From: Candidatus Micrarchaeota archaeon
GTDB taxonomy: Archaea > Micrarchaeota > Micrarchaeia > Norongarragalinales > Norongarragalinaceae
Reading direction: 5' to 3'
Length of the DNA stretch: 64,000 nt
NCBI GenBank assembly: GCA_016188965.1
Contig: JACPGT010000013.1
Location: forward strand, 66-64,065
Made by a program: the position numbers and the translations under genes. The notes beneath the pieces are model-generated. The model did no database searches, was not told where the DNA came from, and saw only the letters and a list, made by a program, of their open reading frames with translations. This document shows positions 1 through 64,000 of the stretch, one piece after another; positions within the stretch are counted from its first letter, which is position 1, and every line of letters begins with the position of its first letter.

Positions 1-24
1 TTGGTTTACGTCAATCCGCGGAAT

Positions 25-390
25 TTATTGGTCGCGGGCGATGTTGTAGACTTCCTTCAACGCAATCAGGACCGCACCGGGCGCCACGAAGAACACCAAG
101 TTGCCCAAAATGCCTTGCAGCATCGTAGAAATGTTGCCGATGCCCAACGGGGTAGCCAGTACCGTCAGCATGCTGCTGAACGTTCCGGCGCCGATCATGA
201 TGGCGACGTTGGCCAACAAGTAGGCGTGGACTTCCTTATCCGTAATGTTCAGTAATGCTACGACAAGACCTAAAATCGCCAGGACGGCGACCATCCAGGC
301 CTGCGCCTGCATGAAACCCAATACGACGGACAACAATATACCCAAAATGAAGGCATACGAGCCCATCATGTTACCGCTTTGCTTAGCCAT
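25..390 (-). CDS. small integral membrane protein, paralog of 587..1000
   Basis: 121-aa hydrophobic ORF. Aligns over its full length with the next ORF (shared GSYAF, LGFMQA and GNLVFFVAPGAVLIAL blocks). Confidence 0.6.
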   Translation of the reverse strand: MAKQSGNMMGSYAFILGILLSVVLGFMQAQAWMVAVLAILGLVVALLNITDKEVHAYLLANVAIMIGAGTFSSMLTVLATPLGIGNISTMLQGILGNLVFFVAPGAVLIALKEVYNIARDQ

Positions 391-586
391 GGTTACCCAT
401 CACTCCGATATTTTCAGACCGATTCGCGGACCGTCGTAAAACGGCAGTCCTTGCGGTACGGTTCAAAAATACCAATAGCCATGGGGCAAATTCCGACGTA
501 TAAAGCAAACCGTTTACGACAAATGACGAAAAAGAAGGTCGCGTGGTTCCCGAAAAGGGAAAAAAAAGAAAAGACCGGGCCAGCGT

Positions 587-1000
587 TTAGGCCGTCCGGA
601 TGGTTTTGACCCAGTGGTTCAACGTCGAAGGCGTCTGGTTGCCCTGCGCCAAGGCATACACCTCGCTCAAGGCAATCAGCACGGCACCGGGAGCCACGAA
701 GAACACCAGGTTACCCAAGATGGATTGAAGCAAGACGGCCAATGACCCTAATCCCAACGGCGCCGTCAGGACGCTGAGCATGTTGGACAACGTGCCGACG
801 CCCACCATCAGGGCCACGTTATACAATAGGTACGAGCGGACTTCTTCATGCCGGATGTTCAGGCCGGCCACGACCAGGCCTAAGACCGCCATGATGGCGA
901 TGGCCCAGACCGGCGCCTGCATGAAGCCCAGCAGGACGGCTAACAATACGCCGAAGATGAAGGCGTACGAGCCGATTTGCCTCTTGGTTTTGTTCGCCAT
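587..1000 (-). CDS. small integral membrane protein, paralog of 25..390
   Basis: ORF 587..1030. The internal ATG at 1000 (MANKTKRQIGSYAF) aligns with the start of the paralog. A GGGGTGGG Shine-Dalgarno-like run lies just upstream. Confidence 0.6.
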   Translation of the reverse strand: MANKTKRQIGSYAFIFGVLLAVLLGFMQAPVWAIAIMAVLGLVVAGLNIRHEEVRSYLLYNVALMVGVGTLSNMLSVLTAPLGLGSLAVLLQSILGNLVFFVAPGAVLIALSEVYALAQGNQTPSTLNHWVKTIRTA

Positions 1001-1235
1001 GGTTCTATCCCACCCCTTTTGTTTTTGCAACCCGTACGGTACGGGTTCAAAATGCTACTACGCACGGTGTAGAACGGGGCGTAAAAGCCATCCGGCGGAC
1101 GTCGGACGACGAATGGAATTGTTCGGTTTTGAACAAGGCCAAAGGCCCGTATGGCCGCAGCCCGTCGGAAAAATACCCGGCTTAAGGAAGACGCGAAATC
1201 ACGCATGCACGCCTTTACCAAGGAAGTTCTCACAT

Positions 1236-1286
1236 GGTCGCCCCGGGGGAAGCGTCCCCCTGGAGCGCCCTGCTCCTCGCCCCCTC
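1236..1286 (+). repeat. solo copy of 51-nt GC-rich hairpin repeat (family M1: GGTCGCCCCGG-hairpin-CCTGG...CCTCGCCCCCTC)
   Basis: Near-identical to 38702..38752. Related, on the opposite strand, to 49778..49832, where the hairpin stem differs by compensatory changes. Confidence 0.7.
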
Positions 1287-1301
1287 ACAAAAGCCGAGGA
1301 A

Positions 1302-2720
1302 TCACGAATGAACCCCTTTGCCTAGAAAATTCTCCATCGCTTCGGTCAAACCTTCGGACAAAGTAGGGTGTGGATGTATGCTCAAGGCGAAGTCTTCCAC
1401 GGACGCGCCCAATTCGATGGCCAAGACGGCCTCGCCGATGAGTTCGCCGGCATCCGGGCCCACGATCTGCACGCCCAAGATAGTGTTGTCCTCCGAAGCG
1501 ACGACTTTGACGAAGCCGTCACCGGCATTCATCGATAAGGCGCGGCCGGAGGCTTGAAACGGAAATTTGGCCGCCTTGACATGCAGGCCTTGCTTCTTGG
1601 CCTCTTCCTCACTTAAGCCGGCGGAGGCGATTTCCGGGTCGCAGAAGATGACGGAGGGAATGACTTTGGCCAAAAACGCCACGTTGTGGCCCGCGGCATG
1701 CTCGCCAGCGACTTTTCCCTCCAAATAGGCCTTGTGAGCCAAAAGGGGCCCGCCTCGGACGTCGCCGATGGCATAAATATGCGGCTGGTTCGTCTGCATG
1801 CTGATGTTCGTCACGATAAACCCCTTGGAATCGGTCTTGACCCGCGCTTTTTCCAACGCTAAGCCCTCGACGTAAGGCCGGTGGCCCACGCAGACGAGAA
1901 CATAGTCCGTGTAGACGTTGCCGCCGGACGTGCGGACCGTCAAAGCCGCGTCACCGCCTACTTTTTGGCCGGCGGACGGCGTGGTTTCGGAATATCCTTC
2001 CACTTTACAATTGAGCTTGAGTTCGACGCCGAGTTCCTTCATGCGTTTTTCCAGAAGCTTCCGCGTTTCGTTGTCCGCCTGCGGCAAGAACGAAGGCATT
2101 CCTTCCAAAATGGTGACGTGCGATCCGAGTTTGGCGTACATGAAGCCCAACTCCAGGCCGATGTACCCCGCACCGATGACCACGAGGCGCTTGGGAATCT
2201 CCGTCAATTCCAAGGCCTTGCGGGAATTCCAGATGCGGGCCTGGCGGTACGAAAAACCGGGAATCTCGATGCTTTTCGAACCCGTGGCGATGATGGCTTT
2301 GCCGAATTCGATGCCTTGCTTGCCGTCCGGCAGATGGATCAAGGCGCGGTTGGGCGATTCGAACTGGGCCACGCCTTGGATGACCGTCACGCCGCGCTTT
2401 TGGCACAAGTGCTCGATGCCGCGGCAGAGCTGGCCGACGACCTTTTCCTTCCAAGCCCGAAGTTTAGCCACATCAACGGAAGTCGAAGCCGTAAGCCCGA
2501 TTTCTTCGGCGTGGCGGGCGTCTTCAACGAAGTTGGCGGCGTGAATGAGCGTCTTGGAGGGGATGCAGCCGTAGTGGAGGCACATGCCGCCGAGGCGTTC
2601 CTTTTCCACCAACGTGACGGACTTTCCTAAGGCAGCGGCTCGAAGGGCAGCCACGTAGCCGCCGGGTCCGCCGCCGATGACGAGTAAGTCGGTCTGTTGG
2701 GGTAAGTCACCCATCACCAT
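1302..2720 (-). CDS. lpdA: dihydrolipoamide dehydrogenase (E3)
   Basis: GGGPGGY FAD-binding motif, redox-active CLHYGCIPSK disulfide and C-terminal HPHPTLSE interface motif. 472 aa. Confidence 0.93.
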   Translation of the reverse strand: MVMGDLPQQTDLLVIGGGPGGYVAALRAAALGKSVTLVEKERLGGMCLHYGCIPSKTLIHAANFVEDARHAEEIGLTASTSVDVAKLRAWKEKVVGQLCRGIEHLCQKRGVTVIQGVAQFESPNRALIHLPDGKQGIEFGKAIIATGSKSIEIPGFSYRQARIWNSRKALELTEIPKRLVVIGAGYIGLELGFMYAKLGSHVTILEGMPSFLPQADNETRKLLEKRMKELGVELKLNCKVEGYSETTPSAGQKVGGDAALTVRTSGGNVYTDYVLVCVGHRPYVEGLALEKARVKTDSKGFIVTNISMQTNQPHIYAIGDVRGGPLLAHKAYLEGKVAGEHAAGHNVAFLAKVIPSVIFCDPEIASAGLSEEEAKKQGLHVKAAKFPFQASGRALSMNAGDGFVKVVASEDNTILGVQIVGPDAGELIGEAVLAIELGASVEDFALSIHPHPTLSEGLTEAMENFLGKGVHS

Positions 2721-2745
2721 GAGTATTCAACTCCGTAAATCAGCA

Positions 2746-4353
2746 TCAGATGTCGCCCACGAGCAAACCCTCGGGATTTTCCAAGTGCTTCTTGACTTCC
2801 ATAACGAACAACGCGGCCGCCGCGCCGTCGTTCAGCCGATGGTCAAAGGTTAGGCACAACGGGAGGAATTGGCGGGCCTCGACTTTGGGCGCGGATTTGG
2901 ACGGCTTGGCCTTGGAATCGGTTGCGTTCTTTTTCGCGGGCGCAAAGGCCGGCCGCGTCTGCATGCGCATGACGCCTAAAATCGCGGCTTCCGGAGGGTT
3001 GATCAGCGGCGTAGCATAGATGCCGCCCGCGGAGCCGATGTTGGTGATGGTGAACGTGCTGCCGGACAACTCGTCGGCCTTCAGACTGCGCTCTTTTGCC
3101 TTGGTGGCCAACAACTGCACTTGTTGGGCGATGTCAAAGACCGACTTTTTGTCCGCGTCCTTCAACACGGGTACCATCAGACCGATGGGCGTGTCCACGG
3201 CGATGCCCACGTCATAATACTTCTTCAACACCACTTCGCCTTTTTCATCGTCCAACGACGCGTTGAAGTCTGGAAACTCCTGCAATGCCTTGCACACGGC
3301 CTTGACCACGAACGGCAACAACGTCAGCTTGACGCCCTTCTCGTCAGCGTGGACTTTCTCTTTTTCGCGGATTTTCCAAAGCTCGGTGACGTCCGCCTCG
3401 TCCACGTGCGTCACCGTCGGCAAGGCCGCGGACCAACTCAAGCGCTCGGAAATGATTTTGCGGACCGGAGTGAACGGCTTGCGGATTTCCGTGCCGTAAG
3501 GACGGGATACTACATGGATGCGGCGAGTGGCAGCGGAAGGCGCGGGCACCGATACGGAAACGGGGGATGCCGGAACGGAAGCGGCAGTCGGAGCCGATGC
3601 GGACATTGCCGTGGATTGCGGGGCGTTCGCGTTGCGGACGTCGTCCTCCGTGATGCGGCCGCCGGTGCCCGAACCTTGGACGCGGCCCAAGTCGACGCCC
3701 AATTCGAACGCCAGTTTCCGGACCGACGGAGCGGCCTTGATCAAGGCCGGATGAATCGACGGACCTGCCGCAGCCTGGCGGTATTGACTGGATGAGGCCG
3801 GAAGCTCAGATGAAGCGCCTTGGGCATCCTTTGAAGCGGAACTCTTCGCGGACTGCACATCACTTTCCGTGACGAGGCCACCCGGACCGCTGCCGTTCAC
3901 GCGATTCAAGTCCACGCCGAGTTGTTGCGCCAACTTGCGGACGGCTGGCGTGGCCTTGGGCGCGGACGTTGCCGAAAGCGAAGCGGAAGTCGGTGCCGAA
4001 ACCGGGGGCTTGGATACCGGGACGGTTGGCGAAGAAGACGTTGTGACCGGCGCGGCGGGGGAAGAAGGGTGGCCGGAAGATACCGCGGAAGCCGTGACAG
4101 CGGGAATGGATTCACCGGGCTGGCCCACGGTGACCAAAGAGTCGCCCACGTGCATGATTTGGCCGACGGATGCGTGAAGCTTCAGGACGGTGCCGGTCTT
4201 GGATGAGGGAATCTCCACGACGGCCTTGTCCGTCTCGATTTCGCACAACGGCTGATCTTCTTTGATGGCCTCGCCTTCCGCAACGCGCCATTGGACGAGT
4301 TTCCCCTCGTGGATGCCTTCGCCTACGTCGGTGAATAAGATTGTCTCGGCCAT
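2746..4353 (-). CDS. dihydrolipoamide acyltransferase (E2): one lipoyl domain, two peripheral-subunit-binding domains, catalytic domain
   Basis: Lipoyl-lysine motif EIETDKA. Two PSBD-like segments (PAVRKLAQQLGVDL..GSGPGG and PSVRKLAFELGVDL..GSGTGG). Catalytic DHRLNDGA motif. Start taken at ATG 4353 (MAETILF), 8 nt after the E1-beta stop; GTG 4374 is the alternative. Confidence 0.9.
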   Translation of the reverse strand: MAETILFTDVGEGIHEGKLVQWRVAEGEAIKEDQPLCEIETDKAVVEIPSSKTGTVLKLHASVGQIMHVGDSLVTVGQPGESIPAVTASAVSSGHPSSPAAPVTTSSSPTVPVSKPPVSAPTSASLSATSAPKATPAVRKLAQQLGVDLNRVNGSGPGGLVTESDVQSAKSSASKDAQGASSELPASSSQYRQAAAGPSIHPALIKAAPSVRKLAFELGVDLGRVQGSGTGGRITEDDVRNANAPQSTAMSASAPTAASVPASPVSVSVPAPSAATRRIHVVSRPYGTEIRKPFTPVRKIISERLSWSAALPTVTHVDEADVTELWKIREKEKVHADEKGVKLTLLPFVVKAVCKALQEFPDFNASLDDEKGEVVLKKYYDVGIAVDTPIGLMVPVLKDADKKSVFDIAQQVQLLATKAKERSLKADELSGSTFTITNIGSAGGIYATPLINPPEAAILGVMRMQTRPAFAPAKKNATDSKAKPSKSAPKVEARQFLPLCLTFDHRLNDGAAAALFVMEVKKHLENPEGLLVGDI

Positions 4354-4361
4354 TTTACCGC

Positions 4362-5330
4362 TTACGCCTCGCACGCTTTTTGAAGTGCTTTTGCAATGCG
4401 TTGCGGACTCGGAATATAATAGTCTTCGCGGCGGGCCAGCGGCATGGGTACGTCGTAGCCGCCCACGCGCAAGATGGGCCCTTTGAGGTCATACATGGCT
4501 TCTTGCGCCACGCAGGCGGCGATTTCGGCGCCGAATCCGCCGGTAATGGGGGCTTCGTGAGCGATGACCAAGCGGCCGGTCTTGCGAACGGATTGCAACA
4601 CCAAATCGCGGTCCCACGGCGAAATCGTGCGCAAATCGATGACTTCCACGGATTTGCCCGAGTCAGCCGCGGCCTGAAGCGAAGGCTTGGCCATGGAGCC
4701 CCACGATACCAGCGTCACATCCGAGCCTTCCTGTCGGATGACGGCCTCGCCCAGCGGGATGGCGTACAGTTCGTCGGGTACTTCCTGCTTGAACGCACGG
4801 TAATACTTGGACGGTTCCAGGAAAATAACGGGGTCCGGTTCGCGGATGCTCTGCACCAAAAGCCCTTTGGCGTCGTACGGCGTGGACGGGATGACGACTT
4901 TCAAACCGGCCACGTGGGCGTACAGCGCCTCCATGCTTTCCGAGTGGTGTTCCAAGGCCCGGATGCCGCCAGAACACGGCGCCCGAACCACCAAAGGACA
5001 CGTGAATTGTCCTTGCGAGCGCATGCGCAAGCGGGCGGCGTGGTTGAACAACTGGTTGATGGCCGGATAGATGAAGCCCGCGAATTGGATTTCCGCCACC
5101 GGGCGGAAGCCGTACGCCGCAAGACCGATTGCCGCGCCCACGATGGCGGACTCCGCCAGAGGCGTGTCGATGGCGCGATCTTCGCCGAACTTGGCATGCA
5201 AGCCGTCGGTTGCGCGGAAGACGCCGCCGTCCACGCCGACGTCCTCGCCCATGACCAAAACCATCGGGTCGCGCTCCATTTCCTGGCGCAAGGCTTCATT
5301 GATCGCGGCAATCAGGGTTTTTTCGCTCAT
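4362..5330 (-). CDS. 2-oxoacid (pyruvate) dehydrogenase E1 component, beta subunit
   Basis: 322 aa with a typical transketolase-like pyrimidine-binding and C-terminal domain sequence (GEDVG..GGVF, PLAE, RAPxxGG). Sits between E1-alpha and E2. Confidence 0.9.
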   Translation of the reverse strand: MSEKTLIAAINEALRQEMERDPMVLVMGEDVGVDGGVFRATDGLHAKFGEDRAIDTPLAESAIVGAAIGLAAYGFRPVAEIQFAGFIYPAINQLFNHAARLRMRSQGQFTCPLVVRAPCSGGIRALEHHSESMEALYAHVAGLKVVIPSTPYDAKGLLVQSIREPDPVIFLEPSKYYRAFKQEVPDELYAIPLGEAVIRQEGSDVTLVSWGSMAKPSLQAAADSGKSVEVIDLRTISPWDRDLVLQSVRKTGRLVIAHEAPITGGFGAEIAACVAQEAMYDLKGPILRVGGYDVPMPLARREDYYIPSPQRIAKALQKACEA

Positions 5331-5355
5331 AGGTCAGAATCGCCTTTTGGACTTT

Positions 5356-6420
5356 TCAATCGCCTTTCAAAAAGGCATCGCGCTGTTCCGCTAGGTTCCA
5401 CGGCTTCTGTTCGTACACGAAGTCAAACATGGTTTCAGGAGCCGCGGAGAATCCTTCCGCCGTCTTGACCGCGGCCTCGATGCGTTGAACCGCGGCCTGC
5501 TCGACCTGTTGCTTGTATTCCGGCGTGAAGATTTTGCGTGCGGAAAGGTAGGCCTCGAAGCGCAGCAGCGGGTCGCGTTTTTTCCAAGGCTCCACTTCGG
5601 CATCGGTGCGGTACTTCTTCGGGTCGTCCGCCGTCGTGTGCATGGTCATGCGGTAGGTGAGGCATTCGACCAGCGTGGGCCCTTCGCCCTTGAGCGCGCG
5701 CTCGCGGGCCTTCTTCACGGCGGCATACACGGCCAGCACGTCGTTGCCGTCCACCTGGATGCCCCACGCGCCGTACGCCAGCGCCTTCTGGGCGACCGTC
5801 TGGGAGGCCATCTGTTTGTTCAGCGGAACGGAAATGGCCCAGTGGTTGTTCTGGCACAGCAGGACCAAGGGAGTCTTGTGGACGGAGGAGAAATTGAACG
5901 CTTCGTGAAAATCGCCTTCGGACGTGGCGCCGTCCCCGAAGCACACCATGGCCAATTTGGCGTGCTTTTTCAGCTTCATGCCCCACGCCATGCCCGCCGC
6001 CATGGGCAAGTGGTTGCCGACGGTGATGGACAAAGGAAAAACGTTGACGCCTTGCGGCATGGCGAGGCCTTCTTCAAAACCCATCCAGTATTCGAAAAGC
6101 TGCTCGATGGGCGCGTTCCGGACCAAATAAGTCCCGTGGTCACGGTAGGTGGGAAACACGACGTCGTCCGGACCCAAGGCGTGCATGGCCCCCACCTGGG
6201 CGGCTTCCTGTCCCTCCATGGGCGCGTAGGTGTACATGCGGCCTTGCCGTTGCAAGGAAACGGCTTTGCGGTCGAAAAGGCGGCAAAGCACCATGTGTTC
6301 GTACATCGCCTTCAGTTGGGCGTCGGACAATTTCGGTTCCATTTTCTTGTCGGCGACGCCATTTTCGTCCAGCACCTGCCAGTACTCGACCTTGCCTTCA
6401 AATGCGGTTTTGCTGACCAT
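5356..6420 (-). CDS. 2-oxoacid (pyruvate) dehydrogenase E1 component, alpha subunit (TPP-binding)
   Basis: TPP motif GDGATSEGDFHEAFNF. The start ATG at 6420 overlaps the lipA stop by 1 nt (TGATG). The longer track ORF to 6507 runs into lipA. Confidence 0.9.
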   Translation of the reverse strand: MVSKTAFEGKVEYWQVLDENGVADKKMEPKLSDAQLKAMYEHMVLCRLFDRKAVSLQRQGRMYTYAPMEGQEAAQVGAMHALGPDDVVFPTYRDHGTYLVRNAPIEQLFEYWMGFEEGLAMPQGVNVFPLSITVGNHLPMAAGMAWGMKLKKHAKLAMVCFGDGATSEGDFHEAFNFSSVHKTPLVLLCQNNHWAISVPLNKQMASQTVAQKALAYGAWGIQVDGNDVLAVYAAVKKARERALKGEGPTLVECLTYRMTMHTTADDPKKYRTDAEVEPWKKRDPLLRFEAYLSARKIFTPEYKQQVEQAAVQRIEAAVKTAEGFSAAPETMFDFVYEQKPWNLAEQRDAFLKGD

Positions 6421-7331
6421 CAGGCTCGTTGCCTCCGTCGGATCAAATTCTGGATGAAGAATTCCCCGGCCCGGTATGAACTGCGCACGAACGGGCCGGA
6501 CGCGCAATAAAGAAAGCCCTTGGATTCCGCCATTTCACGGTAAGCGTCGAATCGCTCCGGGGTGACGTATTCATGTACCGGCAGATGAAGCCGGCTTGGC
6601 CGTAAGTATTGGCCGAACGTGACGACGTCCACATCAGCGGCGAGGAGGTCATCCAATGTTTGATTGATTTCGGCCTCGTTTTCGCCCAATCCGAGCATCA
6701 AGGACGATTTGGTATACGCCGCGCCCATTTTCTTGGCTTCGCGCAAAACGCCGAGCGACTGATCATAATTGGCACGCGGGTCCCGCACGCCCTTCTGCAG
6801 GCGGCGAGTTGTCTCCACGTTGTGGGCAAAGACGTCCGGTTTGGCCTTGACAATGGTGCGGACATGTTCCGCATTGCCGCGGAAATCCGGAGTCAACACC
6901 TCCACCAGCAAGTCCGGGTTGCGGGATTTGAGTTGCTGGATGCATTCCGCGAAATGGTTGGCGCCCTGATCCGGCAAATCATCTCGGTCCACCGACGTGA
7001 TGACGACGTAATCCAGGCCCCAACCCTGAACGGCTTCGGCGATTTTCTGCGGCTCCATAGGGTCCACGGGTTGGCCGTTGCGGGACGTCTTGACGGCACA
7101 GAAGCGACAACCCCGCGTACAGGTGTCGCCTAAGACCATGAACGTGGCCGTGCCGCCGGACCAGCACTCCGTCAGATTCGGGCACTGCGCCTCTTCACAG
7201 ACCGTCACCAGGCCCATCTCGTGCACGGTGCGCGTGACGCTTGCAAACGGTTCGCCATGACCGGGCTTGATGCGCAGCCAGGAGGGTTTTTCCAACGCGG
7301 AATCGGCCGATACGGTAAGCGGGATGGACAT
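6420..7331 (-). CDS. lipA: lipoyl synthase (radical SAM)
   Basis: N-terminal CxxxxCxxxxxC cluster ([12 protein letters not shown]) and radical-SAM CTRGCRFC motif. 303 aa. Confidence 0.93.
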
Positions 7332-7421
7332 GGAAAAAAGCCTTGGTAGTCTTCAACGCCCCCAATCAATAAAAACGAATGAAGATTCGACAATCAACGT
7401 CAAACGGTTGCGGGTGGAGAA

Positions 7422-8129
7422 TCATCGCATGCCGAGCCATTCGTCGGAGCGGTACTTTCCGGCGAACGTGTAGGCCAGCCCAAGCTGCTCTTCCGATACG
7501 CCCATGGGCTCCAAATTCATACCGTAGTGTTCCTCGAATCCGTCCGCCACGGCGCGTTCGACGTCTCCGAACGATTTACCGATTCCGATGACGCGTTGCT
7601 TGACGTCCGAAATGAGCTTGCCCTTCATCTTCTCGGAAGGCACCTTGAGCAAGTCGAACATGCGGTCCACGTCCACGCTCAAGAGGATGGTGCCGTGTTG
7701 CAGCAGGACGCCGCCACGGCGCGTCTGGGCGTTGCCCGAGAATTTCTTGCCGTTGACGATCAGGTCATTCAAAGGCGCGAATTGGCCGTCCACGCCGATT
7801 TTCTTCAGACCCAGCAAGATGCCAGCGCAGATGTCCCGGTACGAGTCCAAGATGTTGCCGCCGAACTGCCGCGTGACGAACGAATACGTCAATTCATCCG
7901 CATGGTACACTGCTCCTCCGCCGGTCACCCTCCGGACGACGTCGACACCATGGCGCTTGCAGGCATCCAAATCCACTTCCTCCTCCAAGCCCTGAAAATA
8001 GCCGATGGACACGGCATGCGGCTTCCAACCGTACAGCCGCAGGACGGGTTCCTGGCAGGTCCGCATCAAGGCCTCGTCGATGCCCATGTTGAGGTACGCG
8101 TCGGAAAAACCGGTTTTCAGAAGTTTCAT
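7422..8129 (-). CDS. lplA: lipoate-protein ligase A, catalytic (N-terminal) subunit
   Basis: 235 aa with a BPL/LplA catalytic-domain-like sequence (RRVTGGGAVYHD, KKFSGNAQ). Lacks the C-terminal accessory domain, which the upstream gene encodes. Confidence 0.85.
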   Translation of the reverse strand: MKLLKTGFSDAYLNMGIDEALMRTCQEPVLRLYGWKPHAVSIGYFQGLEEEVDLDACKRHGVDVVRRVTGGGAVYHADELTYSFVTRQFGGNILDSYRDICAGILLGLKKIGVDGQFAPLNDLIVNGKKFSGNAQTRRGGVLLQHGTILLSVDVDRMFDLLKVPSEKMKGKLISDVKQRVIGIGKSFGDVERAVADGFEEHYGMNLEPMGVSEEQLGLAYTFAGKYRSDEWLGMR

Positions 8130-8156
8130 GAATACGAACCTTGGATTCGATAAAAA

Positions 8157-8441
8157 TCAAACGGGCTTGGGCTCCTTTCCGGCCGCCATCAGGATAGCCG
8201 ACGTCAAATCGGAAGCGGAAAAGCCGAAGACCTGCACCCGGGCCGAAAAAGCGGCGATGTACCCTTCCAGTGCACCGCGCTCCAGCGCCACGCCCTGCAG
8301 GCCGGATTCCAGCTCAACAATGGCGTCTTCCGGATACAGGAAGAAATCGCCGTGGATGGTGACGGATTGGAGGCAGTCGCCGTCATGCTCGACGCTGACT
8401 TTCAGAAGCTTCTGCGACTTGAAGACGGAAGAGCCTTTCAT
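8157..8441 (-). CDS. lplB: lipoate-protein ligase accessory (C-terminal domain) subunit
   Basis: Small protein (start at internal ATG 8441, MKGSSVFK) with the HGDFF motif typical of the LplA C-terminal domain. Immediately upstream of lplA, as in split archaeal ligases. Confidence 0.65.
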   Translation of the reverse strand: MKGSSVFKSQKLLKVSVEHDGDCLQSVTIHGDFFLYPEDAIVELESGLQGVALERGALEGYIAAFSARVQVFGFSASDLTSAILMAAGKEPKPV

Positions 8442-8503
8442 CAAGGCAACAAAGAGACAAAACAGGTATAAAAAACGGCGGGACCGCGACAACCGACGCG
8501 CCA

Positions 8504-9004
8504 TCAGAATAACTTGTGGCCGCCGCCTTCACCGAGAAAATCGTTGACTTCCTCCTCTTCCTGGCCTTTGGCCGCGGGCGGGATTGACGCGGCTTCGGAA
8601 AACATGTCCATTCCGGCAGGCGCGCTGGGCGTCGGGACGGGTTCAGCCGGCAGGTACTCCAACGCCTGCCGAAGCGCGCGGGACAGGCTCTCGGCAAGTT
8701 GCTCGTCGCGCACGTGCACGTCTTCTATGACGAGGAAGACGTATTTGGATTCCAGGATTTCGACATCCGCGACCTTGTCGCGCATGAACGACATCTCATG
8801 CTCGTTGTCGCTTTCCGTCGTCACGGCCGCGATGACGGCGTCGACGCCCTGCGCGAACAGCTTGCGGCACGCTGCCGGCACCTTGAACGGATTCGGCGCC
8901 GTCAGCCGGACCGCCTGGACGTTGGCCTGCTGGTCCACCAAAGGCGAGAAGATAGAGTAGGCATCCTTCGAATTGGTCCTGCAATCCAAGAAACCGACGC
9001 GCAT
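8504..9004 (-). CDS. archaeal riboflavin-synthase-like / lumazine-synthase-fold protein with acidic tail (function uncertain)
   Basis: MRVGFLD..VPAACRKLF.QGVDAVIAAV and a later FLVIEDVHV segment resemble archaeal RibC, but the N-terminal substrate motif is not conserved. ATG at 9004; TTG 9025 is possible. Confidence 0.35.
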   Translation of the reverse strand: MRVGFLDCRTNSKDAYSIFSPLVDQQANVQAVRLTAPNPFKVPAACRKLFAQGVDAVIAAVTTESDNEHEMSFMRDKVADVEILESKYVFLVIEDVHVRDEQLAESLSRALRQALEYLPAEPVPTPSAPAGMDMFSEAASIPPAAKGQEEEEVNDFLGEGGGHKLF

Positions 9005-9057
9005 ATCGTTGGAAAAGGCGGACAAGTTAATTAAGGTTTATTGTCCTTGACCCAGAC

Positions 9058-9360
9058 ATGCCGGAATTGCATGCCGAAGTCATTCGACGCAGGCTACAGA
9101 ACCAGGGTTGGAAAGTCAGACCTGCATCGGGAGAGCCCGGCCAGATCGAAGTCCACTTGGAAGAAAACAGGGGCAAAGGAACGCAAAGCGTCGTGGAGAA
9201 AAAACTACAGGAAGAAGCCAAAAAAGTGGCCGAATTTCTCAAAGCCGAAGCGGGCCGCCGGGTCAGCACGCATGTCGGAAAAGTTTTCGCCCTCGGAGAC
9301 GTGGATCAGCACGGCGGATGGAAGACGCCGACACGCGGATTCTACATCCAGTTCGTATGA
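9058..9360 (+). CDS. hypothetical small protein
   Basis: 100-aa ORF with G/C-biased third positions in an otherwise empty interval. No recognisable motif. Confidence 0.45.
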   Translation: MPELHAEVIRRRLQNQGWKVRPASGEPGQIEVHLEENRGKGTQSVVEKKLQEEAKKVAEFLKAEAGRRVSTHVGKVFALGDVDQHGGWKTPTRGFYIQFV

Positions 9361-9378
9361 CGGCTCCGCCCGGCAACG

Positions 9379-10038
9379 CTATTCAAGCCGTACGCACGCC
9401 GTGGTGCGGTACACGCGCTTGTTCTGATGCTCGCCGACCAGCTTGTTGGACGTCTCGAACTCCAGCTTCAACTGCGAGAGCACTTCCAACGCCGGCCTTT
9501 TCTTCCCCACCTGGATATCGGGGCCTTCCTTGTGCTCCACGACTTTCGAGATGAAAGTCCGCGCCTCGAGACGGCGGAGGAGTTTGGGCAGCAAGCGTTC
9601 GACCCTCTCGGGGTTTCCGCGCAGCTGGATGATGGCCTCGTGGTACCCGCCGGACATCAAAGCGCAATCCGGGCACTGCGTCTTGATGAAACGGAAGTCC
9701 AACCGGTCGTCCAGCGCGACGGTCTGGCCTTCCGCCTGAACCGTGATACGAACGTCGGCATGCGCCAGTTTCGAATCCGGATCCACGTGCAGCTTGGCTG
9801 CGATGGACTTGATGACGTGGTTGCTCTTGATCTTCTCCCGCAAGTAGTCCGGCAGTTGCTTTTCGTCGCGCCAGAAGCCCTTCAGACGCATGCGGCCGCA
9901 CTTGACGCAACGGTCCAACTCCAATTCCGGCAGTTCGTACAAGGGCTGCCGCTGCAGGTAACAGTCCTTGCAGAACGCCGCAATGAACGCGACGTCCGAG
10001 CTTGATTTGCCGCAACGCGGACAGGTCTTTTGCAACAT
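9379..10038 (-). CDS. NMD3-like zinc-ribbon protein (ribosome large-subunit biogenesis family)
   Basis: Paired CxxC motifs (CPRCG..FCKDC, CVKCG, CPDC) in the NMD3 N-terminal arrangement. Shorter than typical family members. Confidence 0.5.
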   Translation of the reverse strand: MLQKTCPRCGKSSSDVAFIAAFCKDCYLQRQPLYELPELELDRCVKCGRMRLKGFWRDEKQLPDYLREKIKSNHVIKSIAAKLHVDPDSKLAHADVRITVQAEGQTVALDDRLDFRFIKTQCPDCALMSGGYHEAIIQLRGNPERVERLLPKLLRRLEARTFISKVVEHKEGPDIQVGKKRPALEVLSQLKLEFETSNKLVGEHQNKRVYRTTACVRLE

Positions 10039-10143
10039 GGAAAAACCCCGTGGGAACTACGGGAAGTTAGAACGAGTCTTAGGACGAAACCGGCTTATAA
10101 GACGGCGGAAACGCACGACGGCAGCACGGGAATAAACCAAGCG

Positions 10144-10152
10144 CTTAAAATC
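10144..10152 (+). promoter_or_regulatory. TATA-like box upstream of tRNA-Gly
   Basis: CTTAAAATC about 30-40 nt upstream of the tRNA 5' end. Confidence 0.3.
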
Positions 10153-10182
10153 AAACGCCGCCATGGTGCAGTCCAACCAGAA

Positions 10183-10302
10183 GCGGCTGTGGTCCAGTGG
10201 CATGATACGACCTTCCCATAAGCCGGGATAAACGCCCCGAAAATACGCCTTGAACCGGCTTGGAATCAGGTTGAGATGCGGGTTCGATTCCCGCCAGCCG
10301 CA
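10183..10302 (+). tRNA. tRNA-Gly(CCC) with canonical 49-nt intron (10219..10267)
   Basis: Hand fold: acceptor GCGGCTG/CAGCCGC, T arm GCGGG-TTCGATT-CCCGC, anticodon stem CGACC/GGTTG, loop TTCCCAA after splicing, 4-nt variable loop, discriminator A. Perfect BHB: 4-bp central helix TTCC/GGAA, 3-nt bulges, 7-bp inner helix AAGCCGG/CCGGCTT. T-run follows. Confidence 0.85.
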
Positions 10303-10398
10303 TGCTTTTATTTTTCGATGTGCGGCAGCCGCATATAGGACTGGACGCAAGGTGCGCCAGCCGAATACTTTAACACCCGTCGAATCCAACATAATGCC

Positions 10399-10956
10399 AT
10401 GCGAAGCGTCGAAGACCGCAACATCCTGGACTCGTTCTGCACGCGTTTTTGCCACGTGCTGGAGAAACATGCTGCGTACATCGTAGTCTCCGGATTCGTC
10501 GCCATCTCGTCGGGCCGTAGCCGTGGAACCGAAGACATTGACATCATCATGGAACGGGTACCGAAAGAAAAATTCGGAAAAATCCACACCGATTTGGAAA
10601 AAGCCGGATTCGAATGCATCCAAGGGACGAAAACCGCGGAGTTGTACGACCACTACCTCAAGGACAATCTCGGCATCCGATACATCCTCAAAGGTCACCT
10701 GTTGCCGGAAATGGAATTGAAACTGGCCAAAGACCTCCTGGACGAAGGCCAAATCAAGAACCGGGTGAAGTTGCCATTAACGGGCCTTGACGTCTGGTTC
10801 AGCAGCATCAACACCAACATCGCCTTCAAGGAAGAACTGCTCAAATCGGACAAGGATCTGGAAGACGCCCGCCATTTACGCAACGTCTATGCGGAACAGG
10901 TGGACGAAAATGAGATTAACCGGATTAAAGAACTCATCCACAAATGGCGATTATGA
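10399..10956 (+). CDS. nucleotidyltransferase-fold protein (minimal NTase-like)
   Basis: SGRSRGTEDIDII resembles the GS...DxD NTase signature. 185 aa. Confidence 0.45.
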   Translation: MRSVEDRNILDSFCTRFCHVLEKHAAYIVVSGFVAISSGRSRGTEDIDIIMERVPKEKFGKIHTDLEKAGFECIQGTKTAELYDHYLKDNLGIRYILKGHLLPEMELKLAKDLLDEGQIKNRVKLPLTGLDVWFSSINTNIAFKEELLKSDKDLEDARHLRNVYAEQVDENEINRIKELIHKWRL

Positions 10957-11171
10957 CGGACTACCAACGCTTGGAACAAATCGATCGCTGGGCCCACTAC
11001 GTCCGAGACAGCAAGGGTGCTTGGAAGAAAGACCACTCCGCATTTCTAAACGCCCAAATCCAAAAAGCCAACGCGTTTTACGAGCGCCTGGCCAAGACCC
11101 CGGGGGGGAAGGAAAAAATCATCCGGATTTTCGGCATTAAGAACCTGGACGCCGCACCTTTTCTCAAATAG
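10944..11171 (+). CDS. hypothetical small helical protein, overlaps the upstream NTase gene by 13 nt
   Basis: 75-aa ORF, coupled to 10399..10956 by overlap. No motif recognised. Confidence 0.4.
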   Translation: MAIMTDYQRLEQIDRWAHYVRDSKGAWKKDHSAFLNAQIQKANAFYERLAKTPGGKEKIIRIFGIKNLDAAPFLK

Positions 11172-11260
11172 GGCAAAATAGTATGAAGACAAGTAAAAAA
11201 AAAGAATCGGCCAAACGGCCCTCAAAGAAACGGTTGTTGGACCAAAACGCGGAAAGCAGT

Positions 11261-11452
11261 TTAAACTTTCTTGGCGTTCTTGGCGCGCAGGCCGCGGTCG
11301 GACGTCTCGACGTCGTATTCAACCGTGTCGCCGATGGCGAACGCGGTGCCTCCTTGGATGGCCGACGAGTGGACGTACACGTCTTTGCCGTCGTCTCCGG
11401 TGATGAAGCCGAAACCGCGGTCGTTGTTAAACATTTTGACTTTTCCCTTCAT
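11261..11452 (-). CDS. csp: cold-shock domain protein
   Basis: KGKVKMFNNDRGFGFI and VYVHSSAI are classic RNP1/RNP2 CSD motifs. 63 aa. Confidence 0.92.
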   Translation of the reverse strand: MKGKVKMFNNDRGFGFITGDDGKDVYVHSSAIQGGTAFAIGDTVEYDVETSDRGLRAKNAKKV

Positions 11453-11716
11453 TCAAATCACCTAATTTCAGAAAGACACAAATCGCATCAGTCTGTCAAT
11501 AAGTGAGTGACAAGACGGGTCTATTAGGGTGTGTTTTGGCCCAAAACGGGCATCCGAAAGGTAGCCTGCACGCACCGGAAGCAAGTATTAATTTCTGATG
11601 GCCATGAAGACGGGCATAACGAGATCAAACGCATCATGGCAAGCGTATTCGACGCGCTTCACGAGAAAATCCAGCAGACGGTCCAAGCGCATAACGACGC
11701 GACGGATTGAGCCTTT

Positions 11717-12910
11717 TTAGAACCACTTGCTCAAGCTGCCTTGCTTCTCGTCGGCGTTCTTGAAAGCACGCTCAAGGGAAGCCGTGACGCGTTCGTCTGA
11801 AAAATCGTTCTCCTCGACCATGATCTTCTTGACGGCCGCGACGTCCACGGGTTTGCGCGCCAGGTCGGCTTTGGAAACCTCGGCATACGCCGGCCGCAGG
11901 AACAAGTCTTCCAACGCGGCAAAGTCGACGGGTTTCGGCACGACGGATTCGGAAACGGAAGCGGAACCGGCAGGGTCCAGACTGTCGGAATCCGGATCGT
12001 CATTGGTTTGCGCCGCACCGTCCGAATCATCAAAATCGTCTTCGGCTTTCTTCTTTTTTGGCTTTTTCGCCTTTTTCGCGGCAGCGTTCGCAGCAGCGCG
12101 GGCGACCAGGTCGATGAGGCGTTGGTTGACTTCGTCCGTTGATTTTGCGCCTTGGACCAGTTTGAGCGCTTTTTTCGGACCCACGCCCAGCACGCCTTCG
12201 TTGAAATCGGTGCCGATGAGGATGCCGGCCCAGACCAATTGCTCGCGCGTCAAGCCAAGGGCGGAGAGGTTTTCCTGCAAGTCGTACACTTCGGGCTGGA
12301 CCGTGACGTACATGTTGCGCTGGGGCAGTTTGCGGCGGCCGGAAAACGTCAAGTTGCGCACCAATTTGGGCGCGCCGAAAAGCAGGGCGTCGAAGTCCTG
12401 CGACGCCGCGGCGTCCACCACGCCTCTCTGCGCCATCAAGGCGCATTGCGCCTCGCCTTCCGACGGCGCCTGGACCCAAGGCAGTCCCATGGCATCCAGG
12501 AGGCGCTGTCCTTCACGCACCATGGGACGCGTGAGGCGGGCGGTGCGTTGCGCCAAACGGGCGGCTTCGTCCAAGCGGCCTTCTTCGCGGGCCTTGCGCA
12601 GCAGTTCCTCGGCTTCGACCTTGGCGGCGACGCGCTCGGCGATGGTTTTCGCCTTAAGGGGTGACGCTTCGCCGTCGAAGACGTAGATGGGCGTGACGTT
12701 CTTTTCCAGCAACGCGCAGGTGCGGTAGAACATTCCGGAGAGATGCGAAGTGACTTCGCGTTTGGAGTTCAAAAGGGGCGTGCCGTCGGGCTGGCGGATG
12801 ATGGTCAAGAACTGGTACAGCACGTTGTAGGCGTCCACGGCATAGGTTCCGGCCAACTCATCCAGCGGGTGCTCGTGCTTGACGAGAATGGGTTTCAGAT
12901 AAACGCCCAA
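11717..12910 (-). CDS. fen: flap endonuclease 1 (FEN-1) with internal low-complexity insertion and C-terminal PIP box
   Basis: XPG-N/XPG-I motifs (AVDAYNVLYQFL, IYVFDG, SEGEAQCA, SQDFDALLFG, GTDFN). C-terminal QGSLSKWF PIP box. A TTG at 12910 gives the canonical MGV N-terminus; the track ORF starts 3 codons earlier, also at a TTG. Confidence 0.9.
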   Translation of the reverse strand: MGVYLKPILVKHEHPLDELAGTYAVDAYNVLYQFLTIIRQPDGTPLLNSKREVTSHLSGMFYRTCALLEKNVTPIYVFDGEASPLKAKTIAERVAAKVEAEELLRKAREEGRLDEAARLAQRTARLTRPMVREGQRLLDAMGLPWVQAPSEGEAQCALMAQRGVVDAAASQDFDALLFGAPKLVRNLTFSGRRKLPQRNMYVTVQPEVYDLQENLSALGLTREQLVWAGILIGTDFNEGVLGVGPKKALKLVQGAKSTDEVNQRLIDLVARAAANAAAKKAKKPKKKKAEDDFDDSDGAAQTNDDPDSDSLDPAGSASVSESVVPKPVDFAALEDLFLRPAYAEVSKADLARKPVDVAAVKKIMVEENDFSDERVTASLERAFKNADEKQGSLSKWF

Positions 12911-13137
12911 TGCGAACAACTCCCGGCAGAATGTTCGCGGGGAAGCTTATTAATATTGGAAGCCGGCGGAACGAAGGCCGCGGCAAGGACGGTGCAAAAT
13001 ACGCGGCTCGACGAAAACGGTGCGGCGCCTGCCGGAAAGAAAACCGAGCCGGCAAGAAGTGAAATATAGCAAGACCAAACCGGAAAACAAAGCATTTTTA
13101 GTCCCTTGCGGACATGAAAGCACCCTGGACGATTATC

Positions 13138-13620
13138 ATGGAGTATTGTCAAGTCTGTGGAAAGCAAGCCGTCGGCGAAGGCTACGTCGAAGGCGCGCGC
13201 GTGCCCCTCTGCCCCAACTGTGTCCAGTACGGCAGTCGCTTCCAGGTCTACGACGAGTACAAGCCCCGCGCGCCGGCACCCCGGCCTCGGTTGCAGGATG
13301 ACGTCCACTTCATCGACGACGCAGGCGCGGCCATCAAGTCGGCCCGCGAGGCCAAAGGATGGGACCGCGCCCAGCTGGGCAAACGTCTGTTCATCTCGGA
13401 GACGGACATCCGTGCCTTCGAGGAAAACCGCCGAAAACCCACGCCCGCGCAGGTCGAGAAGCTGGAACACGAATTGGGAATCACGCTGCTGGCCAAGGAC
13501 GCGCCGGAAGAGAAGCAGAAGAAGGATTCGGACGCACGCCCGGCGCCGGCGAAGGCCGCCGGGCCGCGCAAGGCCGAAGAGTTCACGTTGGGTGACATCG
13601 TCACCATCAAGAAAAAATAG
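13138..13620 (+). CDS. mbf1: archaeal multiprotein bridging factor 1 (zinc ribbon + XRE-type HTH)
   Basis: CQVCG..CPNC zinc ribbon, central HTH (WDRAQLGKRLFISETDIRAFE) and C-terminal TLGDIV..KK motif typical of archaeal MBF1. ATG 13114 is an alternative start. Confidence 0.8.
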   Translation: MEYCQVCGKQAVGEGYVEGARVPLCPNCVQYGSRFQVYDEYKPRAPAPRPRLQDDVHFIDDAGAAIKSAREAKGWDRAQLGKRLFISETDIRAFEENRRKPTPAQVEKLEHELGITLLAKDAPEEKQKKDSDARPAPAKAAGPRKAEEFTLGDIVTIKKK

Positions 13621-13720
13621 CGGGTCGGGGCGCGGCACGATTGCCTCGGCATAAACCATACCTTTTTCTTTTCAGTTCGGCCCAACGATTGAATCCGCGG
13701 CGCATGCGGAACGACGAGTG

Positions 13721-15484
13721 ATGCGGATTCTCATGAAGGAAAAGACGACGAAAACCAAACCTGCGCAGAAAAATCTGAACGGCAAAAACGGCCAGTCAAA
13801 GACCTTGTTCCACACCGCGTTCGCCGCCTTCGTGCAGCTGGCCTGCATCGGCATCGCCTGGTTCACAACCACGTCCAACGAAGCAAAGATGGCCACCGGC
13901 GCACTGCTCGTGCTGCAAGCCGCATGGGTATTGCTTCAGAAGGACCGCCGCCACGCGTTCATCCTATCCTCCGTGTTCTTCTCCAGCATCCTCCTGTTCT
14001 TCTTCATCGTCTACGCGCCCATCGACTTCATGGCCCGGGTGCTTGCCGCGCTGGCGGTCCTGGTCTTGACGGGATTTGCCGTGCACAAGATTACCGGCAT
14101 CGAATCGTTCTACGGCTTCTTGATGGTCCGAAGTTTGGCCGGATTCGACCTGATGCGGACCGTTGGCGAAAACCATCCGCGTTTTTCGCGCGAATCGGCC
14201 GATTTCGGCGCCAGCATGACCTTCGGCATCCCCTGGGCCGTGCGCACATATGGATTGCAGAAAGCCGCAGGCCACACCGTGGCCCTCATCGCCTTGCTGG
14301 CGGTCTTCATGCAGGCCAGCCTGCTGTCTTCGCTGTCCGGCGTAGTGCAGAACGGCGAGTGGATCTTCGCCGCCGTCGGCCTTCTGGCCGGATTCATCGG
14401 ACTGGGCGTGCTGGGCATGGCGGTGCACGCGTACACCATCCTGACGGTACCCAACACCCCGGCAGGCGTGCGCCTCTTGATTCCCTTCGTCACCGTGCCG
14501 GGCGAGGCGCTGTTTGCCATCGCGGTCATTGCCATCGTGCACGAGACGGCGCACGGCGTGCTGTGCTACGTGGAAAAACTCAAGTTGAAGTCATCCGGCG
14601 TGCTGTTATTCGGCTTTTTGCCGGTGGGCGCGTTCGTCGAACCTGACGAGGAGAAGCTGGACACCTTGCCGTTGGAGAAGAAGCGCCGCATCCTGGTGGC
14701 CGGGTCAACGTCCAACACGTTGTTCTTCCTCGTCTTTCTCGCGCTTTCGCTGCCTCTGATGGCCATATTGCCCGGCATGGTCGCCGGCGTCGCCGTCGAA
14801 TCGGTTCCAGGAAACTCAAGCCTCGCAGGCGTCCTGCAGGCCGGAGCAATCCTGGCATCCGTGGACGGCAAGACCATCAACAACACGCGCGACTTGCTTT
14901 CGATCAACCTGACGGACAACCCGCAAGCCGTCTTCCTCCAGGATGGCCGCAGCATCCAGACGCCGTTGATGGAAGTCGTGGTGCAGTCGGTGGACGCCAA
15001 GCACCCCGCGTCCGGAATCCTATTACCGGAGGACCGCATCCTGGCCGTGGACGGACAGGCCGTGGGAAAAGTCGCGGACATCGGCCGCGTCGTTTCGGCG
15101 AAAAAGCCGGGCGAATCGGTGAGCATCACGACGCAATTCGGCGACAAGGTCGTACCCATCGGCGACGACGGCAAGCTGGGCATCCAGATTACGCTGTCCT
15201 CCGTGGGCGTGCTGAACAACCGGCCAAAAAGCGGGTCTGAACAGGCGTACGCCACCGTATCGCTGCTGTTGGTGTTGTTCAGCTGGACTTACCTTTTGAA
15301 CATCCTCATCGGCATCGTCAACCTGTTGCCGCTGTTCATCACGGACGGTCAGAAGATGATCTACTATGAACTGGTGCCGAAGTTCGGAAAGGAACGTGCC
15401 GCCCAATTGTCGACGGCGGCCGGTTTGTTCATGCTGGGCCTGATTTTGCTCAACGCGTTGCCGTACTTCCTGGGCAAGGGATGA
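13721..15484 (+). CDS. site-2 protease family (M50) membrane metalloprotease with PDZ-like region
   Basis: HETAHG (HExxH) inside a TM segment and NLLPLFITDG second motif. Multiple TM helices. Confidence 0.8.
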   Translation: MRILMKEKTTKTKPAQKNLNGKNGQSKTLFHTAFAAFVQLACIGIAWFTTTSNEAKMATGALLVLQAAWVLLQKDRRHAFILSSVFFSSILLFFFIVYAPIDFMARVLAALAVLVLTGFAVHKITGIESFYGFLMVRSLAGFDLMRTVGENHPRFSRESADFGASMTFGIPWAVRTYGLQKAAGHTVALIALLAVFMQASLLSSLSGVVQNGEWIFAAVGLLAGFIGLGVLGMAVHAYTILTVPNTPAGVRLLIPFVTVPGEALFAIAVIAIVHETAHGVLCYVEKLKLKSSGVLLFGFLPVGAFVEPDEEKLDTLPLEKKRRILVAGSTSNTLFFLVFLALSLPLMAILPGMVAGVAVESVPGNSSLAGVLQAGAILASVDGKTINNTRDLLSINLTDNPQAVFLQDGRSIQTPLMEVVVQSVDAKHPASGILLPEDRILAVDGQAVGKVADIGRVVSAKKPGESVSITTQFGDKVVPIGDDGKLGIQITLSSVGVLNNRPKSGSEQAYATVSLLLVLFSWTYLLNILIGIVNLLPLFITDGQKMIYYELVPKFGKERAAQLSTAAGLFMLGLILLNALPYFLGKG

Positions 15485-15550
15485 GCAAAGAAGAATAGCG
15501 GAAAGCCTGCGGCCGGGAAAGAATGCGCTGGGCCTGAAGTGACGGAAAAT

Positions 15551-15928
15551 CTACTTCTTCTTGAGCTTCTCGTCCAACAAATCCTTGACTTGGTCCACCG
15601 TGGCGTAATTCAGCGGGTTGATCTGGTCCAACACGTACTTGAGTTCTTCGACCGTGTTGGTCAGTTCCTTGACGTCGGATTTGAGCTTCTTGAAATCCGT
15701 TTGCAGAGGTCCGAGGTCCACGGCGGGAACGGCCGCAACGGGTGCGGAAGACCGCTCCGCAACAGGCGCGGGGCGGCGGACCTGGTCCTTGAGAGCCAAC
15801 AAGGTGCGGCCCGCAATCTCTTGGTTGGACTCCAGCGTCTTGAGCCGTTCCACCACGAGGTTGATTTTGGAATCGAGCGTCCGGATGGTGGTGCGGATGT
15901 CCTCGGCCGGAGCGGATTTGACGGGCAT
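15551..15928 (-). CDS. hypothetical coiled-coil protein
   Basis: 125-aa ORF. Heptad-like L/V/E/K-rich halves separated by a P/A-rich linker. Confidence 0.45.
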   Translation of the reverse strand: MPVKSAPAEDIRTTIRTLDSKINLVVERLKTLESNQEIAGRTLLALKDQVRRPAPVAERSSAPVAAVPAVDLGPLQTDFKKLKSDVKELTNTVEELKYVLDQINPLNYATVDQVKDLLDEKLKKK

Positions 15929-16114
15929 AGCGGTTTTTAATGCAGGGGGCTACTTAAAGGTGCCTGGTGGGCAAGCGGCAGAAAGACCGCAAACCGTGCA
16001 AAAACGGAGGACGACGGCAGGAAAACGGCGCCAGAAAAAACAAAAGAAACTTGTTTTTCGTTTCCGCAAGCCGCGCCGCGGTTATGCCATTTCGGACGCA
16101 AGAGGTCATGGGAC

Positions 16115-18523
16115 GTGAAAGCCTGGTTGTTGGATGTCAATTACGTGCACAGCCAGCGGGCCATCCGGTTGCTGCTGAAAGTCAACGGCAAGTCCATCCG
16201 GGCCTACCACAAGCACGAGCCCTACTTTTACCTCAAGCCCAAGGACCTTGCTTCGGCCCTTGAGCCGCTGAAAAAAGTCCAGGCCAACGACGGCGAAAAA
16301 AACTACACCTTTGAGCGCATCGACACGGTCAGCCGCCTCATTGAAGGCAAGCCCACCGACGTGCTGAAGCTGGTCACGGCCCATCCCGGATTGGTGCCCA
16401 AGTTCCAGGAAGCCGTGCGGCACTACGGCGACACGTACGAGTACAACATCCTGTTCACCCGGCGCTACTTGATCGACAACCACCTCACGCCCGGCGCGGA
16501 GGTCGACGTTGAATTCGAGAGGCGGCAGGGCAAGCGCTGGGTGACGGCCATCCGCTCGGACGCCACCGACGCCGTCCCGCCGTACAACATCCTGGCATTC
16601 GACATCGAGACGTACAACCCCAGCGGCATGCCGGATGCCAAACGCGACCCCTTGCTGATGGCGTCGTACGCCGACGCCACGGAGTCCAAGGTTCTCACGT
16701 ACGCCCAGCCGCCGCGCACCGAAGGATTCGTCGAGAACCTCGCTTCGGAAAAAGAGGTGCTCGAACGCCTGGCCCAGGTCCTGCGCGAGAAGCACACCGA
16801 CGTGCTGTGCACGTACAACGGCGACGTGTTCGACATGCCCTACGTCACGGAACGCAGCCTCCAGACGCGAGCGATCGCGCATTTCGGCCGCGACCATGCG
16901 CTGGCCAAGAGCAAGCGCCTGGGCCTTCGTAACGTCACGTCGGTTGGCGGCCGCATCCACTTCGACGTGTACAACACGGTCTACTTCCTCAACTACATCG
17001 GAGCCACCAAACTTGCGCGCATGACGCAGTTAAGCGCGTACGAAGGCCTGTTGGGAAAGACCAAGATGGATTTCCCCAAAGACCAGATCGTGGCGGCGTG
17101 GAATGAGAAGGGCCAGCATTTGGCGGATTTGATTGAGTACAGCCGCCAGGACGCGGTGGCCTGTTACGAACTGGCCGAGTACTGCCTGCCGCTTTTTTAC
17201 GCCTTGGGCAAAGTCACCGGCACCACTCTTTTTGACGCCTCGCGCTTCACCTCCGGACAACTGGTTGAAGCGCTGCTGCTGAAGAAGGCGTTCGACAGAG
17301 GCGAGATTGCGCCGAACAAGCCCAGCGCCGAGGAAGTGGCCGAACGCACGGCCTCGCCGATCCAAGGCGCGTACGTCAAGCTGCCGCAACCCGGCGTCTA
17401 CGACTCCTTGGCCGTTTTCGACTTCAAGTCGCTATACCCGTCCATCATCATCTCGCACAACATCGATCCGTCCACCTTGGACTGCGACTGCTGCAAAGGC
17501 GAGGGACAGGCGCACGTCTCACCGATGGGCCATCGGTTCTGCAAGAAACGCCAAGGCCTCATCCCGGCCATGCTGCAGGAAGTCCTGACCACGCGGTTTG
17601 CCATCCAAAAGCAGATGAAGGCGTTGGACCAGGAGTCCGCGGAATACAAGCAGCTGTACGGCAAGCAGTGGGCTCTCAAGATCCTGGCCAACTCGACGTA
17701 CGGCGTCCTGCTCTACCCGCGCTTCCGGTGGTTCCGGCGCGAATGCGGCGAAAGCGTCACGGCCTACGGCCGCCAATACATCCAGGACACCATTGCCAAA
17801 GCCGAAGCCGATGGGTTCAACGTCTTATATTCCGATACGGATTCCATTTTTCTACAATATAGTGGTAACAAAAAGGAAGGCGTTGTTGATTTTGCCAAAA
17901 AGGTCAACGCCGCCCTGCCCGAATCGATGCAGCTGGAACTGGAGGACTTCTACCCCCGAGGCATCTTCGTCAGCAAGAAGGCCGAGGAAACCGGCGCCAA
18001 GAAAAAGTACGCGTTAATCAATGAAGAGGGAAAAATCAAGATCCGAGGGTTCGAACTGGTCAGGCGCGACTGGAGCAAGGTCGCGCGCAACACGCAGCGG
18101 CAGGTGCTGGAAATCCTGCTGAAGGAAGGCGACGTCAAGAAGGCCGCCGACTTGGTGCGCAACGTCGTGAACGACCTCAAGGAAGGCCGCGTGCCGCTGG
18201 AGGACTGCGTCATCTACACGCAACTGAAAAAGAAAATCGCCAACTACGAAATCAAGAGCCCGGAAGTCGGCGCCGTCCTGCATGCCCGCAAGAACGGCAT
18301 GAACATACCCGAAAACAGCATGGTGGCCTACGTCATCAGCAAAAGCGGGGGCGAAGCCGTTTCGGAAAGAGCACGCGTGACCGAATTGGCCAAGGACTAC
18401 GACCCCGATTACTACATCAACAACCAAGTTCTGCCCGCCGTACTGAAAATCCTAGGTTCACTGGGCTATGACAAAGATTCAATCCGCATGAAAGGCACGC
18501 AAACGGGTTTGGGCAACTGGTAA
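16115..18523 (+). CDS. polB: family B DNA polymerase
   Basis: Exo motifs (FDIET, YNGDVFD, YSRQDA) and pol motifs (DFKSLYPSII, KILANSTYG, YSDTDSIF). GTG start. No intein-like insertion. Confidence 0.93.
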   Translation: MKAWLLDVNYVHSQRAIRLLLKVNGKSIRAYHKHEPYFYLKPKDLASALEPLKKVQANDGEKNYTFERIDTVSRLIEGKPTDVLKLVTAHPGLVPKFQEAVRHYGDTYEYNILFTRRYLIDNHLTPGAEVDVEFERRQGKRWVTAIRSDATDAVPPYNILAFDIETYNPSGMPDAKRDPLLMASYADATESKVLTYAQPPRTEGFVENLASEKEVLERLAQVLREKHTDVLCTYNGDVFDMPYVTERSLQTRAIAHFGRDHALAKSKRLGLRNVTSVGGRIHFDVYNTVYFLNYIGATKLARMTQLSAYEGLLGKTKMDFPKDQIVAAWNEKGQHLADLIEYSRQDAVACYELAEYCLPLFYALGKVTGTTLFDASRFTSGQLVEALLLKKAFDRGEIAPNKPSAEEVAERTASPIQGAYVKLPQPGVYDSLAVFDFKSLYPSIIISHNIDPSTLDCDCCKGEGQAHVSPMGHRFCKKRQGLIPAMLQEVLTTRFAIQKQMKALDQESAEYKQLYGKQWALKILANSTYGVLLYPRFRWFRRECGESVTAYGRQYIQDTIAKAEADGFNVLYSDTDSIFLQYSGNKKEGVVDFAKKVNAALPESMQLELEDFYPRGIFVSKKAEETGAKKKYALINEEGKIKIRGFELVRRDWSKVARNTQRQVLEILLKEGDVKKAADLVRNVVNDLKEGRVPLEDCVIYTQLKKKIANYEIKSPEVGAVLHARKNGMNIPENSMVAYVISKSGGEAVSERARVTELAKDYDPDYYINNQVLPAVLKILGSLGYDKDSIRMKGTQTGLGNW

Positions 18524-18690
18524 TCCGGGCCACCCGCGCGTCCATGGATTTTTTCCCCGGCGCCGCCCCCCGCAACGTCGCGCTTGGCGTTGGCATCCTT
18601 CCGGTTTGGCGCGTTCCGTCAAATCCGATGGCCCCGGCCTTCGCGTCTTCTTGTCGAAAGCATTAACTATGTTCAGCGGGTACGCCTCCC

Positions 18691-20121
18691 ATGCGTCGGC
18701 TGTTTTGGTTGCTCGTCCTGCTTGCGCCACTTGTTTTGGGCGGGGCGCTTGACGTAGATTACGCGTCTTGCGAAACCCGATCCGCCAGTGCCGGCCAGAC
18801 GTTTACCTGTCCGTACGGCAAGGTCGCCATCGGCGTTGCCGACAATTTTCCCCCGTCCCCAAGCGTGGATTCATTCCGCTGTTGTCCGGCGTCAACTGAC
18901 GGGGCGCTAACCGGCGGAACTTCCGTGGTCTGGGATGCCTGCAGGGTCAAGGCGACGTCGGTCAATACTTGTACGGGGCAGGATTTTTTCCTGGGAGCTC
19001 TTTTTTCCAGTGAAGGAGGGTTTTCCGGCGCGAATTGCTGCGCGTTGCGGACGGCTGAAACCCGGCCCGTCGTCGTGCGTCGGAATACCTATTCCTACGT
19101 GCCTTTTGACGTAAACCCCAAAAATTGTCCGGATGGCAAGAGTATGTCCGGTGTATCGCAAGGCGCAACCGGCGCCGTAACCGGTTTGGATTGCCGGAGT
19201 GCTTTCACTTCCGGTTACGCGGTTTGGACCGGAAACCCTTCCCCCAAGCCCGGGGCGGGCGGAACAAATGCCATCGTGGCGTGTGGTGACAACCAGGTCA
19301 TGTGCGGGTTCTCGGAGAACCAGGCTGACGTGCTTTGTTGCGATGTCACGTCCGGCGTCGACTTGACCGGCGATACCGTCAAGAGAAGTTATTCAAACAC
19401 CGCGCCCGCCTGCCAAACGAACGAGTACGCGGTCGGCATTAGCAAGTCAGGTTCTCTTGGCGTGTTGTGCAAGAACACAAACAATCCGTGGTCCAGCTCT
19501 CGCAAAGTCCTTACCGTCAACCTGTATGCTCGTTGCGACCAAGATGAAGCCGCGTGCGGCTACGATTACAACGGCGGCCTGTTTTGTTGCAGGTCATATA
19601 TTCCAACTCCGGCCCCGTCTCCTTCACCCTCCCCCGGTCCTTTCCCGAGTCCTTCGCCTTCTATCTCTCCCTCTCCGGCCCCGAGTCCTCTTCCATCCGC
19701 TAGTCCTTCGCCGTCGGCCAGCCCCACGCCCGACCAACGCGCGTCGAACGGACTGAAAATCCGCTGCCCGGTCGGCGTCGTCGCGGAGGAGAACACGACG
19801 GTGTCTGCGTTCTACACGCCGGACGGAGTACCCGCCTGCGTCGGGGCGGCCATGACCGTCACGGCATACGCCAACCAAACATACCAAGCCGTTTCGTACC
19901 GCTCGTGCGACCCGGCCACGGGCCTTCACCGCTTCACCATCAACACCACGCAGGGCGGCAGCTACGACGTGACGGCCCGTTACGGCAGCTTCCAAAGTCG
20001 CTGCGCCTTCGACGTGGTTGGACACGCCCCCACGCCCACGCCGGAATTATCCGGATGGCTGGTCTTGGCAGCGGCCTTGGCGGCGTTCGGCTTGGCCCGC
20101 AAAGGCCGGACTAAACCTTAA
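18691..20121 (+). CDS. secreted Cys-rich surface protein with P/S linker, Ig-like C-terminal module and C-terminal TM anchor
   Basis: N-terminal signal peptide, many Cys residues, PSPSPSP linker. The C-terminal module is paralogous to that of 31792..32940 and ends PTPTPE + hydrophobic helix + RKGRTKP. Confidence 0.7.
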   Translation: MRRLFWLLVLLAPLVLGGALDVDYASCETRSASAGQTFTCPYGKVAIGVADNFPPSPSVDSFRCCPASTDGALTGGTSVVWDACRVKATSVNTCTGQDFFLGALFSSEGGFSGANCCALRTAETRPVVVRRNTYSYVPFDVNPKNCPDGKSMSGVSQGATGAVTGLDCRSAFTSGYAVWTGNPSPKPGAGGTNAIVACGDNQVMCGFSENQADVLCCDVTSGVDLTGDTVKRSYSNTAPACQTNEYAVGISKSGSLGVLCKNTNNPWSSSRKVLTVNLYARCDQDEAACGYDYNGGLFCCRSYIPTPAPSPSPSPGPFPSPSPSISPSPAPSPLPSASPSPSASPTPDQRASNGLKIRCPVGVVAEENTTVSAFYTPDGVPACVGAAMTVTAYANQTYQAVSYRSCDPATGLHRFTINTTQGGSYDVTARYGSFQSRCAFDVVGHAPTPTPELSGWLVLAAALAAFGLARKGRTKP

Positions 20122-20152
20122 ATCGTCCCTCGTCGTGAAAAGTACGCCCGCC

Positions 20153-21157
20153 ATGCTGACCTTTCACGACGACCACGCCCATGTCCGCGCTGGACCGCAT
20201 TCCATCGCCTTGGACGCGCCGGGAACGCATGCCTTCGTGTCCCACGCGCATTTGGACCACTACCGTTCCCTCCGCAAAGCCGAATTAGTATTATCCAGTT
20301 CGGAAACTATGGACTTGTTGTCGGCCCGCGGCAAGACCGTGCCGCCCAAAACCGTCCAACACCACCAGTCCGAAGAGGAAGGCGCGACGCAAGTCCGATT
20401 GCTCAACGCGGGCCACGTGTTGGGCTCCCGCATGCTCTACGCCGAAAGCGCGGCCAACGGGCACGCGGGCCAATCCGTGCTGTACACCGGCGATTTCTTG
20501 TCGCAAGACTCCCTGACCCAGAAAGCGGCGCAACCTAAAGACTGCGACGTGCTGTTGATGGAGTGCACCTACGGCCTGCCCCAATATGAATTCGTCGAGC
20601 GCGCCGTGATGTATGACCAAATCGGCAAATGGGCCTCCGCCGAATTGGCTCTCGGTCGCATCGCCGTCATCGGCGCCTACAGCTTGGGCAAAGCCCAGGA
20701 AGTCGTCGCCGCCTTGAACCAAGCCGGCATCGCGCCGGCCGTCAGTCCGCCCATCGCTGCGCTCAATGAGATTTACGAAAAATACGGCGTCACGTTGGAT
20801 TATACCGTGAATGACGCCGCCACGTTGGCAAGCGGTGCGTTTGCCGCAGTCGTCCCGATGCACCAAGTCAAGCCGGCCATGGCGCAAGGCTTGAAGCAGG
20901 CGTACGGCCGAAAAGCCAGCCTCTCCGTGGCCACGGGTTGGGCCTTGAGCGGCGGCTACGCCGGCTGCGACGCGGCGTTTGCGTTGAGCGACCACAACGA
21001 TTTTCCCGGATTGATCGAATTCGCCCAACAATGCAATCCCAAAAAAGTGTACACCACCCACGGGCCCGCGGACGTGTTCGCGCACCATTTGCGCAAAGCC
21101 GGGCTGGATGCGCAGCCGTTGGAAAATCTCGGCCAAAAGCAGACGACGCTCGCTTGA
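20153..21157 (+). CDS. metallo-beta-lactamase / beta-CASP-like nuclease
   Basis: SHAHLDH (HxHxDH), ECTYG and a C-terminal SDHNDF...TTHG arrangement. ATG at 20153; the track ORF extends upstream across the previous gene. Confidence 0.6.
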   Translation: MLTFHDDHAHVRAGPHSIALDAPGTHAFVSHAHLDHYRSLRKAELVLSSSETMDLLSARGKTVPPKTVQHHQSEEEGATQVRLLNAGHVLGSRMLYAESAANGHAGQSVLYTGDFLSQDSLTQKAAQPKDCDVLLMECTYGLPQYEFVERAVMYDQIGKWASAELALGRIAVIGAYSLGKAQEVVAALNQAGIAPAVSPPIAALNEIYEKYGVTLDYTVNDAATLASGAFAAVVPMHQVKPAMAQGLKQAYGRKASLSVATGWALSGGYAGCDAAFALSDHNDFPGLIEFAQQCNPKKVYTTHGPADVFAHHLRKAGLDAQPLENLGQKQTTLA

Positions 21158-21337
21158 AGCCGGAAAAACGAACCGGGAAAATAAAGACGAGCCACACGAC
21201 ATCCGCGTCACCCGCCTGCCCAGAAGGAAGGAAAAGCGTTTTATAACCGACATGCCTACTAACGGCAGTTGACGAACAGCAACGGGACTATCGAGGCGAA
21301 AAGTGGGGGCCTAAAAGTCCGAAAAGGTGGGGCACGC

Positions 21338-23701
21338 GTGGACAAGGTCGTTTACTGGTTCAACGAACTGGACAAGAACTCGTTATCCGTCGCCGGTGGC
21401 AAAGGCGCCAACTTGGGCGAAATGACGCAAGCCGATTTTCCCGTGCCTCCCGGATTCATCGTTTCCGCCCAGGCCTACCACGCATTCATGCAGTCCACCC
21501 GCCTGGACGCTCTCGTCCTGGCCAAGACCCAGGGCCTTGACACGGAAGACTCAAAAAAACTCCAACAAGTCAGCGACGACATCCGTGCGGCCATCATGGA
21601 GCAACAGGTGCCGTCGGAAATCCGCGCCGAAATCGTTCGCGCCTACAACAAGCTCTGCGGCGTCAGCCTCATACCCGCCACACACGACGAGATACTCGTG
21701 GCCGTCCGATCCTCCGCAACGGCCGAAGACCTGCCCGAAGCCAGCTTTGCCGGACAACAGGAAACATATCTCAACATCCAAGGCGCCGACGCCGTGGTAC
21801 AGGCCGTCAAACGCTGCTGGGCATCCTTGTTCGGAGCGCGCGCCATCTACTACCGCCAAGACCAAGGAATTGACCACGTCAGCGTAGGCCTTGCCGCGGT
21901 CGTGCAGAAGATGGTGCAGTCGGACAAGTCCGGCGTCATGTTCACCGTCGAACCCATGAGCAACGACCGTACCAAGATCGTCATCGAAGGCGGCTTCGGC
22001 CTCGGCGAGGCCATTGTCTCGGGCGCCATATCGCCGGACCACTACGTCGTGGACAAGAATTCCAACAAGATCATCGAAAAACGCGTGTTTAAACAAACCA
22101 TGATGATCGTCCGCGTCGGCACCGTGACCCGCGAAGAAGAAGTGCCGGAAGAAATGCAGGAAATCCAGAAGATGTCCGACGAAGAAATCACGACCATCGC
22201 CTCCTTGGGCCGCAAAATCGAGAACCACTACGGCAAGCCACAGGACATCGAATGGGCCATCGAAGGAAAGGACGCGTTCATCGTGCAGAGCCGGCCCGTG
22301 ACCACGTACAAGGAAAGCCACGACGAAAGCAAGACCGAACCCCAGGAGGTGCAAGGAGGCATGGACGCAAGCCAGGCGAACGTACTGCTCAAAGGCCTCG
22401 GCGCCGCCCCCGGCATCGCCATCGGCGCCGTCAAGATCCTCAAGACCGCCAAGGAAATCGACAAGATTCAGAAAGGCGACATTCTCGTCGCCAAGATGAC
22501 GTCGCCGGACTACGTGCCGGCCATGAAGAAAGCCGTCGCCATCATCACCGACGAAGGCGGCATGACGTGCCACGCGGCCATCGTCTCGCGCGAACTGGGC
22601 ATTCCCTGCATGGTGGGCACCACCAACGCCACGCAACTTTTGCACGACGGCCAAGTCGTCACCGTGGACGCCAAGCGCGGCATCCTGTACGAAGGAAAAG
22701 TCGACTTCGGCGCCGAAGCGAAAGAACAGGCCCAAATAGCCACCGGCGGCGCGCCCCTCATTACGGGCACCAAGATATACGTCAATCTGGCCGAGCCGGA
22801 ACTGGCCGACCGCGTGGCCGGCAAGAACGTCGACGGCATCGGACTGCTTCGAGCCGAATTCATGGTCGCAGGACTCGGCGTTCACCCCCGCAAGCTCATC
22901 GCGGAAGGCCGCCAGAAGGAATTCGTCGACGCCCTGGCATCCGGCCTGCGCAAGGCCTGCTCTGCCTTCTTCCCGCGGCCCGTCATCTACCGCGCTACGG
23001 ACTTCAAGACCAACGAGTACCGAAACCTCGACGGCGGCGAGCAGTACGAACCGAAGGAAGAAAACCCGATGATTGGTTTTCGTGGCTGCTTCCGCTACAT
23101 CAAGGACCCCGACGTGTTCAACATGGAACTGGCGGCCATCAAAAAAGTCCGCGAAGAATACGGACTGACCAACCTCTGGCTGATGATCCCGTTTGTGCGC
23201 ACGCTGCACGAGTACAAGCTCTGCAAGAAGCTCGTCAAATCCTCGGGCCTGCACCAGAACAAGGACTTCAAACTGGGCATCATGTGCGAAGTTCCCTCCA
23301 CCGCCATCTTAGCCGAGGAATTCTGCCAGTTGGGCGTGGACTTCATGTCCATCGGCTCGAACGACTTGACGCAACTGACGCTGGGATTGGACCGCGACTC
23401 TTCTTTAGTGGCGGAGGACTTCGACGAGCGCGACCCCGCGGTCATCAAGTCGATCGAACGAGTCATCACGGCGTGCCACAAGTACGGAGTCAAAGTGTCC
23501 TGCTGCGGACAGGCGCCGTCCGTCTACCCGGAATTCGCCGAAGCCCTCGTCCGGTTCGGCATTGACAGCGTTTCGGTCAACCCGGACGTCATCGACGTGA
23601 CGCGCAAGACCGTCGCCTCGGCCGAACAGAAGATCCTGCTGGAACGCCTGCGTTCGCTGACGCGCAAGCACGAAAAGGACGACGAAGAAGACGAAGACTA
23701 A
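21338..23701 (+). CDS. ppsA: phosphoenolpyruvate synthase (pyruvate, water dikinase)
   Basis: ATP-grasp N-terminus (GGKGANLGEM), phosphohistidine swivel domain (GGMTCHAAIVSRELGIPC) and C-terminal PEP-utilising domain (SIGSNDLTQL). GTG 21338 is preceded by AGGTGG; TTG 21269 is possible. Confidence 0.92.
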   Translation: MDKVVYWFNELDKNSLSVAGGKGANLGEMTQADFPVPPGFIVSAQAYHAFMQSTRLDALVLAKTQGLDTEDSKKLQQVSDDIRAAIMEQQVPSEIRAEIVRAYNKLCGVSLIPATHDEILVAVRSSATAEDLPEASFAGQQETYLNIQGADAVVQAVKRCWASLFGARAIYYRQDQGIDHVSVGLAAVVQKMVQSDKSGVMFTVEPMSNDRTKIVIEGGFGLGEAIVSGAISPDHYVVDKNSNKIIEKRVFKQTMMIVRVGTVTREEEVPEEMQEIQKMSDEEITTIASLGRKIENHYGKPQDIEWAIEGKDAFIVQSRPVTTYKESHDESKTEPQEVQGGMDASQANVLLKGLGAAPGIAIGAVKILKTAKEIDKIQKGDILVAKMTSPDYVPAMKKAVAIITDEGGMTCHAAIVSRELGIPCMVGTTNATQLLHDGQVVTVDAKRGILYEGKVDFGAEAKEQAQIATGGAPLITGTKIYVNLAEPELADRVAGKNVDGIGLLRAEFMVAGLGVHPRKLIAEGRQKEFVDALASGLRKACSAFFPRPVIYRATDFKTNEYRNLDGGEQYEPKEENPMIGFRGCFRYIKDPDVFNMELAAIKKVREEYGLTNLWLMIPFVRTLHEYKLCKKLVKSSGLHQNKDFKLGIMCEVPSTAILAEEFCQLGVDFMSIGSNDLTQLTLGLDRDSSLVAEDFDERDPAVIKSIERVITACHKYGVKVSCCGQAPSVYPEFAEALVRFGIDSVSVNPDVIDVTRKTVASAEQKILLERLRSLTRKHEKDDEEDED

Positions 23702-23719
23702 GAAAAAAAGTAAAGGAAC

Positions 23720-24004
23720 TCAAACGGTCGACGATAGCAACTGCGCCGGCGCATCAAGTCGGTTGAGCGCCATACGGGCCTCTTGGCTCAAGGTGAACAG
23801 TTGCTCCCCGTTTTCCGTACGGACATGCACCAATTCGGCCTTAATCAGTTCAGCCAATACGTTGGACAGGGCGGCAGGGTCCAAGCGGGCTTCACGGCGC
23901 AACTCTTCCAAATCCACGTCCGGATTATCCCGATAAAGTACCAGCATGACTTTGAGGGAATCCAAGTCGTGAAAGAACGAAAGCCGGTCCGACATCACAC
24001 CCAT
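23720..24004 (-). CDS. winged-helix DNA-binding protein
   Basis: 94 aa with a wHTH-like pattern (LKVMLVLY.., LSNVLAELIKAELV). Immediately downstream of 24034..24576. Confidence 0.5.
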   Translation of the reverse strand: MGVMSDRLSFFHDLDSLKVMLVLYRDNPDVDLEELRREARLDPAALSNVLAELIKAELVHVRTENGEQLFTLSQEARMALNRLDAPAQLLSSTV

Positions 24005-24033
24005 CTCCGATAAACCATACGCATATGGAGTTT

Positions 24034-24576
24034 TTAGCTTTTCCGCATTGCCTCGCCAATTCTTGTCAATTTTCTCAACGCCAAACGATGACTGGCCTGT
24101 TTTGCGGCCTTCACGCCGATTTCAACGAGGTTTTCCGGCACGTAGGTTATTTTTGTCGGAAAATACACGTAATGGTTGGTGACGCTCAGAAGCGAGTCGG
24201 CGTCAATGGCGTCCGGAACCATCAAAACCGTCCGCTCAAGCAAGTCCGGATTCTGCATCAGGAAAGCACACTCTCCGACCACGCCCCCATTGTCGGCATC
24301 AATGATGACGATGACATGCGCTTTTTGGAGAACTGCCACTTCCTTTTCAAAATCCGGAAGGGGCATCTGGGCACTATCTGGAATTCGCCGAATCAGGGTT
24401 GCGGGGTAGTTTCCGGCATTCAAGCGGTCCGCCATTTGCTCCATGGCTTGGGCGGATTTGCTGTGATTACCCAAAATGCAGATACGCTGAAGCCCGATTT
24501 GGCTTTGAAGTTTCTTGGAATCCTCCGCCAACTCATCCAACAATTCCAGTGCGACGCTTTCGATCGAAGAAGGCAT
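24034..24576 (-). CDS. hypothetical Rossmann-like protein, possibly nucleoside 2-deoxyribosyltransferase-like
   Basis: ICILGN...HVIVIIDADNGGVVGECAF resembles the beta-strand/Asp/Gly/Glu pattern of NDT-like folds. Weak, by eye only. Confidence 0.3.
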   Translation of the reverse strand: MPSSIESVALELLDELAEDSKKLQSQIGLQRICILGNHSKSAQAMEQMADRLNAGNYPATLIRRIPDSAQMPLPDFEKEVAVLQKAHVIVIIDADNGGVVGECAFLMQNPDLLERTVLMVPDAIDADSLLSVTNHYVYFPTKITYVPENLVEIGVKAAKQASHRLALRKLTRIGEAMRKS

Positions 24577-24691
24577 AAGGACAACCGATCAAAAAGGGCA
24601 CGGCCCATGAATAAAAAGCATCGGTAGAATTTTTCTCAACCTGAGACGTCAGATGCGTCAAGCTTAAAGGCGCGGGTTTAATGAGAACTGC

Positions 24692-25408
24692 ATGAAACTC
24701 TCCGTCATCGTGCCCGCGCTGAATGAGGAAAAGATCATCTGCCACACCCTCCGGGAGCTGAAAAAACGCCTGCCGAAGGGCACACAGATCGTCGTGGCGG
24801 ACGGCAAGAGCACGGACGGCACGGCCGCCTTGGCCAGGAAATACGCCGACGTGGTCTACGAACGCGGCAGGGACTGGCAAGCCGCCAGCATCGCCGCGGG
24901 ACGCAACGCGGGAGCCAGGAAAGCCAAAGGCGACATCTTTTTGTTCAACGACGCCGACACGCTGCCGCAAAAAGAGTTTGTGGACAAGGCGTTGGAAATC
25001 CTCCGCATGCAGCCGGACGTCGTCAGCGTGGGATGCGTTGTGCGTCCCGACGTGTCCGACTGGAACACCCAGCTTTTCTTCAGCATCCTCAATGGCATCG
25101 TGCGCGTCAGCACGGCCATCGGCCGGCCCGTCATCGCCGGCAACTGCGTCTTCTACCGCGCCGACGCCTTCTGGAAGGTGCATGGCTTTGACGAGGACAT
25201 GCACGCGTCGGAAGACCAGGACCTCTCGCTTCGGGTTTCCAAAATCGGCCGAGTCGTGCTCCTGACGCAGTACACGGCGTACACGTCCAACCGCCGCCTA
25301 CAGCAGATGGGCTTCCTGGGCTTGCTGAACGACTGGGGCCACACCACCGTCAACTTTCTTTTAGGAAAAAAAACGAAGCGGTACGCCATCGTCCGGGAAA
25401 TCACGTAA
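24692..25408 (+). CDS. family 2 glycosyltransferase
   Basis: LSVIVPALNEE N-terminus and NDADT (DxD-like). 238 aa. Confidence 0.8.
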   Translation: MKLSVIVPALNEEKIICHTLRELKKRLPKGTQIVVADGKSTDGTAALARKYADVVYERGRDWQAASIAAGRNAGARKAKGDIFLFNDADTLPQKEFVDKALEILRMQPDVVSVGCVVRPDVSDWNTQLFFSILNGIVRVSTAIGRPVIAGNCVFYRADAFWKVHGFDEDMHASEDQDLSLRVSKIGRVVLLTQYTAYTSNRRLQQMGFLGLLNDWGHTTVNFLLGKKTKRYAIVREIT

Positions 25409-25460
25409 GCCGAGCAGGTAAAAACGGCAGCTTAATAGCCCGATTTTCGCTAATTCCTGC

Positions 25461-26651
25461 ATGCTGGACCTCAAGACCATCCTGGAGTACGGCTTGGCAT
25501 TCGTCACGCTCTTTGCCACCGTGTTTTTCCTTTTGGTGTTCTTGGAGAACAAGGACCGCGTGCGCGAATCCCCAAAGCCGCCCAAAAAACTGCCGTCCTT
25601 GACCATCCTGATTCCCGCGTTCAACGAGGAAAAGACCATCGCGGCCACCCTCGAGTCCGCCCTACAGGCGCAATGGCCCGGCGCTCGCAAGAAAATCGTG
25701 GTCATCGACGACGGCTCGACGGATGCCACGCTCAAGATCGCCCGCTCGTACGCCAAGAAAGGGGTCCTCGTGCTGCACCAGAAGAACGCAGGCAAGGGCC
25801 GCGCCTTGAACAACGGCCTAAAGCATGCCGACACGGTCATGGTGGCCACTATGGATTCGGACTCCTACATGGAAAAAGACGCCTTGCTCAAATTGGTGGG
25901 CTATTTTGCTGATTCCAAGGTGGCCGCCGCCACGCCCCTGATGAAAGTCTGGCAGCCGAAGAACACGCTGGAAAAATTCCAACGCATCGAATACCTCCTG
26001 ACCGTCTTTTCGCGCAAGCTGCTGTCATTCATCAACGGCATCAACGTCACGCCCGGGCCCTTGAGCATGTTCCGAAAATCCGTGTTCGACCACGTGGGCG
26101 GCTACGACGAGCGCAACATCCTGGAAGACCAGGAAATGGCCATGCGCATCCAGGCCTACCAATACAAGATCGCGTCGTCCATGGACGCCGTCGTCTACAC
26201 CGCGGTGCCCGAATCGTTGAGCGATTTGATCGGCCAGCGCGTCCGCTGGCACCGCGGCGGCATCCGCAACATCCTCAAGCACTATTACCTCGTCTCGCCC
26301 AGATACGGCGATTTCGGCATCCTCGTCATGCCCCTGGCCATCCTCTCCATCTTCTCGCTCTTCTTGGTCTTCGGACTTGCCCTGTACTCCCTGCTCACCG
26401 GCGCGCCCAACCTCCTGCTGTCCTACGGCATCGAAGGCGTATGGTTCGGCCTCAAGCCATTGCACGTGCTGTCCGCCATCATCCTGGCGTCCAGCGTGGT
26501 GTGGTGCTACGTCGGCATCCGCCAACTGCAAGGCGAAACCCTCTCCGCGCCCTTCCTCGCGCTCTACCTCATCCTCTACGCGCCGCTCATCACGCTATTC
26601 TGGCTGGTGACGGCATTCAAGGAAATCAAAGGCGAAAAACTCCGCTGGTAA
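25461..26651 (+). CDS. membrane-integrated processive family 2 glycosyltransferase (polysaccharide-synthase-like)
   Basis: LTILIPAFNEE, DDGSTD, MDSDS and QRVRWHRG (QxxRW) motifs, plus N- and C-terminal TM helices. Confidence 0.8.
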   Translation: MLDLKTILEYGLAFVTLFATVFFLLVFLENKDRVRESPKPPKKLPSLTILIPAFNEEKTIAATLESALQAQWPGARKKIVVIDDGSTDATLKIARSYAKKGVLVLHQKNAGKGRALNNGLKHADTVMVATMDSDSYMEKDALLKLVGYFADSKVAAATPLMKVWQPKNTLEKFQRIEYLLTVFSRKLLSFINGINVTPGPLSMFRKSVFDHVGGYDERNILEDQEMAMRIQAYQYKIASSMDAVVYTAVPESLSDLIGQRVRWHRGGIRNILKHYYLVSPRYGDFGILVMPLAILSIFSLFLVFGLALYSLLTGAPNLLLSYGIEGVWFGLKPLHVLSAIILASSVVWCYVGIRQLQGETLSAPFLALYLILYAPLITLFWLVTAFKEIKGEKLRW

Positions 26652-26736
26652 GGCAACCGCTACGAAGGCCAACGACCCGTTGCCGAGGCCGCGGCGTCCG
26701 AAGCGAATAAAACCCCGACGGCCCTTGAAACGTACC

Positions 26737-27378
26737 ATGCGCTCCATCTCATGGAAGACGTACCTGGCCGCCTTCGTCATCTCGGCGTTCCTCTTCGGAT
26801 TCGGCATCCTGGCCGGCACCTACCTGACGCAGAGCGTCAACGACGGCCTTGAATTGCAGCTGGAATCGCTCAAAGGCCGCTCCGGCGAAGTCGAACTCCT
26901 GCTGTCGATGAACGCCTCACAGGCGCTGCTGTGCCCCTCATTGGAAGCGCAACTATCCGAATTCGACCGCCAGACCACCGCATTCGGCGCGAAACTGGAC
27001 TTGTTGGAGAACACGCGGGGCCGCACCGACGCCACCGTCCTGCGCCTGAAAAAAGAATACATGGTGCAGCAGGCGCGCGACTTCCTTTTGGTCCAAAAAA
27101 TAAACGGATACTGCGGCACGTCGATTCCCACCATCCTGTTCTTCTACACCAACCAGGACTGTCCCGAATGCACCCGACAGGGCCTGGTCGGACCCGTGTT
27201 GAAGCAGAAGCGGCCTGACGTCATGATCTACGCGTTTGACGTCGACTTAAAGGCGCCCATCGTCGATGCATTGCAGAAGGTCAACGCGGTGAACACGTAT
27301 CCGAGCCTCGTCGTGAACGGACAGACGCTTCCGGGCTACCGCAGTGCGGACGCCATTGAGCAGAAACTCGAAGGCTGA
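26737..27378 (+). CDS. membrane-anchored thioredoxin-fold protein (CPEC active site)
   Basis: One N-terminal TM helix, a coiled region, then FFYTNQDCPEC with a downstream cis-Pro-like YPS. ATG 26737 chosen (MRSISW). Confidence 0.55.
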   Translation: MRSISWKTYLAAFVISAFLFGFGILAGTYLTQSVNDGLELQLESLKGRSGEVELLLSMNASQALLCPSLEAQLSEFDRQTTAFGAKLDLLENTRGRTDATVLRLKKEYMVQQARDFLLVQKINGYCGTSIPTILFFYTNQDCPECTRQGLVGPVLKQKRPDVMIYAFDVDLKAPIVDALQKVNAVNTYPSLVVNGQTLPGYRSADAIEQKLEG

Positions 27379-27390
27379 AAAATAGCAACC

Positions 27391-27400
27391 TTTTCGAAAA
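27391..27400. terminator. T/A palindrome TTTTCGAAAA between convergent genes
   Basis: Perfect 10-nt palindrome in the 23-nt gap between the stops at 27378 (+) and 27402 (-). Confidence 0.35.
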
Positions 27401-27401
27401 A

Positions 27402-28559
27402 TTACACGAGTTCTTCGTACATCTCCAGCGTCTTCTCGGCCGACTCGTCCAACGAGAACGCCTCGGCCTTGCGTCGGGCCGCCTTGCGCCACGCCGCCGT
27501 CTTTGCGGAGCCTTGGTCCAACGCGTCGAGGATCTTCGCAGCACAGTCCTGCACATCAAAAGGTCGGAAGAGCAGGCCGTTCTTGCCGTCATCCACCGCT
27601 TCCGGCAGAGCCAACGCGTCGGCCACCACGGCCGGCGTGCCGCAGGCCATGGCTTCCAACACCGACAACCCCTGCGTCTCGAAAGCCGACGCGCTGACCA
27701 AAACGTCGGCGGCCGCATAATAGTACGGCAGGGCTTTGCCGTTGACGAAGCCTTCGAATTCGAAAGATTTGCGCACGCCGAGCGTCACGGCCGATTCCTC
27801 GCAGAACGAACGGGCGGGCCCGTCGCCCGTCACGATGAACCGCACAGGCCGCTCTTTCAGGACGCGCTTGGCCGCCTTGACGACGACATCGACGTTCTTC
27901 TCGAAGCCCATGCGGCCGGCGACGATGACGACGGATTCGTCCGGCCGGATGCCCAACAGCTTGCGCACCACCGTGCGGTCAACCGACGGCGTATAGCGCG
28001 CCGTGTCCACGCCGTTGGGAAGCACGCGGACGTGTTGCACGCCGTGGTGCCGCAGAAGTTCGGCCGTGGCATGCGACGGCGCGCAGACGACGTCGAAGCC
28101 GCGGTAGAATAGCGAAATGCCGCGCCAGAGAACCTTAGAGGCGTTGCGCTTGACCCAGGCGTTCTTCGTCAAATACTGCGTCCCGTCAGTGATCATGGTG
28201 TGGAAAGTGCCGACGATGGGCACCTTCAGCTGCCAAGCCGTGCTTCGTGCCGCCAAACCCATGGACGTGATGGCGTGCGAGTGGATCAGGTCGGGCCGGA
28301 CCTTGCGGGCCGACTGCACCGCGCTGACATACGGAAACAAGGCCAGTTTGTACTGCGGGTATTGCGGCAGGGCGACGGAGCGGAAGAAGAGCACGCGCGG
28401 ATCCGCGTTGAGCCTCTTATCACCCTGGCTGCCCGGGGTGAAGACGAACACCTCGTGTCCCTGCGCTTCCAACCGGGCCCGGGTGTTGACGATGCTGGTC
28501 ACCACTCCGTCCACGTTTGGCAGGTATGTATCCGTAAAGTAAGCAATCCGCATGCGCAT
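27402..28559 (-). CDS. GT4-family (GT-B fold) glycosyltransferase
   Basis: MRIAYFTDTYLPNVDGV N-terminus and C-terminal E..G....EA motif region (FETQGLSVLEAMACGTP). Confidence 0.8.
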   Translation of the reverse strand: MRMRIAYFTDTYLPNVDGVVTSIVNTRARLEAQGHEVFVFTPGSQGDKRLNADPRVLFFRSVALPQYPQYKLALFPYVSAVQSARKVRPDLIHSHAITSMGLAARSTAWQLKVPIVGTFHTMITDGTQYLTKNAWVKRNASKVLWRGISLFYRGFDVVCAPSHATAELLRHHGVQHVRVLPNGVDTARYTPSVDRTVVRKLLGIRPDESVVIVAGRMGFEKNVDVVVKAAKRVLKERPVRFIVTGDGPARSFCEESAVTLGVRKSFEFEGFVNGKALPYYYAAADVLVSASAFETQGLSVLEAMACGTPAVVADALALPEAVDDGKNGLLFRPFDVQDCAAKILDALDQGSAKTAAWRKAARRKAEAFSLDESAEKTLEMYEELV

Positions 28560-28581
28560 CAACCACTCTTGCCCAACCAGG

Positions 28582-30399
28582 TCATGGACTCACCCAACGC
28601 AACGCCAGCAACACCAGCCCGATTGAAATCAGGAAGACCAACGGCGCGACGACTTTCGCGACAGACACGATGGCGTTGATGGTCGAAAGCAATTCAGCCT
28701 GCCGCTGCACGCCCAACACCGACACGTCGATGCGGCGAGCGCTGACCGCGGCCTTGACCGGCTCCAAGTCATCCAAAGCCAGCCTGACGGCCGCCACAAT
28801 GCGGTCCATCAGCAATACTCGGTCCAGTCGCGCGCCCACCGGATTGTGGATGCCGCCGATAGTGTTGACCGAATGCGTGTCAGACGTGTACAAGTCAACT
28901 AGGTCAAAACCGAACGGTTCAAGGCGCTTGAGGACCTTGGCGCGAAAATCGGGCACCGCGTTGTTGCCATCCACCAGCACCACGCAGGCCTTCTTGCGAC
29001 CCATTGAGAACACCGCGACCTTGAGGCCGGCTCCGCCGATGCCGTCAGGAATGGAGAATTCGGGCAACGAGTCCGACGCCACGCCCAGGCGCAAAGACCC
29101 GCCGGACTGCACCCGGAGGCTTTCGACCGCGTCAACGTAGCGGTTGTACACGTCGGAACCCACGTCGAACATCTCGCCGTTCGTCAAGCTGTTGTGCCGG
29201 TCCACCACCAGCGCTTCGTCGAACCGCCGCAGCGCCAAATTGCGGAGAGCAAGGCCGGCACCCAGGTCGAAATCCTCGGTCGAATGCGGCGCACGCGTCA
29301 GGCTGATCCACGCACTCCGGCCGAAGCCAAGAGCTGCGACCCGCGTCTCGCCCACCTGGCGCAGGTCAAGAAATGCCGCGGATGCGTACGGACGCGCGGT
29401 GCGCACCAGGTCGCCGAATTGCTGCGCCACGACCTCGGCCTCCCGGGAGTGCACCAGGTTCATATCATGGTTGACCAGTCCGTGGAAAGTGAACGCCTCG
29501 GATTCGAATTCGCGACGGAAGTAATCGGAAAGCTGTTGGGGCAATCGGCTGGAACCCAGGTTGCCAAAAGGCCCGAAGTGAATCTGGGGCACCAAAAAGG
29601 CGGCTTTGAGCGAGCCGTCCTTGCGCCGGAAAGCCACGGCACCGATCCAGGTGCGTACCTTCTGGCCGAAACCGCCGAAGAAATCCTCCAACCCTTGCTC
29701 ACCATGCACCCACTGCGCGAAGAACAACGCCAACGCTTCAGTCGTGCTGACGCCGAAGTTGCGCTCGGAAGGCGCGTTCAGCACGTAGACCAGCGCGCCC
29801 AACGCCAGAAGGAGGATGCCGGCGGAAAGCACGAACTGCAGCAGGCTCAACGACGAAACGCTGACGCCCAGGCCCGCGATGAGGCCGAAGCCGTTCCACA
29901 CCACCAAAGCGGCCAGGTTGAACACGGCATGCGCGCCGCACAAAGCCAGCGCCATGCGGGGGCCGGCCGAAAGGACCACGCGCAACGCAATCAACCACGC
30001 CGCCACCGAAGCCGCGTTGACCACCAAGACGGCCGTGTAAAGCCCCGAGCCGAACAGGCCCTGCACAAGCGAACCCAGCACGTAGCCTGAAGCCACCAAC
30101 GACGTGACAAGCAACGCCGAGGCCAAGGCGTAGGCATCGAAATGCTTCTTGATGGCATATGAAAGCAAGCCGTACGTCAACAACGCCGGCAAAAAAAGCA
30201 CCCAGAAGCCGTGCGCGCTGCCGTAAAACGCCGCTTGAAGGGGGTCGGCCGTGCGGAACAACTGCATGAGAAAGCCGGCCACCACGCTGACGACTAGAAG
30301 ATACGCCGTAAGGATGCGCGACGACGGCAGTTCGACCAGCATGTTGCTGAGGCTGATCATCTTGCCTCGCGAATCCTTGACCATGCCCGTCTTGTCCAT
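28582..30399 (-). CDS. large membrane protein (N-terminal polytopic region + C-terminal soluble domain; DUF2070-like guess)
   Basis: 605 aa with about 6-8 TM helices followed by a roughly 350-aa soluble region. The family assignment comes from architecture only. Confidence 0.35.
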   Translation of the reverse strand: MDKTGMVKDSRGKMISLSNMLVELPSSRILTAYLLVVSVVAGFLMQLFRTADPLQAAFYGSAHGFWVLFLPALLTYGLLSYAIKKHFDAYALASALLVTSLVASGYVLGSLVQGLFGSGLYTAVLVVNAASVAAWLIALRVVLSAGPRMALALCGAHAVFNLAALVVWNGFGLIAGLGVSVSSLSLLQFVLSAGILLLALGALVYVLNAPSERNFGVSTTEALALFFAQWVHGEQGLEDFFGGFGQKVRTWIGAVAFRRKDGSLKAAFLVPQIHFGPFGNLGSSRLPQQLSDYFRREFESEAFTFHGLVNHDMNLVHSREAEVVAQQFGDLVRTARPYASAAFLDLRQVGETRVAALGFGRSAWISLTRAPHSTEDFDLGAGLALRNLALRRFDEALVVDRHNSLTNGEMFDVGSDVYNRYVDAVESLRVQSGGSLRLGVASDSLPEFSIPDGIGGAGLKVAVFSMGRKKACVVLVDGNNAVPDFRAKVLKRLEPFGFDLVDLYTSDTHSVNTIGGIHNPVGARLDRVLLMDRIVAAVRLALDDLEPVKAAVSARRIDVSVLGVQRQAELLSTINAIVSVAKVVAPLVFLISIGLVLLALRWVSP

Positions 30400-30509
30400 C
30401 CGGCAAATAGAAGGAAAAAAGCGCCTTTAAACACGCCGGAAAAGGCCAATACCGTTACCCAAAATACGAAGGCAAAAAAAGAAGAAAAAAAGTCAAACGT
30501 GAGAAGACT

Positions 30510-30890
30510 TCAGCGGCCGCCTAAGACCAACGCCAAATGGCCGAACCAAGGAATCCTAAATGCGACGGTTCCCTGCACTGAGCCATGCGGCACAATCCAG
30601 CCGTCCACCGCCACGTTGGCATCCCCCCGGGTCCGGTACGAGCCGTCAGACGCCACGAACGTCACTCGATGGACGTACACCGAATCATCCCTAGAAAAGA
30701 CTACCACATCCCCAACGTCGTACGCCGACTCTGTTTTCAACAAGACCCAGTCACCCCGCGTCAGTGCCGGCGCCATGCTATCGGACGTGACAGTAGCCAA
30801 GAAAGACGGCGTGCCCAAAACTAACGCCAAAAACACGTAGCCGCCAGCCAAAACGGCGAAGACCAGCAACAAACGACGAAAAACAGCCAT
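30510..30890 (-). CDS. signal peptidase I, archaeal/eukaryal (S26B, Sec11-like) type
   Basis: N-terminal TM helix, SDSMAP (Ser box), VHRV (His box) and GDAN..D box. Confidence 0.75.
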   Translation of the reverse strand: MAVFRRLLLVFAVLAGGYVFLALVLGTPSFLATVTSDSMAPALTRGDWVLLKTESAYDVGDVVVFSRDDSVYVHRVTFVASDGSYRTRGDANVAVDGWIVPHGSVQGTVAFRIPWFGHLALVLGGR

Positions 30891-30900
30891 GACTCACCGC

Positions 30901-31197
30901 CTACCGTCTCTTGCCGAACCGTCGGCCCAACCACAAACCAGCGCCCAACCCGATGGCCAAAGAACCCGAAGAAAAAAGCGCAACCAAGAGCCAATTCGTC
31001 ACTGGCAAAACGACGAGGCTTGAACGCGAATTGGCCCATTCGCTTTTCACGGTCTGCAAATCAGCATCTGCACGGGCCTGCGTCCAGAACATAAACGCGT
31101 CGCCAGCTAAGATCAGCAAGACGCCCAACGCAATCGATGCCAAAACCACGCGGTCAACCACAAAGCCCCACCCTTCTTCAAAACTCAAAGCCGGCAA
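30901..31197 (-). CDS. small membrane protein
   Basis: 98-aa ORF with two hydrophobic helices and a basic C-terminus. Confidence 0.45.
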   Translation of the reverse strand: MPALSFEEGWGFVVDRVVLASIALGVLLILAGDAFMFWTQARADADLQTVKSEWANSRSSLVVLPVTNWLLVALFSSGSLAIGLGAGLWLGRRFGKRR

Positions 31198-31278
31198 GCC
31201 TTAAAACTCCTGCCGCATTAAGGCCTTGGATTTGCTTCGGCGCTCGGCAACGCAAAGACGGAAAAAAGAGGCGGTTGA

Positions 31279-31776
31279 ATGAAGAAAAAAACGCACCCAA
31301 CACACGTGATCCACTTTTCGAACGTCTCCACCACGGCAAAAACCATTTTTTTAGCCGGATTCCTCTTAATCGCTTTCGCACTTTTTCTCTCGCAAGCCAC
31401 GCCCATTTTCGCCAAAGCGGCGCTTGCACCAGACATCCGAGGCACTCTGGTTCTTACAGATAAAGGATATTCGTCTTCAACACAGATGCAACTTCCACAA
31501 ACAGTCATGGCGGCGGTGTCCCTTCCAGGCTCAAGCTGCCCAGTGGTGATGATTACAGCATGCGCCTCTGGCTCAAGTGGAGGAATTTACGGCAGTTACG
31601 GTAGGCCCGAGCTCTCCATTGATGGCACGCTTTACGCCGCTGAAACAACATCGGGCGACCCCTGTACGTATTATACGGTTGCTTTAGTTCCAGGACCACA
31701 CTATTTTAGAGCGGGAAAAACAGTAAGTGGATCACTAGTCCACTACATGTCCCTAGCGTACAGCTGCAAACCATAA
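31279..31776 (+). CDS. secreted hypothetical protein
   Basis: 165 aa with signal/anchor helix LAGFLLIAFALFL and Cys pairs. Locally lower GC than the surroundings. Confidence 0.5.
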   Translation: MKKKTHPTHVIHFSNVSTTAKTIFLAGFLLIAFALFLSQATPIFAKAALAPDIRGTLVLTDKGYSSSTQMQLPQTVMAAVSLPGSSCPVVMITACASGSSGGIYGSYGRPELSIDGTLYAAETTSGDPCTYYTVALVPGPHYFRAGKTVSGSLVHYMSLAYSCKP

Positions 31777-31791
31777 TAAGGAAATACGACT

Positions 31792-32940
31792 ATGCGCGTG
31801 CTTCTTGCGGCACTGGCGTTCATGACTTTTTTAAGTGGAATGACGCTGGCGGCATCAAGTGCCATCTGCAACACGCCCATGTACGACGGCATCTGCTGCG
31901 ACTCGGCTCCAACAGAATACCTCTGGCCTTCCGGAAACGGCTGTTGCTACGGCGGACACCCCTTGCCAGGGCCGACGTGCCCGCTATTGCTTAAGAACGA
32001 CGCGGAATTCGTCAGCCAAAGCCCGCCACCGGCAACGATGACCGCCGGCCAAAGCATTGCCGTATCCATTGCGATGAAAAACAACGGAACCACGGCATGG
32101 ACCGCCGACGGGTACCAACTCGGATTGTTGCGTCAAAGCGTCCCCGTGAATCCCACCGACGCCGGTTACACCATCTGGGGCGCCAACCCCCAACCCATGA
32201 CCGCCGGAGAAACGGTCGCACCCGGGCAAAGCAAAACGTTCAGCTTCCAAATCACCGCCCCGTTAACAGCGGGATCGTACGAATTCCAATGGCAGATGGC
32301 GCAACAGAACGTCGAATGGTTCGGCCAAAAAACCCCGCCAACCCAAGTAACCGTCACCACGCCGACACCATCTCCTAGTCCAACGCCCACACCCAGCCCG
32401 ACTCCTTCTGCTAGCCCGTCATCAACGCCGATACCTTCAAACCCCCCGACCCCAATTCCAAGTCCCTCTCCAACGCCGTCCATCAGTCCGTCATTTCCGC
32501 CCATTCCTTCAGTCACGCCAACGGCAACGCCAACAGCGGTCCCTTCAACCAGCTTGCCTCCCAACGTCCGGCCGGAAGCCTCAATCAGAATGTCCTGCCC
32601 GTCCAACCTGCTAACCACGCGCAACGTCACGCTGGCCACGTTGACGCTCTCGTTCGGCCAAGCCACCTGCGACCCCGCCGTGGAACTCAACGTCACGTCG
32701 CCCAAGAAGACGAAGCCGGAAGTCACGCCGTTAGGCTGCGTCAACGGCCGCTCGGCATTCAACGTCTCGACGACGGGCGACGGCGCATATACGGTGGTAG
32801 CCAACTATTCCGGCAGCGTGGACACGTGTACGTTCGCCATTGCCGGCACGCCGCCGCAACCCACGCCCGAAATCGACCCCGTCGTCCTAATCCTGACCGC
32901 GCTCATGGCAGGCCTGGCCGCAACCGCCAGGAAGAAGTGA
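31792..32940 (+). CDS. secreted surface protein: Cys-rich head, Ig-like beta-sandwich domain (NBR1/FW-like guess), P/S/T linker, shared C-terminal module and TM anchor
   Basis: Signal peptide. TMTAGQSIAVSIAMKNNGTTAW...YEFQWQMAQQNVEWFG. PTPSPSPTP linker. C-terminus paralogous to 18691..20121, ending PQPTPE + helix + RKK. Confidence 0.7.
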   Translation: MRVLLAALAFMTFLSGMTLAASSAICNTPMYDGICCDSAPTEYLWPSGNGCCYGGHPLPGPTCPLLLKNDAEFVSQSPPPATMTAGQSIAVSIAMKNNGTTAWTADGYQLGLLRQSVPVNPTDAGYTIWGANPQPMTAGETVAPGQSKTFSFQITAPLTAGSYEFQWQMAQQNVEWFGQKTPPTQVTVTTPTPSPSPTPTPSPTPSASPSSTPIPSNPPTPIPSPSPTPSISPSFPPIPSVTPTATPTAVPSTSLPPNVRPEASIRMSCPSNLLTTRNVTLATLTLSFGQATCDPAVELNVTSPKKTKPEVTPLGCVNGRSAFNVSTTGDGAYTVVANYSGSVDTCTFAIAGTPPQPTPEIDPVVLILTALMAGLAATARKK

Positions 32941-33030
32941 ACGCGAAAGCAGCGGCTGCAAACGGGAAAATAAAGGGTCGGCGGCAAACCCACCGGAAAA
33001 ACGGAGAACGAAAAGACAGGCGTGGACCGC

Positions 33031-33624
33031 CTACTTCGTGACGATTTCGCGCAGGATGATCTTGAACGTCAGCTCTTTGCCGGCCAGCGGGTGGTTGAAG
33101 TCCACCGTCACGTTCTGGGAATCGACTTTCGTGATGACGCCCGGATAGCCTTGCGGCGACTGCACCTGAAGGCCGACTTGCGGCTCGGACGAGTTGTCGA
33201 ACATCGAACGCGGCACTTGCACGATGGCCTGCGGGTCGGACACGCCATACGCCTCGCTGGGCTTAAGCACGGCCATCTTTTCCTGGCCGACGGTCATGCC
33301 GATGACGGCCTTGTCAAAACCGGGCACTACCTGACCGGCGCCGGCGGTGAACGCCAGCGGTTCGTACGTCGGACGGGCCGGCAATCCGGCTTTCTTCGCC
33401 TCGGCTTCGATGGACGTGTCGAACACCTTGCCCTCCGTCGTGCCTAAATAATCAACCTTGACCGTATCTCCGCTTTTGACTGCCATCGAACCCACTCCAA
33501 TTGTCGGGACCATCGTCGAAACTGCGCTCGAATTCAAGACAGCTCCCGTCGTTTGCGGTTGCGTGCAGCCTGCCAACAACAGCGCGGCGAACAAAAAGGC
33601 CAACAAGCCCGCTCGGTAGTCCAT
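33031..33624 (-). CDS. FKBP-type peptidyl-prolyl isomerase (SlyD-like insert), exported/lipobox-bearing
   Basis: LLLAGC lipobox-like signal. VDYLGT..GKVFDTS, GFDKAVIGM and C-terminal NHPLAGKELTF motifs. Confidence 0.8.
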   Translation of the reverse strand: MDYRAGLLAFLFAALLLAGCTQPQTTGAVLNSSAVSTMVPTIGVGSMAVKSGDTVKVDYLGTTEGKVFDTSIEAEAKKAGLPARPTYEPLAFTAGAGQVVPGFDKAVIGMTVGQEKMAVLKPSEAYGVSDPQAIVQVPRSMFDNSSEPQVGLQVQSPQGYPGVITKVDSQNVTVDFNHPLAGKELTFKIILREIVTK

Positions 33625-33678
33625 GTAGGGCGTTGGGGCTGCAAACCGTTAAATCCCTTTGCCCGCCCAACTCAAGAC

Positions 33679-34680
33679 ATGACGGCTAACTCCAAAGCGG
33701 CCCCAGAATCCGCATCGCAAACCTCCGCTGACGAAAAACACGACCATGAAGACCCCGAGCACGCCAGCCACGGCCACGCACATGCCGGCCACCACGGCGA
33801 CACGCTCAAGCATTACCTTGAAGCCGCCCGCGTCGCCGTTTCCGTCCGGTCCTTTGCCGAAGACTACGTCAAGCCCGGATTGAAGCTGTTGGACATCGCC
33901 GAGAAGATCGAAGCCGAAATCACCGAACAAGGCGCCGCCCCGGCGTTTCCCTGCAACCTGTCGCTCAACGAGGAAGCCGCGCATGACACTCCCCTGATCG
34001 GCGATGAACGCGTCCTGAAGGATTCCGACGTTTTGAAAGTCGACTTCGGCGTCCACGTGGAAGGCCACATCGTGGACCAGGCATTCACCGTCAACTTCGA
34101 CAACCAACACGCCAAGATGATCGAAGCGGCGCAACAGGCGCTGCAGGACGCGTTGAGCGTGATGAAAGCCGGAGCCAACGTGCGCGACGTAGGAGCGGCC
34201 ATCGAAGAAGCCATCGTCACGCGCGGCTTTCAGCCCGTCGAAAACCTCTGTGGCCACAGTTTGGCGCCGTACGTCGTGCACGCAGGCGTTTCCGTGCCGA
34301 ACGTGCCGCGCGGCGATTACGTCTTTCAGGAAGGCGACGTGTTCGCCGTAGAGCCGTTTTGCACCAACGGAGGCGGCAAGGTGACCGACGGACAGCTGGA
34401 TGAGATTTTTTCCATGGTGCAGGAAAAACCCGTCCGCCTGCCGCAGAGCCGCAAAGCCGTCGAATTCATCCTCGAGAAATACCAGACGCTTCCGTTCGCC
34501 CGCCGCAACCTACTGCCCGCGCTCGGCTCGCAAGCTTCGGTGGACCTGGCGGTGCGCGACTTGACGCGCCAAGGCATCCTGCACGACTACCCGGTGTTGG
34601 TGGAAATCAACAAGGGAATGGTGGCACAAGCAGAGACAACGGTCATCGTCGAAAAAGACGGAATCAAAGCACTCGTCTGA
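33679..34680 (+). CDS. map: methionine aminopeptidase, type 2 (archaeal), with His-rich N-terminal extension
   Basis: Pita-bread motifs (FPCNLSLNEEAAH, LKVDFGVHVEGH, GHSL, FAVEPF, AQAETTVIV). ATG at 33679; the track ORF extends upstream over the FKBP gene on the opposite strand. Confidence 0.88.
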   Translation: MTANSKAAPESASQTSADEKHDHEDPEHASHGHAHAGHHGDTLKHYLEAARVAVSVRSFAEDYVKPGLKLLDIAEKIEAEITEQGAAPAFPCNLSLNEEAAHDTPLIGDERVLKDSDVLKVDFGVHVEGHIVDQAFTVNFDNQHAKMIEAAQQALQDALSVMKAGANVRDVGAAIEEAIVTRGFQPVENLCGHSLAPYVVHAGVSVPNVPRGDYVFQEGDVFAVEPFCTNGGGKVTDGQLDEIFSMVQEKPVRLPQSRKAVEFILEKYQTLPFARRNLLPALGSQASVDLAVRDLTRQGILHDYPVLVEINKGMVAQAETTVIVEKDGIKALV

Positions 34681-34728
34681 ATTCGCGTTTTTCTTTTGGT
34701 AAAGCTTTTCTTCGAAAAGAAAAGGTTT

Positions 34729-34809
34729 GTCGACCTCAACAAGGGTATGGTAGCACAGGCGGAAACGACGGTCATCGTCGAAAAAGATTCCGTTAAAGCG
34801 CTCGTGTAA
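34729..34809 (+). repeat. second copy of the last 26 codons + stop of map (VDLNKGMVAQAETTVIVEKDSVKALV*)
   Basis: 81 nt, the same length as the genuine 3' end (34600..34680). By hand alignment it has 18 nt differences, 10 of them synonymous codon changes. Preceded by hairpin 34705..34724. Confidence 0.85.
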
Positions 34810-34912
34810 AACAAAAACCTTTCTTTTGGTAGAGCCAACAAAATCGCTTTGCGAATTTGAGGGATCTGCAAAGCTCTGCTTTGCATGTCTTTTCTTTGGA
34901 AAGAAAAGGTCT

Positions 34913-34993
34913 GTCGACCTCAACAAGGAAATGGTGGCACAAGCCGAAACCACCGTTATCATTGAAAAAGACGGCGTCAAAGCACGGGTTTGA
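34913..34993 (+). repeat. third copy of the last 26 codons + stop of map (VDLNKEMVAQAETTVIIEKDGVKARV*)
   Basis: 81 nt with 16 nt differences from the genuine end, 8 of them synonymous codon changes. Preceded by hairpin 34889..34908. Confidence 0.85.
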
Positions 34994-35173
34994 AACACTC
35001 CGCGTTGCTGTGGCATCGGCACAGGCAGTCGTCCGTAAAAAAAACCCATCCTGCGTCGCCCTTCGTTTCCGTCGGTCCTCTCCCGTCAGAGACCCGTCTT
35101 GCCTCCGTCGCGCGGTTTTCGGCAAAGCCAGCCGCCGGCACAACTTTTTATAGCCCCTTGACGTAAGGCCACC

Positions 35174-36313
35174 ATGGCCGCTGCAAAAAAGAAAGACGAA
35201 ATAAAGAAGCCCGAGAACACGGATGCCAAAACCAAACCCGACTCTGCAAAAGACGCCAAAGCGGAATCGGCCAAAACCGGTTTTTCGTTTTCCATCCCTC
35301 CGTTGGCGTTGGACGACGCGTTCAAGCTCAAGGCCCCGCTTTTGGTCCTGATGCTGCTTTTGTTCGCATTCGCCGGCTACTTGTTCCAGGCGGCCAGCCT
35401 GCACGTCACCGACTTGGTCGACGTCCAACGCATGCAGTTTTCCGCGGCCAAGCTGTACAGCCTTTCCTTCATCTTGTTCCTCGTCCTGTTCGCATTGGTG
35501 CTGGCGTTGTCCATGCACTTCGGCTACGGCCAGAATTGGCTGATGAGCCTGTTGGCATTGGCACCCACCGGGCTTGCCGCCATCGTGCTGGGCGTGATGT
35601 TCCCGCCGTACTTCGCCGCATTTCTGGCGTTCGCCCTCACCGCAAGTGCGGCTTCGTTCTTCGCTTCGCGGGCCGCCAAGATGAACCTTTCCGGCGCTTG
35701 GAACGTCGTCGGCCGCGCCCTGCTGGTATTGGCATTGTTGGCGTTCGTGTTGACGTTCATGAAAGTCAGCGCCAACTCGCAATACTATTCCGACCGCTTC
35801 CTCAACTCGGCCGTGGCAATGGCGCCTGACTTGGGAGGCCAAGTGGCCGACGCGGTCAAGAACGTCGAAGTGGACGAAGCCTTCCTGCGCGGCGCCATTT
35901 CGAAGGAAACCTTCGCAAGTTCTATTTCTACCGAAAGCGTCCAGTCCGCCATCGAGACCATTCCCGGACTTTCCTCGTTCAACGCCTCGGTGCGCCAGAA
36001 GTGGGCCGAAACGGTCAAAACCAGCCTGACGTCCGACGCGGCATACAACCAGTTCATCACGCTGGGCACGGCATCGCTCAAGAAGGCCCAGGCTAACCTC
36101 GCGGACCAATTCAAGGAAACCGCCACCAACGAGGCAGTCACCGCCGGAGCCTTAGCGCAAGTTAAAAAGTTGCCGGCGTTCAAGCAAGCGACGGACAACT
36201 TCGGCATCATCCTGGCGTTCATGGTGCTTAGCGTCGTAGGCGTAATGAACGTCGCCATCAAGATCCTCGCCACCATCCTGGCCTGGGGCCTCGGGAAAAT
36301 AGCGTTCGCGTAA
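35174..36313 (+). CDS. polytopic membrane protein with lysine-rich N-terminus (unknown function)
   Basis: 379 aa, at least 6 hydrophobic helices plus one roughly 110-aa loop/domain. TATA-like CTTTTTATAGCC about 25 nt upstream of the ATG. Confidence 0.55.
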   Translation: MAAAKKKDEIKKPENTDAKTKPDSAKDAKAESAKTGFSFSIPPLALDDAFKLKAPLLVLMLLLFAFAGYLFQAASLHVTDLVDVQRMQFSAAKLYSLSFILFLVLFALVLALSMHFGYGQNWLMSLLALAPTGLAAIVLGVMFPPYFAAFLAFALTASAASFFASRAAKMNLSGAWNVVGRALLVLALLAFVLTFMKVSANSQYYSDRFLNSAVAMAPDLGGQVADAVKNVEVDEAFLRGAISKETFASSISTESVQSAIETIPGLSSFNASVRQKWAETVKTSLTSDAAYNQFITLGTASLKKAQANLADQFKETATNEAVTAGALAQVKKLPAFKQATDNFGIILAFMVLSVVGVMNVAIKILATILAWGLGKIAFA

Positions 36314-36323
36314 GGAACCCCGC

Positions 36324-37052
36324 ATGGCGCGCACGTTGTATGGCTTTCGACAGGAAGGCCGCACACACTTCGTCATCGTCGCACCCCACGCCGCCGGAGA
36401 CGACCTGCGGACCAAGGAAGTGGCTCAACACCTCGCCCGCCAGCTGGGCGCATCCCTCGTCGTCAACGAGAAGTTCATCAAGCCGAGCAATTCCGCAGCG
36501 TCCCGGCGCCCGCAAGACGTGGAAGACTTCAACCAGTTGCCTTGGACGGAACGCGGATACGGATGGGCACGCAAGAAAGCACCCATGAAACAGTTCTACG
36601 ACCACGTCAAGGCCTTGGCGGCCACGGCGCGAAGCCGAGGTGGAGGGCGGGCCGTCATCATCTACATCCACGGCATGGAGGACAATTCGCAGCAGGTGGG
36701 CATCGACATCGGCGCCGGAGCGAAGTACCACCGAGGTGCCATTCGTGGCGCCGGTGGCAGTCGGCCGCATCCTGAAGCCGGCAGCAACACAGGAGTAGTC
36801 CGGGCAAAACGTGCCGACATTGATACGTTGAAGTCAAAGCTGGACGAAAACCTTCAAGAACATGGACTCCGTGCGGACGTGGGAAGATTTCAACCAGCAT
36901 GGTCGCGGCAAAACGGCGTCCAATTCCATGCCGGAACACCGGACCACTCAATCCAATTAGAGCTTTCCACATTCTTGCGAAAACACAGCAACGTGGAAGC
37001 GACAGCGAGCATCATTGCGAACGCCCTCAAAGCCACGTACCCGATGAGCTAG
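36324..37052 (+). CDS. hypothetical hydrolase-like protein (DUF867 / poly-gamma-glutamate-hydrolase-like guess)
   Basis: VIVAPHAAGDD..T.EVA and later VIIYIHGM resemble the zinc-amidase family pattern. Weak. Confidence 0.3.
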   Translation: MARTLYGFRQEGRTHFVIVAPHAAGDDLRTKEVAQHLARQLGASLVVNEKFIKPSNSAASRRPQDVEDFNQLPWTERGYGWARKKAPMKQFYDHVKALAATARSRGGGRAVIIYIHGMEDNSQQVGIDIGAGAKYHRGAIRGAGGSRPHPEAGSNTGVVRAKRADIDTLKSKLDENLQEHGLRADVGRFQPAWSRQNGVQFHAGTPDHSIQLELSTFLRKHSNVEATASIIANALKATYPMS

Positions 37053-37078
37053 CCACCCCCCAAAAAAAGAAGCCGCAT

Positions 37079-37771
37079 CTATTGACGTTGGAAAACAAAG
37101 CAATGCCCCGCGTGTTGTTGTTTCTTACCCAACCGGCATTCGCGGTAATCCGCCGCTTTCAACGGCCGGTACGCCGCCTCGATTTCGTTGCGCGTCCGAT
37201 AATACATGACGTTTCCCATCTTGCCCACGGCTTCTGACTGGCCCGCCTTTGGCGCGTCCGCGTCGGAAAAACACGCAAGCAACAACACGCCACCGGGTGA
37301 CAACAGCTTGCCGAATTGTGCCGCATAGGCATCCAAATCCACAGGCGCGACGTGGTGCAGCAGGCTCCAGTCCAGGATGAAGTCGAATTTCTTGCCGTTC
37401 AAAGCCGACAACAGGTGCCGGACGTCCGCCTTGACAAAATCAATCCGGACCCCCGCTTTTTGCGCCTTTTTTTCCGCAAGCGCCAACGCCTTTTCCGAAA
37501 AATCGACTCCCGTCACGTCAAATCCTTTTTTCGCCAAAAAAACCGAATAATTGCCCGAACCGCACGCCACGTCCAGGGCAGTGGAGCCGGCGTTGACACG
37601 GCCGGAATCCAGAAGCGCGACCAGTTCGGACGGCGGCTGCTCGATTTCCCAAGGAATCTCGGACGACGGCAAGCGGTATGCCGAATCCCAGTGCGACGCT
37701 GCCGAAGATGCCGATGAAAAATCGGGTTTCAGGTGGCCTTTTTTTCGAGTTGCCTTGGTTTTTTCCGCCAC
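37079..37771 (-). CDS. class I SAM-dependent methyltransferase
   Basis: Motif I ALDVACGSGNYS. Acidic motif II VTGVDFS. Post-I/III spacing is typical. Confidence 0.8.
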   Translation of the reverse strand: MAEKTKATRKKGHLKPDFSSASSAASHWDSAYRLPSSEIPWEIEQPPSELVALLDSGRVNAGSTALDVACGSGNYSVFLAKKGFDVTGVDFSEKALALAEKKAQKAGVRIDFVKADVRHLLSALNGKKFDFILDWSLLHHVAPVDLDAYAAQFGKLLSPGGVLLLACFSDADAPKAGQSEAVGKMGNVMYYRTRNEIEAAYRPLKAADYRECRLGKKQQHAGHCFVFQRQ

Positions 37772-37789
37772 AATGACCGCCAGAAATAT

Positions 37790-38404
37790 ATGGTCCGCAT
37801 GCGTTCAAAAGACGGCTGCTTGCGTATGCCGATTGTCGTTCTTGACGTCGAAACCACCGGATTGGGCCACAAAGCCTATCAGCCGAGGCCTGACGCCGTG
37901 GTGCAAATCGGCATGGCCTGGCGCGAACCCAAAGGGACAGGGGCAGTCAAGACCTGGTCAAAATACTGCCATCCTGGCGAGCAATACCTCAAAGGCGGAC
38001 GGGCGCAAACCGCGTTGGACATCAACGGCATCACGAAGGAAATCCTCCAAGCGGCCCAACCCGCGTCTTTCGTAGCGGAACAATTCTGGCAACAAGTCTT
38101 CCGAATCGAATCCAGCGGCGACGCCGTCCAATTCCGCGCTTACAACAAAGCCTTTGACGCGCCTTTCTTGGCGGCCGAACCGTGGAACGTGCCGGAAAAC
38201 CGCTGGGGCGACTGCATCATGCTGGACGCCCAAAGCCACCTGCAAAGCTACAAATGGCCCAAACTGGACGCTGCCGTCCGCTCCATGGGCCTTTTGTGGC
38301 CAGAAGGCAACGCGCATGACGCCGCCGTCGACGCTCATGCGGCCTTGTTGGTGCACGAAAAAATCACGGGACACGCCACACCCGTCAATGCCCTCACGGA
38401 ATAG
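37790..38404 (+). CDS. DEDDh 3'-5' exonuclease (DnaQ-like)
   Basis: Exo I VVLDVETTG, Exo II YNKAFDAPFL and Exo III HDAAVDAHA. Start uncertain (ATG 37790, 37799 or 37829). Confidence 0.8.
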   Translation: MVRMRSKDGCLRMPIVVLDVETTGLGHKAYQPRPDAVVQIGMAWREPKGTGAVKTWSKYCHPGEQYLKGGRAQTALDINGITKEILQAAQPASFVAEQFWQQVFRIESSGDAVQFRAYNKAFDAPFLAAEPWNVPENRWGDCIMLDAQSHLQSYKWPKLDAAVRSMGLLWPEGNAHDAAVDAHAALLVHEKITGHATPVNALTE

Positions 38405-38443
38405 CTGGGCTCGAAGAAAAAGCCGGAAAGAAGACAAAATTGG

Positions 38444-38672
38444 TCGCGGTACCCGGCAGGGCGCGAAGACTTGGCGAAAAACCAAGTCCAGCGTCTTGCA
38501 AGTTCAACGGAACTTGTAAGGCCACACAATTTCGCTACGGCGAAATTGTGCTGACCAACAACGCAAAAACGTTGATGGGTCGGCGAATTCGCTCTGACGA
38601 GCACGTCAGCACACAGAACGCCAAAAGCAGAAGAAGGGTTTGCGCTCGTGCCCGGCAGGGCCGAGCGTTTTG
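38444..38672. ncRNA. hairpin-dense intergenic block, candidate structured RNA of unknown class
   Basis: At least 7 near-perfect stem-loops in about 230 nt, including CAAGTTC-AACG-GAACTTG, CACAATTTCGC-TACG-GCGAAATTGTG and CTGACG-AGCA-CGTCAG. Flanked by two matching GGCA-loop hairpins (38444..38466, 38643..38667), the second followed by TTTT. Confidence 0.4.
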
Positions 38673-38675
38673 CTG

Positions 38676-38697
38676 AAAACGGGCCCGACGGGATTTG
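38676..38697 (-). repeat. 22-nt exact duplicate of the 3' end of tRNA-Arg (T-loop to trailer)
   Basis: aaaacgggcccgacgggatttg is identical to 38833..38854. Confidence 0.9.
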
Positions 38698-38832
38698 CAA
38701 CGGTCGCCCCGGGGGACGCGTCCCCCTGGCACGGCCTGCGCCTCGCCCCCTCGAATTCGCGTGCAAATTCAAAGGGAGGGGTCAGGAGAACCGTGAAACT
38801 GGGGGAACCGTAGGTTCCCGCGGTTCCGGCGC
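38698..38832. mobile_element. 135-nt insert between the tRNA-Arg 3' end and its duplicate; ends are imperfect inverted hairpin repeats (M1 at 38702..38752, M2 at 38774..38832)
   Basis: Flanked by 22-nt direct repeats. The same repeat family sits at the tRNA-Ile locus in the opposite orientation. No ORF. Confidence 0.4.
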
Positions 38833-38836
38833 AAAA

Positions 38837-39005
38837 CGGGCCCGACGGGATTTGAACCCGCAACCTGCTGGTTTCTCCCACTAGGAAAGAAAGCCAATAA
38901 TGCCGTTCTCTCCCAAGATCGAAGCCTCGGCTTCCGAAGAGGCCTTAAAAGCTTGAAAGCCGGTATTCGGAACCAGCCGCTCTATCCTGGTTGAGCCACG
39001 GGCCC
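38837..39005 (-). tRNA. tRNA-Arg(CCG) with canonical-position 94-nt intron (38873..38966)
   Basis: Hand fold: acceptor GGGCCCG/CGGGCCC, D arm GCTC-AACCAGGATA-GAGC, anticodon stem GCTGG/CCAGC, loop TTCCGAA after splicing, variable AGGTT, T arm GCGGG-TTCAAAT-CCCGT, discriminator G. The BHB central helix is TTCC/GGAG. Confidence 0.85.
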
Positions 39006-39221
39006 TTATGAAAGAAAAGTAGTAGTGAAGCCCGTTAAAAAAGCCGCGGGAAGAACGAGCACGGTTTGCTGAAAAGGGCAGAGAAGCGTCAATACTTGAA
39101 GAGCGTCAGCAGCAAAGCGCCCAGGAGGATGAGCATGAGCCAGACTTTGACGTCGAACCACCACCAACCGCGCATGAAGAAGCGGTGGCGGACTGGGTTT
39201 TTACGTTTTTGGTTGCGGCAT

Positions 39222-41033
39222 TCAGCGGTTGGAAGAAGTCCGCGTGCCGACGGCGTAGACGCGATAGAACGCATTCTGGAACGCCACGGGTTTGCCGGAA
39301 AAGAATTCGTCGTTGACGGCGTAATCCCGGCGGACGTTGGCATCCACCACGACGTAATCCACGCCGCTTGATTCGAGGCGGGCCGCGTCGCCGGCATACA
39401 TGGCCTTGGCGTCGGCTTGCACGGAGCCGTAGTCAAAGCCGTGGCTCCACAACCAGCCCGGGTAGCCTAAGACCGTCATGCGGCCGGCCAGCGAAGAGAC
39501 CGGGTGGTTGTGCGCGGTGGACGTGAGGAACACGGCGGAGCGGGAGGTGTTGCTTTGGGCCCACTCGGCCAATTGCAAGTCGTTCGCATCATACAGCCGC
39601 CAGTGAAGGCCGGCTTCGCGCGCGATGCTCAAAGAGCCGGAAAAAACCAGGACGGCCAAGACGACCGCCACGGCAACCTGAAGCACGCGCTGCTTTCGTT
39701 GCCACAGCGACACGAGTCCTGCCGCGATGAAGAACGCCGCGGCCCACTGGACGAAGAAGAAGAACTTGAGGTTGTCGTACGCGTACGGATGCACGCTCAC
39801 GAACGCCGCCAGGACGAAAAGCACTCCGAAAGGCAGAAAGCGCTGACGCTGTTCACGCGTCGCCGACCAGAGACCGAACAGCAACGCCGGAATCCAGAAA
39901 CCCGTCTGCATCAGCCAGAAAGCCGCGCCGGCAATGGGGTCCCACGCGTTGGCCGTCCAATTGGGCTGCAAATGAATCAAGGACGAAGGAGTGAGTTGCT
40001 GGAGGCTCCAGGCCAATTGAGGCAACGCCAACAGCACTGCCGGAAGGAAGAACCAGAGCCAGACTTTGCGGCGGGCCGACACGGCATAGAATACCGCAAC
40101 GCCCATAGCGGCCAAATAGGAATGCCAATGCACCAACGGCAACAAACCGGCAAGGGCCCCGGCCAGCAGGAAGTCATGGCGGCGGGAAGCGTGAAGCAAC
40201 AAAAACAGGACGGCGGCAAAGACGGCCGCGCCGAACAACAACGTCCGCTGGGGCAGAAGGAGACTGGTCACGACGTTGGTCCACGCCGTGGGCGGCAGGA
40301 TGGTGTAATCCTTGGCCATGAGGGCCGAACCGATGCCGTCGCGTACGGCAGCAGCCGGAAAATCGATGAACCCAAGGCCCCCGCTGGACAACAGAAGCAC
40401 CAACGCCAGGACGCAGGCGGATTTGGAAAAACCCATCTTGAGGCCGACGGCATATGACAGCAGCATCAAGGCCAGGAACCAGGACAGAGCGGAAAACAAC
40501 AAGGCGGCTTGCAGCGACGCGCCGGGCATGAGCAAAGCCGTGGAAAAATCGGCCATGAACGGATACCCCAGCGGGCTGTCGAAGATTACGTACGCCGGCG
40601 GAAAGGATTGGCCGAAGACGAAGTAGTGGATCACGCCGAGGTGGAACGGCAAATCGCCCCACGTGTTGCCCGACGAATACCACCCGTCCGGCTCAACCTG
40701 GACGAAATGCGTCAACGACAAGTAGGAAAACGCGGCTACGGCCAGGGCCAGGAAGATGCAGAACGCGCGATGGTGCTTAAAGATGGACGCAAGTCGGGGG
40801 GCATGCAGGCCGAAGCGCCACGCCGAAAGCCCGAACGCGGCCACGGACGCCACGGCGGACAAGGCAAAACCGGCATCCAAGCCGAAGAACCAATACCCCG
40901 CCATGCCAAACCAGGAAAACGCCAGGAATCCCGCCACAGCGGAGAGGCCCACGGCCGGCAAATCGTCAAAACGCCTTCGAAAGAATCCGAAAAACGCCGC
41001 CGAGAAGAGCAACGGCAAAAGAAGCGACCACAT
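39222..41033 (-). CDS. GT-C-like polytopic membrane glycosyltransferase candidate with C-terminal extracytoplasmic domain
   Basis: About 13 TM helices plus a roughly 130-aa C-terminal domain. ATG 41033 overlaps the upstream stop by 1 nt. Confidence 0.5.
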   Translation of the reverse strand: MWSLLLPLLFSAAFFGFFRRRFDDLPAVGLSAVAGFLAFSWFGMAGYWFFGLDAGFALSAVASVAAFGLSAWRFGLHAPRLASIFKHHRAFCIFLALAVAAFSYLSLTHFVQVEPDGWYSSGNTWGDLPFHLGVIHYFVFGQSFPPAYVIFDSPLGYPFMADFSTALLMPGASLQAALLFSALSWFLALMLLSYAVGLKMGFSKSACVLALVLLLSSGGLGFIDFPAAAVRDGIGSALMAKDYTILPPTAWTNVVTSLLLPQRTLLFGAAVFAAVLFLLLHASRRHDFLLAGALAGLLPLVHWHSYLAAMGVAVFYAVSARRKVWLWFFLPAVLLALPQLAWSLQQLTPSSLIHLQPNWTANAWDPIAGAAFWLMQTGFWIPALLFGLWSATREQRQRFLPFGVLFVLAAFVSVHPYAYDNLKFFFFVQWAAAFFIAAGLVSLWQRKQRVLQVAVAVVLAVLVFSGSLSIAREAGLHWRLYDANDLQLAEWAQSNTSRSAVFLTSTAHNHPVSSLAGRMTVLGYPGWLWSHGFDYGSVQADAKAMYAGDAARLESSGVDYVVVDANVRRDYAVNDEFFSGKPVAFQNAFYRVYAVGTRTSSNR

Positions 41034-42121
41034 CAGGCCGACCCCGACTCGCGGCCTGCGATCCACGCCGTGGTCTGGACAAGTCCGAACGCCGCCAATA
41101 TGATAAGCGCGAACTGCAGGTAGACGATGAACCGGTCCATGAACACGCCGATGCCCAACGCGTCATTCTTGATGGCGAAAAGACCCACGGCCACCAACGC
41201 CAACAACAAGCCCTGCAGCAGGACTGGCCGCGGATTCTCGCGCCGCAATGCCTGCCAGACGTGCCAGAGAACAATCAGCAAGCCGACGGCGGCCAGGCCC
41301 AGCACGAGCCAGCCGGTCTTGTCCAAAAGCAAGTCAGGACTCACCGGTCCGCCTTCGCGGTGCTTGAACTGTGCCAACTCGAATACGTTGAAGTGGCCCA
41401 GGATGAGGAAGTTCCACAAGAAGTACGTCCCCGTGGTCGCGGCCCACGTCCAGAGCGCCGTCCAGAAGACGCGCGACGAGTCGGTCTTCAGAAGCACGTC
41501 GTGGATCTTGGACGCCGCGGCAAAAGCGAACGCTGTCAACGCGAGGAACACCGCCGCCTCCTGGTGCACCAACGCCACCAAGACTCCGCCGAGGACGGCC
41601 CACCGGCTTGCGGCAAACAATAGGCCGAAGACCAACGCCAAAAGCACCAAGCCCATGCCTTGCGGCAGCGGCCGGATGGTATAGATCAGCAACTCGGACG
41701 GCGCGGATGCCAAGAACGCCGAAGCGATGCCGGTCCACGTGCCGAAGGACGAACCGAAAGCGAAGAACGCCAAAGGCAGCGCCAATGCGAACAGAAGCAC
41801 CATCACGCGCTGCGCCAAGTCGAAGTCGAAACCGGACAGCACGACGAGCTGGGCCAAAGCGAAGCGGTAAATCGGCACGTACAAGTTAGGAATGCCGCCG
41901 CCGTAGGAAAAGTCATTCTGGAAAGGATAGTGGCCGGTTTCCACCAGTTCGCGCGCGTTGGCCTGATGAATCCCGGTGTTGCCATAGGTTGGCGCCAAGA
42001 AGGCGTCAAAGACGCCAGCATGCGCCCAGACACTGGCCAGCACGGCCACCACCACGAGCGCGCCTTGCACGGGCGTCAAACCCGACGCGTGTGACTTGCC
42101 GTCCCCAACTCCTACAGCCAT
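41033..42121 (-). CDS. polytopic membrane protein (GT-C-like candidate)
   Basis: About 10 TM helices. Start set at internal Met (MAVGVGDGK) because the longer ORF overlaps the divergent gene; start uncertain. Confidence 0.45.
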   Translation of the reverse strand: MAVGVGDGKSHASGLTPVQGALVVVAVLASVWAHAGVFDAFLAPTYGNTGIHQANARELVETGHYPFQNDFSYGGGIPNLYVPIYRFALAQLVVLSGFDFDLAQRVMVLLFALALPLAFFAFGSSFGTWTGIASAFLASAPSELLIYTIRPLPQGMGLVLLALVFGLLFAASRWAVLGGVLVALVHQEAAVFLALTAFAFAAASKIHDVLLKTDSSRVFWTALWTWAATTGTYFLWNFLILGHFNVFELAQFKHREGGPVSPDLLLDKTGWLVLGLAAVGLLIVLWHVWQALRRENPRPVLLQGLLLALVAVGLFAIKNDALGIGVFMDRFIVYLQFALIILAAFGLVQTTAWIAGRESGSA

Positions 42122-42241
42122 AGTATTCCGGCAAAATGATGGTAAAACCGGCTTAAAAGAAGCAACGGGAAACAACCGGAAAACGCAAAGGCCTTGAAGA
42201 CCGGATGCCACAAATACCTTGCACAAGACAAAGACACTGCG

Positions 42242-43378
42242 ATGAAAGAAGTACGCGCCTGGACCGAGCCGACCCGACGGTTCATCCGACAACATCCCTT
42301 CCTCTGGCGTTCGCTCAGCCTGGCCTTCGCCGTCCGAATCGCGATGCTGGCGTTAGCCTACCTGGCTGGCCGCGTTTTTTTGCAGAACGCCGCGCCGTTG
42401 ACGGACATGATGACGGAAGTGCTCGTCCGCTGGGACGCCGTGCACTACGTCAACCTCGCGCTCAACGGCTACAGCGCAGTGGGAGAGGAACGGTTCCTGC
42501 TCGTTTTCCTTCCGCTATACCCGTTGGCCATCGCGCTGTTCAACCCAATCGTGCAGCACGCCGTGCTCTCCGGCCTGCTGGTATCGTTCGGCTCCAGCGT
42601 AGCCGCCGGCTATTACCTGCAGAAACTGGCCCGCATGGACGGACCCAAGGAAGAAGCCCACCGCGCCTTGGACTTCTTCTTCCTATTCCCAACGGCGTAC
42701 TTCCTCGTCTTGCCTTACACCGAAGCGCTATTCATGGCATTTACCCTTGCCGCGTTCTGCCACGCCCGCGAAAAACGCTGGAAGGCCGCCGGAATCCTCG
42801 GAAGCTTGGCGGCCGCCACCCGTCTGCAAGGCATCCTGCTTCTGCCCGCCCTCGCCGTAGAAGCATGGAGCCAGAAGGAACAACCCGTACGCGCCGCCGG
42901 ATTGCTGCTGGTCCCGCTCGGATTGCTGGCATACGTCGCCCTCAACGTCGCGGTCAGCGGCAACGCATGGACGTTCATCGATTACCAAAGCGAGCATTGG
43001 CACCATTCGCTCGTTGCACCGTGGCAATTCGCCCTCGACGCCGTCCAGGACGTGCGGCAGGACCCGCCATCCCTCAACCGCACCTTAGTGGCCGAATCCG
43101 TCCTCGTCTCGCTGGCATTCGTCATCTTCCTGCTTTTAGGCGCCATGCGCTGGCTGCGGCCCTCATACCAGGCCTACGGATGGCTCATGCTGCTGGCGCT
43201 GTCCAGCGTCTCGTTCCAAATCAGCTTCCCCCGCTACGTGCTTTCCATCTTCCCCCTCTTTTTCGTGCTGGCGCGATGGACGAAGCGTCCCAACGTCCAC
43301 CTCCTCACTTCCGCCGTCTTCACACTGCTGATGGGCGGCCTATTCTTCCTGTACGCCATCGGACGATGGGCGTTCTGA
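42242..43378 (+). CDS. PIG-V-like / GT-C mannosyltransferase family membrane protein
   Basis: VRWDAVHYVNLALNGY followed by FLPLYPL is the characteristic PIG-V family N-terminal loop motif. Polytopic. Confidence 0.6.
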   Translation: MKEVRAWTEPTRRFIRQHPFLWRSLSLAFAVRIAMLALAYLAGRVFLQNAAPLTDMMTEVLVRWDAVHYVNLALNGYSAVGEERFLLVFLPLYPLAIALFNPIVQHAVLSGLLVSFGSSVAAGYYLQKLARMDGPKEEAHRALDFFFLFPTAYFLVLPYTEALFMAFTLAAFCHAREKRWKAAGILGSLAAATRLQGILLLPALAVEAWSQKEQPVRAAGLLLVPLGLLAYVALNVAVSGNAWTFIDYQSEHWHHSLVAPWQFALDAVQDVRQDPPSLNRTLVAESVLVSLAFVIFLLLGAMRWLRPSYQAYGWLMLLALSSVSFQISFPRYVLSIFPLFFVLARWTKRPNVHLLTSAVFTLLMGGLFFLYAIGRWAF

Positions 43379-43450
43379 TGAGGCAGAAAAATCGAAACAA
43401 CGGAGTGCGAACATCACGGCCCTAATAAACGTTTGAAACCAAAACCATCC

Positions 43451-44155
43451 ATGGCGAAAAACCGCGCGATTTCCATCGTCATCCCGGCATACAACGAGGA
43501 AAAACGTATCGGGCCCACGCTGCGTGAACTGGCGCCCGTCCTCCGCAAACGGCCGTATGAGATCATCGTGGTGGCCGACGGCCAGGACGACACGCCCGCG
43601 GCCGTGAAAAAAAGCGGCATCCGCAACGTCCGCATCCTGCCGCACCGCAACCGGCTCGGCAAAGGCGGCGCCCTGAACTCCGGAATCGCCTCGGCCAAAG
43701 GCAACGTCATCGTCATCTACGACGCCGACGGCGCCATGCCGGCAACCGAATTGCCCAAACTGCTTTCCGCATTGGAACACCACGACATCGCCATCGGCAC
43801 CCGGTACTCCAGCGAATCCCACGCCGCGCTGACGCCATTGCGCAAGATCGCGGCGTGGAGCTTCAACCGCTTCGTCCGCTTGCTTTTCAATTTGCCGTTT
43901 TCCGACACGCAGTGCGGCTTCAAGGCCTTCCGCGCAAGCGTAGCGAAAGACCTGTCGGCCCGCACCCAGCAGCGGAGATTCGTCTGGGACGTCGAAATGC
44001 TGTACTTGGCCAAGAAAGAAGGACTCCGCGTGGTCGAAGTACCCATCGAGTGGGAGGAAAAGGACGGCGGCGACTTGGCGAAGAACACGCTGAAAAGCAC
44101 GTGGAAGATATTCCGCGACACGCTCAAACTCCGCGGACAATACCGTTGGAACTGA
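43451..44155 (+). CDS. dolichyl-phosphate hexose synthase-like GT2 glycosyltransferase
   Basis: ISIVIPAYNEE, YDADG, GTRY, SDTQCGFKAF pattern of DPM1/DPG-synthase-like enzymes. Confidence 0.8.
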   Translation: MAKNRAISIVIPAYNEEKRIGPTLRELAPVLRKRPYEIIVVADGQDDTPAAVKKSGIRNVRILPHRNRLGKGGALNSGIASAKGNVIVIYDADGAMPATELPKLLSALEHHDIAIGTRYSSESHAALTPLRKIAAWSFNRFVRLLFNLPFSDTQCGFKAFRASVAKDLSARTQQRRFVWDVEMLYLAKKEGLRVVEVPIEWEEKDGGDLAKNTLKSTWKIFRDTLKLRGQYRWN

Positions 44156-44233
44156 AACCCAAAAAAAAAGCGCAAAAATGGAATACCGAGTGCGACGAAA
44201 ACAAGGCTGCCGAAGCCGGCCAAAACAAACGCG

Positions 44234-44488
44234 CTACTTCTTGCCTTGCCTCTTTTGCCAAAGCACCCAGGCGCCGACGGCCAACAACACCAAGAAGACG
44301 GCGTAGACCGTCAGCGGGTTGAACGGCACGCCGACCCAATTCAGCGCGGTGGACAGAAGCGCCGGCACCGTCACCGACGCCAGCAGGCCTGCGCCGATTT
44401 TGACGGGCCAGCTGAATTTGGACAGAAACGCCCACGCCAAGACCTGGCCGGTAAGCAGGAAAAGAGCCATACCTAAAACGTCAACCAT
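44234..44488 (-). CDS. small membrane protein (3 TM)
   Basis: 84-aa hydrophobic ORF directly downstream of 44495..45025. Confidence 0.45.
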   Translation of the reverse strand: MVDVLGMALFLLTGQVLAWAFLSKFSWPVKIGAGLLASVTVPALLSTALNWVGVPFNPLTVYAVFLVLLAVGAWVLWQKRQGKK

Positions 44489-44494
44489 CCAAAA

Positions 44495-45025
44495 TCACTC
44501 ACTGGACGCGGCATCTTTCACTCGGTAAATCCGCACGCCCTTGTCGTAGACTTTCTGGAAATAGGTCGCATTGTCGAACACGTCGGCCGGATACTTCCAT
44601 TCGTACCCCGCGAACATCTGCCGGTTCGGCACCCACACGTATGCAGCGCCATACTTGACGGCCGTCTGCCAGGCCTGCGTTGAACTGTTGGCACCGAAGA
44701 TGCGGTACTGCACGTCGCTCATGCGATCAATCACGTCCGGAACGATAGCCCAATCGCCGCCCAGCGTGCCTTCCCGCCGCGTCTTGCCCATGACCAATTC
44801 GCCTTCGAAGATGCCGGTCGCAAACACGGTCCTCGGCGCGGTATTGGACTTGATCCATTCGGTGGCCGCCACTTCGTCCTGCGTGACCACCGGGTTCAGC
44901 CACGGCTCGGCGTCCTTCTTGGCTTTCTGCACCGCCGTCGTGGCGGCGACGGCCATGGCTAACAACAATACCCACGCCAAGCCGGTCCGCACCGAATTTG
45001 ACGAAAAAACGTTCCCGACTGCCAT
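44495..45025 (-). CDS. membrane-anchored extracytoplasmic domain protein resembling the C-terminal domain of 39222..41033
   Basis: One TM helix, then a soluble domain ending ..YFQKVYDKGVRIYRV (compare ..FQNAFYRVYAV in the large protein). Start at MAVGNVF. Confidence 0.45.
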   Translation of the reverse strand: MAVGNVFSSNSVRTGLAWVLLLAMAVAATTAVQKAKKDAEPWLNPVVTQDEVAATEWIKSNTAPRTVFATGIFEGELVMGKTRREGTLGGDWAIVPDVIDRMSDVQYRIFGANSSTQAWQTAVKYGAAYVWVPNRQMFAGYEWKYPADVFDNATYFQKVYDKGVRIYRVKDAASSE

Positions 45026-45219
45026 AAGGTTTTTATTGCACGCCCGCGTTTTTAACGATTGGGCGGTTAAGCCATTTTGGCCAATCATTGGAGCGGTCGA
45101 AAGCGTTTACCTTCCTTTTTCTAAAAAACCCCAAAAAAACCAGTTTTTCTCACCCTGGCAGCTTCAGCCGCCTAACCAACGCATTTTTTTCCACCCCCGA
45201 TCATCTCCTTCTTTGCGCC

Positions 45220-45837
45220 ATGAAGAACGAATGGGATGTCCTTGCCGACGAATGGGACGAAAACCGCAAAACGCCATCGTCCACGCTGGCGTTTTTCCGG
45301 CAATACGCCCACGGGACCGTGCTGGACGCCGGCTGCGGCAACGGACGCAACAGCTTGGAGCTTGCCAAGACGGCGGAGCGCGTCATCGCCATGGACGCGT
45401 CGGCCGCCATGCTGGAAAAAACCCGCCCACACACCCAAAGCGTGGCCAACATCCGGATCCTGCAAGGCCGCATCGAGCAGATGCCCCTGGACGACGCAAT
45501 CGTGGACGCCGCGTTCTGCCTCGCTGCATTTCACCATCTGCGACCGGACGCGCATGCCGCCGGCGCGCGAGAGCTGTTCCGCGTGCTCCGTCCGGGCGGC
45601 CATTTGTGCCTGACGGTGTGGAACCGCTTGCAGCGCCGCTTCCGCGACAAGCCCAAACAAGTCGACGTGCCCTGGAAGGGAAAACCGCGCTACTATTATT
45701 TTTTCGATGAAAGCGAACTGGAAGGCCTGCTGAAGTCGGCCGGTTTCCACGTGGAAAAAAGAAGCTATGAAAAAAACGGCCAAAAAGCGGCGCCAAAAGA
45801 CGCACAAAACCTCTGCATCATCGCCCGAAAACCCTGA
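45220..45837 (+). CDS. class I SAM-dependent methyltransferase
   Basis: VLDAGCGNGRNS motif I, AMDAS motif II. 205 aa from ATG 45220. Confidence 0.8.
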   Translation: MKNEWDVLADEWDENRKTPSSTLAFFRQYAHGTVLDAGCGNGRNSLELAKTAERVIAMDASAAMLEKTRPHTQSVANIRILQGRIEQMPLDDAIVDAAFCLAAFHHLRPDAHAAGARELFRVLRPGGHLCLTVWNRLQRRFRDKPKQVDVPWKGKPRYYYFFDESELEGLLKSAGFHVEKRSYEKNGQKAAPKDAQNLCIIARKP

Positions 45838-45887
45838 CCGGAACCCGGACGAACCGACCGGTTTTTAATTCACCTCATCGTTTGACA

Positions 45888-46520
45888 ATGCGACGAACCG
45901 ACATGGCCAAGAAAACGCTCAAGACCATCGCCACGCACGCCTCCCACCATGAAGCGCGCCATGCCGAATTGATCAAACAAGCCCTCGTCGGAATCGCGCT
46001 CATCCTCCTGGCCTTGCTGGCGCTGGATTACCTGGCCGCGCAGTTCCCGCAGTCATTCCAAGCCGCCGAACAATTCGTCAAGGACAACGGCCTGCCCGGC
46101 GTCTTCCTCATCGTCTTCTTCGGCTCCTCCCTGCTTCCGTTTCCAACCGACCTAGCGTACTCCGTCGCCATCAAGCTCTCGGCGTCCAACCCCCTGCCGG
46201 TCGTCGCGGTATCAATCGTGGCCGCCTTTTTGGGATCCTTGCTCAACTACTACCTGGCATACTACCTGCGCCAGCGGTTCATCTCGCACTTCATCACCGA
46301 AAAAGATCTCAAAGGAGCCGAAGAACTGTTCGACCGCTACGGCCCCATCCCCATTGTCCTGCTGGGCGTAATCCCCGCCTCGCCCGTGTTCGACCCGCTT
46401 ACCTTCGTCGCCGGATTGGTCAAAATGGACGTACGAAAATTCGCTACGTACTCCCTCATCAGCCGCGTCCTGCACTTTGGCCTCCTGGCCGCCGCCGTGC
46501 TGGCGCTCAAACTGGTCTGA
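45888..46520 (+). CDS. DedA / VTT-domain (SNARE-associated) membrane protein
   Basis: GVFLIVFFGSSLLPFPTD plus a later GVIPASPVF re-entrant motif pattern. Confidence 0.6.
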   Translation: MRRTDMAKKTLKTIATHASHHEARHAELIKQALVGIALILLALLALDYLAAQFPQSFQAAEQFVKDNGLPGVFLIVFFGSSLLPFPTDLAYSVAIKLSASNPLPVVAVSIVAAFLGSLLNYYLAYYLRQRFISHFITEKDLKGAEELFDRYGPIPIVLLGVIPASPVFDPLTFVAGLVKMDVRKFATYSLISRVLHFGLLAAAVLALKLV

Positions 46521-46524
46521 CGAC

Positions 46525-46848
46525 ATGCCGTATATCCCGAAGCCCAAGGAAAAATTCCCGATTCCATCCGGCCTCAAACGCCGGGCCAAAGTACTCGCAT
46601 CCGACCCCAACTTCAAGAACGCCTTCGCCGAACGCTGGCACCCCCAATGGTTCGGCGAACTAGTCCGGACCTACGGCGGACAACACGAATTAGTCATCCA
46701 CGCCGGAGTACGGCTCTTAGTCAACCGCGGCCTGGACTATGAGACGCTGTCGAAAGAACACGGCGGGCTCCATTCAGCCATGCATCGGCTTGCCAAGCAA
46801 AAACAGATGAAACCCAAATCCATCTGGCACGCGCACGGCGGAAAATAA
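46525..46848 (+). CDS. hypothetical basic protein
   Basis: 107-aa ORF from ATG 46525, 5 nt after the DedA stop. No motif recognised. Confidence 0.4.
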   Translation: MPYIPKPKEKFPIPSGLKRRAKVLASDPNFKNAFAERWHPQWFGELVRTYGGQHELVIHAGVRLLVNRGLDYETLSKEHGGLHSAMHRLAKQKQMKPKSIWHAHGGK

Positions 46849-46960
46849 GAAGACTGACGCCAGAAAAAAAACAACCGTCCCCCACGTGCACGGTTGCGTC
46901 GCGTCCAGTTCAGACCGAAGCGACCCGCAACGCCGCCTGCTTGAGCGCCTCGACCCCCCT

Positions 46961-48171
46961 TCAATCGACCGCCGCGATTCGAACAGCGGCGGCCTTCAGG
47001 TCTTGGGCCTTGTCCGTCTTTTCCCACGTGAAATCCGGATCATCCCGCCCGAAGTGCCCGTACGCCGCCGTCTTTCGGTAAATCGGGCGCTTAAGCCGAA
47101 GGTGCTCGATGATGGCCCGCGGCTTGAGGACAAAATGCTGTCGCACTAGTTTTTCCAACGCCGCATCCGGAATCAAGCCTGTGCCGAATGAGTTGACCAG
47201 CACCGAAACCGGCTCGGCCACGCCGATGCTGTACGCCAACTGCACCTCGACTTTCGAAGCCAACCCGGCCGCGACGAGGTTCTTGGCCACGTACCGCGCC
47301 ATGTACGCCGCCGAGCGGTCCACCTTGGACGGATCCTTCCCGCTGAAGGCGCCGCCGCCGTGCCGGCCGTAGCCGCCATAGGTGTCGACGATGATCTTGC
47401 GACCCGTCAGACCCGTGTCCGCCTCCGGTCCGCCCACAACGAAGATGCCGGTGGCGTTGATGAAGAATTTCGTTTGCGCATCCAGCCACGCGCCGCAGAC
47501 CGGCTTGATGACCTGCTCGATCACGTCGGAACGCAGTTTGTCCTGCGGCACGTCCGGATTGTGGTGCACGGCGATGACCACGGCATCCACCCGCTTCGGC
47601 TTGCCGTCGACGTATTCGACGGTGACCTGGCTCTTGCCGTCCGGCCGCACCCACGACAGGATGGCCTCCTTGCGGACCTGGGCCAAGCGAGCCGTCAGCT
47701 TGTGCGCCAGGCTAATGGGCAGCGGCATGAGTTCCGGCGTCTCGTCGCAGGCAAAACCGAACATCAGGCCCTGGTCGCCAGCGCCCTGCTCATGGTCCTG
47801 CGACTCGTCGACGCCAATCGCGATGTTCTGGCTCTGCTCATGGATGGCCGTCAGCACGGCACAATCCTTCGAATCCAGGCCGTACTCCGGATCGGTATAA
47901 CCGATTCCCTCCAAGGTCTTGCGCACGATGCCCTGGATGTCCGAATATGCTCTCGTCGTGACCTCGCCGGCGACCATGATGAGTCCCGTGCTGGTCAGCG
48001 TCTCGACCGCTACCCGCGATTGCGGATCCTGCCGCAGCAGGTCGTCGAGGATGGCATCGGATACCTGATCACAGATTGTAGACACGCACGGGACGGCAAA
48101 CGCCGTCACATGGTTTTGTCCGGGTGACCCTCGGTAACCGACTCCGACGTGAAAAACGATCGTTCTGCCAT
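46961..48171 (-). CDS. metK: S-adenosylmethionine synthetase, bacterial/eukaryal MetK type, interrupted by a 38-nt intervening sequence (exons 48171..48115 and 48076..46961)
   Basis: Exon 1 encodes [19 protein letters not shown], preceded by GGAGGT 8 nt upstream. Exon 2 encodes [11 protein letters not shown]...[12 protein letters not shown]...[16 protein letters not shown]. The two parts lie in different frames and a stop lies inside the insert. Confidence 0.85.
48077..48114 (-). other. 38-nt intervening sequence in metK, candidate BHB-type intron (junction ambiguous by +/-1 nt)
   Basis: Removal restores GHPDK-ICDQ exactly. Contains hairpin GACGGC-GTTT-GCCGTC extended by CATG/CGTG. A 4-bp helix GGAC/GTCT is flanked by 3-nt AAA and ACA segments at the junctions. 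Confidence 0.55.
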
Positions 48172-48463
48172 AGCTTGAACCTCCAAATGAACTGGCTGAC
48201 AGACTGATGCGGCGGGCGCGTTAAAAGAATTCCTGACAACTTTATTCCGATAAGAATAAAAAGGGTGTTTGGTTAGTACCGTAGAGCGCGCGGGCATCCA
48301 TTGCTTTCGTGTCTTGGGATTCGGTCTAACCCACCTTCCCCCACCCAGCAAAGAAAAAACCGTTCCGGGAAAGCAACCCCACCCGCCGACCCGGAACGGT
48401 TCCACCTCAACGGCACCGGCGGACGCAGGCATCAACCGTCCGCACGGCCAGCGGGCAAAAACC

Positions 48464-49024
48464 ATGTTGCCGTCCATCCAGGAAATCAAGGCGCGGCGCA
48501 AGAAACTAGGCTTGACCCAGTCCCAACTCGCCTCGGAGGCGGGCGTGTCGCAGTCGCTCATCGCCAAAATCGAAGCCGGGACGCTGGACGCTTCGTATTC
48601 CAACGCCGTACGGATTTTCGAGGCAATTGAGCGGCTCGAGCACAAGATTACCCCACTGGCGAGCCAAATCATGCATGCCGGCGTGCAGCACGTCAAGACG
48701 ACGGATTCAGTGGGCAAAGCCCTGAAGCTGATGAAATCGCAGGATTTCTCACAGGTGCCGGTCTACGAAGGCAGCCACCCCGTCGGGAGCCTGTCGGACA
48801 AGACGGTGCTGGACAAGATTTCCGAAGGCATGGGCATGGCGGAATTGTCCGCATTGAAAGTTGCCGACGTGATGGGCGACGGTTTTCCCGTGGTGGATGA
48901 AAAAACGCCCCTGCCCGCCGTCTCGTCTCTTCTGAACTACCATTTCGCTGTTCTTGTTCGGAAAAAGGACAAGATCGACGGCATCATCACCAAGGCGGAC
49001 TTGATGAAGCTGGTGGGACGCTAA
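48464..49024 (+). CDS. XRE-type HTH + CBS-pair domain regulator
   Basis: LGLTQSQLASEAGVSQSLIAKIE HTH followed by two CBS-like repeats. ATG 48464. Confidence 0.7.
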   Translation: MLPSIQEIKARRKKLGLTQSQLASEAGVSQSLIAKIEAGTLDASYSNAVRIFEAIERLEHKITPLASQIMHAGVQHVKTTDSVGKALKLMKSQDFSQVPVYEGSHPVGSLSDKTVLDKISEGMGMAELSALKVADVMGDGFPVVDEKTPLPAVSSLLNYHFAVLVRKKDKIDGIITKADLMKLVGR

Positions 49025-49027
49025 CGG

Positions 49028-49567
49028 CTAGTTCTCTTGGAAAGACTGGAAGATGGATTCGTAAAGAGCGCTGTTGGAGGTGAACGTGTTCTTCAACGAA
49101 CCAACGATCACCAAAAACACCTTGCCCGGGCTTTTCTTTGATTGGATCACCACGGCTTTCCTCTTAACCCCAATATCGTCTTGCGGTTCTAAAACCACGG
49201 CATGGGCATCGTAACCATTAACCACAGTAGGGCCGTCGAAGACGACGTCGATCGTCCCGGCGTTCTGCTCCGCCGCGCCATCCTTCATGCCTGCCACCAA
49301 AGTTGACGCAAGGTCCTTAAGCGACATTTTTTCCACGCTGTTGTCGTGGCTTGCCACCCGAATCTCCTCTCCATAAGATTCGATCTGAACGGAATAAACT
49401 TCGTCAGGCGTCTCATGCACGCTCCAGCCTTGCGGATATTTGATCGAAAAACCGGCGTCCGGACTCGCGAAAGTCGCAAGTTTGCTCGAGGACGGAGTTT
49501 GAACGTTCTGGACGCAACCTGCCAAAAACAGGGCGAAAAAAAGAGCAACGGCAATTAAAGCGTTCAT
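49028..49567 (-). CDS. lipobox-bearing secreted protein (PsbP/DUF1795-like guess)
   Basis: Signal MNALIAVALFFALFLAGC. FSIKYPQGW...beta-rich body. Confidence 0.5.
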   Translation of the reverse strand: MNALIAVALFFALFLAGCVQNVQTPSSSKLATFASPDAGFSIKYPQGWSVHETPDEVYSVQIESYGEEIRVASHDNSVEKMSLKDLASTLVAGMKDGAAEQNAGTIDVVFDGPTVVNGYDAHAVVLEPQDDIGVKRKAVVIQSKKSPGKVFLVIVGSLKNTFTSNSALYESIFQSFQEN

Positions 49568-49610
49568 GTAATCGCCAAAGCGGGCGTGAATTAAAGGCTT
49601 TTGATAAAAA

Positions 49611-49625
49611 GGGCCCGGGGAGATT
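49611..49625 (-). repeat. 15-nt exact duplicate of the 3' end of tRNA-Ile
   Basis: gggcccggggagatt is identical to 49836..49850. A T-run follows on the minus strand. Confidence 0.8.
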
Positions 49626-49834
49626 TGTAACCGGAACCGCGGGGAGGAACGCCTTCCCTCAGTTTCCGCATAAGTCTTCGGAGGACTTATGGGACCCGCA
49701 AATTCAGCAGAATTTGCACGGTCACGTTCTTCCGGAGCCCCACCCTAACGAATGCATTGCGAATCAGAAAAGGGAAGGAGGCGAGGCCCAGGGCGGGCCA
49801 GGAGGAAACCGTAGGTTTCCTCCGGGGCGACCAA
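49626..49834. mobile_element. about 210-nt hairpin-rich insert between the tRNA-Ile 3' end and its duplicate (M2 at 49631..49669, M1 on the opposite strand at 49778..49832)
   Basis: Same end motifs as the tRNA-Arg insert but inverted relative to the tRNA. Inner perfect hairpins CATAAGTC..GACTTATG and GCAAATTC-AGCA-GAATTTGC. No ORF. Confidence 0.4.
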
Positions 49835-49941
49835 TGGGCCCGGGGAGATTCGAACTCCCGACCGCTCGATGTCCAAAGGTTCAGGCATGTGCCGGAACGC
49901 ATTATCAGTCGAGTGCTCCAACCAGGCTAAGCTACGGGCCC
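49835..49941 (-). tRNA. tRNA-Ile(GAT) with canonical 32-nt intron (49871..49902)
   Basis: Hand fold: acceptor GGGCCCG/CGGGCCC, D arm GCTT..GAGC, anticodon stem CTCGA/TCGAG, loop CTGATAA after splicing, variable CGGTC, T arm GGGAG-TTCGAAT-CTCCC, discriminator A. Confidence 0.85.
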
Positions 49942-49972
49942 AAAAACAGCGGATTTCTTGTTGCGCGAGCCG

Positions 49973-49982
49973 TTTTTTATAG
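49973..49982 (-). promoter_or_regulatory. TATA box (CTATAAAAAA on minus strand) upstream of tRNA-Ile
   Basis: Located about 32-41 nt upstream of the mature 5' end, with a G/C-rich BRE-like flank. Confidence 0.4.
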
Positions 49983-50277
49983 CCCACCGTCAGGGCCAGA
50001 ACGCACGAAAAGACGCGGAAGAAAAAAAGCAAAAGAAGAATGGCGAATCCGGACGGCGTCAGGATCAGCCGGCCATGCCTTGGACCGCGCCCAACGATAC
50101 GGCGGCCGAAATCCACTGCGCGATTTCCTCATCCATGTTGGTCGACAAGGCGACCACCTCCCGCCGGTTTGGTTGACGCAGGCAGGGATGCCCCATGGCG
50201 CGACTTCGGAGCGCCCCGCCGTGCATTACGCATTCAATCCGGAAAACCGGAAAAAAAGGAACAAAGGAGGTTACGGT

Positions 50278-51222
50278 TCAGCCGTAGCCTCCGCCGACAA
50301 CGCCACTCACGGCGCCGCCGACCGAGCCACTGCCGGAACCGGATGCCCCGCCAGAAGCGGAGCCGGATGCGTCAGCGGAAGCCGAACCGGACGCCTCGCT
50401 CGAACCGCCCACGCCGATGCCACCGACGATGTTGCCGGTCGAGTTGAGCGTGCCGCCGATGATCACGTCACCCGTGGTGCCGACGAGGACGACGGCATCC
50501 GCCGGAATGGCCAGGCCGATGCCGACGTTGCCCTTGATATCCATGCCGACTTTCACGTTGGTTTTGACCGAGCCGCCGACGATCTGGACGCGGTTGCCGT
50601 TCTCGACGTTCACCTTCGCGTCCGTGCGCGATTCGAACTGGATGACCGGCGCCATGACGTACTTGGCCTCGGCGCTCCCTTGGCCTTCCGCCTTCCCGGC
50701 GACATGCAACGACTCGTCCGCGATGAAGTCGAACGTCGCGCTGGACGTGCCGTTGGCCTTGACCACGAGGTCGCCGATGAACTTGATCTGGTTCGACGGC
50801 ATCTTGGCCTGGTGCGAGCCCTCCGCATCCACGACCGTGACGCTGGACACATCCATGCGCATCTGGTCATAGGTGTCGGCTTTCAGCTGGGCGTCCGCCA
50901 GCAGCGCCGTGGCGCCTTGCGCCTTCAACTCCAACAGGTCGACCGTCTTGGATTCGCTCGACGCCGTCACCCATCCTTGCGACGCGCTGTGGACCTGGAC
51001 CGAATCGATGCGCATCTGGACGCTGCTGACGGCACCCATGTCCGCCGCCGCGTCCGTGACTCCGAACACGGCACGGCCCGTGGCGGTCGTGCCGCTGCCA
51101 TACCCTCCGGACGATGTTGGCGAAGCCGTCGGCGTCGTGCTCACGCTTCCTTGCGCCGTGCAGCCGACCAACATCAGCGAAACGGCCAACACACCCAACA
51201 ACATCCAACGCATCGAATTCAT
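50278..51222 (-). CDS. lipobox-bearing secreted protein, DUF4382-like beta-sandwich N-domain, G/S-rich C-terminal tail
   Basis: MNSMRWMLLGVLAVSLMLVGC signal. VFGVTDAAAD..V..V.MRIDSVQVH..GW....S..KTVDLL.L pattern. Terminal GSASADASGSASGGASGSGSGS tract. Confidence 0.5.
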   Translation of the reverse strand: MNSMRWMLLGVLAVSLMLVGCTAQGSVSTTPTASPTSSGGYGSGTTATGRAVFGVTDAAADMGAVSSVQMRIDSVQVHSASQGWVTASSESKTVDLLELKAQGATALLADAQLKADTYDQMRMDVSSVTVVDAEGSHQAKMPSNQIKFIGDLVVKANGTSSATFDFIADESLHVAGKAEGQGSAEAKYVMAPVIQFESRTDAKVNVENGNRVQIVGGSVKTNVKVGMDIKGNVGIGLAIPADAVVLVGTTGDVIIGGTLNSTGNIVGGIGVGGSSEASGSASADASGSASGGASGSGSGSVGGAVSGVVGGGYG

Positions 51223-51411
51223 AGACGTACCCACCTCGATTGTGAAACCAATAGGGTGGAGACCCGCACTCAATATAAATATTGTTATTTTAATAACGAT
51301 ACCGTTAAAACAAAAACATTGTTATGGGCGAAGGGGGAATCGATAACAGGGGGGACCGGGAACCGGCCCACCACGAGCCATTTATAGTAGTTAGCACATA
51401 ACAGTACATAC

Positions 51412-51603
51412 ATGAAATGCAAGGAATTGGGCCGCATGGTCCAATGTCGCGGGTGCGCGAAAAACTTCCAATTCTTCCCGTCCGAGCAGACCGCCCGGGC
51501 CCAGTTGTCGCTTCACTTCCCGCCTTGCCCCGGTTGCGGCTTCGAATCCGTCGTCAAACTGACGCCGACGGAAGTCCGCGTCCTGCAGACGTACATCGGC
51601 TGA
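51412..51603 (+). CDS. small zinc-ribbon protein
   Basis: 63 aa with CRGC...CPGC. Confidence 0.45.
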   Translation: MKCKELGRMVQCRGCAKNFQFFPSEQTARAQLSLHFPPCPGCGFESVVKLTPTEVRVLQTYIG

Positions 51604-51789
51604 AACGAACGCCGCTTTTCCGATGACAATACTTCTTTTGATTAGCGTGCGCTCTTTGCTAAAAGAGAGTCCATCGAATGAACGGAGCTCGCCATCGTGG
51701 CCGGCAGGCCCGATGGCTTCGCTCTTCACCGGCCAGCACCCCTCCTTTCCTTTATAAATCCGGAAATTGCCAGTCGTGTTGCTAAAGCC

Positions 51790-51945
51790 GCCATAACGGC
51801 TTTCCTCTGAAGGAAGGAAGCACCCGGAAATTCTGTACTCGACAAACGCTCCGGCGTTTGTCGGGCCCCGCAAAGCCTGAAGCTTTGCGCGGGGGTGGGG
51901 TAGAGAATACGGAACCGCCGGGTGCTTTCTTCCCTTCTCCCCGTA
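51790..51945. ncRNA. candidate structured RNA: 16-bp closing helix (GGAAGGAAGCACCCGG / CCGGGTGCTTTCTTCC) enclosing two perfect hairpins
   Basis: Inner hairpins GACAAACGC-TCCG-GCGTTTGTC and CGCAAAGC-CTGA-GCTTTGCG. TTTATAAAT at 51751..51759 could be a plus-strand promoter. Class unknown. Confidence 0.35.
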
Positions 51946-51972
51946 TTTATGTTTCAAAATCCAAAGAAGTCC

Positions 51973-52155
51973 ATGACGAAAAATCCGCTAAGGCTAACAC
52001 AAACCATTGCTTCGACCGGAGGAGAGAAGAAATGGACCCCAACGCAATGGGCTAAAGCGCTTGAAGAGTTTCCCAAATGGGGCGTCATCCACGTCGACAG
52101 CGACAAAGATTACGAAGAAGAAATGGATTCAAGAAAACCCAAAATTGCTTACTGA
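51973..52155 (+). CDS. hypothetical small protein
   Basis: 60-aa ORF from ATG 51973. A TATTTATG element about 25 nt upstream suggests a leaderless transcript. Confidence 0.3.
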   Translation: MTKNPLRLTQTIASTGGEKKWTPTQWAKALEEFPKWGVIHVDSDKDYEEEMDSRKPKIAY

Positions 52156-52967
52156 TTTTTATTTTCTTGAGACTGAATCGCCGCACCAATCGCCGTCGCG
52201 TATTGGCCATTTTCCGGAAAATGAGGCGTCTTTCCGTGGATCTGGCAGGCAAACGCGATGCGCTGCCGGATTAGTTTGTTTTGGGCGACTCGGCCGTTAA
52301 AGACCAAGTCATTGCAACCCGTCTTGTCCGCCGCTACGCTTGCCACCGTGGCAATGGTTTCGGCCACCAAGTGAAGCAGGCTCTTGGCCACGTCTTGCGG
52401 GCGGGCGTCGTCAAACGCCTTGGCAAAATGCGACGCCGTGGCGTCCGCCGGCACGACGCCGATGCCGCTGCCGACGATGTCGCCGACGGTCAGGTCCAAA
52501 CCAGCGCCGTTTTGGGCCAGCGCTTCGAGTTCCTCCACCGGCTTTTTCAGCAACAAATGTCCGAGTCCTTCCAGCGTGCCGCCGCCCACGGCAGTGCCAC
52601 CCAAATGCAGGGTCTGAAGGCCCTCATCCTCGACGTAGTAGACTACGGCGGTGCCGGTGCCGCAGGACACGGCGACGGCTTCATCCAAGCCGCTGAGTTG
52701 TTTCGCGCCGGCGGCGATGGATTCCAACTCGTCCACGGGCCGAACAAGGATTCCGGACAATTCGGACCCCACGCGCCGCACGTCGCCACCGCAAAGCGCG
52801 ACGTGCGAAACCGAGTCCTTGCAAATGCCGGTTTTTTCCAGCAGGCCCCGCAGCAATTCTTCGGCGGAAGTAAAGCGCGAAGGCGTGCTGAAACGGCCTC
52901 GAAGGGCACCGTCGGCCCAAAGCACGGCGTCGGCCCAACTTCCACCCCAATCTAGCGCAACAATCAT
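52149..52967 (-). CDS. ASKHA-fold kinase, type II pantothenate kinase (Fumble)-like
   Basis: MIVALDWGGS phosphate-1 motif, SCGTGTA, and GGTAVGGGTLEGLGHLL resembling the PanK-II GGGTF.GL motif. Confidence 0.5.
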   Translation of the reverse strand: MIVALDWGGSWADAVLWADGALRGRFSTPSRFTSAEELLRGLLEKTGICKDSVSHVALCGGDVRRVGSELSGILVRPVDELESIAAGAKQLSGLDEAVAVSCGTGTAVVYYVEDEGLQTLHLGGTAVGGGTLEGLGHLLLKKPVEELEALAQNGAGLDLTVGDIVGSGIGVVPADATASHFAKAFDDARPQDVAKSLLHLVAETIATVASVAADKTGCNDLVFNGRVAQNKLIRQRIAFACQIHGKTPHFPENGQYATAIGAAIQSQENKNQ

Positions 52968-53100
52968 AACATCCGCCAATGAAATGCGTTTTTCTTTGAT
53001 GCGCCTATAGCAAGACCGGCAAATTTAACGACGATTTGGCCGGTCTTGCTAGACAGCAAACCAATAGTATTTTGTCGGGTTACTTTATTGGTTTGCTGTA

Positions 53101-53124
53101 ACTTTCTTTTTCGAAAAAGAAAGT
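53101..53124. terminator. 24-nt perfect palindrome ACTTTCTTTTTCGAAAAAGAAAGT downstream of cutA
   Basis: Adjacent to a second 13-bp inverted repeat (53053..53065 / 53086..53098). Same T-rich palindrome type as 34705..34724 and 34889..34908. Confidence 0.45.
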
Positions 53125-53154
53125 CGGGCCCCCAGTCCAGCGACGCGATCAAAG

Positions 53155-53487
53155 TCATGTCACCGCCAGGAAATCCCGCAGCCATCTTTCGTATTCCGCG
53201 CCGACGTGCATGGCCGGGTAAAAACAGACGCAGGGCACGTCGTGGGAATGAAGCGACTTGACTTTCTTTTCAAAAGCCGGGATCTTGGCCCGAGTCGTCT
53301 TGCACAACAGGAGGACTTCATCCGCATGCTGGACTTCGCCTTGCCAGGAAAATACCGAATGCACGCCGGTCAGAATGTTGACGCAGGCGGCCAGTTTTTC
53401 TCTCACGAGGACGTCCGCGATTCTTTGGCCTTCGCCGGCATCCGCACAGATGACGTAGCCCAGCACGACTTCGTTGGCGTCCGCCAT
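53155..53487 (-). CDS. cutA: divalent-cation tolerance protein CutA
   Basis: KLAACVNI...SVFSWQGEV...E..LL.KT is the CutA1 signature. 110 aa. Confidence 0.85.
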   Translation of the reverse strand: MADANEVVLGYVICADAGEGQRIADVLVREKLAACVNILTGVHSVFSWQGEVQHADEVLLLCKTTRAKIPAFEKKVKSLHSHDVPCVCFYPAMHVGAEYERWLRDFLAVT

Positions 53488-53495
53488 GCCCCGCT

Positions 53496-54416
53496 TCAGC
53501 CCACGTCCTGCGCCACGCCGGCGACGCGCAGGCCTTTGGCGTTCAGGTCGAAAAGCACCACGGCGTCCTTGCGTAGGGCGACGGGTTTGTGGAATTGGAT
53601 CAGGCAGTCGACCGCAGTGCCGGGGACGAGGTCCTTATCAACCTGGCAGGGCACGGATTGGAATCCGGCCACGGCGTGCAGCTGCTTGCCGGGAAGCTCC
53701 TTCCAGTACTTCGGGACGTTCACCGTCGCTTCGACTTCGGCAAAAACCGGCACGTCGCCCAGCACGGTCCCGCGGCCCAATTGGTCAGGCGCCGGACCTT
53801 TGTACTTGATGCCGAAGCGGTCGCCGGCTTCCGCGTGCTCGACGTCGACGTCGTTCTGCTGGATGCTACGCACCTCAAGTGCGACGTCGCCCGGTTTTGC
53901 CGGCAGTTTGTCGTGCACGTGCATGGTTCCTTGCACCATGAAGCCCAACGCCACGCTGCCCACCCCCCGCACGTCGAAAGCGTGGTCCAGCCAGGCTTTC
54001 GGCGGCGCGTCCTTTGGGCGTTGCGCCTCGAAGGAAAGAATCTTAGTCTTGGCCTCATCCAACGTGGAAAAGACGTCGTAATGCAGGCCGACTTCGTTCA
54101 TGAAAGCGGAAACGTCGTGGACGCCCACAAGAACGCCGTGGCTCTTGCCTAATGCCGAAAGCAAGACCAGCGTCTCACCCATCTGGGGGGAAGGTTCGGC
54201 CAAAAGCACGATGAAATCCGCACCGGACAGCGCGATGGCCAGGCTGACGGGTTTTTCCGGGTACGACGACGGCTCCAAGACGTTGACCTTCTTGCCGGAA
54301 AACACGGTGTGGTAGAAGGACACGTCCTCGTTGTGCGATTTCTTGGCCAGCGCGGAAGCCGCGGCTTTGCGCGAATCCGGGCTTCCGCCCACTACGGCGA
54401 TGTTCAAAGACGACAT
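53496..54416 (-). CDS. EF-Tu/EF-1alpha-like three-domain protein with degenerate GTPase motifs
   Basis: Domain II-like DHAFDVRGVGSVALGFMVQGTMHVHDKL and RSIQQNDVDVEHAEAGDRFGI. The N-terminal G-like domain begins IAVVGGSPDSRK, lacks GKS/T, and has no DxxG or NKxD. Confidence 0.55.
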   Translation of the reverse strand: MSSLNIAVVGGSPDSRKAAASALAKKSHNEDVSFYHTVFSGKKVNVLEPSSYPEKPVSLAIALSGADFIVLLAEPSPQMGETLVLLSALGKSHGVLVGVHDVSAFMNEVGLHYDVFSTLDEAKTKILSFEAQRPKDAPPKAWLDHAFDVRGVGSVALGFMVQGTMHVHDKLPAKPGDVALEVRSIQQNDVDVEHAEAGDRFGIKYKGPAPDQLGRGTVLGDVPVFAEVEATVNVPKYWKELPGKQLHAVAGFQSVPCQVDKDLVPGTAVDCLIQFHKPVALRKDAVVLFDLNAKGLRVAGVAQDVG

Positions 54417-54422
54417 GACTTC

Positions 54423-55025
54423 TCACTTGGATTGACGGCGTTTTAATAGGTTCAGGAAAGACCAGAAGCCGCGGTAGGGAAGCTGAACTTCGTAGGTGCC
54501 CCGGCCGTGAGCAAGGGTGTGCGTCTGGACCAGTTTCAAGCCATACGGCAGACGGCCTTCCAGATACGTGCGGTACTTGGCGGCAAGCTGGGTCTGAGCT
54601 TCGAATTCGATGACGCGCACGTTGCGCTGCAACGCGTGCTCCACCACGTGCCGGATAAGGCGGGCAGCCAACGGCCCGTAGCGGAAGTCGCCCGTCGTCG
54701 TGAGGGCGCCCACGTGCAGCTCTTTTGAAAACCGGCCGCGGGGCAACTCGTGAGTCACGACCATGCCGGCGAGACGGCCTCCGGACTCGGCCACCCACGC
54801 CGTTACACCCGGTTGGTCCAGATGATTCCGGTACTCCGCTTCTGATACCCATCTGCGCCGAAATTCGGGCGGAAGTCGAGCCTCGCCCGGATTCAATTGG
54901 GGCACGTTCTGGAAAGCCATGCGGGCCAATTGATCGAATTCGTGCGGAAGGGCCCGACGGACCACCCAAGCCTCGCGCGCCGAAGTCATGACGTGCAATA
55001 GGGCCAAAGTGCGATATTTAACCAT
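54423..55025 (-). CDS. GNAT-family N-acetyltransferase
   Basis: GGRLAGMVV..., RYGPLAARLIRHVVEHA (acetyl-CoA loop-like). Start ATG 55025 or 54989. Confidence 0.6.
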   Translation of the reverse strand: MVKYRTLALLHVMTSAREAWVVRRALPHEFDQLARMAFQNVPQLNPGEARLPPEFRRRWVSEAEYRNHLDQPGVTAWVAESGGRLAGMVVTHELPRGRFSKELHVGALTTTGDFRYGPLAARLIRHVVEHALQRNVRVIEFEAQTQLAAKYRTYLEGRLPYGLKLVQTHTLAHGRGTYEVQLPYRGFWSFLNLLKRRQSK

Positions 55026-55046
55026 CGGCCATGCGTTACCATTAGC

Positions 55047-55586
55047 ATGCGCATCGTCATCACCGGTACGCCCGGCACCGGAAAAACCAGCCTGTCCAAG
55101 ACGTTGGCCGAACAAATCCACTACCCCCGATTGGACGTAAAAAAACTGGTGGAACAACGCAAAATCTACCGCATCATCCGCGGCGAGGCGGAAAAAACCG
55201 TCAACATGCGCGCCCTGCAGCGTGCCGTCACGGAGTGGTTCCGCAACCACCCCAACGGCATCGCGGAAAGCCACTTGCTATGCGAATTCGACGCCGGCGC
55301 CGACATCGTCGTCGTGATGCGCTGCCAGCCCGACGTCCTCAAGAAACGCCTCGAAAAACGCCGCTACTCCAAGGACAAGATCCGCAGCAACGTCGAAAGC
55401 GAAGCGCTGGACTACTGCCTGGTGCGAGCCGAAGACAACTACCGCGACGGCCGCGTCATGCCGATTGACACCACGCGCCGAATGAGCGCCAAGACAGCGG
55501 CCGGAAAAATCCTGAACCGCCAAGGCGACAAGGTCGACTGGTCGGCGTGGCTGCGCAAGAACGCCGTCCGCCTCGCGAAGTCCTGA
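55047..55586 (+). CDS. Fap7/AK6-like adenylate kinase (small-subunit rRNA maturation NTPase)
   Basis: MRIVITGTPGTGKTS P-loop at the extreme N-terminus. Size (179 aa) and pattern are typical of archaeal Fap7. Confidence 0.75.
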   Translation: MRIVITGTPGTGKTSLSKTLAEQIHYPRLDVKKLVEQRKIYRIIRGEAEKTVNMRALQRAVTEWFRNHPNGIAESHLLCEFDAGADIVVVMRCQPDVLKKRLEKRRYSKDKIRSNVESEALDYCLVRAEDNYRDGRVMPIDTTRRMSAKTAAGKILNRQGDKVDWSAWLRKNAVRLAKS

Positions 55587-55666
55587 ACGCGCGACGCAAA
55601 AACGCCTTTATAAACCGACACTTTTAAAAAGGCAGCCCCGTAATATGCACAGCTTCTGTTCGAGGG

Positions 55667-55810
55667 ATGCGCATGGCGACTCCGGAAAAACGCAAAAAGA
55701 AGAAGAATTCCGACCAATGGGAAGACGAGGAAGAGGACGACTTCGAGGACGAAGAGGACTGGGATGACGAATCGGACTTCGAAGAAGAATCCGGTGGCAG
55801 CGAAGCATAA
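55667..55810 (+). CDS. very acidic small protein (below the track's 60-aa cut-off)
   Basis: MRMATPEKRKKKKNSDQWEDEEEDDFEDEEDWDDESDFEEESGGSEA. G/C-biased third positions. TTTATAAA box about 55 nt upstream. Confidence 0.4.
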   Translation: MRMATPEKRKKKKNSDQWEDEEEDDFEDEEDWDDESDFEEESGGSEA

Positions 55811-55879
55811 GCGGACCCAGTTTTGAACCCTTTTTTTCTAAGAACGCCGGCATCCCCCCTGCGGCTCGAATACAAAAGT

Positions 55880-56533
55880 TCATCGGGGACCGGCCGGGCC
55901 CTGACCGGCGTTTGGCGCTTCCTGTTGCTGCGACAGCCATTGCAGCGTGATCACATCGGTGGGCAGCGCGTCTTCTTTCTTGAAGCCGAATTTCTTGAAC
56001 AAATCGTCCAGCTTTTTTTCCTGCTTCTGCCGTTCGTTCTGAAAGTTCGTCGCCGGCAACGCGAATTCCATGAACTGGCCGAAACCCTCGATGTCAAAGA
56101 CGGCGACCTTGACCGGCGGCACCAGAAAGCGCCATTCCGTGACCGAGCGCTGCAGGGACTGCTTGTAACCCAACTGCTCGAGGTCTTCCATGAACGAAAA
56201 ACTGCTGGCTAAATTCAGGCCCAACGGCTCCTCTTCCTGGATCATGTAGCCGTCGAACAGCACGTGCTCGTCTTCCGTCTTCTTCTCGGTGCGGACGATG
56301 AAGTACGAAAAGACGCCCTCACCGTACTGCTTGGCGTGCACGACGTCCATGAACTCGCCGCCGGAGACGAACTTGTACTTCAACTTCTCCAACACGCCCA
56401 CGCGGGCTTCCGCATCCTCGACGGGCACGGAGAAACGCTGCTCGGGCAGTTTCCACTTCAGCTTGTGCACGGGCTTTTTCTTGGGCAGCAGAGGAATCAA
56501 GGCCTGCAGTTGTTCCAAAGTCGGCAGTTCCAT
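55880..56533 (-). CDS. CYTH-like (triphosphate tunnel metalloenzyme) domain protein
   Basis: VAVFDIEGFGQFMEFAL resembles the C-terminal CYTH strand motif (v.lD.v.glG.f.EiE). Beta-rich core. By eye only. Confidence 0.4.
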   Translation of the reverse strand: MELPTLEQLQALIPLLPKKKPVHKLKWKLPEQRFSVPVEDAEARVGVLEKLKYKFVSGGEFMDVVHAKQYGEGVFSYFIVRTEKKTEDEHVLFDGYMIQEEEPLGLNLASSFSFMEDLEQLGYKQSLQRSVTEWRFLVPPVKVAVFDIEGFGQFMEFALPATNFQNERQKQEKKLDDLFKKFGFKKEDALPTDVITLQWLSQQQEAPNAGQGPAGPR

Positions 56534-56583
56534 AATGGCTCATGCTGAAAACGCAAGGACCCTACAAAAAGCTTGGCTTTACC

Positions 56584-56727
56584 TCACCGACGCAAGCCCT
56601 TTGCACAAGCACGGTTTGTGAGCGGCTCGCCGGCCAAGTAGGCCAAATGGTGCGACCACGGCGTCAAAAAAAGGTGGACGGGAAACAGCGCGGCGTGGCC
56701 TTCCTCGTAAATCCTGAACAGTGCCAT
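56584..56727 (-). CDS. possible small ORF (47 aa)
   Basis: MALFRIYEEGHAALFPVHLFLTPWSHHLAYLAGEPLTNRACAKGLRR. G/C-biased third positions in an otherwise unassigned 276-nt gap. Confidence 0.25.
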   Translation of the reverse strand: MALFRIYEEGHAALFPVHLFLTPWSHHLAYLAGEPLTNRACAKGLRR

Positions 56728-56809
56728 CCAAAGGCAATGACAAGCCTGCGCATCAAGTTTTACCCGGACATGTACGGCACATTTGAAAAAAAAAGTGAAA
56801 AAAAAATAA

Positions 56810-57172
56810 TCAATCGATTTGCAGGAATTCTACGTGCGGAAGCCCCTTGAAGTGTCCATCCCCGGTAAGCAATGTCCCGCCCAAATGCAGGGCAGTGGCG
56901 TACACCAAAGCGTCGGCAAAATGGACTTCGGAAACGTCCCCGGCGCGCAGCGCGATGGCTTCCGTCAGTGGAATCACTTGACTTAAAAGAGAAATGGCCT
57001 TCATTTCCTTTTGCCACGGGCGGCCTTCTCGAATCCGTTTGCGTTTGATTTCCGTCAAACAGGTAGCAGGAGTGGCCACCGGTTTCTTGGACAAGAGCCA
57101 TTGCTGGACGTGTTGCCCGGCGGCCGACCCATTGAAATACTCAATCCATGCAAAAGAATCCAAAACGATCAA
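56810..57172 (-). CDS. vapC: PIN-domain toxin VapC
   Basis: MIVLDSFAWIEY (Asp4), TEIKR, DALVYATA and LLTGDGHF acidic-residue pattern. 120 aa. Confidence 0.85.
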   Translation of the reverse strand: MIVLDSFAWIEYFNGSAAGQHVQQWLLSKKPVATPATCLTEIKRKRIREGRPWQKEMKAISLLSQVIPLTEAIALRAGDVSEVHFADALVYATALHLGGTLLTGDGHFKGLPHVEFLQID

Positions 57173-57390
57173 TGGGGTTCACCCTCTTCACGCAAGTCGG
57201 ATAAGTCCATGGGCTTTTCGTTTTTCCAAGCGCCGAACATGGATTCGGGAATTTTTTCGTCTTGTTGCATGGATTGCCTCAACAGAACGTTCAAGAGCTT
57301 GGAAAGACTTTTGGCCGTGCCGTATCGTCGGACGGCTTGTTGGACCAATTTTTCATACACCTCATCCTCTAAAATGACAGTCGTACGCAT
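57169..57390 (-). CDS. vapB: VapB-type antitoxin
   Basis: MRTTVILEDEVYEKL N-terminus. 4-nt overlap with vapC. Confidence 0.75.
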   Translation of the reverse strand: MRTTVILEDEVYEKLVQQAVRRYGTAKSLSKLLNVLLRQSMQQDEKIPESMFGAWKNEKPMDLSDLREEGEPH

Positions 57391-57437
57391 AGCATACACC
57401 CATATTTTTAGTATGTTTGTATGCTTTTAAGCATTTC

Positions 57438-60400
57438 TTATCCGATTTCCTCCAACTCCGGCTCATCGGACTTGCGCAGCTTGAACCAGTAAGCCAAGCC
57501 GCCCAACACCAACAAACCACCCAGGCCTGCGCCGACTTCCAGAAGCGAGTGCGAACCCAGTAGACCGGAAGCCGGGGAAACGGATGCCAAAGGCGCGCGC
57601 TGCAGTTGCAAAGCCAATTGTTCGGACGCGTAAAGGGCCGCGGCAAAACGACTTTGCGATTGTGCCTCGCGGATGGCATCCAGAAGCGGCGAGGCAGATG
57701 ATGACGCGCCGAATTGCTGTACGGCTTTTTCCGACGCATCCAACGCGGCCTTGCCGTCGGCCTCCAGCCGGTCCAAAAGCGATTCCAGCGCGGCTTCCTC
57801 CTGCACCGCCGCCGAGAAATCCGACTCCACGGACGCCAACGAAACCGGTTTTCCGTCTTCCGCCTTGCCGGCCGCGGATTGCAACTGCTTGACCGCGGCT
57901 TGAAGCGCATCGGCATGGGCCTTAGATTCGGAGTACAACAGCTGCCGGCTGCGCCAGCGCAACGCCGGCTCCGACACCGACCAAGCGGATTCAAAACGCG
58001 CCAAAGCGGGCCAGGACGCGGAACGAATGCGGGCCACCAAGTCCGTCATGGACCGGTTCGCCTCCGACTGCTCGGACTGCCACTGCTGCAAGCGCAGCTG
58101 GGCCGTGGCCAACTGCCCGCGGGCGCCGGAGAGGTCCGAGAGGAACAACGCGGCCTTGGCGTCGTGCAATGCGGACTCCACCTCTTGCGGACATCGGCTG
58201 CAGACCGCCTTGATTTTTTCCCCCAACGCGTTTTTCTGGGACCGGACGTACGCATCCAATTCCTTGACGGCTGCCGAGAGCACGGCGGAATCGGAGCGCC
58301 GCCATGCCGCGTCGGCCCGCTCAAGCAAGGGCCGGATGTCTTCATCGTCCGCCAAGGCGCGGTACTTCTCTAAGGGGTCGGACGCCGCGGGAGCATTCTG
58401 CAGCTGAAACAGAAGCCACGTGGCGTCAGAAAAGCGGCCTTCCGTCAAGGCACGCCGGACTTCCGGCAGGACGCCGGCCGAATCCGGCGCCAACGCAGGT
58501 AGGCGTTCCAGCCAGGCCGTCTGGTTGGCCAGCGTCTCGGGAACGCATGGTAGCTGAACAAGAAAGTCCCGCACTTCATATGCGTTCAGCGAGACGTTGG
58601 CCGAAAAGCGGTACAAACCGTCAGACAGTTTTGCTACTGAAAAATCCGGCGATTCGGGCGTGCAAGCCACCGGCTCATCCAACCGCCATTGGAACGCCAG
58701 GTCGAACGGAACCGTGCTCTGCAGGGAATACGACCACCCGGCTGCAACGGCCGTCTTGTCAAACCGCACCGGCTGCGGCACGTCGAATTCGAAATGAAAG
58801 ACGTTGACGCCTTTTTTCAGCGGCGAGAGCACCGCCTTGATCGAACCGTCGTCGAAGGCCGCCTCTCCGGACGAAATTCCGAGACGTTCCACCGGATAGT
58901 CCACGGCCCGCATCCAGAGCGCCGAACCGTCCACCTCGCTATCCAACGTCAGGACCCAAGCACGCCGCACGACGGAAGGCGACGCGTATCGGTTTTCTTC
59001 CTTGAGCGAACGCGTGCGGACTAACACGTCGTCGGCAACTCCTTCCGCGGCCAAGAGACCGCCGGCCGGCACGTATTCCAGCAGGAGGCCGTCCGGAAGC
59101 AGACGCACGCCGGTAGCAGAAGTAAGCCGGGCGGACGCCGGGATGAACAGCGGGCGTTTGAGCAAAAGGGGCCCGTCCAGTCCGAATTCCAAGTCGTTCT
59201 GGATGGAAAGCAAGAACGACCGGTTGGCAGGCGAATCGGCCACCACCGGCCCGCCGAACCAACGCAGCTCCAGCCGTCGCTCCAAGTACTCTTTCAACCA
59301 AGCGGCCTTGTGCGCATCCACGTCATGGCGGGCCGCTTCCAGCTTTTTTTCCAAAGCGGCCAGATGGCCCAGCTGGGCATCCAGCTGCAGCCGCCCGGAG
59401 ACGTCGAACGAATCAGCCGGCAAGGATACGAATGGGCTGAACGGCAGCAATTCCAGCCACAACGGTTCCAGACGCCCGAAACGCGCCGCAGCCTTGTCCA
59501 GGACGGATTGCCGCATGGATTCCAACGCCTCGAAAACAGAAGAGCCGGCTTCCGGGCCCAACGCGGCCCACTGCGCCAGTTGGCTCCGCTCGGCCGATAC
59601 GTCAAGGCCGTCCGAAGCGGCCGAGTCCAGCCAGGACTTCAACCTATCCGATTCCGACCGGCTCGATACCTCGGCGGGTCGACGCGCAGTTTCCTGCGCA
59701 GCGTTGAGGGCAGTCACGGCGTCTGCCAGTTGCAGGATGCGCTCGCCACGCGAGGCGGGCAGCGGCCGATCCGCCAGCTCCAACGCGGATTGACGGGCTA
59801 AAGCCGTGCGTACCACGTCCGCAGCGCCATCGGCATGCTCCTGCTGGACCGCGCGGCGCAGCGCATCCACTTGCCGCAACAGGTCGGACTCCAACCGACC
59901 CGTCTGCCGGTCGACGTCTCCCCAAGCGGTTGCCGCGGCTTCCGCCTGCTCACGGGCCTGATGGGCGTACGACAGGGCGCGTTCAGCAAAGCCTAACTGC
60001 CCCGCATTCCAGTGGTCCTCCGCCTTGCGGCGGTTTTCCTGCGCATCGGTCCAGGACTGACGGGCCTGCTGCAGCGTTTCGGGAAACGACTGCACCCACC
60101 CCGTCCGCGTATAGGACGACGGCCCCTGCAGGGAAAAAGCGTATTGTGGCACCAGCGAAATCTTCTGCTCGGCCAGGCGGGACTCGAGGCGCTGACCGTC
60201 CTGTAGCCGCTGGTCCACTTCGTCAGCCAGCCGCGAGAAGTCCGAATCCAGCTGCGAAAGCACCCGCGCAACGTCCCGGCACACGGACACCTGGCGTTCA
60301 AGCACTCCTTGCGGCCCCACCAATGCATCCATTCCAGCAACCATGCCTTCGTCGGAACGGGGTGCCGATTCGGCAAAACGCAGGGCATCGGCTACGCGGC

Positions 60401-60905
60401 CACCCAATCCCGGCCCGCTGGAGCGGTTCTCGATGGATTGCCGCTCCGCTTCCAATTCAGAATAAAGCCCTTTGGCCGGGCCATCCAGCCGTACGCCGGC
60501 GTGTTCCAAGTCCGCGATGCAGACATCCACGGCGGGCCAGTTCGAATCGACGGCGGAAACCGCCTGACGCAGCGCCTCGGCGGCCACGCGATGGCACGCC
60601 ACGGAGAGAAATCCATTCAACGCGGCGTTGGCGCCGCCCCAGAACAACGGCGAGTCCTGCCACTGCGCCATCTTTCTTGCCTGCGCCATACCCTTCACGG
60701 CATCCTGGCCCAGCCGGACGCCTTGCTCGAATCCGGCATCCTGGGCCAGTTTCCCGCCGAGCGCGACGGGCCGCAAGAAGGCCGTACACGGCTGGAGCGT
60801 CAAAGGAGGCTCGATCGGAGGAAAAAGGAACGCGTAGGCGGAGAACGACAAAGCCGAGGCCGACACGGAAAAGACGATGAGAAGGCAGATGATGGAAACG
60901 CGCAT
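57438..60905 (-). CDS. giant (1155 aa) secreted, C-terminally membrane-anchored, largely alpha-helical surface protein
   Basis: Start set at MRVSIICLLIVFSVSASALSFSAYA (signal peptide, ATG 60905). Long A/L/Q/R/E-rich helical stretches, a central beta-rich region of about 270 aa, and a C-terminal GAGLGGLLVLGGLAYWF helix + KLRK. Confidence 0.7.
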   Translation of the reverse strand: MRVSIICLLIVFSVSASALSFSAYAFLFPPIEPPLTLQPCTAFLRPVALGGKLAQDAGFEQGVRLGQDAVKGMAQARKMAQWQDSPLFWGGANAALNGFLSVACHRVAAEALRQAVSAVDSNWPAVDVCIADLEHAGVRLDGPAKGLYSELEAERQSIENRSSGPGLGGRVADALRFAESAPRSDEGMVAGMDALVGPQGVLERQVSVCRDVARVLSQLDSDFSRLADEVDQRLQDGQRLESRLAEQKISLVPQYAFSLQGPSSYTRTGWVQSFPETLQQARQSWTDAQENRRKAEDHWNAGQLGFAERALSYAHQAREQAEAAATAWGDVDRQTGRLESDLLRQVDALRRAVQQEHADGAADVVRTALARQSALELADRPLPASRGERILQLADAVTALNAAQETARRPAEVSSRSESDRLKSWLDSAASDGLDVSAERSQLAQWAALGPEAGSSVFEALESMRQSVLDKAAARFGRLEPLWLELLPFSPFVSLPADSFDVSGRLQLDAQLGHLAALEKKLEAARHDVDAHKAAWLKEYLERRLELRWFGGPVVADSPANRSFLLSIQNDLEFGLDGPLLLKRPLFIPASARLTSATGVRLLPDGLLLEYVPAGGLLAAEGVADDVLVRTRSLKEENRYASPSVVRRAWVLTLDSEVDGSALWMRAVDYPVERLGISSGEAAFDDGSIKAVLSPLKKGVNVFHFEFDVPQPVRFDKTAVAAGWSYSLQSTVPFDLAFQWRLDEPVACTPESPDFSVAKLSDGLYRFSANVSLNAYEVRDFLVQLPCVPETLANQTAWLERLPALAPDSAGVLPEVRRALTEGRFSDATWLLFQLQNAPAASDPLEKYRALADDEDIRPLLERADAAWRRSDSAVLSAAVKELDAYVRSQKNALGEKIKAVCSRCPQEVESALHDAKAALFLSDLSGARGQLATAQLRLQQWQSEQSEANRSMTDLVARIRSASWPALARFESAWSVSEPALRWRSRQLLYSESKAHADALQAAVKQLQSAAGKAEDGKPVSLASVESDFSAAVQEEAALESLLDRLEADGKAALDASEKAVQQFGASSSASPLLDAIREAQSQSRFAAALYASEQLALQLQRAPLASVSPASGLLGSHSLLEVGAGLGGLLVLGGLAYWFKLRKSDEPELEEIG

Positions 60906-61092
60906 GCCCTGCTTGCGGCCGAAGCATAGGCTTAAACATTGGGTAGAGTTTTTATCAACCCAACGCAGAAAAGGACGCAAACGGACGGACGTCTCCATCG
61001 GACGAAAAACGACGGGAGGCGGGAGCACCGTGATGCGGATGCTAAAAACATTAATAGGTGCCCGGGCCCATGACAAAGCCAGGGAACAGCGC

Positions 61093-61725
61093 ATGCGATT
61101 TTTCAAGCACGGCTCCGTTTTGGCCATCAGCCTACCGGAAAGCCTCCGGCAGAAACTCGGCATCACCGAAAACGACGAATACGACTTCGTCGAAACCCAG
61201 CCGGGTATTCTGACTCTGGTCCGCAAAGGCTCGTCCGTTTCCGCGGAAAAAGTCCGCCAAGCCGTTGCAACTCCCGCAACCGGCACGGCGAGCAAACCGG
61301 TATCCACGCCACACCCACCATTTACGCCGATGCCGTCCGTCACTTCGTCCCAAACCGCATCCAAACCGGCGGGTCCGTCATCCGTCTACGGCTCGACTGG
61401 AACCGCGTTGGACCGCCAAGGCTTCCTCGTGCTTTCCAGCGAAGACGAGGCGAAAGGCTTCTCGTTCCGATTCGAGGGCCTCATCAAATCCGGCGAAATC
61501 AAAGGCATCCGGGGATTTGACAAGAAATTCTACCTTGCCGCACGCGGGTATTCCGAAACCTACGCCGATCGCATTTTAGTCGGCCTCAAGGAACCCAAGA
61601 CGGCATCCGACCTATCCGCCCTGGTCAAGCAGCCCCTCGAAGGCGTGCTCACGTTGTTGTACCTGTTGAAAGAAGAAGGCGAAGTCATCGAGAAAAAACG
61701 CGGGCTGTTCGTCCGCGTCCTGTAG
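61093..61725 (+). CDS. AbrB/SpoVT-like N-terminal domain + C-terminal winged-helix protein
   Basis: MRFFKHGSVLAISLPESLRQKLGITENDEYDFVE..GILTLVRK (swapped-hairpin pattern). C-terminal LTLLYLLKEEGEVIEKKRGLF. Divergent from the giant protein gene. Confidence 0.55.
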   Translation: MRFFKHGSVLAISLPESLRQKLGITENDEYDFVETQPGILTLVRKGSSVSAEKVRQAVATPATGTASKPVSTPHPPFTPMPSVTSSQTASKPAGPSSVYGSTGTALDRQGFLVLSSEDEAKGFSFRFEGLIKSGEIKGIRGFDKKFYLAARGYSETYADRILVGLKEPKTASDLSALVKQPLEGVLTLLYLLKEEGEVIEKKRGLFVRVL

Positions 61726-61782
61726 GTCCCGGTACCGGAAAACGGACGCACGGGGGAATAAACGCCGTCGGTGCGAAACAGT

Positions 61783-61944
61783 CTAAAGCGCGTGAAAGAC
61801 CAGTTCCGCGACGATGACCAAAGCGCAGAGGGCCATGACGATCTTGGGGTCGATCTGGATGGCGCTGGACGTCACGTCGGAATAGCGCATCAGGCCCGTC
61901 TGGGACTGCGGCGTGCTGATGCGGTTGTCATGCGACATAGCCAT
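61783..61944 (-). CDS. secG: preprotein translocase subunit Sec61-beta (SecG, archaeal)
   Basis: 53-aa ORF below the track cut-off. TGLMRYSD....IQIDPKIVMALCALVIVAELVF matches the Sec61-beta GL.RY motif plus C-terminal TM. Confidence 0.75.
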   Translation of the reverse strand: MAMSHDNRISTPQSQTGLMRYSDVTSSAIQIDPKIVMALCALVIVAELVFHAL

Positions 61945-61977
61945 CTTTTAATAGAGTGTCCCTTTTAACGTTTAGCT

Positions 61978-63024
61978 ATGGCCTCCAACATCGGAAAAGA
62001 CCTTACCCACCTCGTCGTGCTGGCCGTCCTAGTCGTCGTCCTCCTCGTCGTGCTGACCAAGTTCCAATGGGTGCACTGCTCCGTCATCCCCGGATGGTGC
62101 AACGTCTACTGCAACGTCATCACCCGCAGCCACGCGCAAGTCGGCCTCATCTACGGCCCGCCCGGCGACGGCATGGGCAACCCCGTGGCCGACGACTTGG
62201 AAGCGCGCGGAAGCTTCGAGAACGAAATAAGGGCCTTGCGTCCGGACATCGCGCTTTTGCCCATTTCCAAGGACGACTTGAGCGCCGGCCTGCTCAAGCG
62301 CTACGATGTCATCATCCTCGAGCGCGCCCGTTCGTTGTCGTCCCGCCAAATCAAGGTGTTGATCGATTTCGTCGAAAAAGGCGGCACCTTGGTGTTCGTC
62401 GGGGATTCGGCCACTTCCCAATACGTCGACCCGTACGACCTGCTTTTGGCACAGCAGGAAAACCAGACGTACTACGAACGGCTCCAACGAGAACTGAACG
62501 CCCGGAACCTGACGTGGGACAGCAACTACGCCAACCGCAGCATCGAGGAATACAAGAAGACCGACACGTACGACACCATCCAGAACTACAGCAAAGTCAA
62601 AAGAGGCTTCCGCAAGCTGGTCGCCGTTACGGCCGCCGAGTACAACCGCACTATCACCCGCGGATACTTCGTCAACCTCTCCATCGCGCTTCCGGACCAC
62701 CTCGTCGCCAAAGGCTTGCTGAAGAAGCTGACGGACACGCAGATCCGCGAATACGCCATCGTCTCGGTCGACCCGGCGTCCACTGACATCATCGCGTACA
62801 TTGAAGACGGCAAAAACCGCTACCCCGGCATCATCGAAACGCGCTACGCCGGAAAAGTTATTTATTTTGCCTACCCGCCGGAACGCACCAATTCGGCCAC
62901 CCTGCTTGCCAACACCTGGGACTACATCGCCCAATGTTCGCAAGACGCGTTCCCGCCTAGCCGCAACGAACCGCTGGAAGTCGCGCCCGCCGAAGACATC
63001 CCCGTCACGGCAAGCGCGGGTTGA
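61978..63024 (+). CDS. N-terminally anchored extracytoplasmic protein with GATase1-like (ThuA/DUF4159-like) domain
   Basis: TM helix, then YDVIILERARSLSSRQIKVLIDFVEKGGTLVFVGD. Paralogous pattern to 63121..63984. Confidence 0.5.
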   Translation: MASNIGKDLTHLVVLAVLVVVLLVVLTKFQWVHCSVIPGWCNVYCNVITRSHAQVGLIYGPPGDGMGNPVADDLEARGSFENEIRALRPDIALLPISKDDLSAGLLKRYDVIILERARSLSSRQIKVLIDFVEKGGTLVFVGDSATSQYVDPYDLLLAQQENQTYYERLQRELNARNLTWDSNYANRSIEEYKKTDTYDTIQNYSKVKRGFRKLVAVTAAEYNRTITRGYFVNLSIALPDHLVAKGLLKKLTDTQIREYAIVSVDPASTDIIAYIEDGKNRYPGIIETRYAGKVIYFAYPPERTNSATLLANTWDYIAQCSQDAFPPSRNEPLEVAPAEDIPVTASAG

Positions 63025-63120
63025 AAAACGGCGGAAAAAGGGGGCGGAAGCCGGGTCCGGCAATGACAACGCTTTAAAAGGCATTCAGATTTATAAAGTC
63101 ACGAAGCCAGGACAAAGGAT

Positions 63121-63984
63121 ATGTTTAAACTTACAAGTGGTGGTTTTGGAATGAAGCGTGGACAATACGCAGCGCCGGGAAAAGCGTATGAAAGCCTCAT
63201 CCCGCTCATCCTCATCGTCATCCTGGGTGTCTTCATCGCCGGAAAATTCGGCTTTTTGAACCTCAACTCGGTGCCCGTCGTAGGCAACCTGTTCCCCGCG
63301 CCGCAAATCAAGATCGCCGTCGTGGGCCATTCCTCGGACCAACTCAAGCAGATGATGCAGTCGGAAGACTTCCGCATCGCCGGCGTCCAATACGCCGCCG
63401 ACCTGCGGCAGGACTTCATCGTACCCGGCGTGCTGGACGGATTCGACATCGTCATCTTGCAAGGCTCGCCGGTGTGCGACCGCACCGCCCGCAAGGTCAT
63501 CGCCGACCGCGTCAAGGCCGGTGGGAAGCTCATCGTCGTTGGAGACGCATGCATCCGCGTCAATGACGACCCCAACGCCATCGGATGGGACATCGGCATC
63601 GGATCCTTGGGCGACGTCGTGCCCGTGACGTACCGCGGCGTGCTGTTCCACGAAGTCGTCAACGCCCGCGGTTCGGTTGAAGTCTCCGGCGGCAAGTTCC
63701 GCGTCGTCTCGGTCGACCACCCCATGTTCAACGGCATCAAGAACTTCGCATTCTCCGGAACGGTGACGGAAGTGTTGCCGAACGCCAACGCCAAGGTGCT
63801 GGCGTACATCGACAGCATCGGCGGCCGCCCGACTTCGCCTGCGACGTTCGGCATCATCGAAAGCCAAGGCCTCCTGGCCGGAAAGACGTTGTACTTCGGC
63901 TTCGACCCCGGCACGACGCAGACCGGAGGCTCGCGCAACATGGTGCTGAACACGTTCCTATACCTCAAAGGCGCGAAGGGCTAA
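63121..63984 (+). CDS. N-terminally anchored extracytoplasmic protein with GATase1-like domain, paralog of 61978..63024
   Basis: TM helix, then FDIVILQGSPVCDRTARKVIADRVKAGGKLIVVGD. Confidence 0.5.
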   Translation: MFKLTSGGFGMKRGQYAAPGKAYESLIPLILIVILGVFIAGKFGFLNLNSVPVVGNLFPAPQIKIAVVGHSSDQLKQMMQSEDFRIAGVQYAADLRQDFIVPGVLDGFDIVILQGSPVCDRTARKVIADRVKAGGKLIVVGDACIRVNDDPNAIGWDIGIGSLGDVVPVTYRGVLFHEVVNARGSVEVSGGKFRVVSVDHPMFNGIKNFAFSGTVTEVLPNANAKVLAYIDSIGGRPTSPATFGIIESQGLLAGKTLYFGFDPGTTQTGGSRNMVLNTFLYLKGAKG

Positions 63985-64000
63985 AACCACCCGAAACGCT

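Follow-up and report, generated by a model that had tools for sequence, protein, structure and literature searches.

Silent partial-gene cassettes recombine with an expression site in Neisseria (pilS/pilE), Borrelia (vls) and Mycoplasma (MgPar), and these systems diversify surface antigens. CIMEs next to ICEs in streptococci are non-autonomous, att-flanked elements that have accreted in tandem; they are recognisable ICE remnants and depend on a cognate integrase. DGRs, for their part, are known in DPANN archaea. The 3' end of map in a lineage of Candidatus Micrarchaeota, analysed here in a 64-kb stretch of DNA (the window), resembles each of these systems in part. With the attL/attR duplications of elements that target the 3' end of tRNA or protein-coding genes, cases of one site re-used in tandem included, it shares direct repeats of a gene's 3' end, an intact gene with displaced ends downstream, ends that differ mainly at silent sites and one specific target gene; unlike them, it has yielded no integrase, element genes or free attP, carries 48–161 nt of terminator-type hairpins between its repeats, has a layout inherited along the host tree and possesses no core identical in all copies. 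With the silent-cassette systems it shares promoter-less partial tandem copies beside an expressed gene, an open frame and conserved repeats between copies, and segment exchange may occur here too, as comparison of lineages suggests (mosaic copies, types swapping roles); the map cassettes differ in encoding a near-identical peptide of a housekeeping enzyme, with no diversification of the product. CIMEs offer a parallel in their serial att-like repeats at a gene 3' end with short non-coding DNA between, yet no ICE remnant or cognate integrase is detectable at the map array. The likeness to the template and variable repeats of DGRs, a repeat of a gene 3' end nearby, was discounted: no reverse transcriptase is present in the scanned window ORFs, the substitutions are mixed rather than adenine-specific, and the differences are silent rather than diversifying.

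The map gene (33679..34680, forward strand, as are the parts of the locus described below) encodes a type II methionyl aminopeptidase of 333 aa with a His-rich N-terminal extension. Its product contains PF00557, has 100% identity to the NCBI entry 'type II methionyl aminopeptidase [Candidatus Micrarchaeota archaeon]' and aligns with the Pyrococcus enzyme (P. furiosus MetAP, 1XGS) at E = 5e-75; E319, in the QAETT of the first copy, is the aligned counterpart of E280 in 1XGS, which we take to be a metal ligand. Three 81-nt copies of the gene end follow one another at 34600, 34729 and 34913, with coordinates and translations exactly as the earlier note had them. Copy 1 (34600..34680; VEINKGMVAQAETTVIVEKDGIKALV) comprises the working last 26 codons and a TGA stop, with a 3' half here called type 1. 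Copy 2 (34729..34809; VDLNKGMVAQAETTVIVEKDSVKALV) is silent and intact, ends in TAA and has a type 2 3' half, while copy 3 (34913..34993; VDLNKEMVAQAETTVIIEKDGVKARV) is silent, slightly decayed and closed by TGA. Beyond it, an alignment read directly gives a faint, degenerate trace of the T-run motif in the copy 3 flank (34994..35025; CGCGTT-GCTGTGGCA versus CGCGTTTTTCTTTTGGTA). A TATA-like box (TTTTTATAG, 35145..35153) and a conserved membrane-protein gene of 379 aa (35174..36313) bound the variable region on its far side. Synteny of the map-ds377 gene pair extends across Micrarchaeota, and in relatives small inserted genes also occur between map and the next gene. A second assembly of this organism (L001) carries the array letter for letter, and the arrays of two related lineages show no differences over two to six contigs and several samples, so that an assembly artefact is unlikely.

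Two spacers separate the copies. The short one, S (34681..34728), consists of a 9-nt flank, the T-run motif TTTCTTTTGGTAAAGC (34690-34705), a perfect hairpin (CTTTTCTT-CGAA-AAGAAAAG, 34705-34724) and GTTT; the long one, L (34810..34912), consists of a flank, the T-run motif (34820-34835), an insert of ~54 nt, a perfect hairpin (CTTTTCTT-TGGA-AAGAAAAG, 34889-34908) and GTCT. Both hairpins have 8-bp stems and 4-nt loops, and the motif TTTCTTTTGGTA(A/G)AGC reported after the first two copies recurs at 34690-34705 and 34820-34835. The insert holds further hairpins at ~34841-34858 (AAATCGC/GCGAATTT) and 34867-34885 (TGCAAAGC/GCTTTGCA), and spacer L folds at -32.2 kcal/mol (z = -3.05); the spacer of L013 (L-numbers denote related lineages, W that of the window, and c1, c2 and c3 the order of copies) reaches z = -7.1. 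Judged by their sequence, the spacers are conserved T-rich terminator-type hairpins, shared with unrelated loci, plus optional extra hairpins: the two-part module of T-run and hairpin also adjoins a tRNA gene in L094, and the window has a comparable T-rich palindrome behind another gene end (53101-53124).

The copies have diverged in the manner of coding sequence. Copies 2 and 3 differ from the real end at 18 and 16 of 81 nt, as the earlier note had counted, and from each other at 19; its synonymous changes, 10 and 8, become 11 (10 plus the stop codon) and 8 on recount. First, second and third codon positions account for 3, 2 and 13 of the differences between c1 and c2, for 3, 2 and 11 between c1 and c3, and for 2, 4 and 13 between c2 and c3, with synonymous against non-synonymous codons at 11/4, 8/6 and 11/4, respectively. 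The codon-position bias is thus present in every pairwise comparison (third-position excess over a neutral expectation of 1/3, P = 9e-4, 4e-3 and 2e-3 in the same order), and only 1-6 residues, mostly conservative, separate intact copies from the working end; with copies of only 81 nt, all type assignments and distances given here rest on small numbers. A profile built from the three copies recovers all three in the 64-kb window (E = 1e-23 to 1e-25) and no further map-end copy there that could bracket an element, all other matches being no better than E = 0.7. By alignment, homology among the copies apparently begins slightly 5' of 34600, at ~34596, and this left boundary is sharp and the same in all copies of the clade; there is no core stretch identical across all of them.

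Measured against functional ends, the intact silent copies are as well conserved in amino-acid sequence as functional ends are among themselves. W_c2, L005_c2 and L005_c3 lie at a mean non-synonymous distance of 0.081-0.091 from functional ends, compared with 0.085 among functional ends, and synonymous sites between copies are near saturation; the contention of the earlier note that the extra copies are not drifting neutrally is upheld by this comparison of the copies with orthologous ends, of the dN/dS kind that it had proposed. Other copies form a decay series, with mean pN to functional ends of 0.142 (W_c3), 0.174 (L013_c2) and 0.351 (L093_c2). Copy 3 of the window carries G313E and L332R, both absent from 78 functional ends, and its 3' half is closest to the working end of L002. 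Copy 2 has its nearest counterpart elsewhere: the working end of L173 has a flank matching its own (AACAAAAACC-TTTCTTTTGG) and differs from the copy by 1, 0 and 15 nt at the three codon positions. Each 3'-half type works as the map end in some related lineage: type 1 in W, L005, L002, L004 and L009 (silent as W_c3 and L013_c2), type 2 in L173 and L175 (silent as W_c2 and L005_c2) and type 3 in L013 (silent as L005_c3). Given this exchange of roles, it is reasonable to read every copy as a former functional end, as had been suggested. L005_c2 is a mosaic relative to its own c1, with 7/39 nt differing in the 5' half and 15/42 in the 3' half, and I310L (CTC), near the junction, occurs only in silent copies, four from three lineages, and in none of the 78 functional ends. 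Synonymous codon identity is lower in the last 26 codons (0.44-0.49) than in most gene-body windows (0.54-0.68), even between single-copy lineages. Within populations, neither recombinants nor copy-number variants were seen, the contigs of each lineage being identical. Dating or treeing of the 81-nt copies was abandoned, with synonymous sites near saturation and only the 3' halves yielding usable groups.

The same architecture is found in five lineages of one Micrarchaeota clade (W and four others), with one to three copies in a shared order: gene end, T-run motif, optional inner hairpins, T-rich hairpin and next gene end. The extra copies may be intact, decayed in part or in full, or cut short. 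Three copies are present in L005-L008, where spacer L precedes spacer S, the reverse of W, and L013/L016 have two, separated by a 161-nt spacer with four inner hairpins; in L093 the extra copy is decayed, and in L175 it is truncated to 10 codons, with 6/6 differing codons synonymous. By hand alignment the truncated copy fits no crown type and has V331 in common with its own lineage. An extra gene pair in L175 sits downstream of the silent copy rather than between copies, and the gap from map to the next gene is at most ~500 nt in every array-bearing lineage except this one. Seven spacers over six lineages measure 45, 48, 55, 57, 103, 106 and 161 nt, and the supposed element bodies of 48-161 nt are homologous across lineages; spacer L of W is ~91% identical by direct count to that of L005, where it occupies the opposite spacer position, and the neighbouring copies on either side are not conserved (21 and 24 differences). 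On a map-body tree, the five array lineages include the two basal branches (L175, L093) and three branches of the crown, with single-copy lineages in between, which is consistent with a single origin and repeated later contraction; array architecture tracks host phylogeny. An ancestral order 1-2-3-1' giving rise to all arrays by deletion alone was considered and set aside, resting as it does on three arrays. A similar duplication of the map end was made independently in a distant lineage, L097, while no other gene with such an end duplication turned up in ~1.2 Mb of related DNA, nor did any among ~3000 further long ORF stretches; together these point to a site preference for which plain recombination does not account.

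Our tentative preference, held at somewhat less than even confidence, is for an old tandem array of gene end plus terminator that unequal or homologous recombination has reshuffled, inside lineages and from one to another, and in which every copy is intermittently the functional end. On this view the last ~27 map codons recur in tandem in variable number, as silent copies still able to code, with terminator-type hairpin modules between them. It would have originated when the gene end and its terminator were duplicated in an ancestor of the clade, and would later have grown, shrunk and been rearranged through unequal and homologous recombination, both inside genomes and among co-occurring related lineages. 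The nucleotide-conserved terminator modules and the conserved coding sequence may have served as anchors, and the outcome would be a change in which copy is joined to map. The peptide may be kept either by copies having recently been the working end or by a damaged copy, once recombined in, meaning a dead essential gene; copies that drop out of exchange would decay. Several considerations weigh against such a recombining array. Exchange at only 75-85% identity is expected to be rare, three intact silent copies with essentially no excess amino-acid change, at near-saturated synonymous divergence from the copies beside them, demand much of indirect selection, and the ~54-nt insert is ~91% identical between two deeply diverged lineages. 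A related possibility, which we regard as doubtful, is that the copies are spare 3' ends of an essential housekeeping gene, silent cassettes that would have arisen at least twice in Micrarchaeota and be kept by selection, retaining the peptide as their silent sites diverge, either as templates for recombination and repair or through the lethality of a damaged copy that is recombined in.

The alternatives differ in what they make of the conserved peptide, the spacers and the site itself. The earlier note had proposed map as a present or past attachment site, at which integrative elements carrying their own map 3' end integrated serially and displaced the resident ends downstream, their bodies since lost; elements with naturally tiny bodies would fit as well. 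We consider this unlikely, although the copies do diverge like separately evolved functional ends, the duplication is map-specific among ~3000 ORF stretches and has arisen twice independently, all clade copies begin at the same sharp left boundary, and a silent copy resembles an attR hybrid in joining a junction-specific 5' part to a once-functional 3' part. Direct repeats of the target gene 3' end number three in W and two or three in L005, L013, L093, L175 and L097, and there is archaeal precedent both for integration into 3'-distal regions of protein genes (14/68 elements in Thaumarchaeota) and for tandem re-use of sites (PMC6563490). Against this, a Pfam scan of ~45 window ORFs (>= ~145 aa) revealed no integrase or transposase, no recombinase was found by Pfam in the small genes inserted at the locus in relatives (PHROGs likewise returned nothing), and the gene tables of related contigs list none adjoining map. 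The comparison with related genomes that had been proposed as a check revealed no element between map and a displaced end in any of 16 clade lineages, with map-to-next-gene synteny intact across the clade. Nor did the proposed search for an element carrying a map 3' end or an attP-like copy succeed: IMG/VR gave 0 matches, whether to either of two map-end peptide patterns or to the hairpin-junction combination, BLAST against phage and plasmid sets gave no map-end match, and viral contigs matched the 16-mer T-run motif only by chance and never together with a map end, negatives that are weak in that these collections hold few if any Micrarchaeota elements. Spacers of just 45-161 nt would require near-total loss of the body every time, their ends are a generic terminator hairpin present elsewhere in these genomes, the highly conserved L spacers sit between unrelated copies, and the copies lack a common identical core. 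There is no sign of an integrated element, present or past.

If the peptide were instead selected in place, through expression of the downstream copies as small ORFs or by recoding, its conservation on a par with working ends would follow directly. Candidate ORFs start at a TTG inside the TTTCTT-TTG-GTA motif and run to 37 aa (34696-34809) and 55 aa (34826-34993); all four intact copies share the reading frame of this TTG, which lies 33 or 87 nt upstream of them, but the frame does not match in L013 (partly decayed copy) or L175 (truncated copy) and is cut by a stop before the decayed copy of L093. Between W and L005, copies in the same position are 16-18 nt apart, nearly always through third-position changes (3, 0 and 15; 2, 3 and 11), and have common 3' termini (GCGCTCGTGTAA in c2, GGTTTGA in c3). 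A gene caller reports a 32-aa ORF of this kind in L008, and an exhaustive protein-database search with the 55-aa ORF gave a single match, a 32-aa ORF that is probably the one called in L005, where a word-indexed search gave none. Expression is nonetheless improbable: the spacer-encoded part of the ORFs is not coding-like, its changes between W and L005 being by count nearly all amino-acid-altering and very few synonymous, the TTG lies within a terminator-like T-run with no TATA-like box or ribosome-binding site seen upstream, and the intact-looking copies of L097 and L175 have no in-frame start codon. Silent copies, moreover, carry G313E, L332R and I310L, never present in the 78 functional ends, and decay in series, and no function is evident for the 26-residue C-terminal strand of MetAP on its own. 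Bulge-helix-bulge splicing to copy 2 or 3, or ribosomal bypass of the stop and hairpin, would account at once for the coding constraint on the copies, the nucleotide constraint on the structured spacers and the sharp left boundary, and this genome does have tRNA genes with long introns, while the array spacers, that of L013 among them, are strongly structured. Such alternative C-termini are highly improbable all the same, since the peptides are nearly identical, leaving isoforms without obvious purpose, and decayed copies occur; a scan in which relaxed motifs were covered non-exhaustively returned bulge-helix-bulge motifs with cut sites exactly one repeat period apart that were chance matches or local hairpins, none common to the arrays. 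Plain neutral tandem duplication, or strain variants stacked in assembly, could draw on the tandem direct repeats and a possible junction microhomology (GGTTT..GT), yet is scarcely credible and already contradicted by the codon-position bias in all pairwise comparisons, by pN at the level of functional ends despite near-saturated pS, by identical arrays in independent assemblies and samples, and by homologous arrays in several lineages.

Should the copies stay coding-competent without expression, selection would reach silent DNA purely via recombination with an essential gene, something that to our knowledge has rarely been documented, and never for a housekeeping enzyme. The spare-cassette reading, if true, would supply a housekeeping counterpart of the silent cassettes of antigen genes, with selection acting on untranscribed DNA through recombination. 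Were the copies element scars, map would be a new attachment site and a first handle on the mobile elements of Micrarchaeota, of which, as far as we know, next to nothing is known. On both readings the locus is a marker of recombination and gene flow between ultra-small archaea that occur together, and its 81-nt units, present in several lineages and as a series from intact to decayed, offer a compact natural test case in which 'once functional' can be separated from 'selected in place'.

Minor observations concern the spacers and their surroundings. Rfam has no family at gathering score in the window and only chance-level matches (E up to 10) over 34400-35300, and a kinship of the spacers with the long tRNA introns of this genome was dismissed, no similarity being apparent by eye. 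The inner GCAAAGC hairpins were likewise considered as a dispersed repeat family and rejected, their other occurrences in the window being confined to a structured region at ~51780-51900. That region may itself be an unrecognised RNA gene.

The map gene, which encodes a type II methionyl aminopeptidase (MetAP), lies at 33679-34680 on the forward strand, and an NCBI Micrarchaeota protein matches its product at 100% identity. Its working last 26 codons and stop (c1, 34600-34680) recur at 34729-34809 (c2) and 34913-34993 (c3); on re-reading the window sequence, the positions and translations that the earlier note had claimed for these ends matched exactly, and the two perfect hairpins and common T-run motif were present as it gave them. 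A search with a profile of the three copies found no further map end in the window. Pairwise, the copies differ at 18, 16 and 19 nt; third codon positions account for 13, 11 and 13 of these, an excess over the neutral expectation of one third (P 9e-4 to 4e-3). Within the repeated peptide, E319 aligns with E280 of the P. furiosus MetAP, a metal ligand in that enzyme's structure. At its N terminus the window's enzyme carries a histidine- and acid-rich extension of ~40 residues (…HDHEDPEHASHGHAHAGHHG…, 33679-33810) that is missing in 295-aa archaeal enzymes; close relatives have one of variable length.

Downstream of every copy except the last come, in order, a few variable bases, the motif TTTCTTTTGGTA(A/G)AGC, in some spacers a block of inner hairpins, then the hairpin CTTTTCTT-loop-AAGAAAAG and GTYT, which leads into the next copy. 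Spacer S (short) measures 48 nt, and spacer L (long, 103 nt) consists of S plus a ~54-nt insert with two small hairpins. Spacers fold well (z of -3.05 for the window's long spacer and -7.1 for that of the relative L013), and in folding the left T-run is able to pair with the right A-run, closing the entire spacer. The two-part module of T-run and hairpin also adjoins a tRNA gene in the relative L094, and a perfect T-rich palindrome resembling the array hairpins (ACTTTCTTTTT-CG-AAAAAGAAAGT, 53101-53124) stands ~30 nt 3' of the stop of a minus-strand gene (53155-53487); because of these two occurrences, the module is probably a generic, bidirectional terminator of the group rather than a mobile-element end.

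For comparison, ~190 loci encoding related MetAPs (numbered with the prefix L) were fetched, sampling 16 lineages of the clade. Three intact copies are found in L005-L008, L014 and L015, whose MetAP has 85% amino-acid identity to the window's, with L as the first spacer and S as the second, the reverse of the window. L013 and L016 have two copies, the second partly decayed, across a 161-nt spacer with four inner hairpins; L093 (76%) has a spacer of the S type and an extra copy that is thoroughly decayed, and L175 (73%) the same module followed by a copy truncated to 10 codons, in which all six differing codons are synonymous. A single end is found in L002, L004, L009, L173, L174 and Micrarchaeota further removed. 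In a tree built from the map body, arrays occur on both basal branches of one clade and on three crown branches, five lineages in all, with single-copy lineages interleaved, a distribution consistent with one origin and repeated contraction thereafter. L097 (58%) has duplicated its map end independently: the last 16 codons and stop recur 111 nt downstream (L097:3496-3657), preceded by a GC-rich hairpin of ~57 nt unlike that of the clade, with no difference in the first 24 nt and only synonymous changes in the five sense codons that differ. Arrays are identical across independent assemblies and samples, and of the 3021 long ORF stretches scanned (~1.2 Mb from the fetched loci), map alone has a downstream copy of its own end; the window's array belongs to a small, map-specific family.

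By Nei-Gojobori counts on these 81-nt units, whose silent sites are near saturation, functional map ends differ among themselves by a mean pN of 0.085 at pS ~0.78, and the pS of all six silent copies is 0.64-0.83. Mean pN to functional ends is 0.081 and 0.086 for the second and third copies of L005 and 0.091 for the window's c2, making these three indistinguishable from working ends, and the values for the window's c3 (0.142), L013 copy 2 (0.174) and L093 copy 2 (0.351) form a decay series. The window's c3 has the states G313E and L332R, found in none of 78 distinct functional ends. As a drifting duplicate cannot approach silent saturation without equal amino-acid decay, each intact silent copy either has only recently ceased to be a working end or is under selection in place; the earlier inference that the copies evolved as functional ends is supported.

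The 3' halves of map ends group at orthologue-level distance (5-8 of 42 nt, mostly 9-15 between groups). Type 1 is working in the window, L005, L002, L004 and L009 and silent in the window's c3 and L013 copy 2; type 2 (flank AACAAAAACC-TTTCTTTTGG) is working in L173 and L175 and silent in c2 of both the window and L005; type 3 is working in L013 and silent in c3 of L005. The second copy of L005 is like its own c1 in the 5' half and unlike it in the 3' half, and a silent-copy-specific Leu codon beside the junction is common to four silent copies from three lineages. Synonymous codon identity is 0.44-0.49 over the last 26 codons versus 0.54-0.68 in most gene-body windows, a deficit that holds even between single-copy sisters (L002 and L004: 0.54 at the end versus 0.79, P = 0.007). 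Several array-clade lineages co-occur in the same groundwater samples. Types, mosaics and low end identity are consistent with ends having been exchanged repeatedly between copies and between lineages. The explanation we favour, tentatively, is a long-lived tandem array of gene end plus terminator, whose units would persist and recombine, alternating between working and silent positions, with decay setting in for a copy once rotation ceases.

The earlier note had instead suggested that map may be or have been an attachment site, the extra ends being relics of integrative elements since lost. The idea is reasonable given that archaeal elements are known to target the 3'-distal portions of protein genes, with tandem re-use of a site (PMC6563490), and the restriction to one gene and the two separate origins of the duplication argue for some site preference. 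However, domain scans of ~45 window ORFs (those of at least ~145 aa) and of the small genes inserted at the locus in relatives turned up neither a recombinase nor a transposase; clade-wide, the same membrane-protein gene follows map within ~500 nt, plus those small inserts. Within the clade no element separates map from a displaced end, although, contig flanks being 4-6 kb, an element large enough to place its displaced end far away could escape detection in more distant lineages. Scans of IMG/VR for the map-end peptide pattern and for hairpin plus junction gave zero matches, as did phage and plasmid collections. Long spacers of the window and L005 are ~91% identical whereas the adjoining copies show 21 and 24 differences in 81 nt, so spacer and copy have not recently travelled together. 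The three-copy observation stands, but integration is not supported as its mechanism and appears unlikely. Translation of the downstream copies as small ORFs appears less likely still: the T-run motif contains a TTG that shares the frame of all four intact copies, lying 33 or 87 nt ahead of them, yet changes in the spacer-encoded part (counted on window and L005 sequences) mostly alter amino acids, with few silent, no TATA-like box or ribosome-binding site was seen 5' of these ORFs, and a start codon is lacking for the intact-looking copies of L097 and L175. Splice motifs spaced by one repeat period were looked for and not found.

The gap between map and the membrane-protein gene acquires small genes in relatives (L175:1335-2309, L094:4951-5502, L004:7096-8148, L296:5077-5802 and L105:5014-6417; no recombinase among them). 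These comprise wHTH-nucleotidyltransferase genes with or without HEPN (toxin-antitoxin-like), methyltransferase-like genes and an ATP-grasp-like gene; the wHTH-nucleotidyltransferase inserts of L175 and L094 have a promoter palindrome in common.

Elsewhere in the window, three tRNA genes with introns of up to ~97 nt (10183-10302, plus strand; 38837-39005 and 49835-49941, minus strand) were detected by the Rfam tRNA model and all missed by ARAGORN. Near-identical hairpins lie 3' of both minus-strand genes (GGGAACC-GTA-GGTTCCC and GGAGGAAACC-GTA-GGTTTCCTCC; 38803-38819 and 49801-49823), a second recurrent type distinct from the T-rich one. Two adjoining perfect hairpins, one with an 11-bp stem (CACAATTTCGC-TACG-GCGAAATTGTG), occupy 38499-38550, within the long interval that separates an exonuclease-like gene from a tRNA gene. 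A hairpin-rich, apparently non-coding stretch at 51650-51960 (minus strand) has motifs reminiscent of RNase P RNA (AGAGGAAAGCC, ACAGAA) and stems equal to those of inner spacer hairpins (CGCAAAGC/GCTTTGCG, GACAAACGC/GCGTTTGTC); it has no Rfam match even at E up to 1, and the ORF called across it (51391-51957) has low third-position G+C and no Pfam match.

Among protein-coding genes, a 1307-aa ORF (57438-61364, minus strand) of coding-like composition has no Pfam match at E up to 0.001. The S-adenosylmethionine synthetase (46961-48109, minus strand) matches the three MetK domains PF00438, PF02772 and PF02773, which mark the bacterial/eukaryotic rather than the archaeal-type enzyme. A full 2-oxoacid dehydrogenase set (1302-8129; E3 and E2, then E1 past a ~1-kb gap outside the scan), accompanied by lipoyl synthase and lipoate-protein ligase, represents a sizeable piece of metabolism for a small-genome archaeon.

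Follow-up and report, generated by a model that had tools for sequence, protein, structure and literature searches.

The 64-kb stretch of DNA analysed here (the window) carries on its minus strand a tRNA-Arg gene whose 3′ end is repeated beyond a short insert (Table 1). Default ARAGORN, run without introns, finds no tRNA gene at 38837..39005, and Rfam or ARAGORN with introns is required to recover it; ARAGORN with introns names it Trp-CCA, and canonical 37/38 intron placement gives Arg-CCG. A TATA-like TTTTTTAA lies ~30 nt upstream. The 22-nt repeat of the tRNA 3′ end described in the original prediction, AAAACGGGCCCGACGGGATTTG at 38676-38697 and 38833-38854, is 100% identical with a spacing of 157, encloses an insert of 135 nt (38698-38832), and grows to 25 nt when a 1-nt indel is allowed (..GATTTG[C]AAC vs ..GATTTGAAC). 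Within the tRNA it runs from T-loop position 56 (exact 22 nt) or G53 (25 nt) through the discriminator and TTTT, to +4. Coincidence is excluded, as had been argued, by a flank-repeat score of 22 against a mean of 9.1 and a 99th percentile of 20.5 at 1000 random positions. The original trailer of the tRNA, TTTTCAGCAAAACGCTCGG, comes after the detached duplicate, and the same trailer lies directly 3′ of the tRNA in a relative that has an empty site at this locus (L152), of the kind that the original prediction proposed looking for.

Several simpler accounts of this layout were set aside. An assembly artefact is ruled out by the same architecture in independent NCBI, JGI, ENA and Logan assemblies, and a T-loop BHB intron, with the true 3′ exon in the distal copy, need not be invoked, since the tRNA is complete with the proximal copy. 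No C/D boxes of a guide RNA were seen in the tRNA-Arg intron, which was inspected by eye. The claim that the insert has no ORF holds in part: mechanical ORFs of 65-145 aa do cross it, and none has Pfam support.

Table 1. Features of the tRNA-Arg and tRNA-Ile inserts and of the solo module, in window coordinates.
Feature	Position	Strand	Evidence or remark
tRNA-Arg gene, ~97-nt intron in anticodon loop	38837..39005	-	Rfam RF00005, 47.8 bits; ARAGORN with introns
Target copy within the working tRNA-Arg, G53/T-loop to discriminator and TTTT trailer	38833..38857	-	Exact 22 nt = 38833-38854
M2 arm: head GCGCCGGAACCGCGG, hairpin GGGAACC-TAC-GGTTCCC, then CCCAGTTTCACGGTTCTCCTGACCCCTCCC (minus-strand reading)	38774..38832	-	Aligned with 3 other M2 copies and M1
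Central linker between both tails	38754..38773		C-rich M1 tail and G-rich complement of M2 tail able to pair across
M1 arm: CAAC and head GGTCGCCCCGG, hairpin 1 GGGGGAC-GC-GTCCCCC, hairpin 2 GGCAC-GGCCT-GCGCC, tail TCGCCCCCTCG	38698..38753	+	Covariance model R1
Detached duplicate of tRNA-Arg 3′ end, adjoining M1 head	38676..38697	-	Exact repeat search
tRNA-Ile(GAU), 33-nt intron, second target in window	49835..49941	-	Rfam, 55.1 bits
Second composite insert, orientation relative to tRNA opposite to Arg case	49608..49834	-	Model matches and flank alignment
M1 of tRNA-Ile insert	49832..49774	-	Model match
M2 of tRNA-Ile insert, broken by ~55-nt two-hairpin insertion	49745..49628	-	Model match
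Detached duplicate of tRNA-Ile end, CAAATCTCCCCGGGCCC(TTT)	49627..49608	-	Flank alignment
Solo M1 (1236-1287) and flanks, just past stop codon of dihydrolipoyl dehydrogenase gene (1302..2720, minus)	1188..1334	+	R1, 73.2 bits

The two GC-rich hairpins expected in the tRNA-Arg insert are present as inverted repeats at 38708-38729 and 38797-38825, within two related modules of ~55 nt each, M1 and M2, that lie tail to tail with heads outward and each head at one duplicate, the M2 head adjoining the tRNA 3′ end; in this the insert resembles a MITE with imperfect terminal inverted repeats. The M1 arm scores 67.4 bits (E=2e-12) with covariance model R1, both of its hairpins showing covariation, and the M2 arm scores 58.3 bits with sequence model R2. 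M1, M2 and a variant, M2′, share a common plan in which a conserved head (consensus about YAACGGWCSCC) is followed by a variable covarying hairpin, then by either a conserved stretch or a short second hairpin, and finally by a tail rich in C (CCCCYTCC), and M1 and M2 are collinear in alignment. The arms of composites are inverted and collinearly alignable, and their heads, CAACGGTCGCC and TAACCGGAACC, resemble each other; an M1 that stands alone lacks an inverted partner, and likeness among copies ends at the ~52-60-nt module borders. That M2 is an independent module is evident from an M2-only copy in L122, where a tRNA-Glu 5′ end is duplicated, and the arm next to the tRNA differs between orthologous tRNA-Arg loci, being M2 in the window and M2′ in L148.

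The M1 structure is supported by covariation across 37 distinct sequences, with 92% of cells paired and compensatory changes in 31 cells; its pairing score was reached by 0 of 500 shuffles, and slid controls collapse. Among cells that depart from Watson-Crick pairing on the GGTCGCC strand there are 0 G.T and 13 A.C/C.A, and wobble is therefore tolerated on the complementary strand only. The module thus carries strand-specific subterminal hairpins, as seen from both the covariation and the one-sided wobble.

Elsewhere in the window, the family has inserted a second time, independently, at tRNA-Ile, the related case cited in the original prediction; this insert is homologous to the first and inverted relative to its tRNA. 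The solo M1 at 1236 lies within a diverged 44-nt duplication of the gene 3′ end, 1188-1231 vs 1291-1334 by flank alignment. M1 is a dispersed repeat, with 3 copies in the window and 39 in the sequence retrieved, in ~37 distinct contexts. Among 185,579 species genomes scanned for the pattern it is restricted to three Candidatus Micrarchaeota groundwater MAGs (the window, too, belongs to a Micrarchaeota MAG), and 54 of the 65 genome matches, located in GC-rich bacteria and missing the other M1 features, were taken as chance. A metagenome scan added 25 further distinct M1 contexts. Viral-contig matches to two loose patterns are likewise chance only, in GC-rich phages, and include a look-alike in an actinophage coding region (L028). 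The M2 model, run over 432 kb, recovers the four copies on which it was trained and no others.

Direct repeats of the local target surround nearly every M1 copy, with scores far above the null. The duplications have a median length of 23 nt (range 18-25) in composites (n=9) and of 44 nt (range 21-95) around single M1 (n=28), and their length varies even among identical M1 copies. tRNA 3′ ends account for about 12 of the 37 contexts, against ~1% expected, with about 10 different tRNAs among the M1 targets; the remainder (~25) are starts or ends of protein genes. The over-representation of tRNA 3′ ends is therefore strong, yet the association is a preference and not a rule, as copies are also scattered at protein-gene termini. 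The original prediction had named copies with neither a tRNA link nor flanking duplications as evidence against it; the scatter was found, yet the scattered copies keep their duplications. The same M1 lies between repeats of ~37 different local targets, with no single self-carried att sequence, and each copy's repeat matches its own target, so that the duplicate derives from the target and is no attP brought along by the element. Junctions show a weak sequence preference (C-A-W-Y immediately before the junction, with a pyrimidine at -1 in 33/37), and matches of 3-4 nt occur at the head junction, with ..AAC meeting GGTC for M1 and CCGG common for M2. Each duplication has one defined and one variable end, and in 33/36 contexts, among them all ~24 protein-gene ones, it is the tail that faces the intact gene.

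The family is mobile. In addition to the empty tRNA-Arg site, the solo copy at 1236 is missing in L158 and in L156, the closest relative (90% aa identity). The 679-kb contig of JBFOMO01 is empty at this (lpd) site. One MAG carries M1 copies at two loci (L084, L093) that match at 100% over 59 nt, which, on sequence identity, indicates that M1 moved recently. Junctions are reused: L138 shows serial insertion at one junction, with a 59-nt repeat that contains the tail of an older M1, and two species carry M1 of distinct subfamilies at one and the same trpG junction. Copies also recombine, as demonstrated by chimeric flanks in L137 and by inversion of the tRNA-Arg block in L149 and L153. Several insertions are common to species ~20% diverged and may be old, fixed and possibly co-opted, and the whole tRNA-Arg block is kept in several relatives (L148, L149, L108 group).

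Differences between the detached and functional gene-end copies stand at 100:26:6 for codon positions 3:1:2, a skew that is incompatible with a simple history of duplication followed by neutral decay. Neither gene conversion between the two copies nor simple neutral decay accounts for these values. Read-through translation joining both copies was rejected, as their offsets are mostly not multiples of 3 (hand count from coordinates), and so was a DGR, as mismatches between repeats are not adenine-specific. Detached ends that evolve like coding sequence would mean either a continual, homing-like exchange of filled and empty alleles between lineages or functional ends borne by the element. The codon-position signature may in this way offer a handle on the amount of allele exchange among uncultivated episymbionts.

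No transposase, integrase, RT or Cas1 domain was found in about 50 ORFs of the window, nor was a Y1 transposase or RAYT, and 8-20-kb pieces around the matches contain no transposase between heads. A PolB encoded in the window is a family-B polymerase of ordinary type (802 aa), and there are no mobile-element genes among the ORFs tested. The integrase of a full-length element, which the original prediction proposed looking for, was found neither in the insert nor elsewhere in the window, and the insert has no cargo.

We consider it probable that the insert belongs, as a composite copy, to a MITE-like mobile family specific to Micrarchaeota, with long, variable target duplications that restore gene ends, which upholds the earlier view of a small MITE-like mobile sequence with inverted, related hairpin modules at its ends and a tRNA 3′ end duplicated upon insertion. 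Being gene-less, the element would probably be moved in trans and at the DNA level. Joining of the head to its target would rely on 3-4 nt of matching sequence, the nucleotide at -1 being a pyrimidine and the junction often preceded by ..AAC, and we propose that insertion is biased toward tRNAs because the complement of the universal T-arm sequence GTTCRAAT would supply such a head match (..GAAC). A second, staggered break would fall 18-25 nt away in composites or 21-95 nt away in single M1, and fill-in would duplicate the interval. Only insertions that duplicate across a gene terminus may survive, we suggest because the genomes are densely coding; one copy of the terminus would remain on the gene, with tRNA-Arg intact, and the other would be left detached beyond the element. 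Some observations count against this MITE-like reading. The spread of 21-95 nt among near-identical M1 copies is unlike a fixed-geometry transposase, the term TIR transposon fits the composites only and not the single M1, and the tail-side bias is more polar than symmetric cut-and-fill with selection predicts. The codon-position skew and the insertions common to species ~20% diverged weigh in the same direction, as does the negative search for a mobilizing enzyme in about 50 ORFs of the 64 kb examined.

Some of these features would be well accommodated by a SINE-like retroposition, target-primed or template-switching, in which the complement of GGTCGCC... is transcribed (often in a tRNA trailer or 3′ UTR) and copied into a preferred nick, with a variable second nick. 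Such a process would explain long, variable duplications with one sharp, preferred junction and one variable boundary, as well as the 1-2 extra nucleotides found near the sharp junction in at least nine copies. The asymmetry of the hairpins between strands is also in its favor. The wobble-compatible strand is the transcribed sense in 22/25 gene-3′-end contexts, and the minus-strand fold is the more stable relative to shuffles (z=-2.6 against -0.9). The duplicated segments also stop close to positions where a transcript could plausibly end (ATG -0..12 nt, stop +0..14 nt, tRNA +2..13 nt). Nevertheless, we regard retroposition as unlikely, given that a search of the 64-kb window revealed no reverse transcriptase, that the tails are C-rich (CCCCYTCC) with no A-rich or repeat tail, that the two outward heads of composites suit a DNA element better, and that 5′-end and 3′-end contexts would demand two priming modes.

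It is distinctly unlikely, in our estimate, that no dedicated enzyme takes part and that replication stalled at a hairpin switches through microhomology to another M1 and back (FoSTeS/MMBIR-like), with spread between lineages by homologous recombination of the flanks. The short matches at head junctions, the variable duplication length and the recombining copies (chimeric flanks in L137, inversions in L149 and L153) are all compatible with template switching, and third-position-only divergence fits allele exchange between filled and empty sites, an exchange that yeast mitochondrial GC clusters are thought to undergo similarly (PMC4478555). However, module borders are nucleotide-exact in about 37 copies, the junction is reused, and heads are conserved across diverged genomes, which together point to sequence-specific protein recognition.

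A non-mobile structured RNA or DNA with a host function, such as a 3′-end processing or termination signal, a trailer small RNA or a protein-binding site, could account for a structure kept through compensatory changes where coding DNA is only 67-80% identical, and for the presence of the tRNA-Arg block in several relatives. At tRNA-Ile, moreover, the element is necessarily co-transcribed because the sole T-run terminator lies past the detached duplicate. We judge this explanation improbable in view of the empty sites in close relatives, the copies in both orientations at gene starts as well as ends, the identical copies at unrelated loci, and the lack of any Rfam family matching the insert even at E ≤ 10, the tRNA being the sole Rfam match; some copies may nonetheless have been co-opted by the host.

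The "classical footprint of site-specific integration" invoked in the original prediction, taken as the remnant of a tyrosine-integrase element that had its own attP in tRNA-Arg and lost all but 135 nt between attL and attR, is very improbable and already largely refuted: the repeat does extend from the T-loop/T-stem beyond the 3′ end, a span that many integrase att sites share, and coding-like detached ends would be expected of element-borne, selected gene ends, but the insert, its surroundings and the remainder of the window contain no integrase or cargo, the ~25 protein-gene termini at which M1 also lies, each with its own target duplicated, and about 10 tRNAs would each need their own attP and identical deletion end points, the Arg and Ile inserts are oppositely oriented, and phage and plasmid collections hold no match to the element.

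We suggest tentatively that the MITE-like family represents an undescribed class of archaeal mobile element, a strand-specific double hairpin of ~55 nt, single or as an inverted pair, whose polar, microhomology-guided insertion duplicates 20-95 nt and regenerates gene termini, leaving detached ends that are coding-like. Full-text literature searches aimed at the double-hairpin element family returned no description, and to our knowledge the mobile elements of DPANN archaea are little described. If the suggestion is correct, the element colonizes essential genes at either terminus, and tRNAs as well, in DPANN genomes that are tiny and gene-dense, and gene-end rebuilding would let it sit harmlessly within the outermost 20-95 nt of an essential gene at either end, which is unusual in a gene-dense genome of ~1 Mb. 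Gene callers and tRNA finders applied to such MAGs will face duplicated gene starts, gene ends and pseudo-tRNA 3′ ends, and the repeats are substrates for recombination, as the chimeric flanks and inversions in relatives at the tRNA-Arg locus illustrate. We know of no accepted mechanism for long variable target duplications, even for IS1634/IS1549, and the many copies and empty sites make such a mechanism testable here.

Among known systems, bacterial and archaeal MITEs are likewise short, non-coding and multi-copy, with target duplications and presumed mobilization in trans, and the composites resemble them in having two related inverted arms with ends outward. In contrast to MITEs, where duplications are fixed at 2-10 nt, those described here vary from 18 to 95 nt, the majority of copies consist of one arm that lacks an inverted counterpart, covarying hairpins define the arms, and no parent IS with matching ends was found; the Pyrobaculum sRNA-like MITE is a different thing. 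The tRNA-targeting tyrosine-integrase elements share a direct repeat that runs from the T-loop past the tRNA 3′ end and a tRNA that remains functional, whereas the present family has no integrase or cargo, makes its repeat from the local target and has protein genes as about two thirds of its targets. Casposons, which are archaeal, generate target duplications of 14 to 35 bp and insert in 3′-distal tRNA genes or aEF-2 without inactivation (PMC4779613), are alike in host domain, in long duplications and in insertion at the 3′ ends of tRNA and protein genes that leaves the gene working; unlike the element described here, with its variable duplication length and no Cas1 in the window, they span kilobases, carry genes for Cas1 and PolB, possess TIRs and keep the duplication length constant within a family. 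The IS4-related IS1634/IS1549 make insertions with long direct repeats that range from 8 to 514 bp and that in 2008 still lacked a proposed mechanistic model (PMC2266710). The likeness lies in these long, variable repeats; IS1634/IS1549 are autonomous DDE insertion sequences with TIRs from Mycobacterium and Mycoplasma and not 55-nt hairpin modules of DPANN archaea.

REP/BIME and IS200/IS605-derived palindromes also consist of structure-defined, strand-specific hairpins without classical TIRs, single or as inverted pairs and mostly just outside genes, but they show no target duplication and use a fixed tetra- or pentanucleotide, in contrast to the long duplications and weak junction preference of M1. 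Finally, the GC clusters and double-hairpin elements of mitochondria (yeast, Allomyces and sponges) differ in being organellar, with 2-3-nt flanking repeats and AT-rich spacers, and in not regenerating gene ends by long duplications. They are nonetheless similar in being GC-rich mobile hairpins of 40-80 nt whose modules merge and shuffle and that are polymorphic for presence and absence, and they move between lineages via flanking homologous recombination with co-conversion (PMC4478555).

The window is archaeal and belongs to a Micrarchaeota MAG; one window protein matches HYV43_05610 at 100% identity. Its three Rfam tRNA genes all carry long anticodon-loop introns. Default ARAGORN detected none of the three, and recovered all of them once introns were allowed, calling the gene beside the insert Trp-CCA; whether that gene reads as Arg-CCG or Trp-CCA depends on the position of the intron, and canonical 37/38 placement gives Arg-CCG, the identity originally predicted. 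The predicted 22-nt duplicate of the tRNA-Arg 3' end is exact and, with a 1-nt indel allowed, becomes a 25-nt repeat running from T-stem G53 to four T's beyond the discriminator. The repeat search also detected both GC-rich hairpins proposed for the 135-nt insert. The claim that the insert has no ORF stands only for ORFs with family support, of which there are none; mechanical ORFs do span it. The tRNA-Arg locus is flanked on either side by a short repeat, G(T/G)TTTGCTGAAA, whose complement makes up the tRNA-Arg trailer (TTTTCAGCAAAAC); a similar trailer (CTTTGAGCAAAG) recurs 3' of tRNAs in relatives.

The left part of the insert, M1, is a plus-strand module of ~55 nt comprising GGTCGCCCCGG, hairpin 1, CCTGG NNC GSCCT GNN CC (hairpin 2) and TCGCCCCYTCC. 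The right part, M2, lies on the other strand and runs from the head CCGGAACCGCGG through a hairpin, CCCAGTTTCACGG and TTCTCC to the tail TGACCCCTCCC. Because the two modules share one layout and align collinearly, the insert consists of two related arms placed tail to tail with their heads outward, the form in which the predicted imperfect inverted repeats hold; each head adjoins one copy of the duplicated tRNA end. In L148, the orthologous tRNA-Arg locus of a relative (L-numbers denote loci from other genomes and metagenome contigs), M1 and the detached duplicate are kept and the tRNA-proximal arm is a third module type, M2', composed of TGACCATCAAAGG, a hairpin and CTATTCTGGTCG..CCCCTTCC; arms are evidently exchangeable. 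The tRNA-Ile insert, proposed as a second, related case, is indeed homologous to the tRNA-Arg insert over its full length, inverted relative to its own tRNA.

Positions of the features discussed (window coordinates unless a locus is named)
Feature	Position	Strand	Remark
tRNA-Arg	39005..38837	minus	Rfam; ~97 nt inserted
tRNA-Ile(GAU)	49941..49835	minus	Rfam; 33 nt inserted
tRNA	10183..10302	plus	Rfam; ~50-nt intron
tRNA-Pro	51044-51215		extra ARAGORN call, 73-nt intron; without Rfam support
Exact 22-nt repeat	38676-38697; 38833-38854		tRNA-Arg 3' end
G(T/G)TTTGCTGAAA repeat	38667-38678; 39063-39074		
Hairpin CCACACAATTTCGC..GCGAAATTGTG	38522-38550		~125 nt past the detached duplicate of the tRNA-Arg end
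Two-hairpin insertion	49667-49722	minus	in M2 arm of tRNA-Ile insert
Third M1	1236-1287		no nearby tRNA
Third (solo) M1 with flanks	1188-1334		after lpd stop codon
Extra-nucleotide head junctions	38698; 1232; L056; L118; L112		examples
M2-only element	L122 1280-1420		
Serial insertion	L138 1880-2040	minus	
Mixed tRNA flanks	L137 4480-4680		
Palindromic insertion	L132 171-264		
In-frame M1	L094 5140-5300; L144 100-260		

Several loci carry further hairpins. The tRNA-Ile insert has its M2 arm broken by ~55 nt holding two further hairpins, GCAAATTC-TGCT-GAATTTGC and CATAAGTC-CTCCGAA-GACTTATG, which is a nesting of small hairpin modules, and in L132 the loop of M1 hairpin 1 contains a ~40-nt palindromic insertion (..CCGACGATGCACGGATGCATCGTCGG..). 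Hairpins like CCACACAATTTCGC..GCGAAATTGTG occur at or within the tRNA-Arg element of the relatives L149-L151 and L153, and also in L127. ORFs of 512 aa (L094) and 1035 aa (L144) run in frame across M1 and on into the gene downstream. The segment duplicated in L144 and L129 codes for an RGQG..IEY-like N-terminus. M1 may be translated in these cases as an in-frame insertion.

A pattern scan for M1 across 185,579 species, one genome each, returned 65 matches, 11 with the full module, and all 11 fall in three Candidatus Micrarchaeota groundwater MAGs. The other 54, from GC-rich bacteria, are without the remaining M1 features and were taken as chance. A stricter pattern run against metagenome contigs yielded 41 loci, reducing to 25 further distinct contexts, and an M1 covariance model places exactly three copies in the window (64 kb) and 39 across the set of loci. 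Similarity among copies stops at the module borders. The M2 model found no copies in 432 kb beyond its four training sequences (two from the window), a count biased against M2 by the choice of loci via M1. The element had no match in phage and plasmid collections, and no Rfam family matches it.

Both M1 hairpins show covariation: in 37 distinct sequences, 92% of cells are paired and 31 have changed on both sides. None of 500 shuffles equalled the observed covariation, and sliding the 3' partners abolished the signal. Among non-Watson-Crick cells the GGTCGCC strand shows 0 G.T against 13 A.C/C.A, so wobble pairs form only on the complementary strand, which at tRNA-Arg is the tRNA-sense strand; these one-sided mismatches amount to about five independent events and are suggestive rather than conclusive. 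In RNA folding of the insert, the tRNA-sense strand beats its own shuffles (z=-2.6) and the opposite strand does not (z=-0.9).

Nearly all M1 copies are bracketed by direct repeats of their own local target, XL adjoining the M1 head and XR following the tail, with flank-repeat scores of up to 75 (1000 random positions: mean 9, 99th percentile 20.5). Composites, which have two arms, carry repeats of median 23 nt (range 18-25 nt, n=9), and single M1 elements repeats of median 44 nt (range 21-95 nt, n=28). The insertions are not tRNA-specific: tRNA 3' ends (Arg, Ile, Glu, His, Ala, Gly and Ser among them) account for ~12 of 37 contexts, still an enrichment of more than 20-fold over a rough expectation, and the others are protein genes. 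In tRNA contexts the repeat always starts within the T-arm. In ~13 contexts at protein-gene 3' ends, the stop codon lies -2 to +14 nt from the tail in 12 and 35-51 nt away in L043/L146; at ~11 protein-gene 5' ends the ATG is 3-36 nt from the tail, and 62 nt in L129. The solo M1 directly after the stop codon of lpd, the dihydrolipoyl dehydrogenase gene, sits between diverged 44-nt copies of that gene's last 10 codons and stop. L122, an M2-only element upstream of tRNA-Glu(CTC), duplicates the tRNA 5' end and promoter region and is the sole tRNA 5'-end case among the loci seen.

Head junctions follow a weak C-A-W-Y consensus, with a pyrimidine at position -1 in 33 of 37 copies and ..AAC| common. 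The universal T-arm sequence, read as its complement (..GATTCGAAC / ..GATTTGAAC), provides an ..AAC| match, which could plausibly account for the tRNA bias; at the L122 M2 junction CCGG is common to target and head. At least nine copies have a single surplus nucleotide in XL, absent from the intact target and placed exactly 3 nt before the M1 head. The intact gene lies on the tail side, with the detached copy against the head, in 33 of 36 contexts, the exceptions all being tRNAs: Ile (window), Glu (L112) and His (L126). This polarity arises partly because a gene can accept a head junction inside it only when the duplication exits via that gene's terminus. No context is a purely intergenic insertion, an absence unexpected under geometry and selection.

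Empty sites exist for both the tRNA-Arg and the lpd insertions. In L152, whose neighbour protein is 67% identical, the tRNA-Arg site is empty; TTTTGAGCAGAGTCGCTGG comes immediately after the tRNA and corresponds to what stands 3' of the detached duplicate in the window and L148. In the closest relative, L156 (Lpd 90% identical), lpd ends ..CATTCGTGA|TTCCAGG with a single gene end and no M1, and the site is likewise empty in L158. Two unrelated loci of one MAG, L084 and L093, share an M1 100% identical across 59 nt, which is recent movement. L138 reads X0-M1(deleted)-X1-M1-X2, the older M1 internally deleted and the younger complete; the younger 59-nt repeat takes in 12 nt from the tail end of the older M1, and the head junctions coincide to the nucleotide, which is serial insertion with reuse of the site. 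At the trpG start, M1 occupies the identical nucleotide in two species, in differing M1 subfamilies. L137 has an Arg-type detached end on one side and tRNA-Ser on the other, and the tRNA-Arg block of L149 and L153, lying downstream of the neighbour gene, is inverted with respect to it; these are products of recombination between copies.

The two target copies in 21 protein contexts (loci L043-L147 plus the window lpd element) differ, in the gene's frame, at codon positions 3:1:2 in the ratio 100:26:6 (chi-square p~1e-25), and their mismatch positions show a visible 3-nt period. In orthologous insertions of different species the detached copies differ chiefly at third positions, and the four sequences compared, two per species from two species, are about equally distant from one another. 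Neither neutral decay of a detached gene end nor gene conversion from the adjacent functional copy can yield such a skew. The remaining readings are that recombination with functional alleles of empty-site lineages keeps overwriting the detached copies, or that the element brings one target copy along from another lineage by homing-like co-conversion, something similar having been proposed for yeast mitochondrial GC clusters (PMC4478555). Empty and filled alleles coexist among close relatives. Unlike the detached protein-gene copies, tRNA relics are mutated at conserved T-loop positions.

We prefer to read the family as a DNA-level element mobilised in trans. Its head and hairpin would be recognised on one strand, the head would be joined to the target at a 3-4-nt match, and a distant second break with fill-in would produce the target duplication. 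Rival accounts are SINE-like retroposition, enzyme-free template switching and a co-opted functional RNA. The classical integrase remnant is in effect excluded. The part of the original prediction that saw a mobile, MITE-like insertion with target duplication holds, and the part that saw an integrase footprint does not. The ~50 window ORFs include no transposase, integrase, reverse transcriptase or Cas1 domain; the element is non-autonomous, with its partner, if any, elsewhere in the genome.

Full-text literature searches directed at the family turned up no account of it. REP/IS200-type elements are strand-specific hairpins. IS1634/IS1549 make long, variable direct repeats of 8-514 bp, for which, as of 2008, there was no mechanistic model (PMC2266710); casposons generate 14-35-bp duplications and insert in the 3'-distal part of tRNA and aEF-2 genes (PMC4779613); and the modules of mitochondrial GC clusters merge and spread via flanking recombination (PMC4478555). 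None of these systems unites all features of the M1/M2 family, which is best filed among non-autonomous hairpin or MITE-like elements and whose insertion chemistry has a real chance of being new.

Follow-up and report, generated by a model that had tools for sequence, protein, structure and literature searches.

Introns with bulge-helix-bulge (BHB) motifs inside archaeal coding sequences have been described for the pre-mRNA of cbf5, the gene of a pseudouridine synthase, in Crenarchaeota (Watanabe 2002; Yoshinari 2006; Yokobori 2009, PMC2738675). Papers of 2020 and 2025 cite, apart from cbf5, only one intron in a Haloferax 5' UTR, that of HVO_1309 from Haloferax volcanii (Schwarz 2020, PMC7714728). 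Here we describe an insert of 38 nt that interrupts the reading frame of a metK gene of bacterial type in a DPANN archaeon of the Micrarchaeota, which is very probably a BHB-type intron of the relaxed HBh' form that would be excised by EndA and rejoined by RtcB. No published account of a BHB intron in metK was found. Since coding-sequence introns in cbf5 and the 5'-UTR intron in Haloferax were already known (PMC2738675, PMC7714728), the designation of metK as a new class of target in a previous sequence-only reading of this DNA was overstated.

The insert resembles the cbf5 introns in being a short BHB-type element within a coding sequence, in the size range of tRNA introns, in the often relaxed motif, in hosts with a broad-specificity splicing endonuclease and in a patchy distribution, gained and lost among relatives. 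In contrast to cbf5, metK encodes a bacterial-type metabolic enzyme, so that intron gain presumably followed horizontal transfer, and its host belongs to the DPANN phylum Micrarchaeota, with a presumed ε2 enzyme instead of the (αβ)2 enzyme of cbf5. Furthermore, splicing of cbf5 has been shown experimentally, whereas for metK we infer it from sequence comparison. A broad-specificity ε2 EndA, able to cut relaxed motifs, is described for Micrarchaeota (PMC5829648, PMC12397907) and recorded in Micrarchaeum and Mancarchaeum (PMC5829648). With the HVO_1309 intron the metK insert would share an mRNA as substrate of an archaeal splicing endonuclease; the former, however, lies in a 5' UTR, leaves the reading frame uninterrupted and has a strict BHB motif in a euryarchaeal system of the α'2 type (PMC7714728).

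Archaeal pre-tRNA introns, including the three found in the window (the whole 64-kb stretch of DNA that was analysed), have, as proposed for the metK insert, a 4-bp central helix with 3-nt A-rich bulges, a stacked hairpin and cuts after the second bulge nucleotide. Unlike these, the metK insert has no tRNA body, and two coding exon segments make up its outer helix, which is set back from the central helix H and leaves the 3' site in a loop (HBh' compared to hBHBh' in pre-tRNAs). In eukaryotes, IRE1 and RtcB act in the splicing of HAC1 and XBP1 mRNA, in which a tRNA ligase joins the exons and the XBP1 intron comprises 26 nt. This system likewise involves a small coding-sequence intron, a protein endonuclease acting at stem-loops and an excision that shifts the reading frame, but its endonuclease is unrelated, its motif consists of twin 7-nt loops and it is regulated by stress, while no regulation is shown for metK.

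Structure of the interrupted metK gene

On re-reading the window sequence, metK was located on the minus strand with its start at 48171 and its stop at 46961. GHPDK, the loop of which belongs to the active site of MetK, and ICDQ are parted by 38 nt, which bring in a stop codon and put the two parts into different frames. The insert between GAC AAA and ATC TGT comprises exactly 38 nt (48114..48077, equivalently 48115..48078), and removal of either stretch gives an identical product. The strong start described in the sequence-only reading, GGAGGT followed by ATG at 48171..48169, was found as claimed, and deletion of the 38 nt rejoins GHPDK to the rest of MetK, which lies in another frame up to 46961. 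The opening frame had been given as 19 codons; it does hold 19 MetK codons, but two insert-encoded codons (T and M) precede the TGA, resulting in an open frame of 21 codons.

The insert-deleted product has 390 aa. Alignments with two solved structures of MetK, 3iml (E 1.5e-155) and 1fug from E. coli, cover its residues 2-383 and have no gap at the junction. Full length and GHPDK, by which MetK-type membership was judged, were both found, and the S-AdoMet_synt domains PF00438, PF02772 and PF02773 are present in the MetK of relatives. For 22 of 113 close MetK homologues, the gene call begins just upstream of ICDQ. The in-frame start within the intron of the window would give MSTICDQ. No exact match to the unspliced ORF of 382 aa or to any of nine predicted spliced proteins was present in a collection of 15 billion proteins.

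According to the proposed mechanism, GGAC of the exon would pair with GUCU of the intron to form the 4-bp central helix in the pre-mRNA, with three A-rich unpaired nucleotides 3' of each strand and the intron hairpin stacked straight onto the helix. EndA would cut after the second unpaired nucleotide on both sides, and RtcB ligase would join the exons, so that the Lys codon of GHPDK-ICDQ would consist of AA from exon 1 and A from exon 2. Spliced mRNA would yield full-length MetK, unspliced mRNA a peptide of 21 residues at most. The features are listed in Table 1.

Table 1. Features of the metK locus and intron-bearing tRNA genes (positions within the window)
Feature	Position	Strand	Remarks
Intron-bearing tRNA gene	10183-10302	+	Rfam, ARAGORN
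Intron-bearing tRNA gene	38837-39005	-	Rfam, ARAGORN
Intron-bearing tRNA gene	49835-49941	-	Rfam, ARAGORN
Shine-Dalgarno-like GGAGGT	48179..48184	-	7 nt upstream of metK ATG
metK exon 1	48116..48171	-	ATG to first two bases (AA) of Lys-19 codon
metK exon 2	46961..48077	-	third base of Lys-19 codon, ICDQVSD… to stop codon
Putative BHB-type (HBh') mini-intron, 38 nt	48078..48115	-	bounds by cut after second nucleotide of each bulge
Outer exon-exon helix, 5' strand GGUCAC	48124..48129	-	CC between outer helix and H; in MFE fold
Central helix H, 5' strand, exon GGAC	48118..48121	-	partner 48080..48083
5' bulge AAA, 3 nt	48115..48117	-	predicted cut 48116/48115; AAA or AAU in relatives
Inner helix h', hairpin stacked on H	48084..48114	-	double-sided changes at 12/13 pairs, 10 lineages (hand-built alignment, counts inflated)
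Central helix H, 3' strand, intron GUCU	48080..48083	-	GUCU in 9/10 aligned introns
3' bulge-equivalent ACA	48077..48079	-	first 3 nt of 7-nt loop; predicted cut 48078/48077
Outer exon-exon helix, 3' strand GUGAUC	48067..48072	-	in MFE fold

Folding of the insert

The helix between GGAC and GTCT, the flanking AAA and ACA and the outer helix of GGTCAC with GTGATC were all present as the sequence-only reading had described them. RNAfold of 48055..48140 resulted in -33.6 kcal/mol (z = -2.67), a value equalled by 1 of 200 shuffles, and all three helical parts (outer helix, H and hairpin) are contained in the MFE fold. Determined sequence by sequence, the z-scores were -2.8 to -5.5. Helix H has the 4 bp of a BHB motif, in the window G·U, G-C, A-U and C-G. 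The MFE usually favours a 5-bp GGACA/UGUCU helix over this 4-bp form (by 0-1.4 kcal/mol), the canonical 4-bp core lying no more than 1.4 kcal/mol from the MFE in all ten sequences and being the MFE itself in one of them (L168).

The inner helix h' is made up of AC/GU, one bulged C, and 10 more pairs with one U·C mismatch, closed by a GUUU loop. Accordingly, the hairpin CATG-T-GACGGC / GCCGTC-C-CGTG described earlier is present, but instead of 11 bp it comprises 10 pairs and the mismatch. In all ten aligned introns an A-U pair closes h'. The 5' bulge showed the strict 3 nt in 10 of 11 lineages, the unpaired stretch of L173 having 4 nt. Instead of a closed bulge, the 3' side has a 7-nt single strand that begins with ACA, AAA or AUA in the window and its relatives, in agreement with the relaxed loop noted before. 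Since the predicted 3' cut site sits in this 7-nt loop, the motif represents the relaxed HBh' form. The outer helix (GGUCAC/GUGAYC) does not abut the 3' bulge, as a strict hBHBh' would require, but is parted from H by CC on its 5' strand and by 7 nt on its 3' strand; H, the 5' bulge and the directly stacked h' are kept and the 3' site is looped, which corresponds to HBh' or BHL, the relaxed form in the nomenclature of Marck and Grosjean (PMC5829648). A permissive Rfam search of 47950..48300 gave chance-level matches alone, with no riboswitch and no known RNA family.

Inserts in related metK genes

In the DNA of relatives, taken from independent ENA, JGI, NCBI and Logan assemblies, inserts of 33-43 nt were read at the identical metK site in 11 distinct lineages (handles with L), and the insert-bearing relatives showed 71-89% protein identity to the window MetK. 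Frameshifting as a way across the insert was ruled out by insert lengths such as 33 and 36 nt, in which stops stand in frame. It is the architecture and not the sequence that the inserts have in common, the stacked hairpin being wholly different between lineages. In the structural alignment, which was built by hand to fit the model and therefore inflates the pair counts, the inner hairpin showed changes on both sides at 12 of 13 pairs with 88.9% of cells paired (10 lineages), helix H showed 97.5% (10 lineages), and the outer helix, both strands of which are coding, 95% with zero double-sided changes. With the same reservation, 92% of cells pair over all helices compared to 23-43% with the partners slid, and none of 500 shuffles matched the observed values. 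GUCU is also found in the partial intron of L173, while L169 has GCCC and an A·C mismatch within helix H. The search for conserved inserts with compensatory changes in relatives, which had been suggested as a check together with the search for an empty site, thus gave both (for the empty site in L164, see below).

The predicted cut positions can be judged from L174, the junction of which reads GGACAAT…GTCTATAATT and contains no encoded Lys codon. The invariant Lys arises here only with cuts after the second nucleotide of both bulges, which is the BHB rule, and alternative cut positions are ruled out by the AAT and ATA of this lineage. Symmetric cutting after the second nucleotide is also the only rule giving GAC-AAA-ATY (D-K-I) in all ten aligned introns. 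The cleavage proposed in the sequence-only reading is therefore backed by the L174 Lys codon.

This observation also bears on translational bypassing, in which the ribosome would leave at the Lys codon, jump the hairpin and land before ATC. Bypass elements such as T4 gene 60 and the byps of Magnusiomyces mitochondria are likewise short, hairpin-containing inserts of coding sequences missing from the protein, but they need matched take-off and landing codons and stay in the RNA. The metK insert is short and hairpin-containing with a stop codon 3-5 codons or fewer from the junction, and several relatives flank it with AAA (GAC AAA … TCT AAA ATC), a possible take-off and landing pair. However, the landing position in the window and in L161 is ACA instead of AAA, and with AAT as take-off and ATA as landing in L174 the invariant Lys would be impossible. 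Its recovery by the BHB cut rule alone thus argues against bypassing. Moreover, a stop codon never adjoins the take-off codon, and neither the conserved GGAC/GUCU exon-intron helix nor the symmetric cut geometry would have a role. To our knowledge, there is no example of translational bypassing in archaea, and altogether it is considered highly improbable.

Selection on the exons

Both exons showed a dN/dS of 0.07-0.13, indicating strong purifying selection, with 0.072 for exon 2 compared to L164. Exon 1 keeps its start codon, its Shine-Dalgarno-like motif and its amino acid sequence despite saturated synonymous sites; GGAGG-like motifs comparable to that of the window stand before exon 1 in the relatives. 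In the 10 intron-bearing genes the exon 1 block FTSESVTE varies synonymously only, and all exon 1 changes are synonymous. Decay to a pseudogene, or an error of sequencing or assembly, could be suspected from the frameshift and in-frame stop in an essential-looking gene and from the intact gene of the closest relative. Against this stand the identical insert site in 11 lineages, whose assemblies stem from independent projects and programs, the low dN/dS on either side of the insert, the preserved exon 1 and the structured covariation of the insert. As judged from these sequences, this explanation is effectively refuted and can be given next to no probability.

In intron-bearing genes, and in these alone, the exon strand of helix H is invariant at synonymous sites. 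CCGGAC is present in all 10 of them compared to 25 of 151 intron-less genes, and GGTCACCCGGAC in 9 of the 10 intron-bearing genes, the GC3 of which spans 0.40-0.79, compared to 4 of 151 intron-less ones.

This constraint is relevant for the possibility of a split gene, in which an N-terminal peptide of ~21 aa would associate non-covalently with a protein of ~370 aa, the start of the latter being an in-frame (A/G/T)TG three codons ahead of ICDQ. An in-frame NTG at this position is present in all ten complete introns and is used by gene callers (MSKICDQ), and purifying selection acts on both pieces. The NTG, however, follows from the structure, since its TG comprises the closing A-U pair and the G of GUCU, and covariation (C-G, U-A, A-U) links its first base to intron position 2. 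L173 has GCG at this point without a nearby start codon, and a Shine-Dalgarno motif is absent because the hairpin fills that space. Restoration of frame and Lys by exact excision and the synonymous constraint on CCGGAC would both be left unexplained, and the GHPDK loop is, from general knowledge of MetK, an active-site part. A split gene is thus very improbable. The excision of a BHB-type intron from metK pre-mRNA, as put forward in the sequence-only reading, is in comparison strongly supported by the shared site, the covariation, the exon constraint and L174, from which splicing is deduced.

Distribution and possible mobility

The closest relative, L164 (92% identity), showed a clean empty site and an intact metK. 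In 18 kb of synteny with L164 the intron is the largest indel, and no second indel of at least 26 nt was found in this alignment. MetK scans of public genome and metagenome contigs gave at least 154 empty sites as intron-less control; among the matches listed, the contig scans returned almost solely intron-less bacterial or distant archaeal loci and no new introns. Over the MetK tree the intron is scattered patchily.

This patchy distribution would also fit a small DNA-level mobile element (a MITE or the footprint of a homing endonuclease), the conserved features of which would serve DNA recognition, with removal at the RNA level merely tolerated or exploited. Free-standing LAGLIDADG homing-endonuclease-like ORFs adjoin metK in two intron-bearing lineages, L161 and L176; that of L161, located in the 5' UTR of metK and sharing the frame of exon 1, ends at the stop codon of the intron. 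By contrast, the 38-mer is single copy in the window, and neither terminal inverted repeats nor a target-site duplication exceeding the BHB symmetry are present. As selection would still demand repair at the RNA level, such an element would complement splicing and not substitute for it; as an explanation of its own it is assigned a very low probability. In addition, instead of being a passive relic, the intron may belong to a mobile system in which the LAGLIDADG enzyme cuts intron-less alleles at the ultra-conserved GHPDK/ICDQ site while the intron shields its own allele ('collaborative homing'). This would explain why one identical site is scattered over the MetK tree, but is regarded as doubtful. 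When both ORFs were compared by tblastn to the window and to every locus retrieved, no further LAGLIDADG copies were revealed.

Splicing machinery and tRNA introns

Rfam and ARAGORN (intron mode) agree that all three tRNA genes of the window carry introns, as had been stated before, which implies splicing enzymes in the host. A Pfam scan of the ~55 ORFs in the 64-kb window gave no EndA, RtcB or archaeal-type MAT. The tRNA-Ile intron has an ACA 3' bulge, as the metK insert does, and its ARAGORN bounds obey the second-nucleotide cut rule, while the other two tRNA calls deviate slightly. A de novo scan of the window for BHB motifs with ORF fusion gave 10,178 candidates and was uninformative. A second, stricter scan for A bulges resulted in four weak matches, and metK itself escaped it owing to the bulged C of h'.

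Implications

With splicing of metK, the output of MetK may be coupled to the tRNA-splicing capacity, so that splicing may gate the supply of SAM. The gating of SAM synthesis proposed in the sequence-only reading is unsupported; more obvious candidates for the regulation of metK are the divergent gene of an HTH-CBS protein and a conserved palindrome that resembles an operator.

For the annotation of these genomes it follows that MetK calls of 369-383 aa (e.g. starting MSKICDQ) would be mis-called. The 11 natural variants provide a ready substrate series for the biochemistry of EndA. For more than 20 years BHB introns in archaeal coding sequences have been represented by one family, cbf5 of Crenarchaeota. 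metK would be the second, and if this is true, mRNA splicing by the tRNA machinery would be more than a crenarchaeal oddity. The metK intron is well conserved and sits in a gene of central metabolism with a bacterial origin; its occurrence in DPANN would tie it to the lineage of the broad-specificity ε2 endonuclease. The case would place the gain of an intron after horizontal gene transfer and would be a testable example of how BHB introns spread.

The split metK gene and its relatives

The metK gene, which is of bacterial type, is split on the minus strand as the sequence-only reading had described, with exon parts in different frames and a stop-bearing insert of exactly 38 nt between GAC AAA and ATC TGT. 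The rejoined MetK comprises 390 aa, and its junction is free of gaps compared to the solved MetK structures 3iml (E 1.5e-155) and E. coli 1fug. All helices proposed earlier were found at their assigned positions. The 86-nt region around the insert folds with -33.6 kcal/mol (z = -2.67), its minimum free energy (MFE) structure including the outer helix and the central helix with the hairpin. The window holds no second copy of the 38-mer.

Positions of the features discussed (window coordinates unless the metK locus of a relative, L-number, is named)
Feature	Position	Strand	Remark
2-oxoacid dehydrogenase complex cluster with lipoyl synthase and lipoate-protein ligase	1302..8129	-	complex complete (E3, E2, E1β, E1α)
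tRNA-Ile(GAU)	10183..10302	+	relaxed 5' side; ACA 3' bulge identical to that of metK
Long high-GC3 ORFs (1308, 614, 420, 476, 379 aa)	57438..61364; 39222..42295; 18691..21157	-; -; +	
tRNA	38837..39005	-	intron ~95 nt
Rest of MetK (ICDQVSD…)	to stop 46961	-	frame other than exon 1
metK intron (predicted)	48115..48078	-	
metK start ATG	48171	-	opens 19 MetK codons, then T, M, then TGA
Shine-Dalgarno-like GGAGGT	48184..48179	-	upstream of metK ATG
Palindrome TATTC-N6-GAATA	48243..48258		minus-strand reading TATTCTTATCGGAATA; ~95-100 nt upstream of metK ATG
HTH_3 + CBS-domain gene	48269..49024	+	divergent from metK
tRNA-Gly(CCC)	49835..49941	-	strict hBHBh' intron; UUCC/GGAA, adjacent AAGCCGG/CCGGCUU
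L164, extra 25 nt	9844..9868		aligned ~window 48293; TTGCCGTCGATCACGGCGGCTGCTT, small inverted repeat
L161 LAGLIDADG ORF (also L162, L163)	2072..2940	+	289 aa, double-motif, homing-endonuclease-like
L176 LAGLIDADG_3 ORF (also L177)	392..1198	-	E 7e-8; unrelated to L161 ORF

Among the closest 120 MetK proteins the N-terminus was scorable in 113, and 22 of these are gene calls starting just before ICDQ without GHPDK. N-truncated database calls are P0002-P0006, P0008-P0010, P0013, P0015, P0016, P0022, P0026, P0028, P0043, P0085, P0092, P0101, P0107, P0113 and P0117. DNA was fetched for twelve of the proteins. Together with the window, an insert was found at exactly the identical position in 11 distinct lineages, with lengths of 38 nt (window, L161, L165/L166), 37 nt (L176), 36 nt (L169, L178), 35 nt (L167, L172), 34 nt (L168), 33 nt (L174) and 43 nt (the contig-cut L173). 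A pseudogene or an artefact as the cause of the split is excluded by this shared site in independent ENA, JGI, NCBI and Logan assemblies and by the state of the gene: exon 1 is intact in each insert lineage and has an ATG of its own behind a GGAGG-like motif, its FTSESVTE block shows only synonymous differences among ten intron-bearing genes, and the whole-gene dN/dS is 0.07-0.13 (dS = 0.8-1.9).

The alignment of related metK genes, suggested earlier as a check, returned an empty site as well as the same-site inserts. L164, which at 92% protein identity is the nearest relative (679-kb contig, GCA_040960315.1), shows a clean empty site, GGACAAGATCTGC, and no indel between it and the window exceeds the 38 nt over 18 kb of synteny (~76% nucleotide identity). 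The intron-less L164 also carries 25 extra intergenic nucleotides upstream of its metK promoter. Among the matches listed, the insert was absent from 154 further MetK loci of bacteria and other archaea.

Since gene callers do not recognize the intron, public MetK annotations in the insert lineages comprise 369-383 aa and start inside it (e.g. MSKICDQ); the mis-annotation is systematic. Exact look-up of nine predicted spliced-form proteins gave no match in a 15-billion-protein collection.

Structure of the inserts and predicted cut positions

What the inserts have in common is their layout rather than their sequence. Exon GGAC leads into an unpaired triplet, AAA or AAU; next comes a hairpin, then GUCU (replaced by GCCC in L169), and a further triplet (AAA, ACA or AUA) precedes AUY UGY GAY. 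Hairpin stems are wholly different per lineage, among them GACGGC/GCCGUC, GGGGAUGA/UCAUCCCC, UUAGC/GCUAA, CUAAUA/UAUUAG and GCAUAAG/CUUAUGC. In the hand-registered alignment (A2) of ten introns, which was built to fit the model so that pair counts are biased towards it, standard pairs occupy 92.2% of cells compared to 23-43% with the 3' partners slid by 1-3 columns, 12 of 13 hairpin pairs changed on both sides, and none of 500 shuffles came up to the real alignment in pairing, in double-sided changes or in covariation score. Beside the closing A-U, five lineages have a U-A pair, four have C-G and one has A-U. Less biased support comes from the slid controls and the per-sequence insert folds (z = -2.8 to -5.5).

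GGAC and GUCU pair over 4 bp, with three unpaired nucleotides after each strand of this helix, and the hairpin is stacked directly on it via an A-U pair invariant in the ten introns. As modeled, this arrangement corresponds to H, B and h' of the bulge-helix-bulge (BHB) core. In each of the ten sequences the canonical form is within 0-1.4 kcal/mol of the MFE, and in L168 it is the MFE structure; elsewhere the MFE favors a 5-bp GGACA/UGUCU helix. On the 3' side the bulge is not closed: CC on one strand and 7 nt on the opposite one separate GGUCAC/GUGAYC, the exon-exon helix, from the central helix, which agrees with the relaxed loop proposed previously instead of a strict bulge. The exon-exon helix showed no double-sided change, as expected, because both strands are coding segments. 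In the nomenclature summarized in PMC5829648, the modeled motif belongs to the relaxed HBh'/BHL class, which is processed only by (αβ)2 and ε2 endonucleases, the latter being the Micrarchaeum/Mancarchaeum type (PMC5829648).

The required product is GAC-AAA-AUY (D-K-I), which two different 38-nt deletions give in the window. L174 reads GGAC AAU … GUCU AUA AUU and, since its DNA has no AAA codon at the junction, regains the lysine only when cleavage follows the second nucleotide in both bulges (AA|U and AU|A). Archaeal pre-tRNA BHB sites are cut at this same position, the rule works in all ten aligned introns, and the ARAGORN boundaries of the tRNA-Ile(GAU) intron (UA|A … AC|A) are consistent with it. 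From this rule the intron limits listed in the table are predicted.

A constraint at the RNA level is also seen in codon usage at the end of exon 1. GGT CAC CCG GAC is identical in nine of ten intron-bearing genes (GC3 0.40 to 0.79) and occurs in 4 of 151 intron-less ones; CCGGAC is found in 10/10 compared to 25/151. Synonymous change is saturated in the eight codons directly upstream.

Translational readings of the split gene fare worse than splicing. Frameshifting was ruled out, as inserts of 33 or 36 nt occur with in-frame stops, and ribosomal bypassing fails, matched take-off and landing codons being missing in the window, L161 and L174. Two separate polypeptides could start the second one at an in-frame NTG three codons ahead of ICDQ. 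However, its TG is there because the closing A-U pair and the G of GUCU supply it, its first base changes together with intron position 2, and L173 has GCG instead, which makes this reading highly improbable.

Host context and regulation

The window encodes the archaeal markers NMD3, family-B DNA polymerase, FEN1-type XPG and DUF2070, and the closest named MetK homologues carry the annotation Candidatus Micrarchaeota or Norongarragalinales, both DPANN lineages. As stated in the sequence-only reading, all three tRNA genes carry introns (Rfam; ARAGORN intron mode); the default mode of ARAGORN detected none of them. ARAGORN assigns the tRNA at 38837..39005 to Trp(CCA), placing the intron boundary at a non-standard position; the BHB rule (UUCC/GGAG, bulges GAA and AAA) gives the anticodon CCG (Arg) and an intron at 37/38. 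Since the tRNA-Ile(GAU) motif is relaxed, the host enzyme evidently copes with such motifs. EndA, the ligase RtcB and archaeal-type MAT were absent among ~55 window ORFs scanned with Pfam.

The proposal that splicing gates SAM synthesis found no support; the upstream palindrome and the HTH-CBS gene are more obvious regulatory candidates. The palindrome lies between the two divergent genes, is kept in the window, L164, L161, L165, L167-L169, L172, L174, L176, L178 and L081 independently of intron presence, and the synteny of the HTH_3 + CBS gene with metK holds in almost all relatives. Judged by sequence, they resemble an operator and a regulator of metK that senses an adenosyl ligand.

Elsewhere in the window, genes for lipoyl synthase (radical SAM) and a lipoate-protein ligase come after the 2-oxoacid dehydrogenase cluster, a set that is notable in a small-genome DPANN archaeon. 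The long high-GC3 ORFs had no Pfam match at E ≤ 1e-5.

Distribution and possible mobility

In the literature searched, BHB introns of archaeal mRNAs are confined to the coding sequences of crenarchaeal cbf5 and the 5' UTR of Haloferax HVO_1309 (PMC7714728, PMC2738675), and an ARMAN-2 EndA paper of 2025 refers to none but the cbf5 work. The metK intron turned up in no publication there.

A neighbor-joining tree of the 113 scored homologues shows the 22 genes with introns dispersed, many of them beside intron-less sisters. This resembles the gain-and-loss pattern described for cbf5 introns (PMC2738675) and calls for either numerous exact losses or recurrent gain at a single site. Two kinds of LAGLIDADG ORF, neither present in the window, were observed near metK of relatives. 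The L161 ORF (PF14528, E 9e-12, N-terminal HTH) takes the place of the 5' UTR between metK promoter and start codon, continues in frame into exon 1 and ends at the TGA of the intron, and the L176 ORF lies two genes upstream of an intron-bearing metK. These ORFs may be linked to mobility of the intron.
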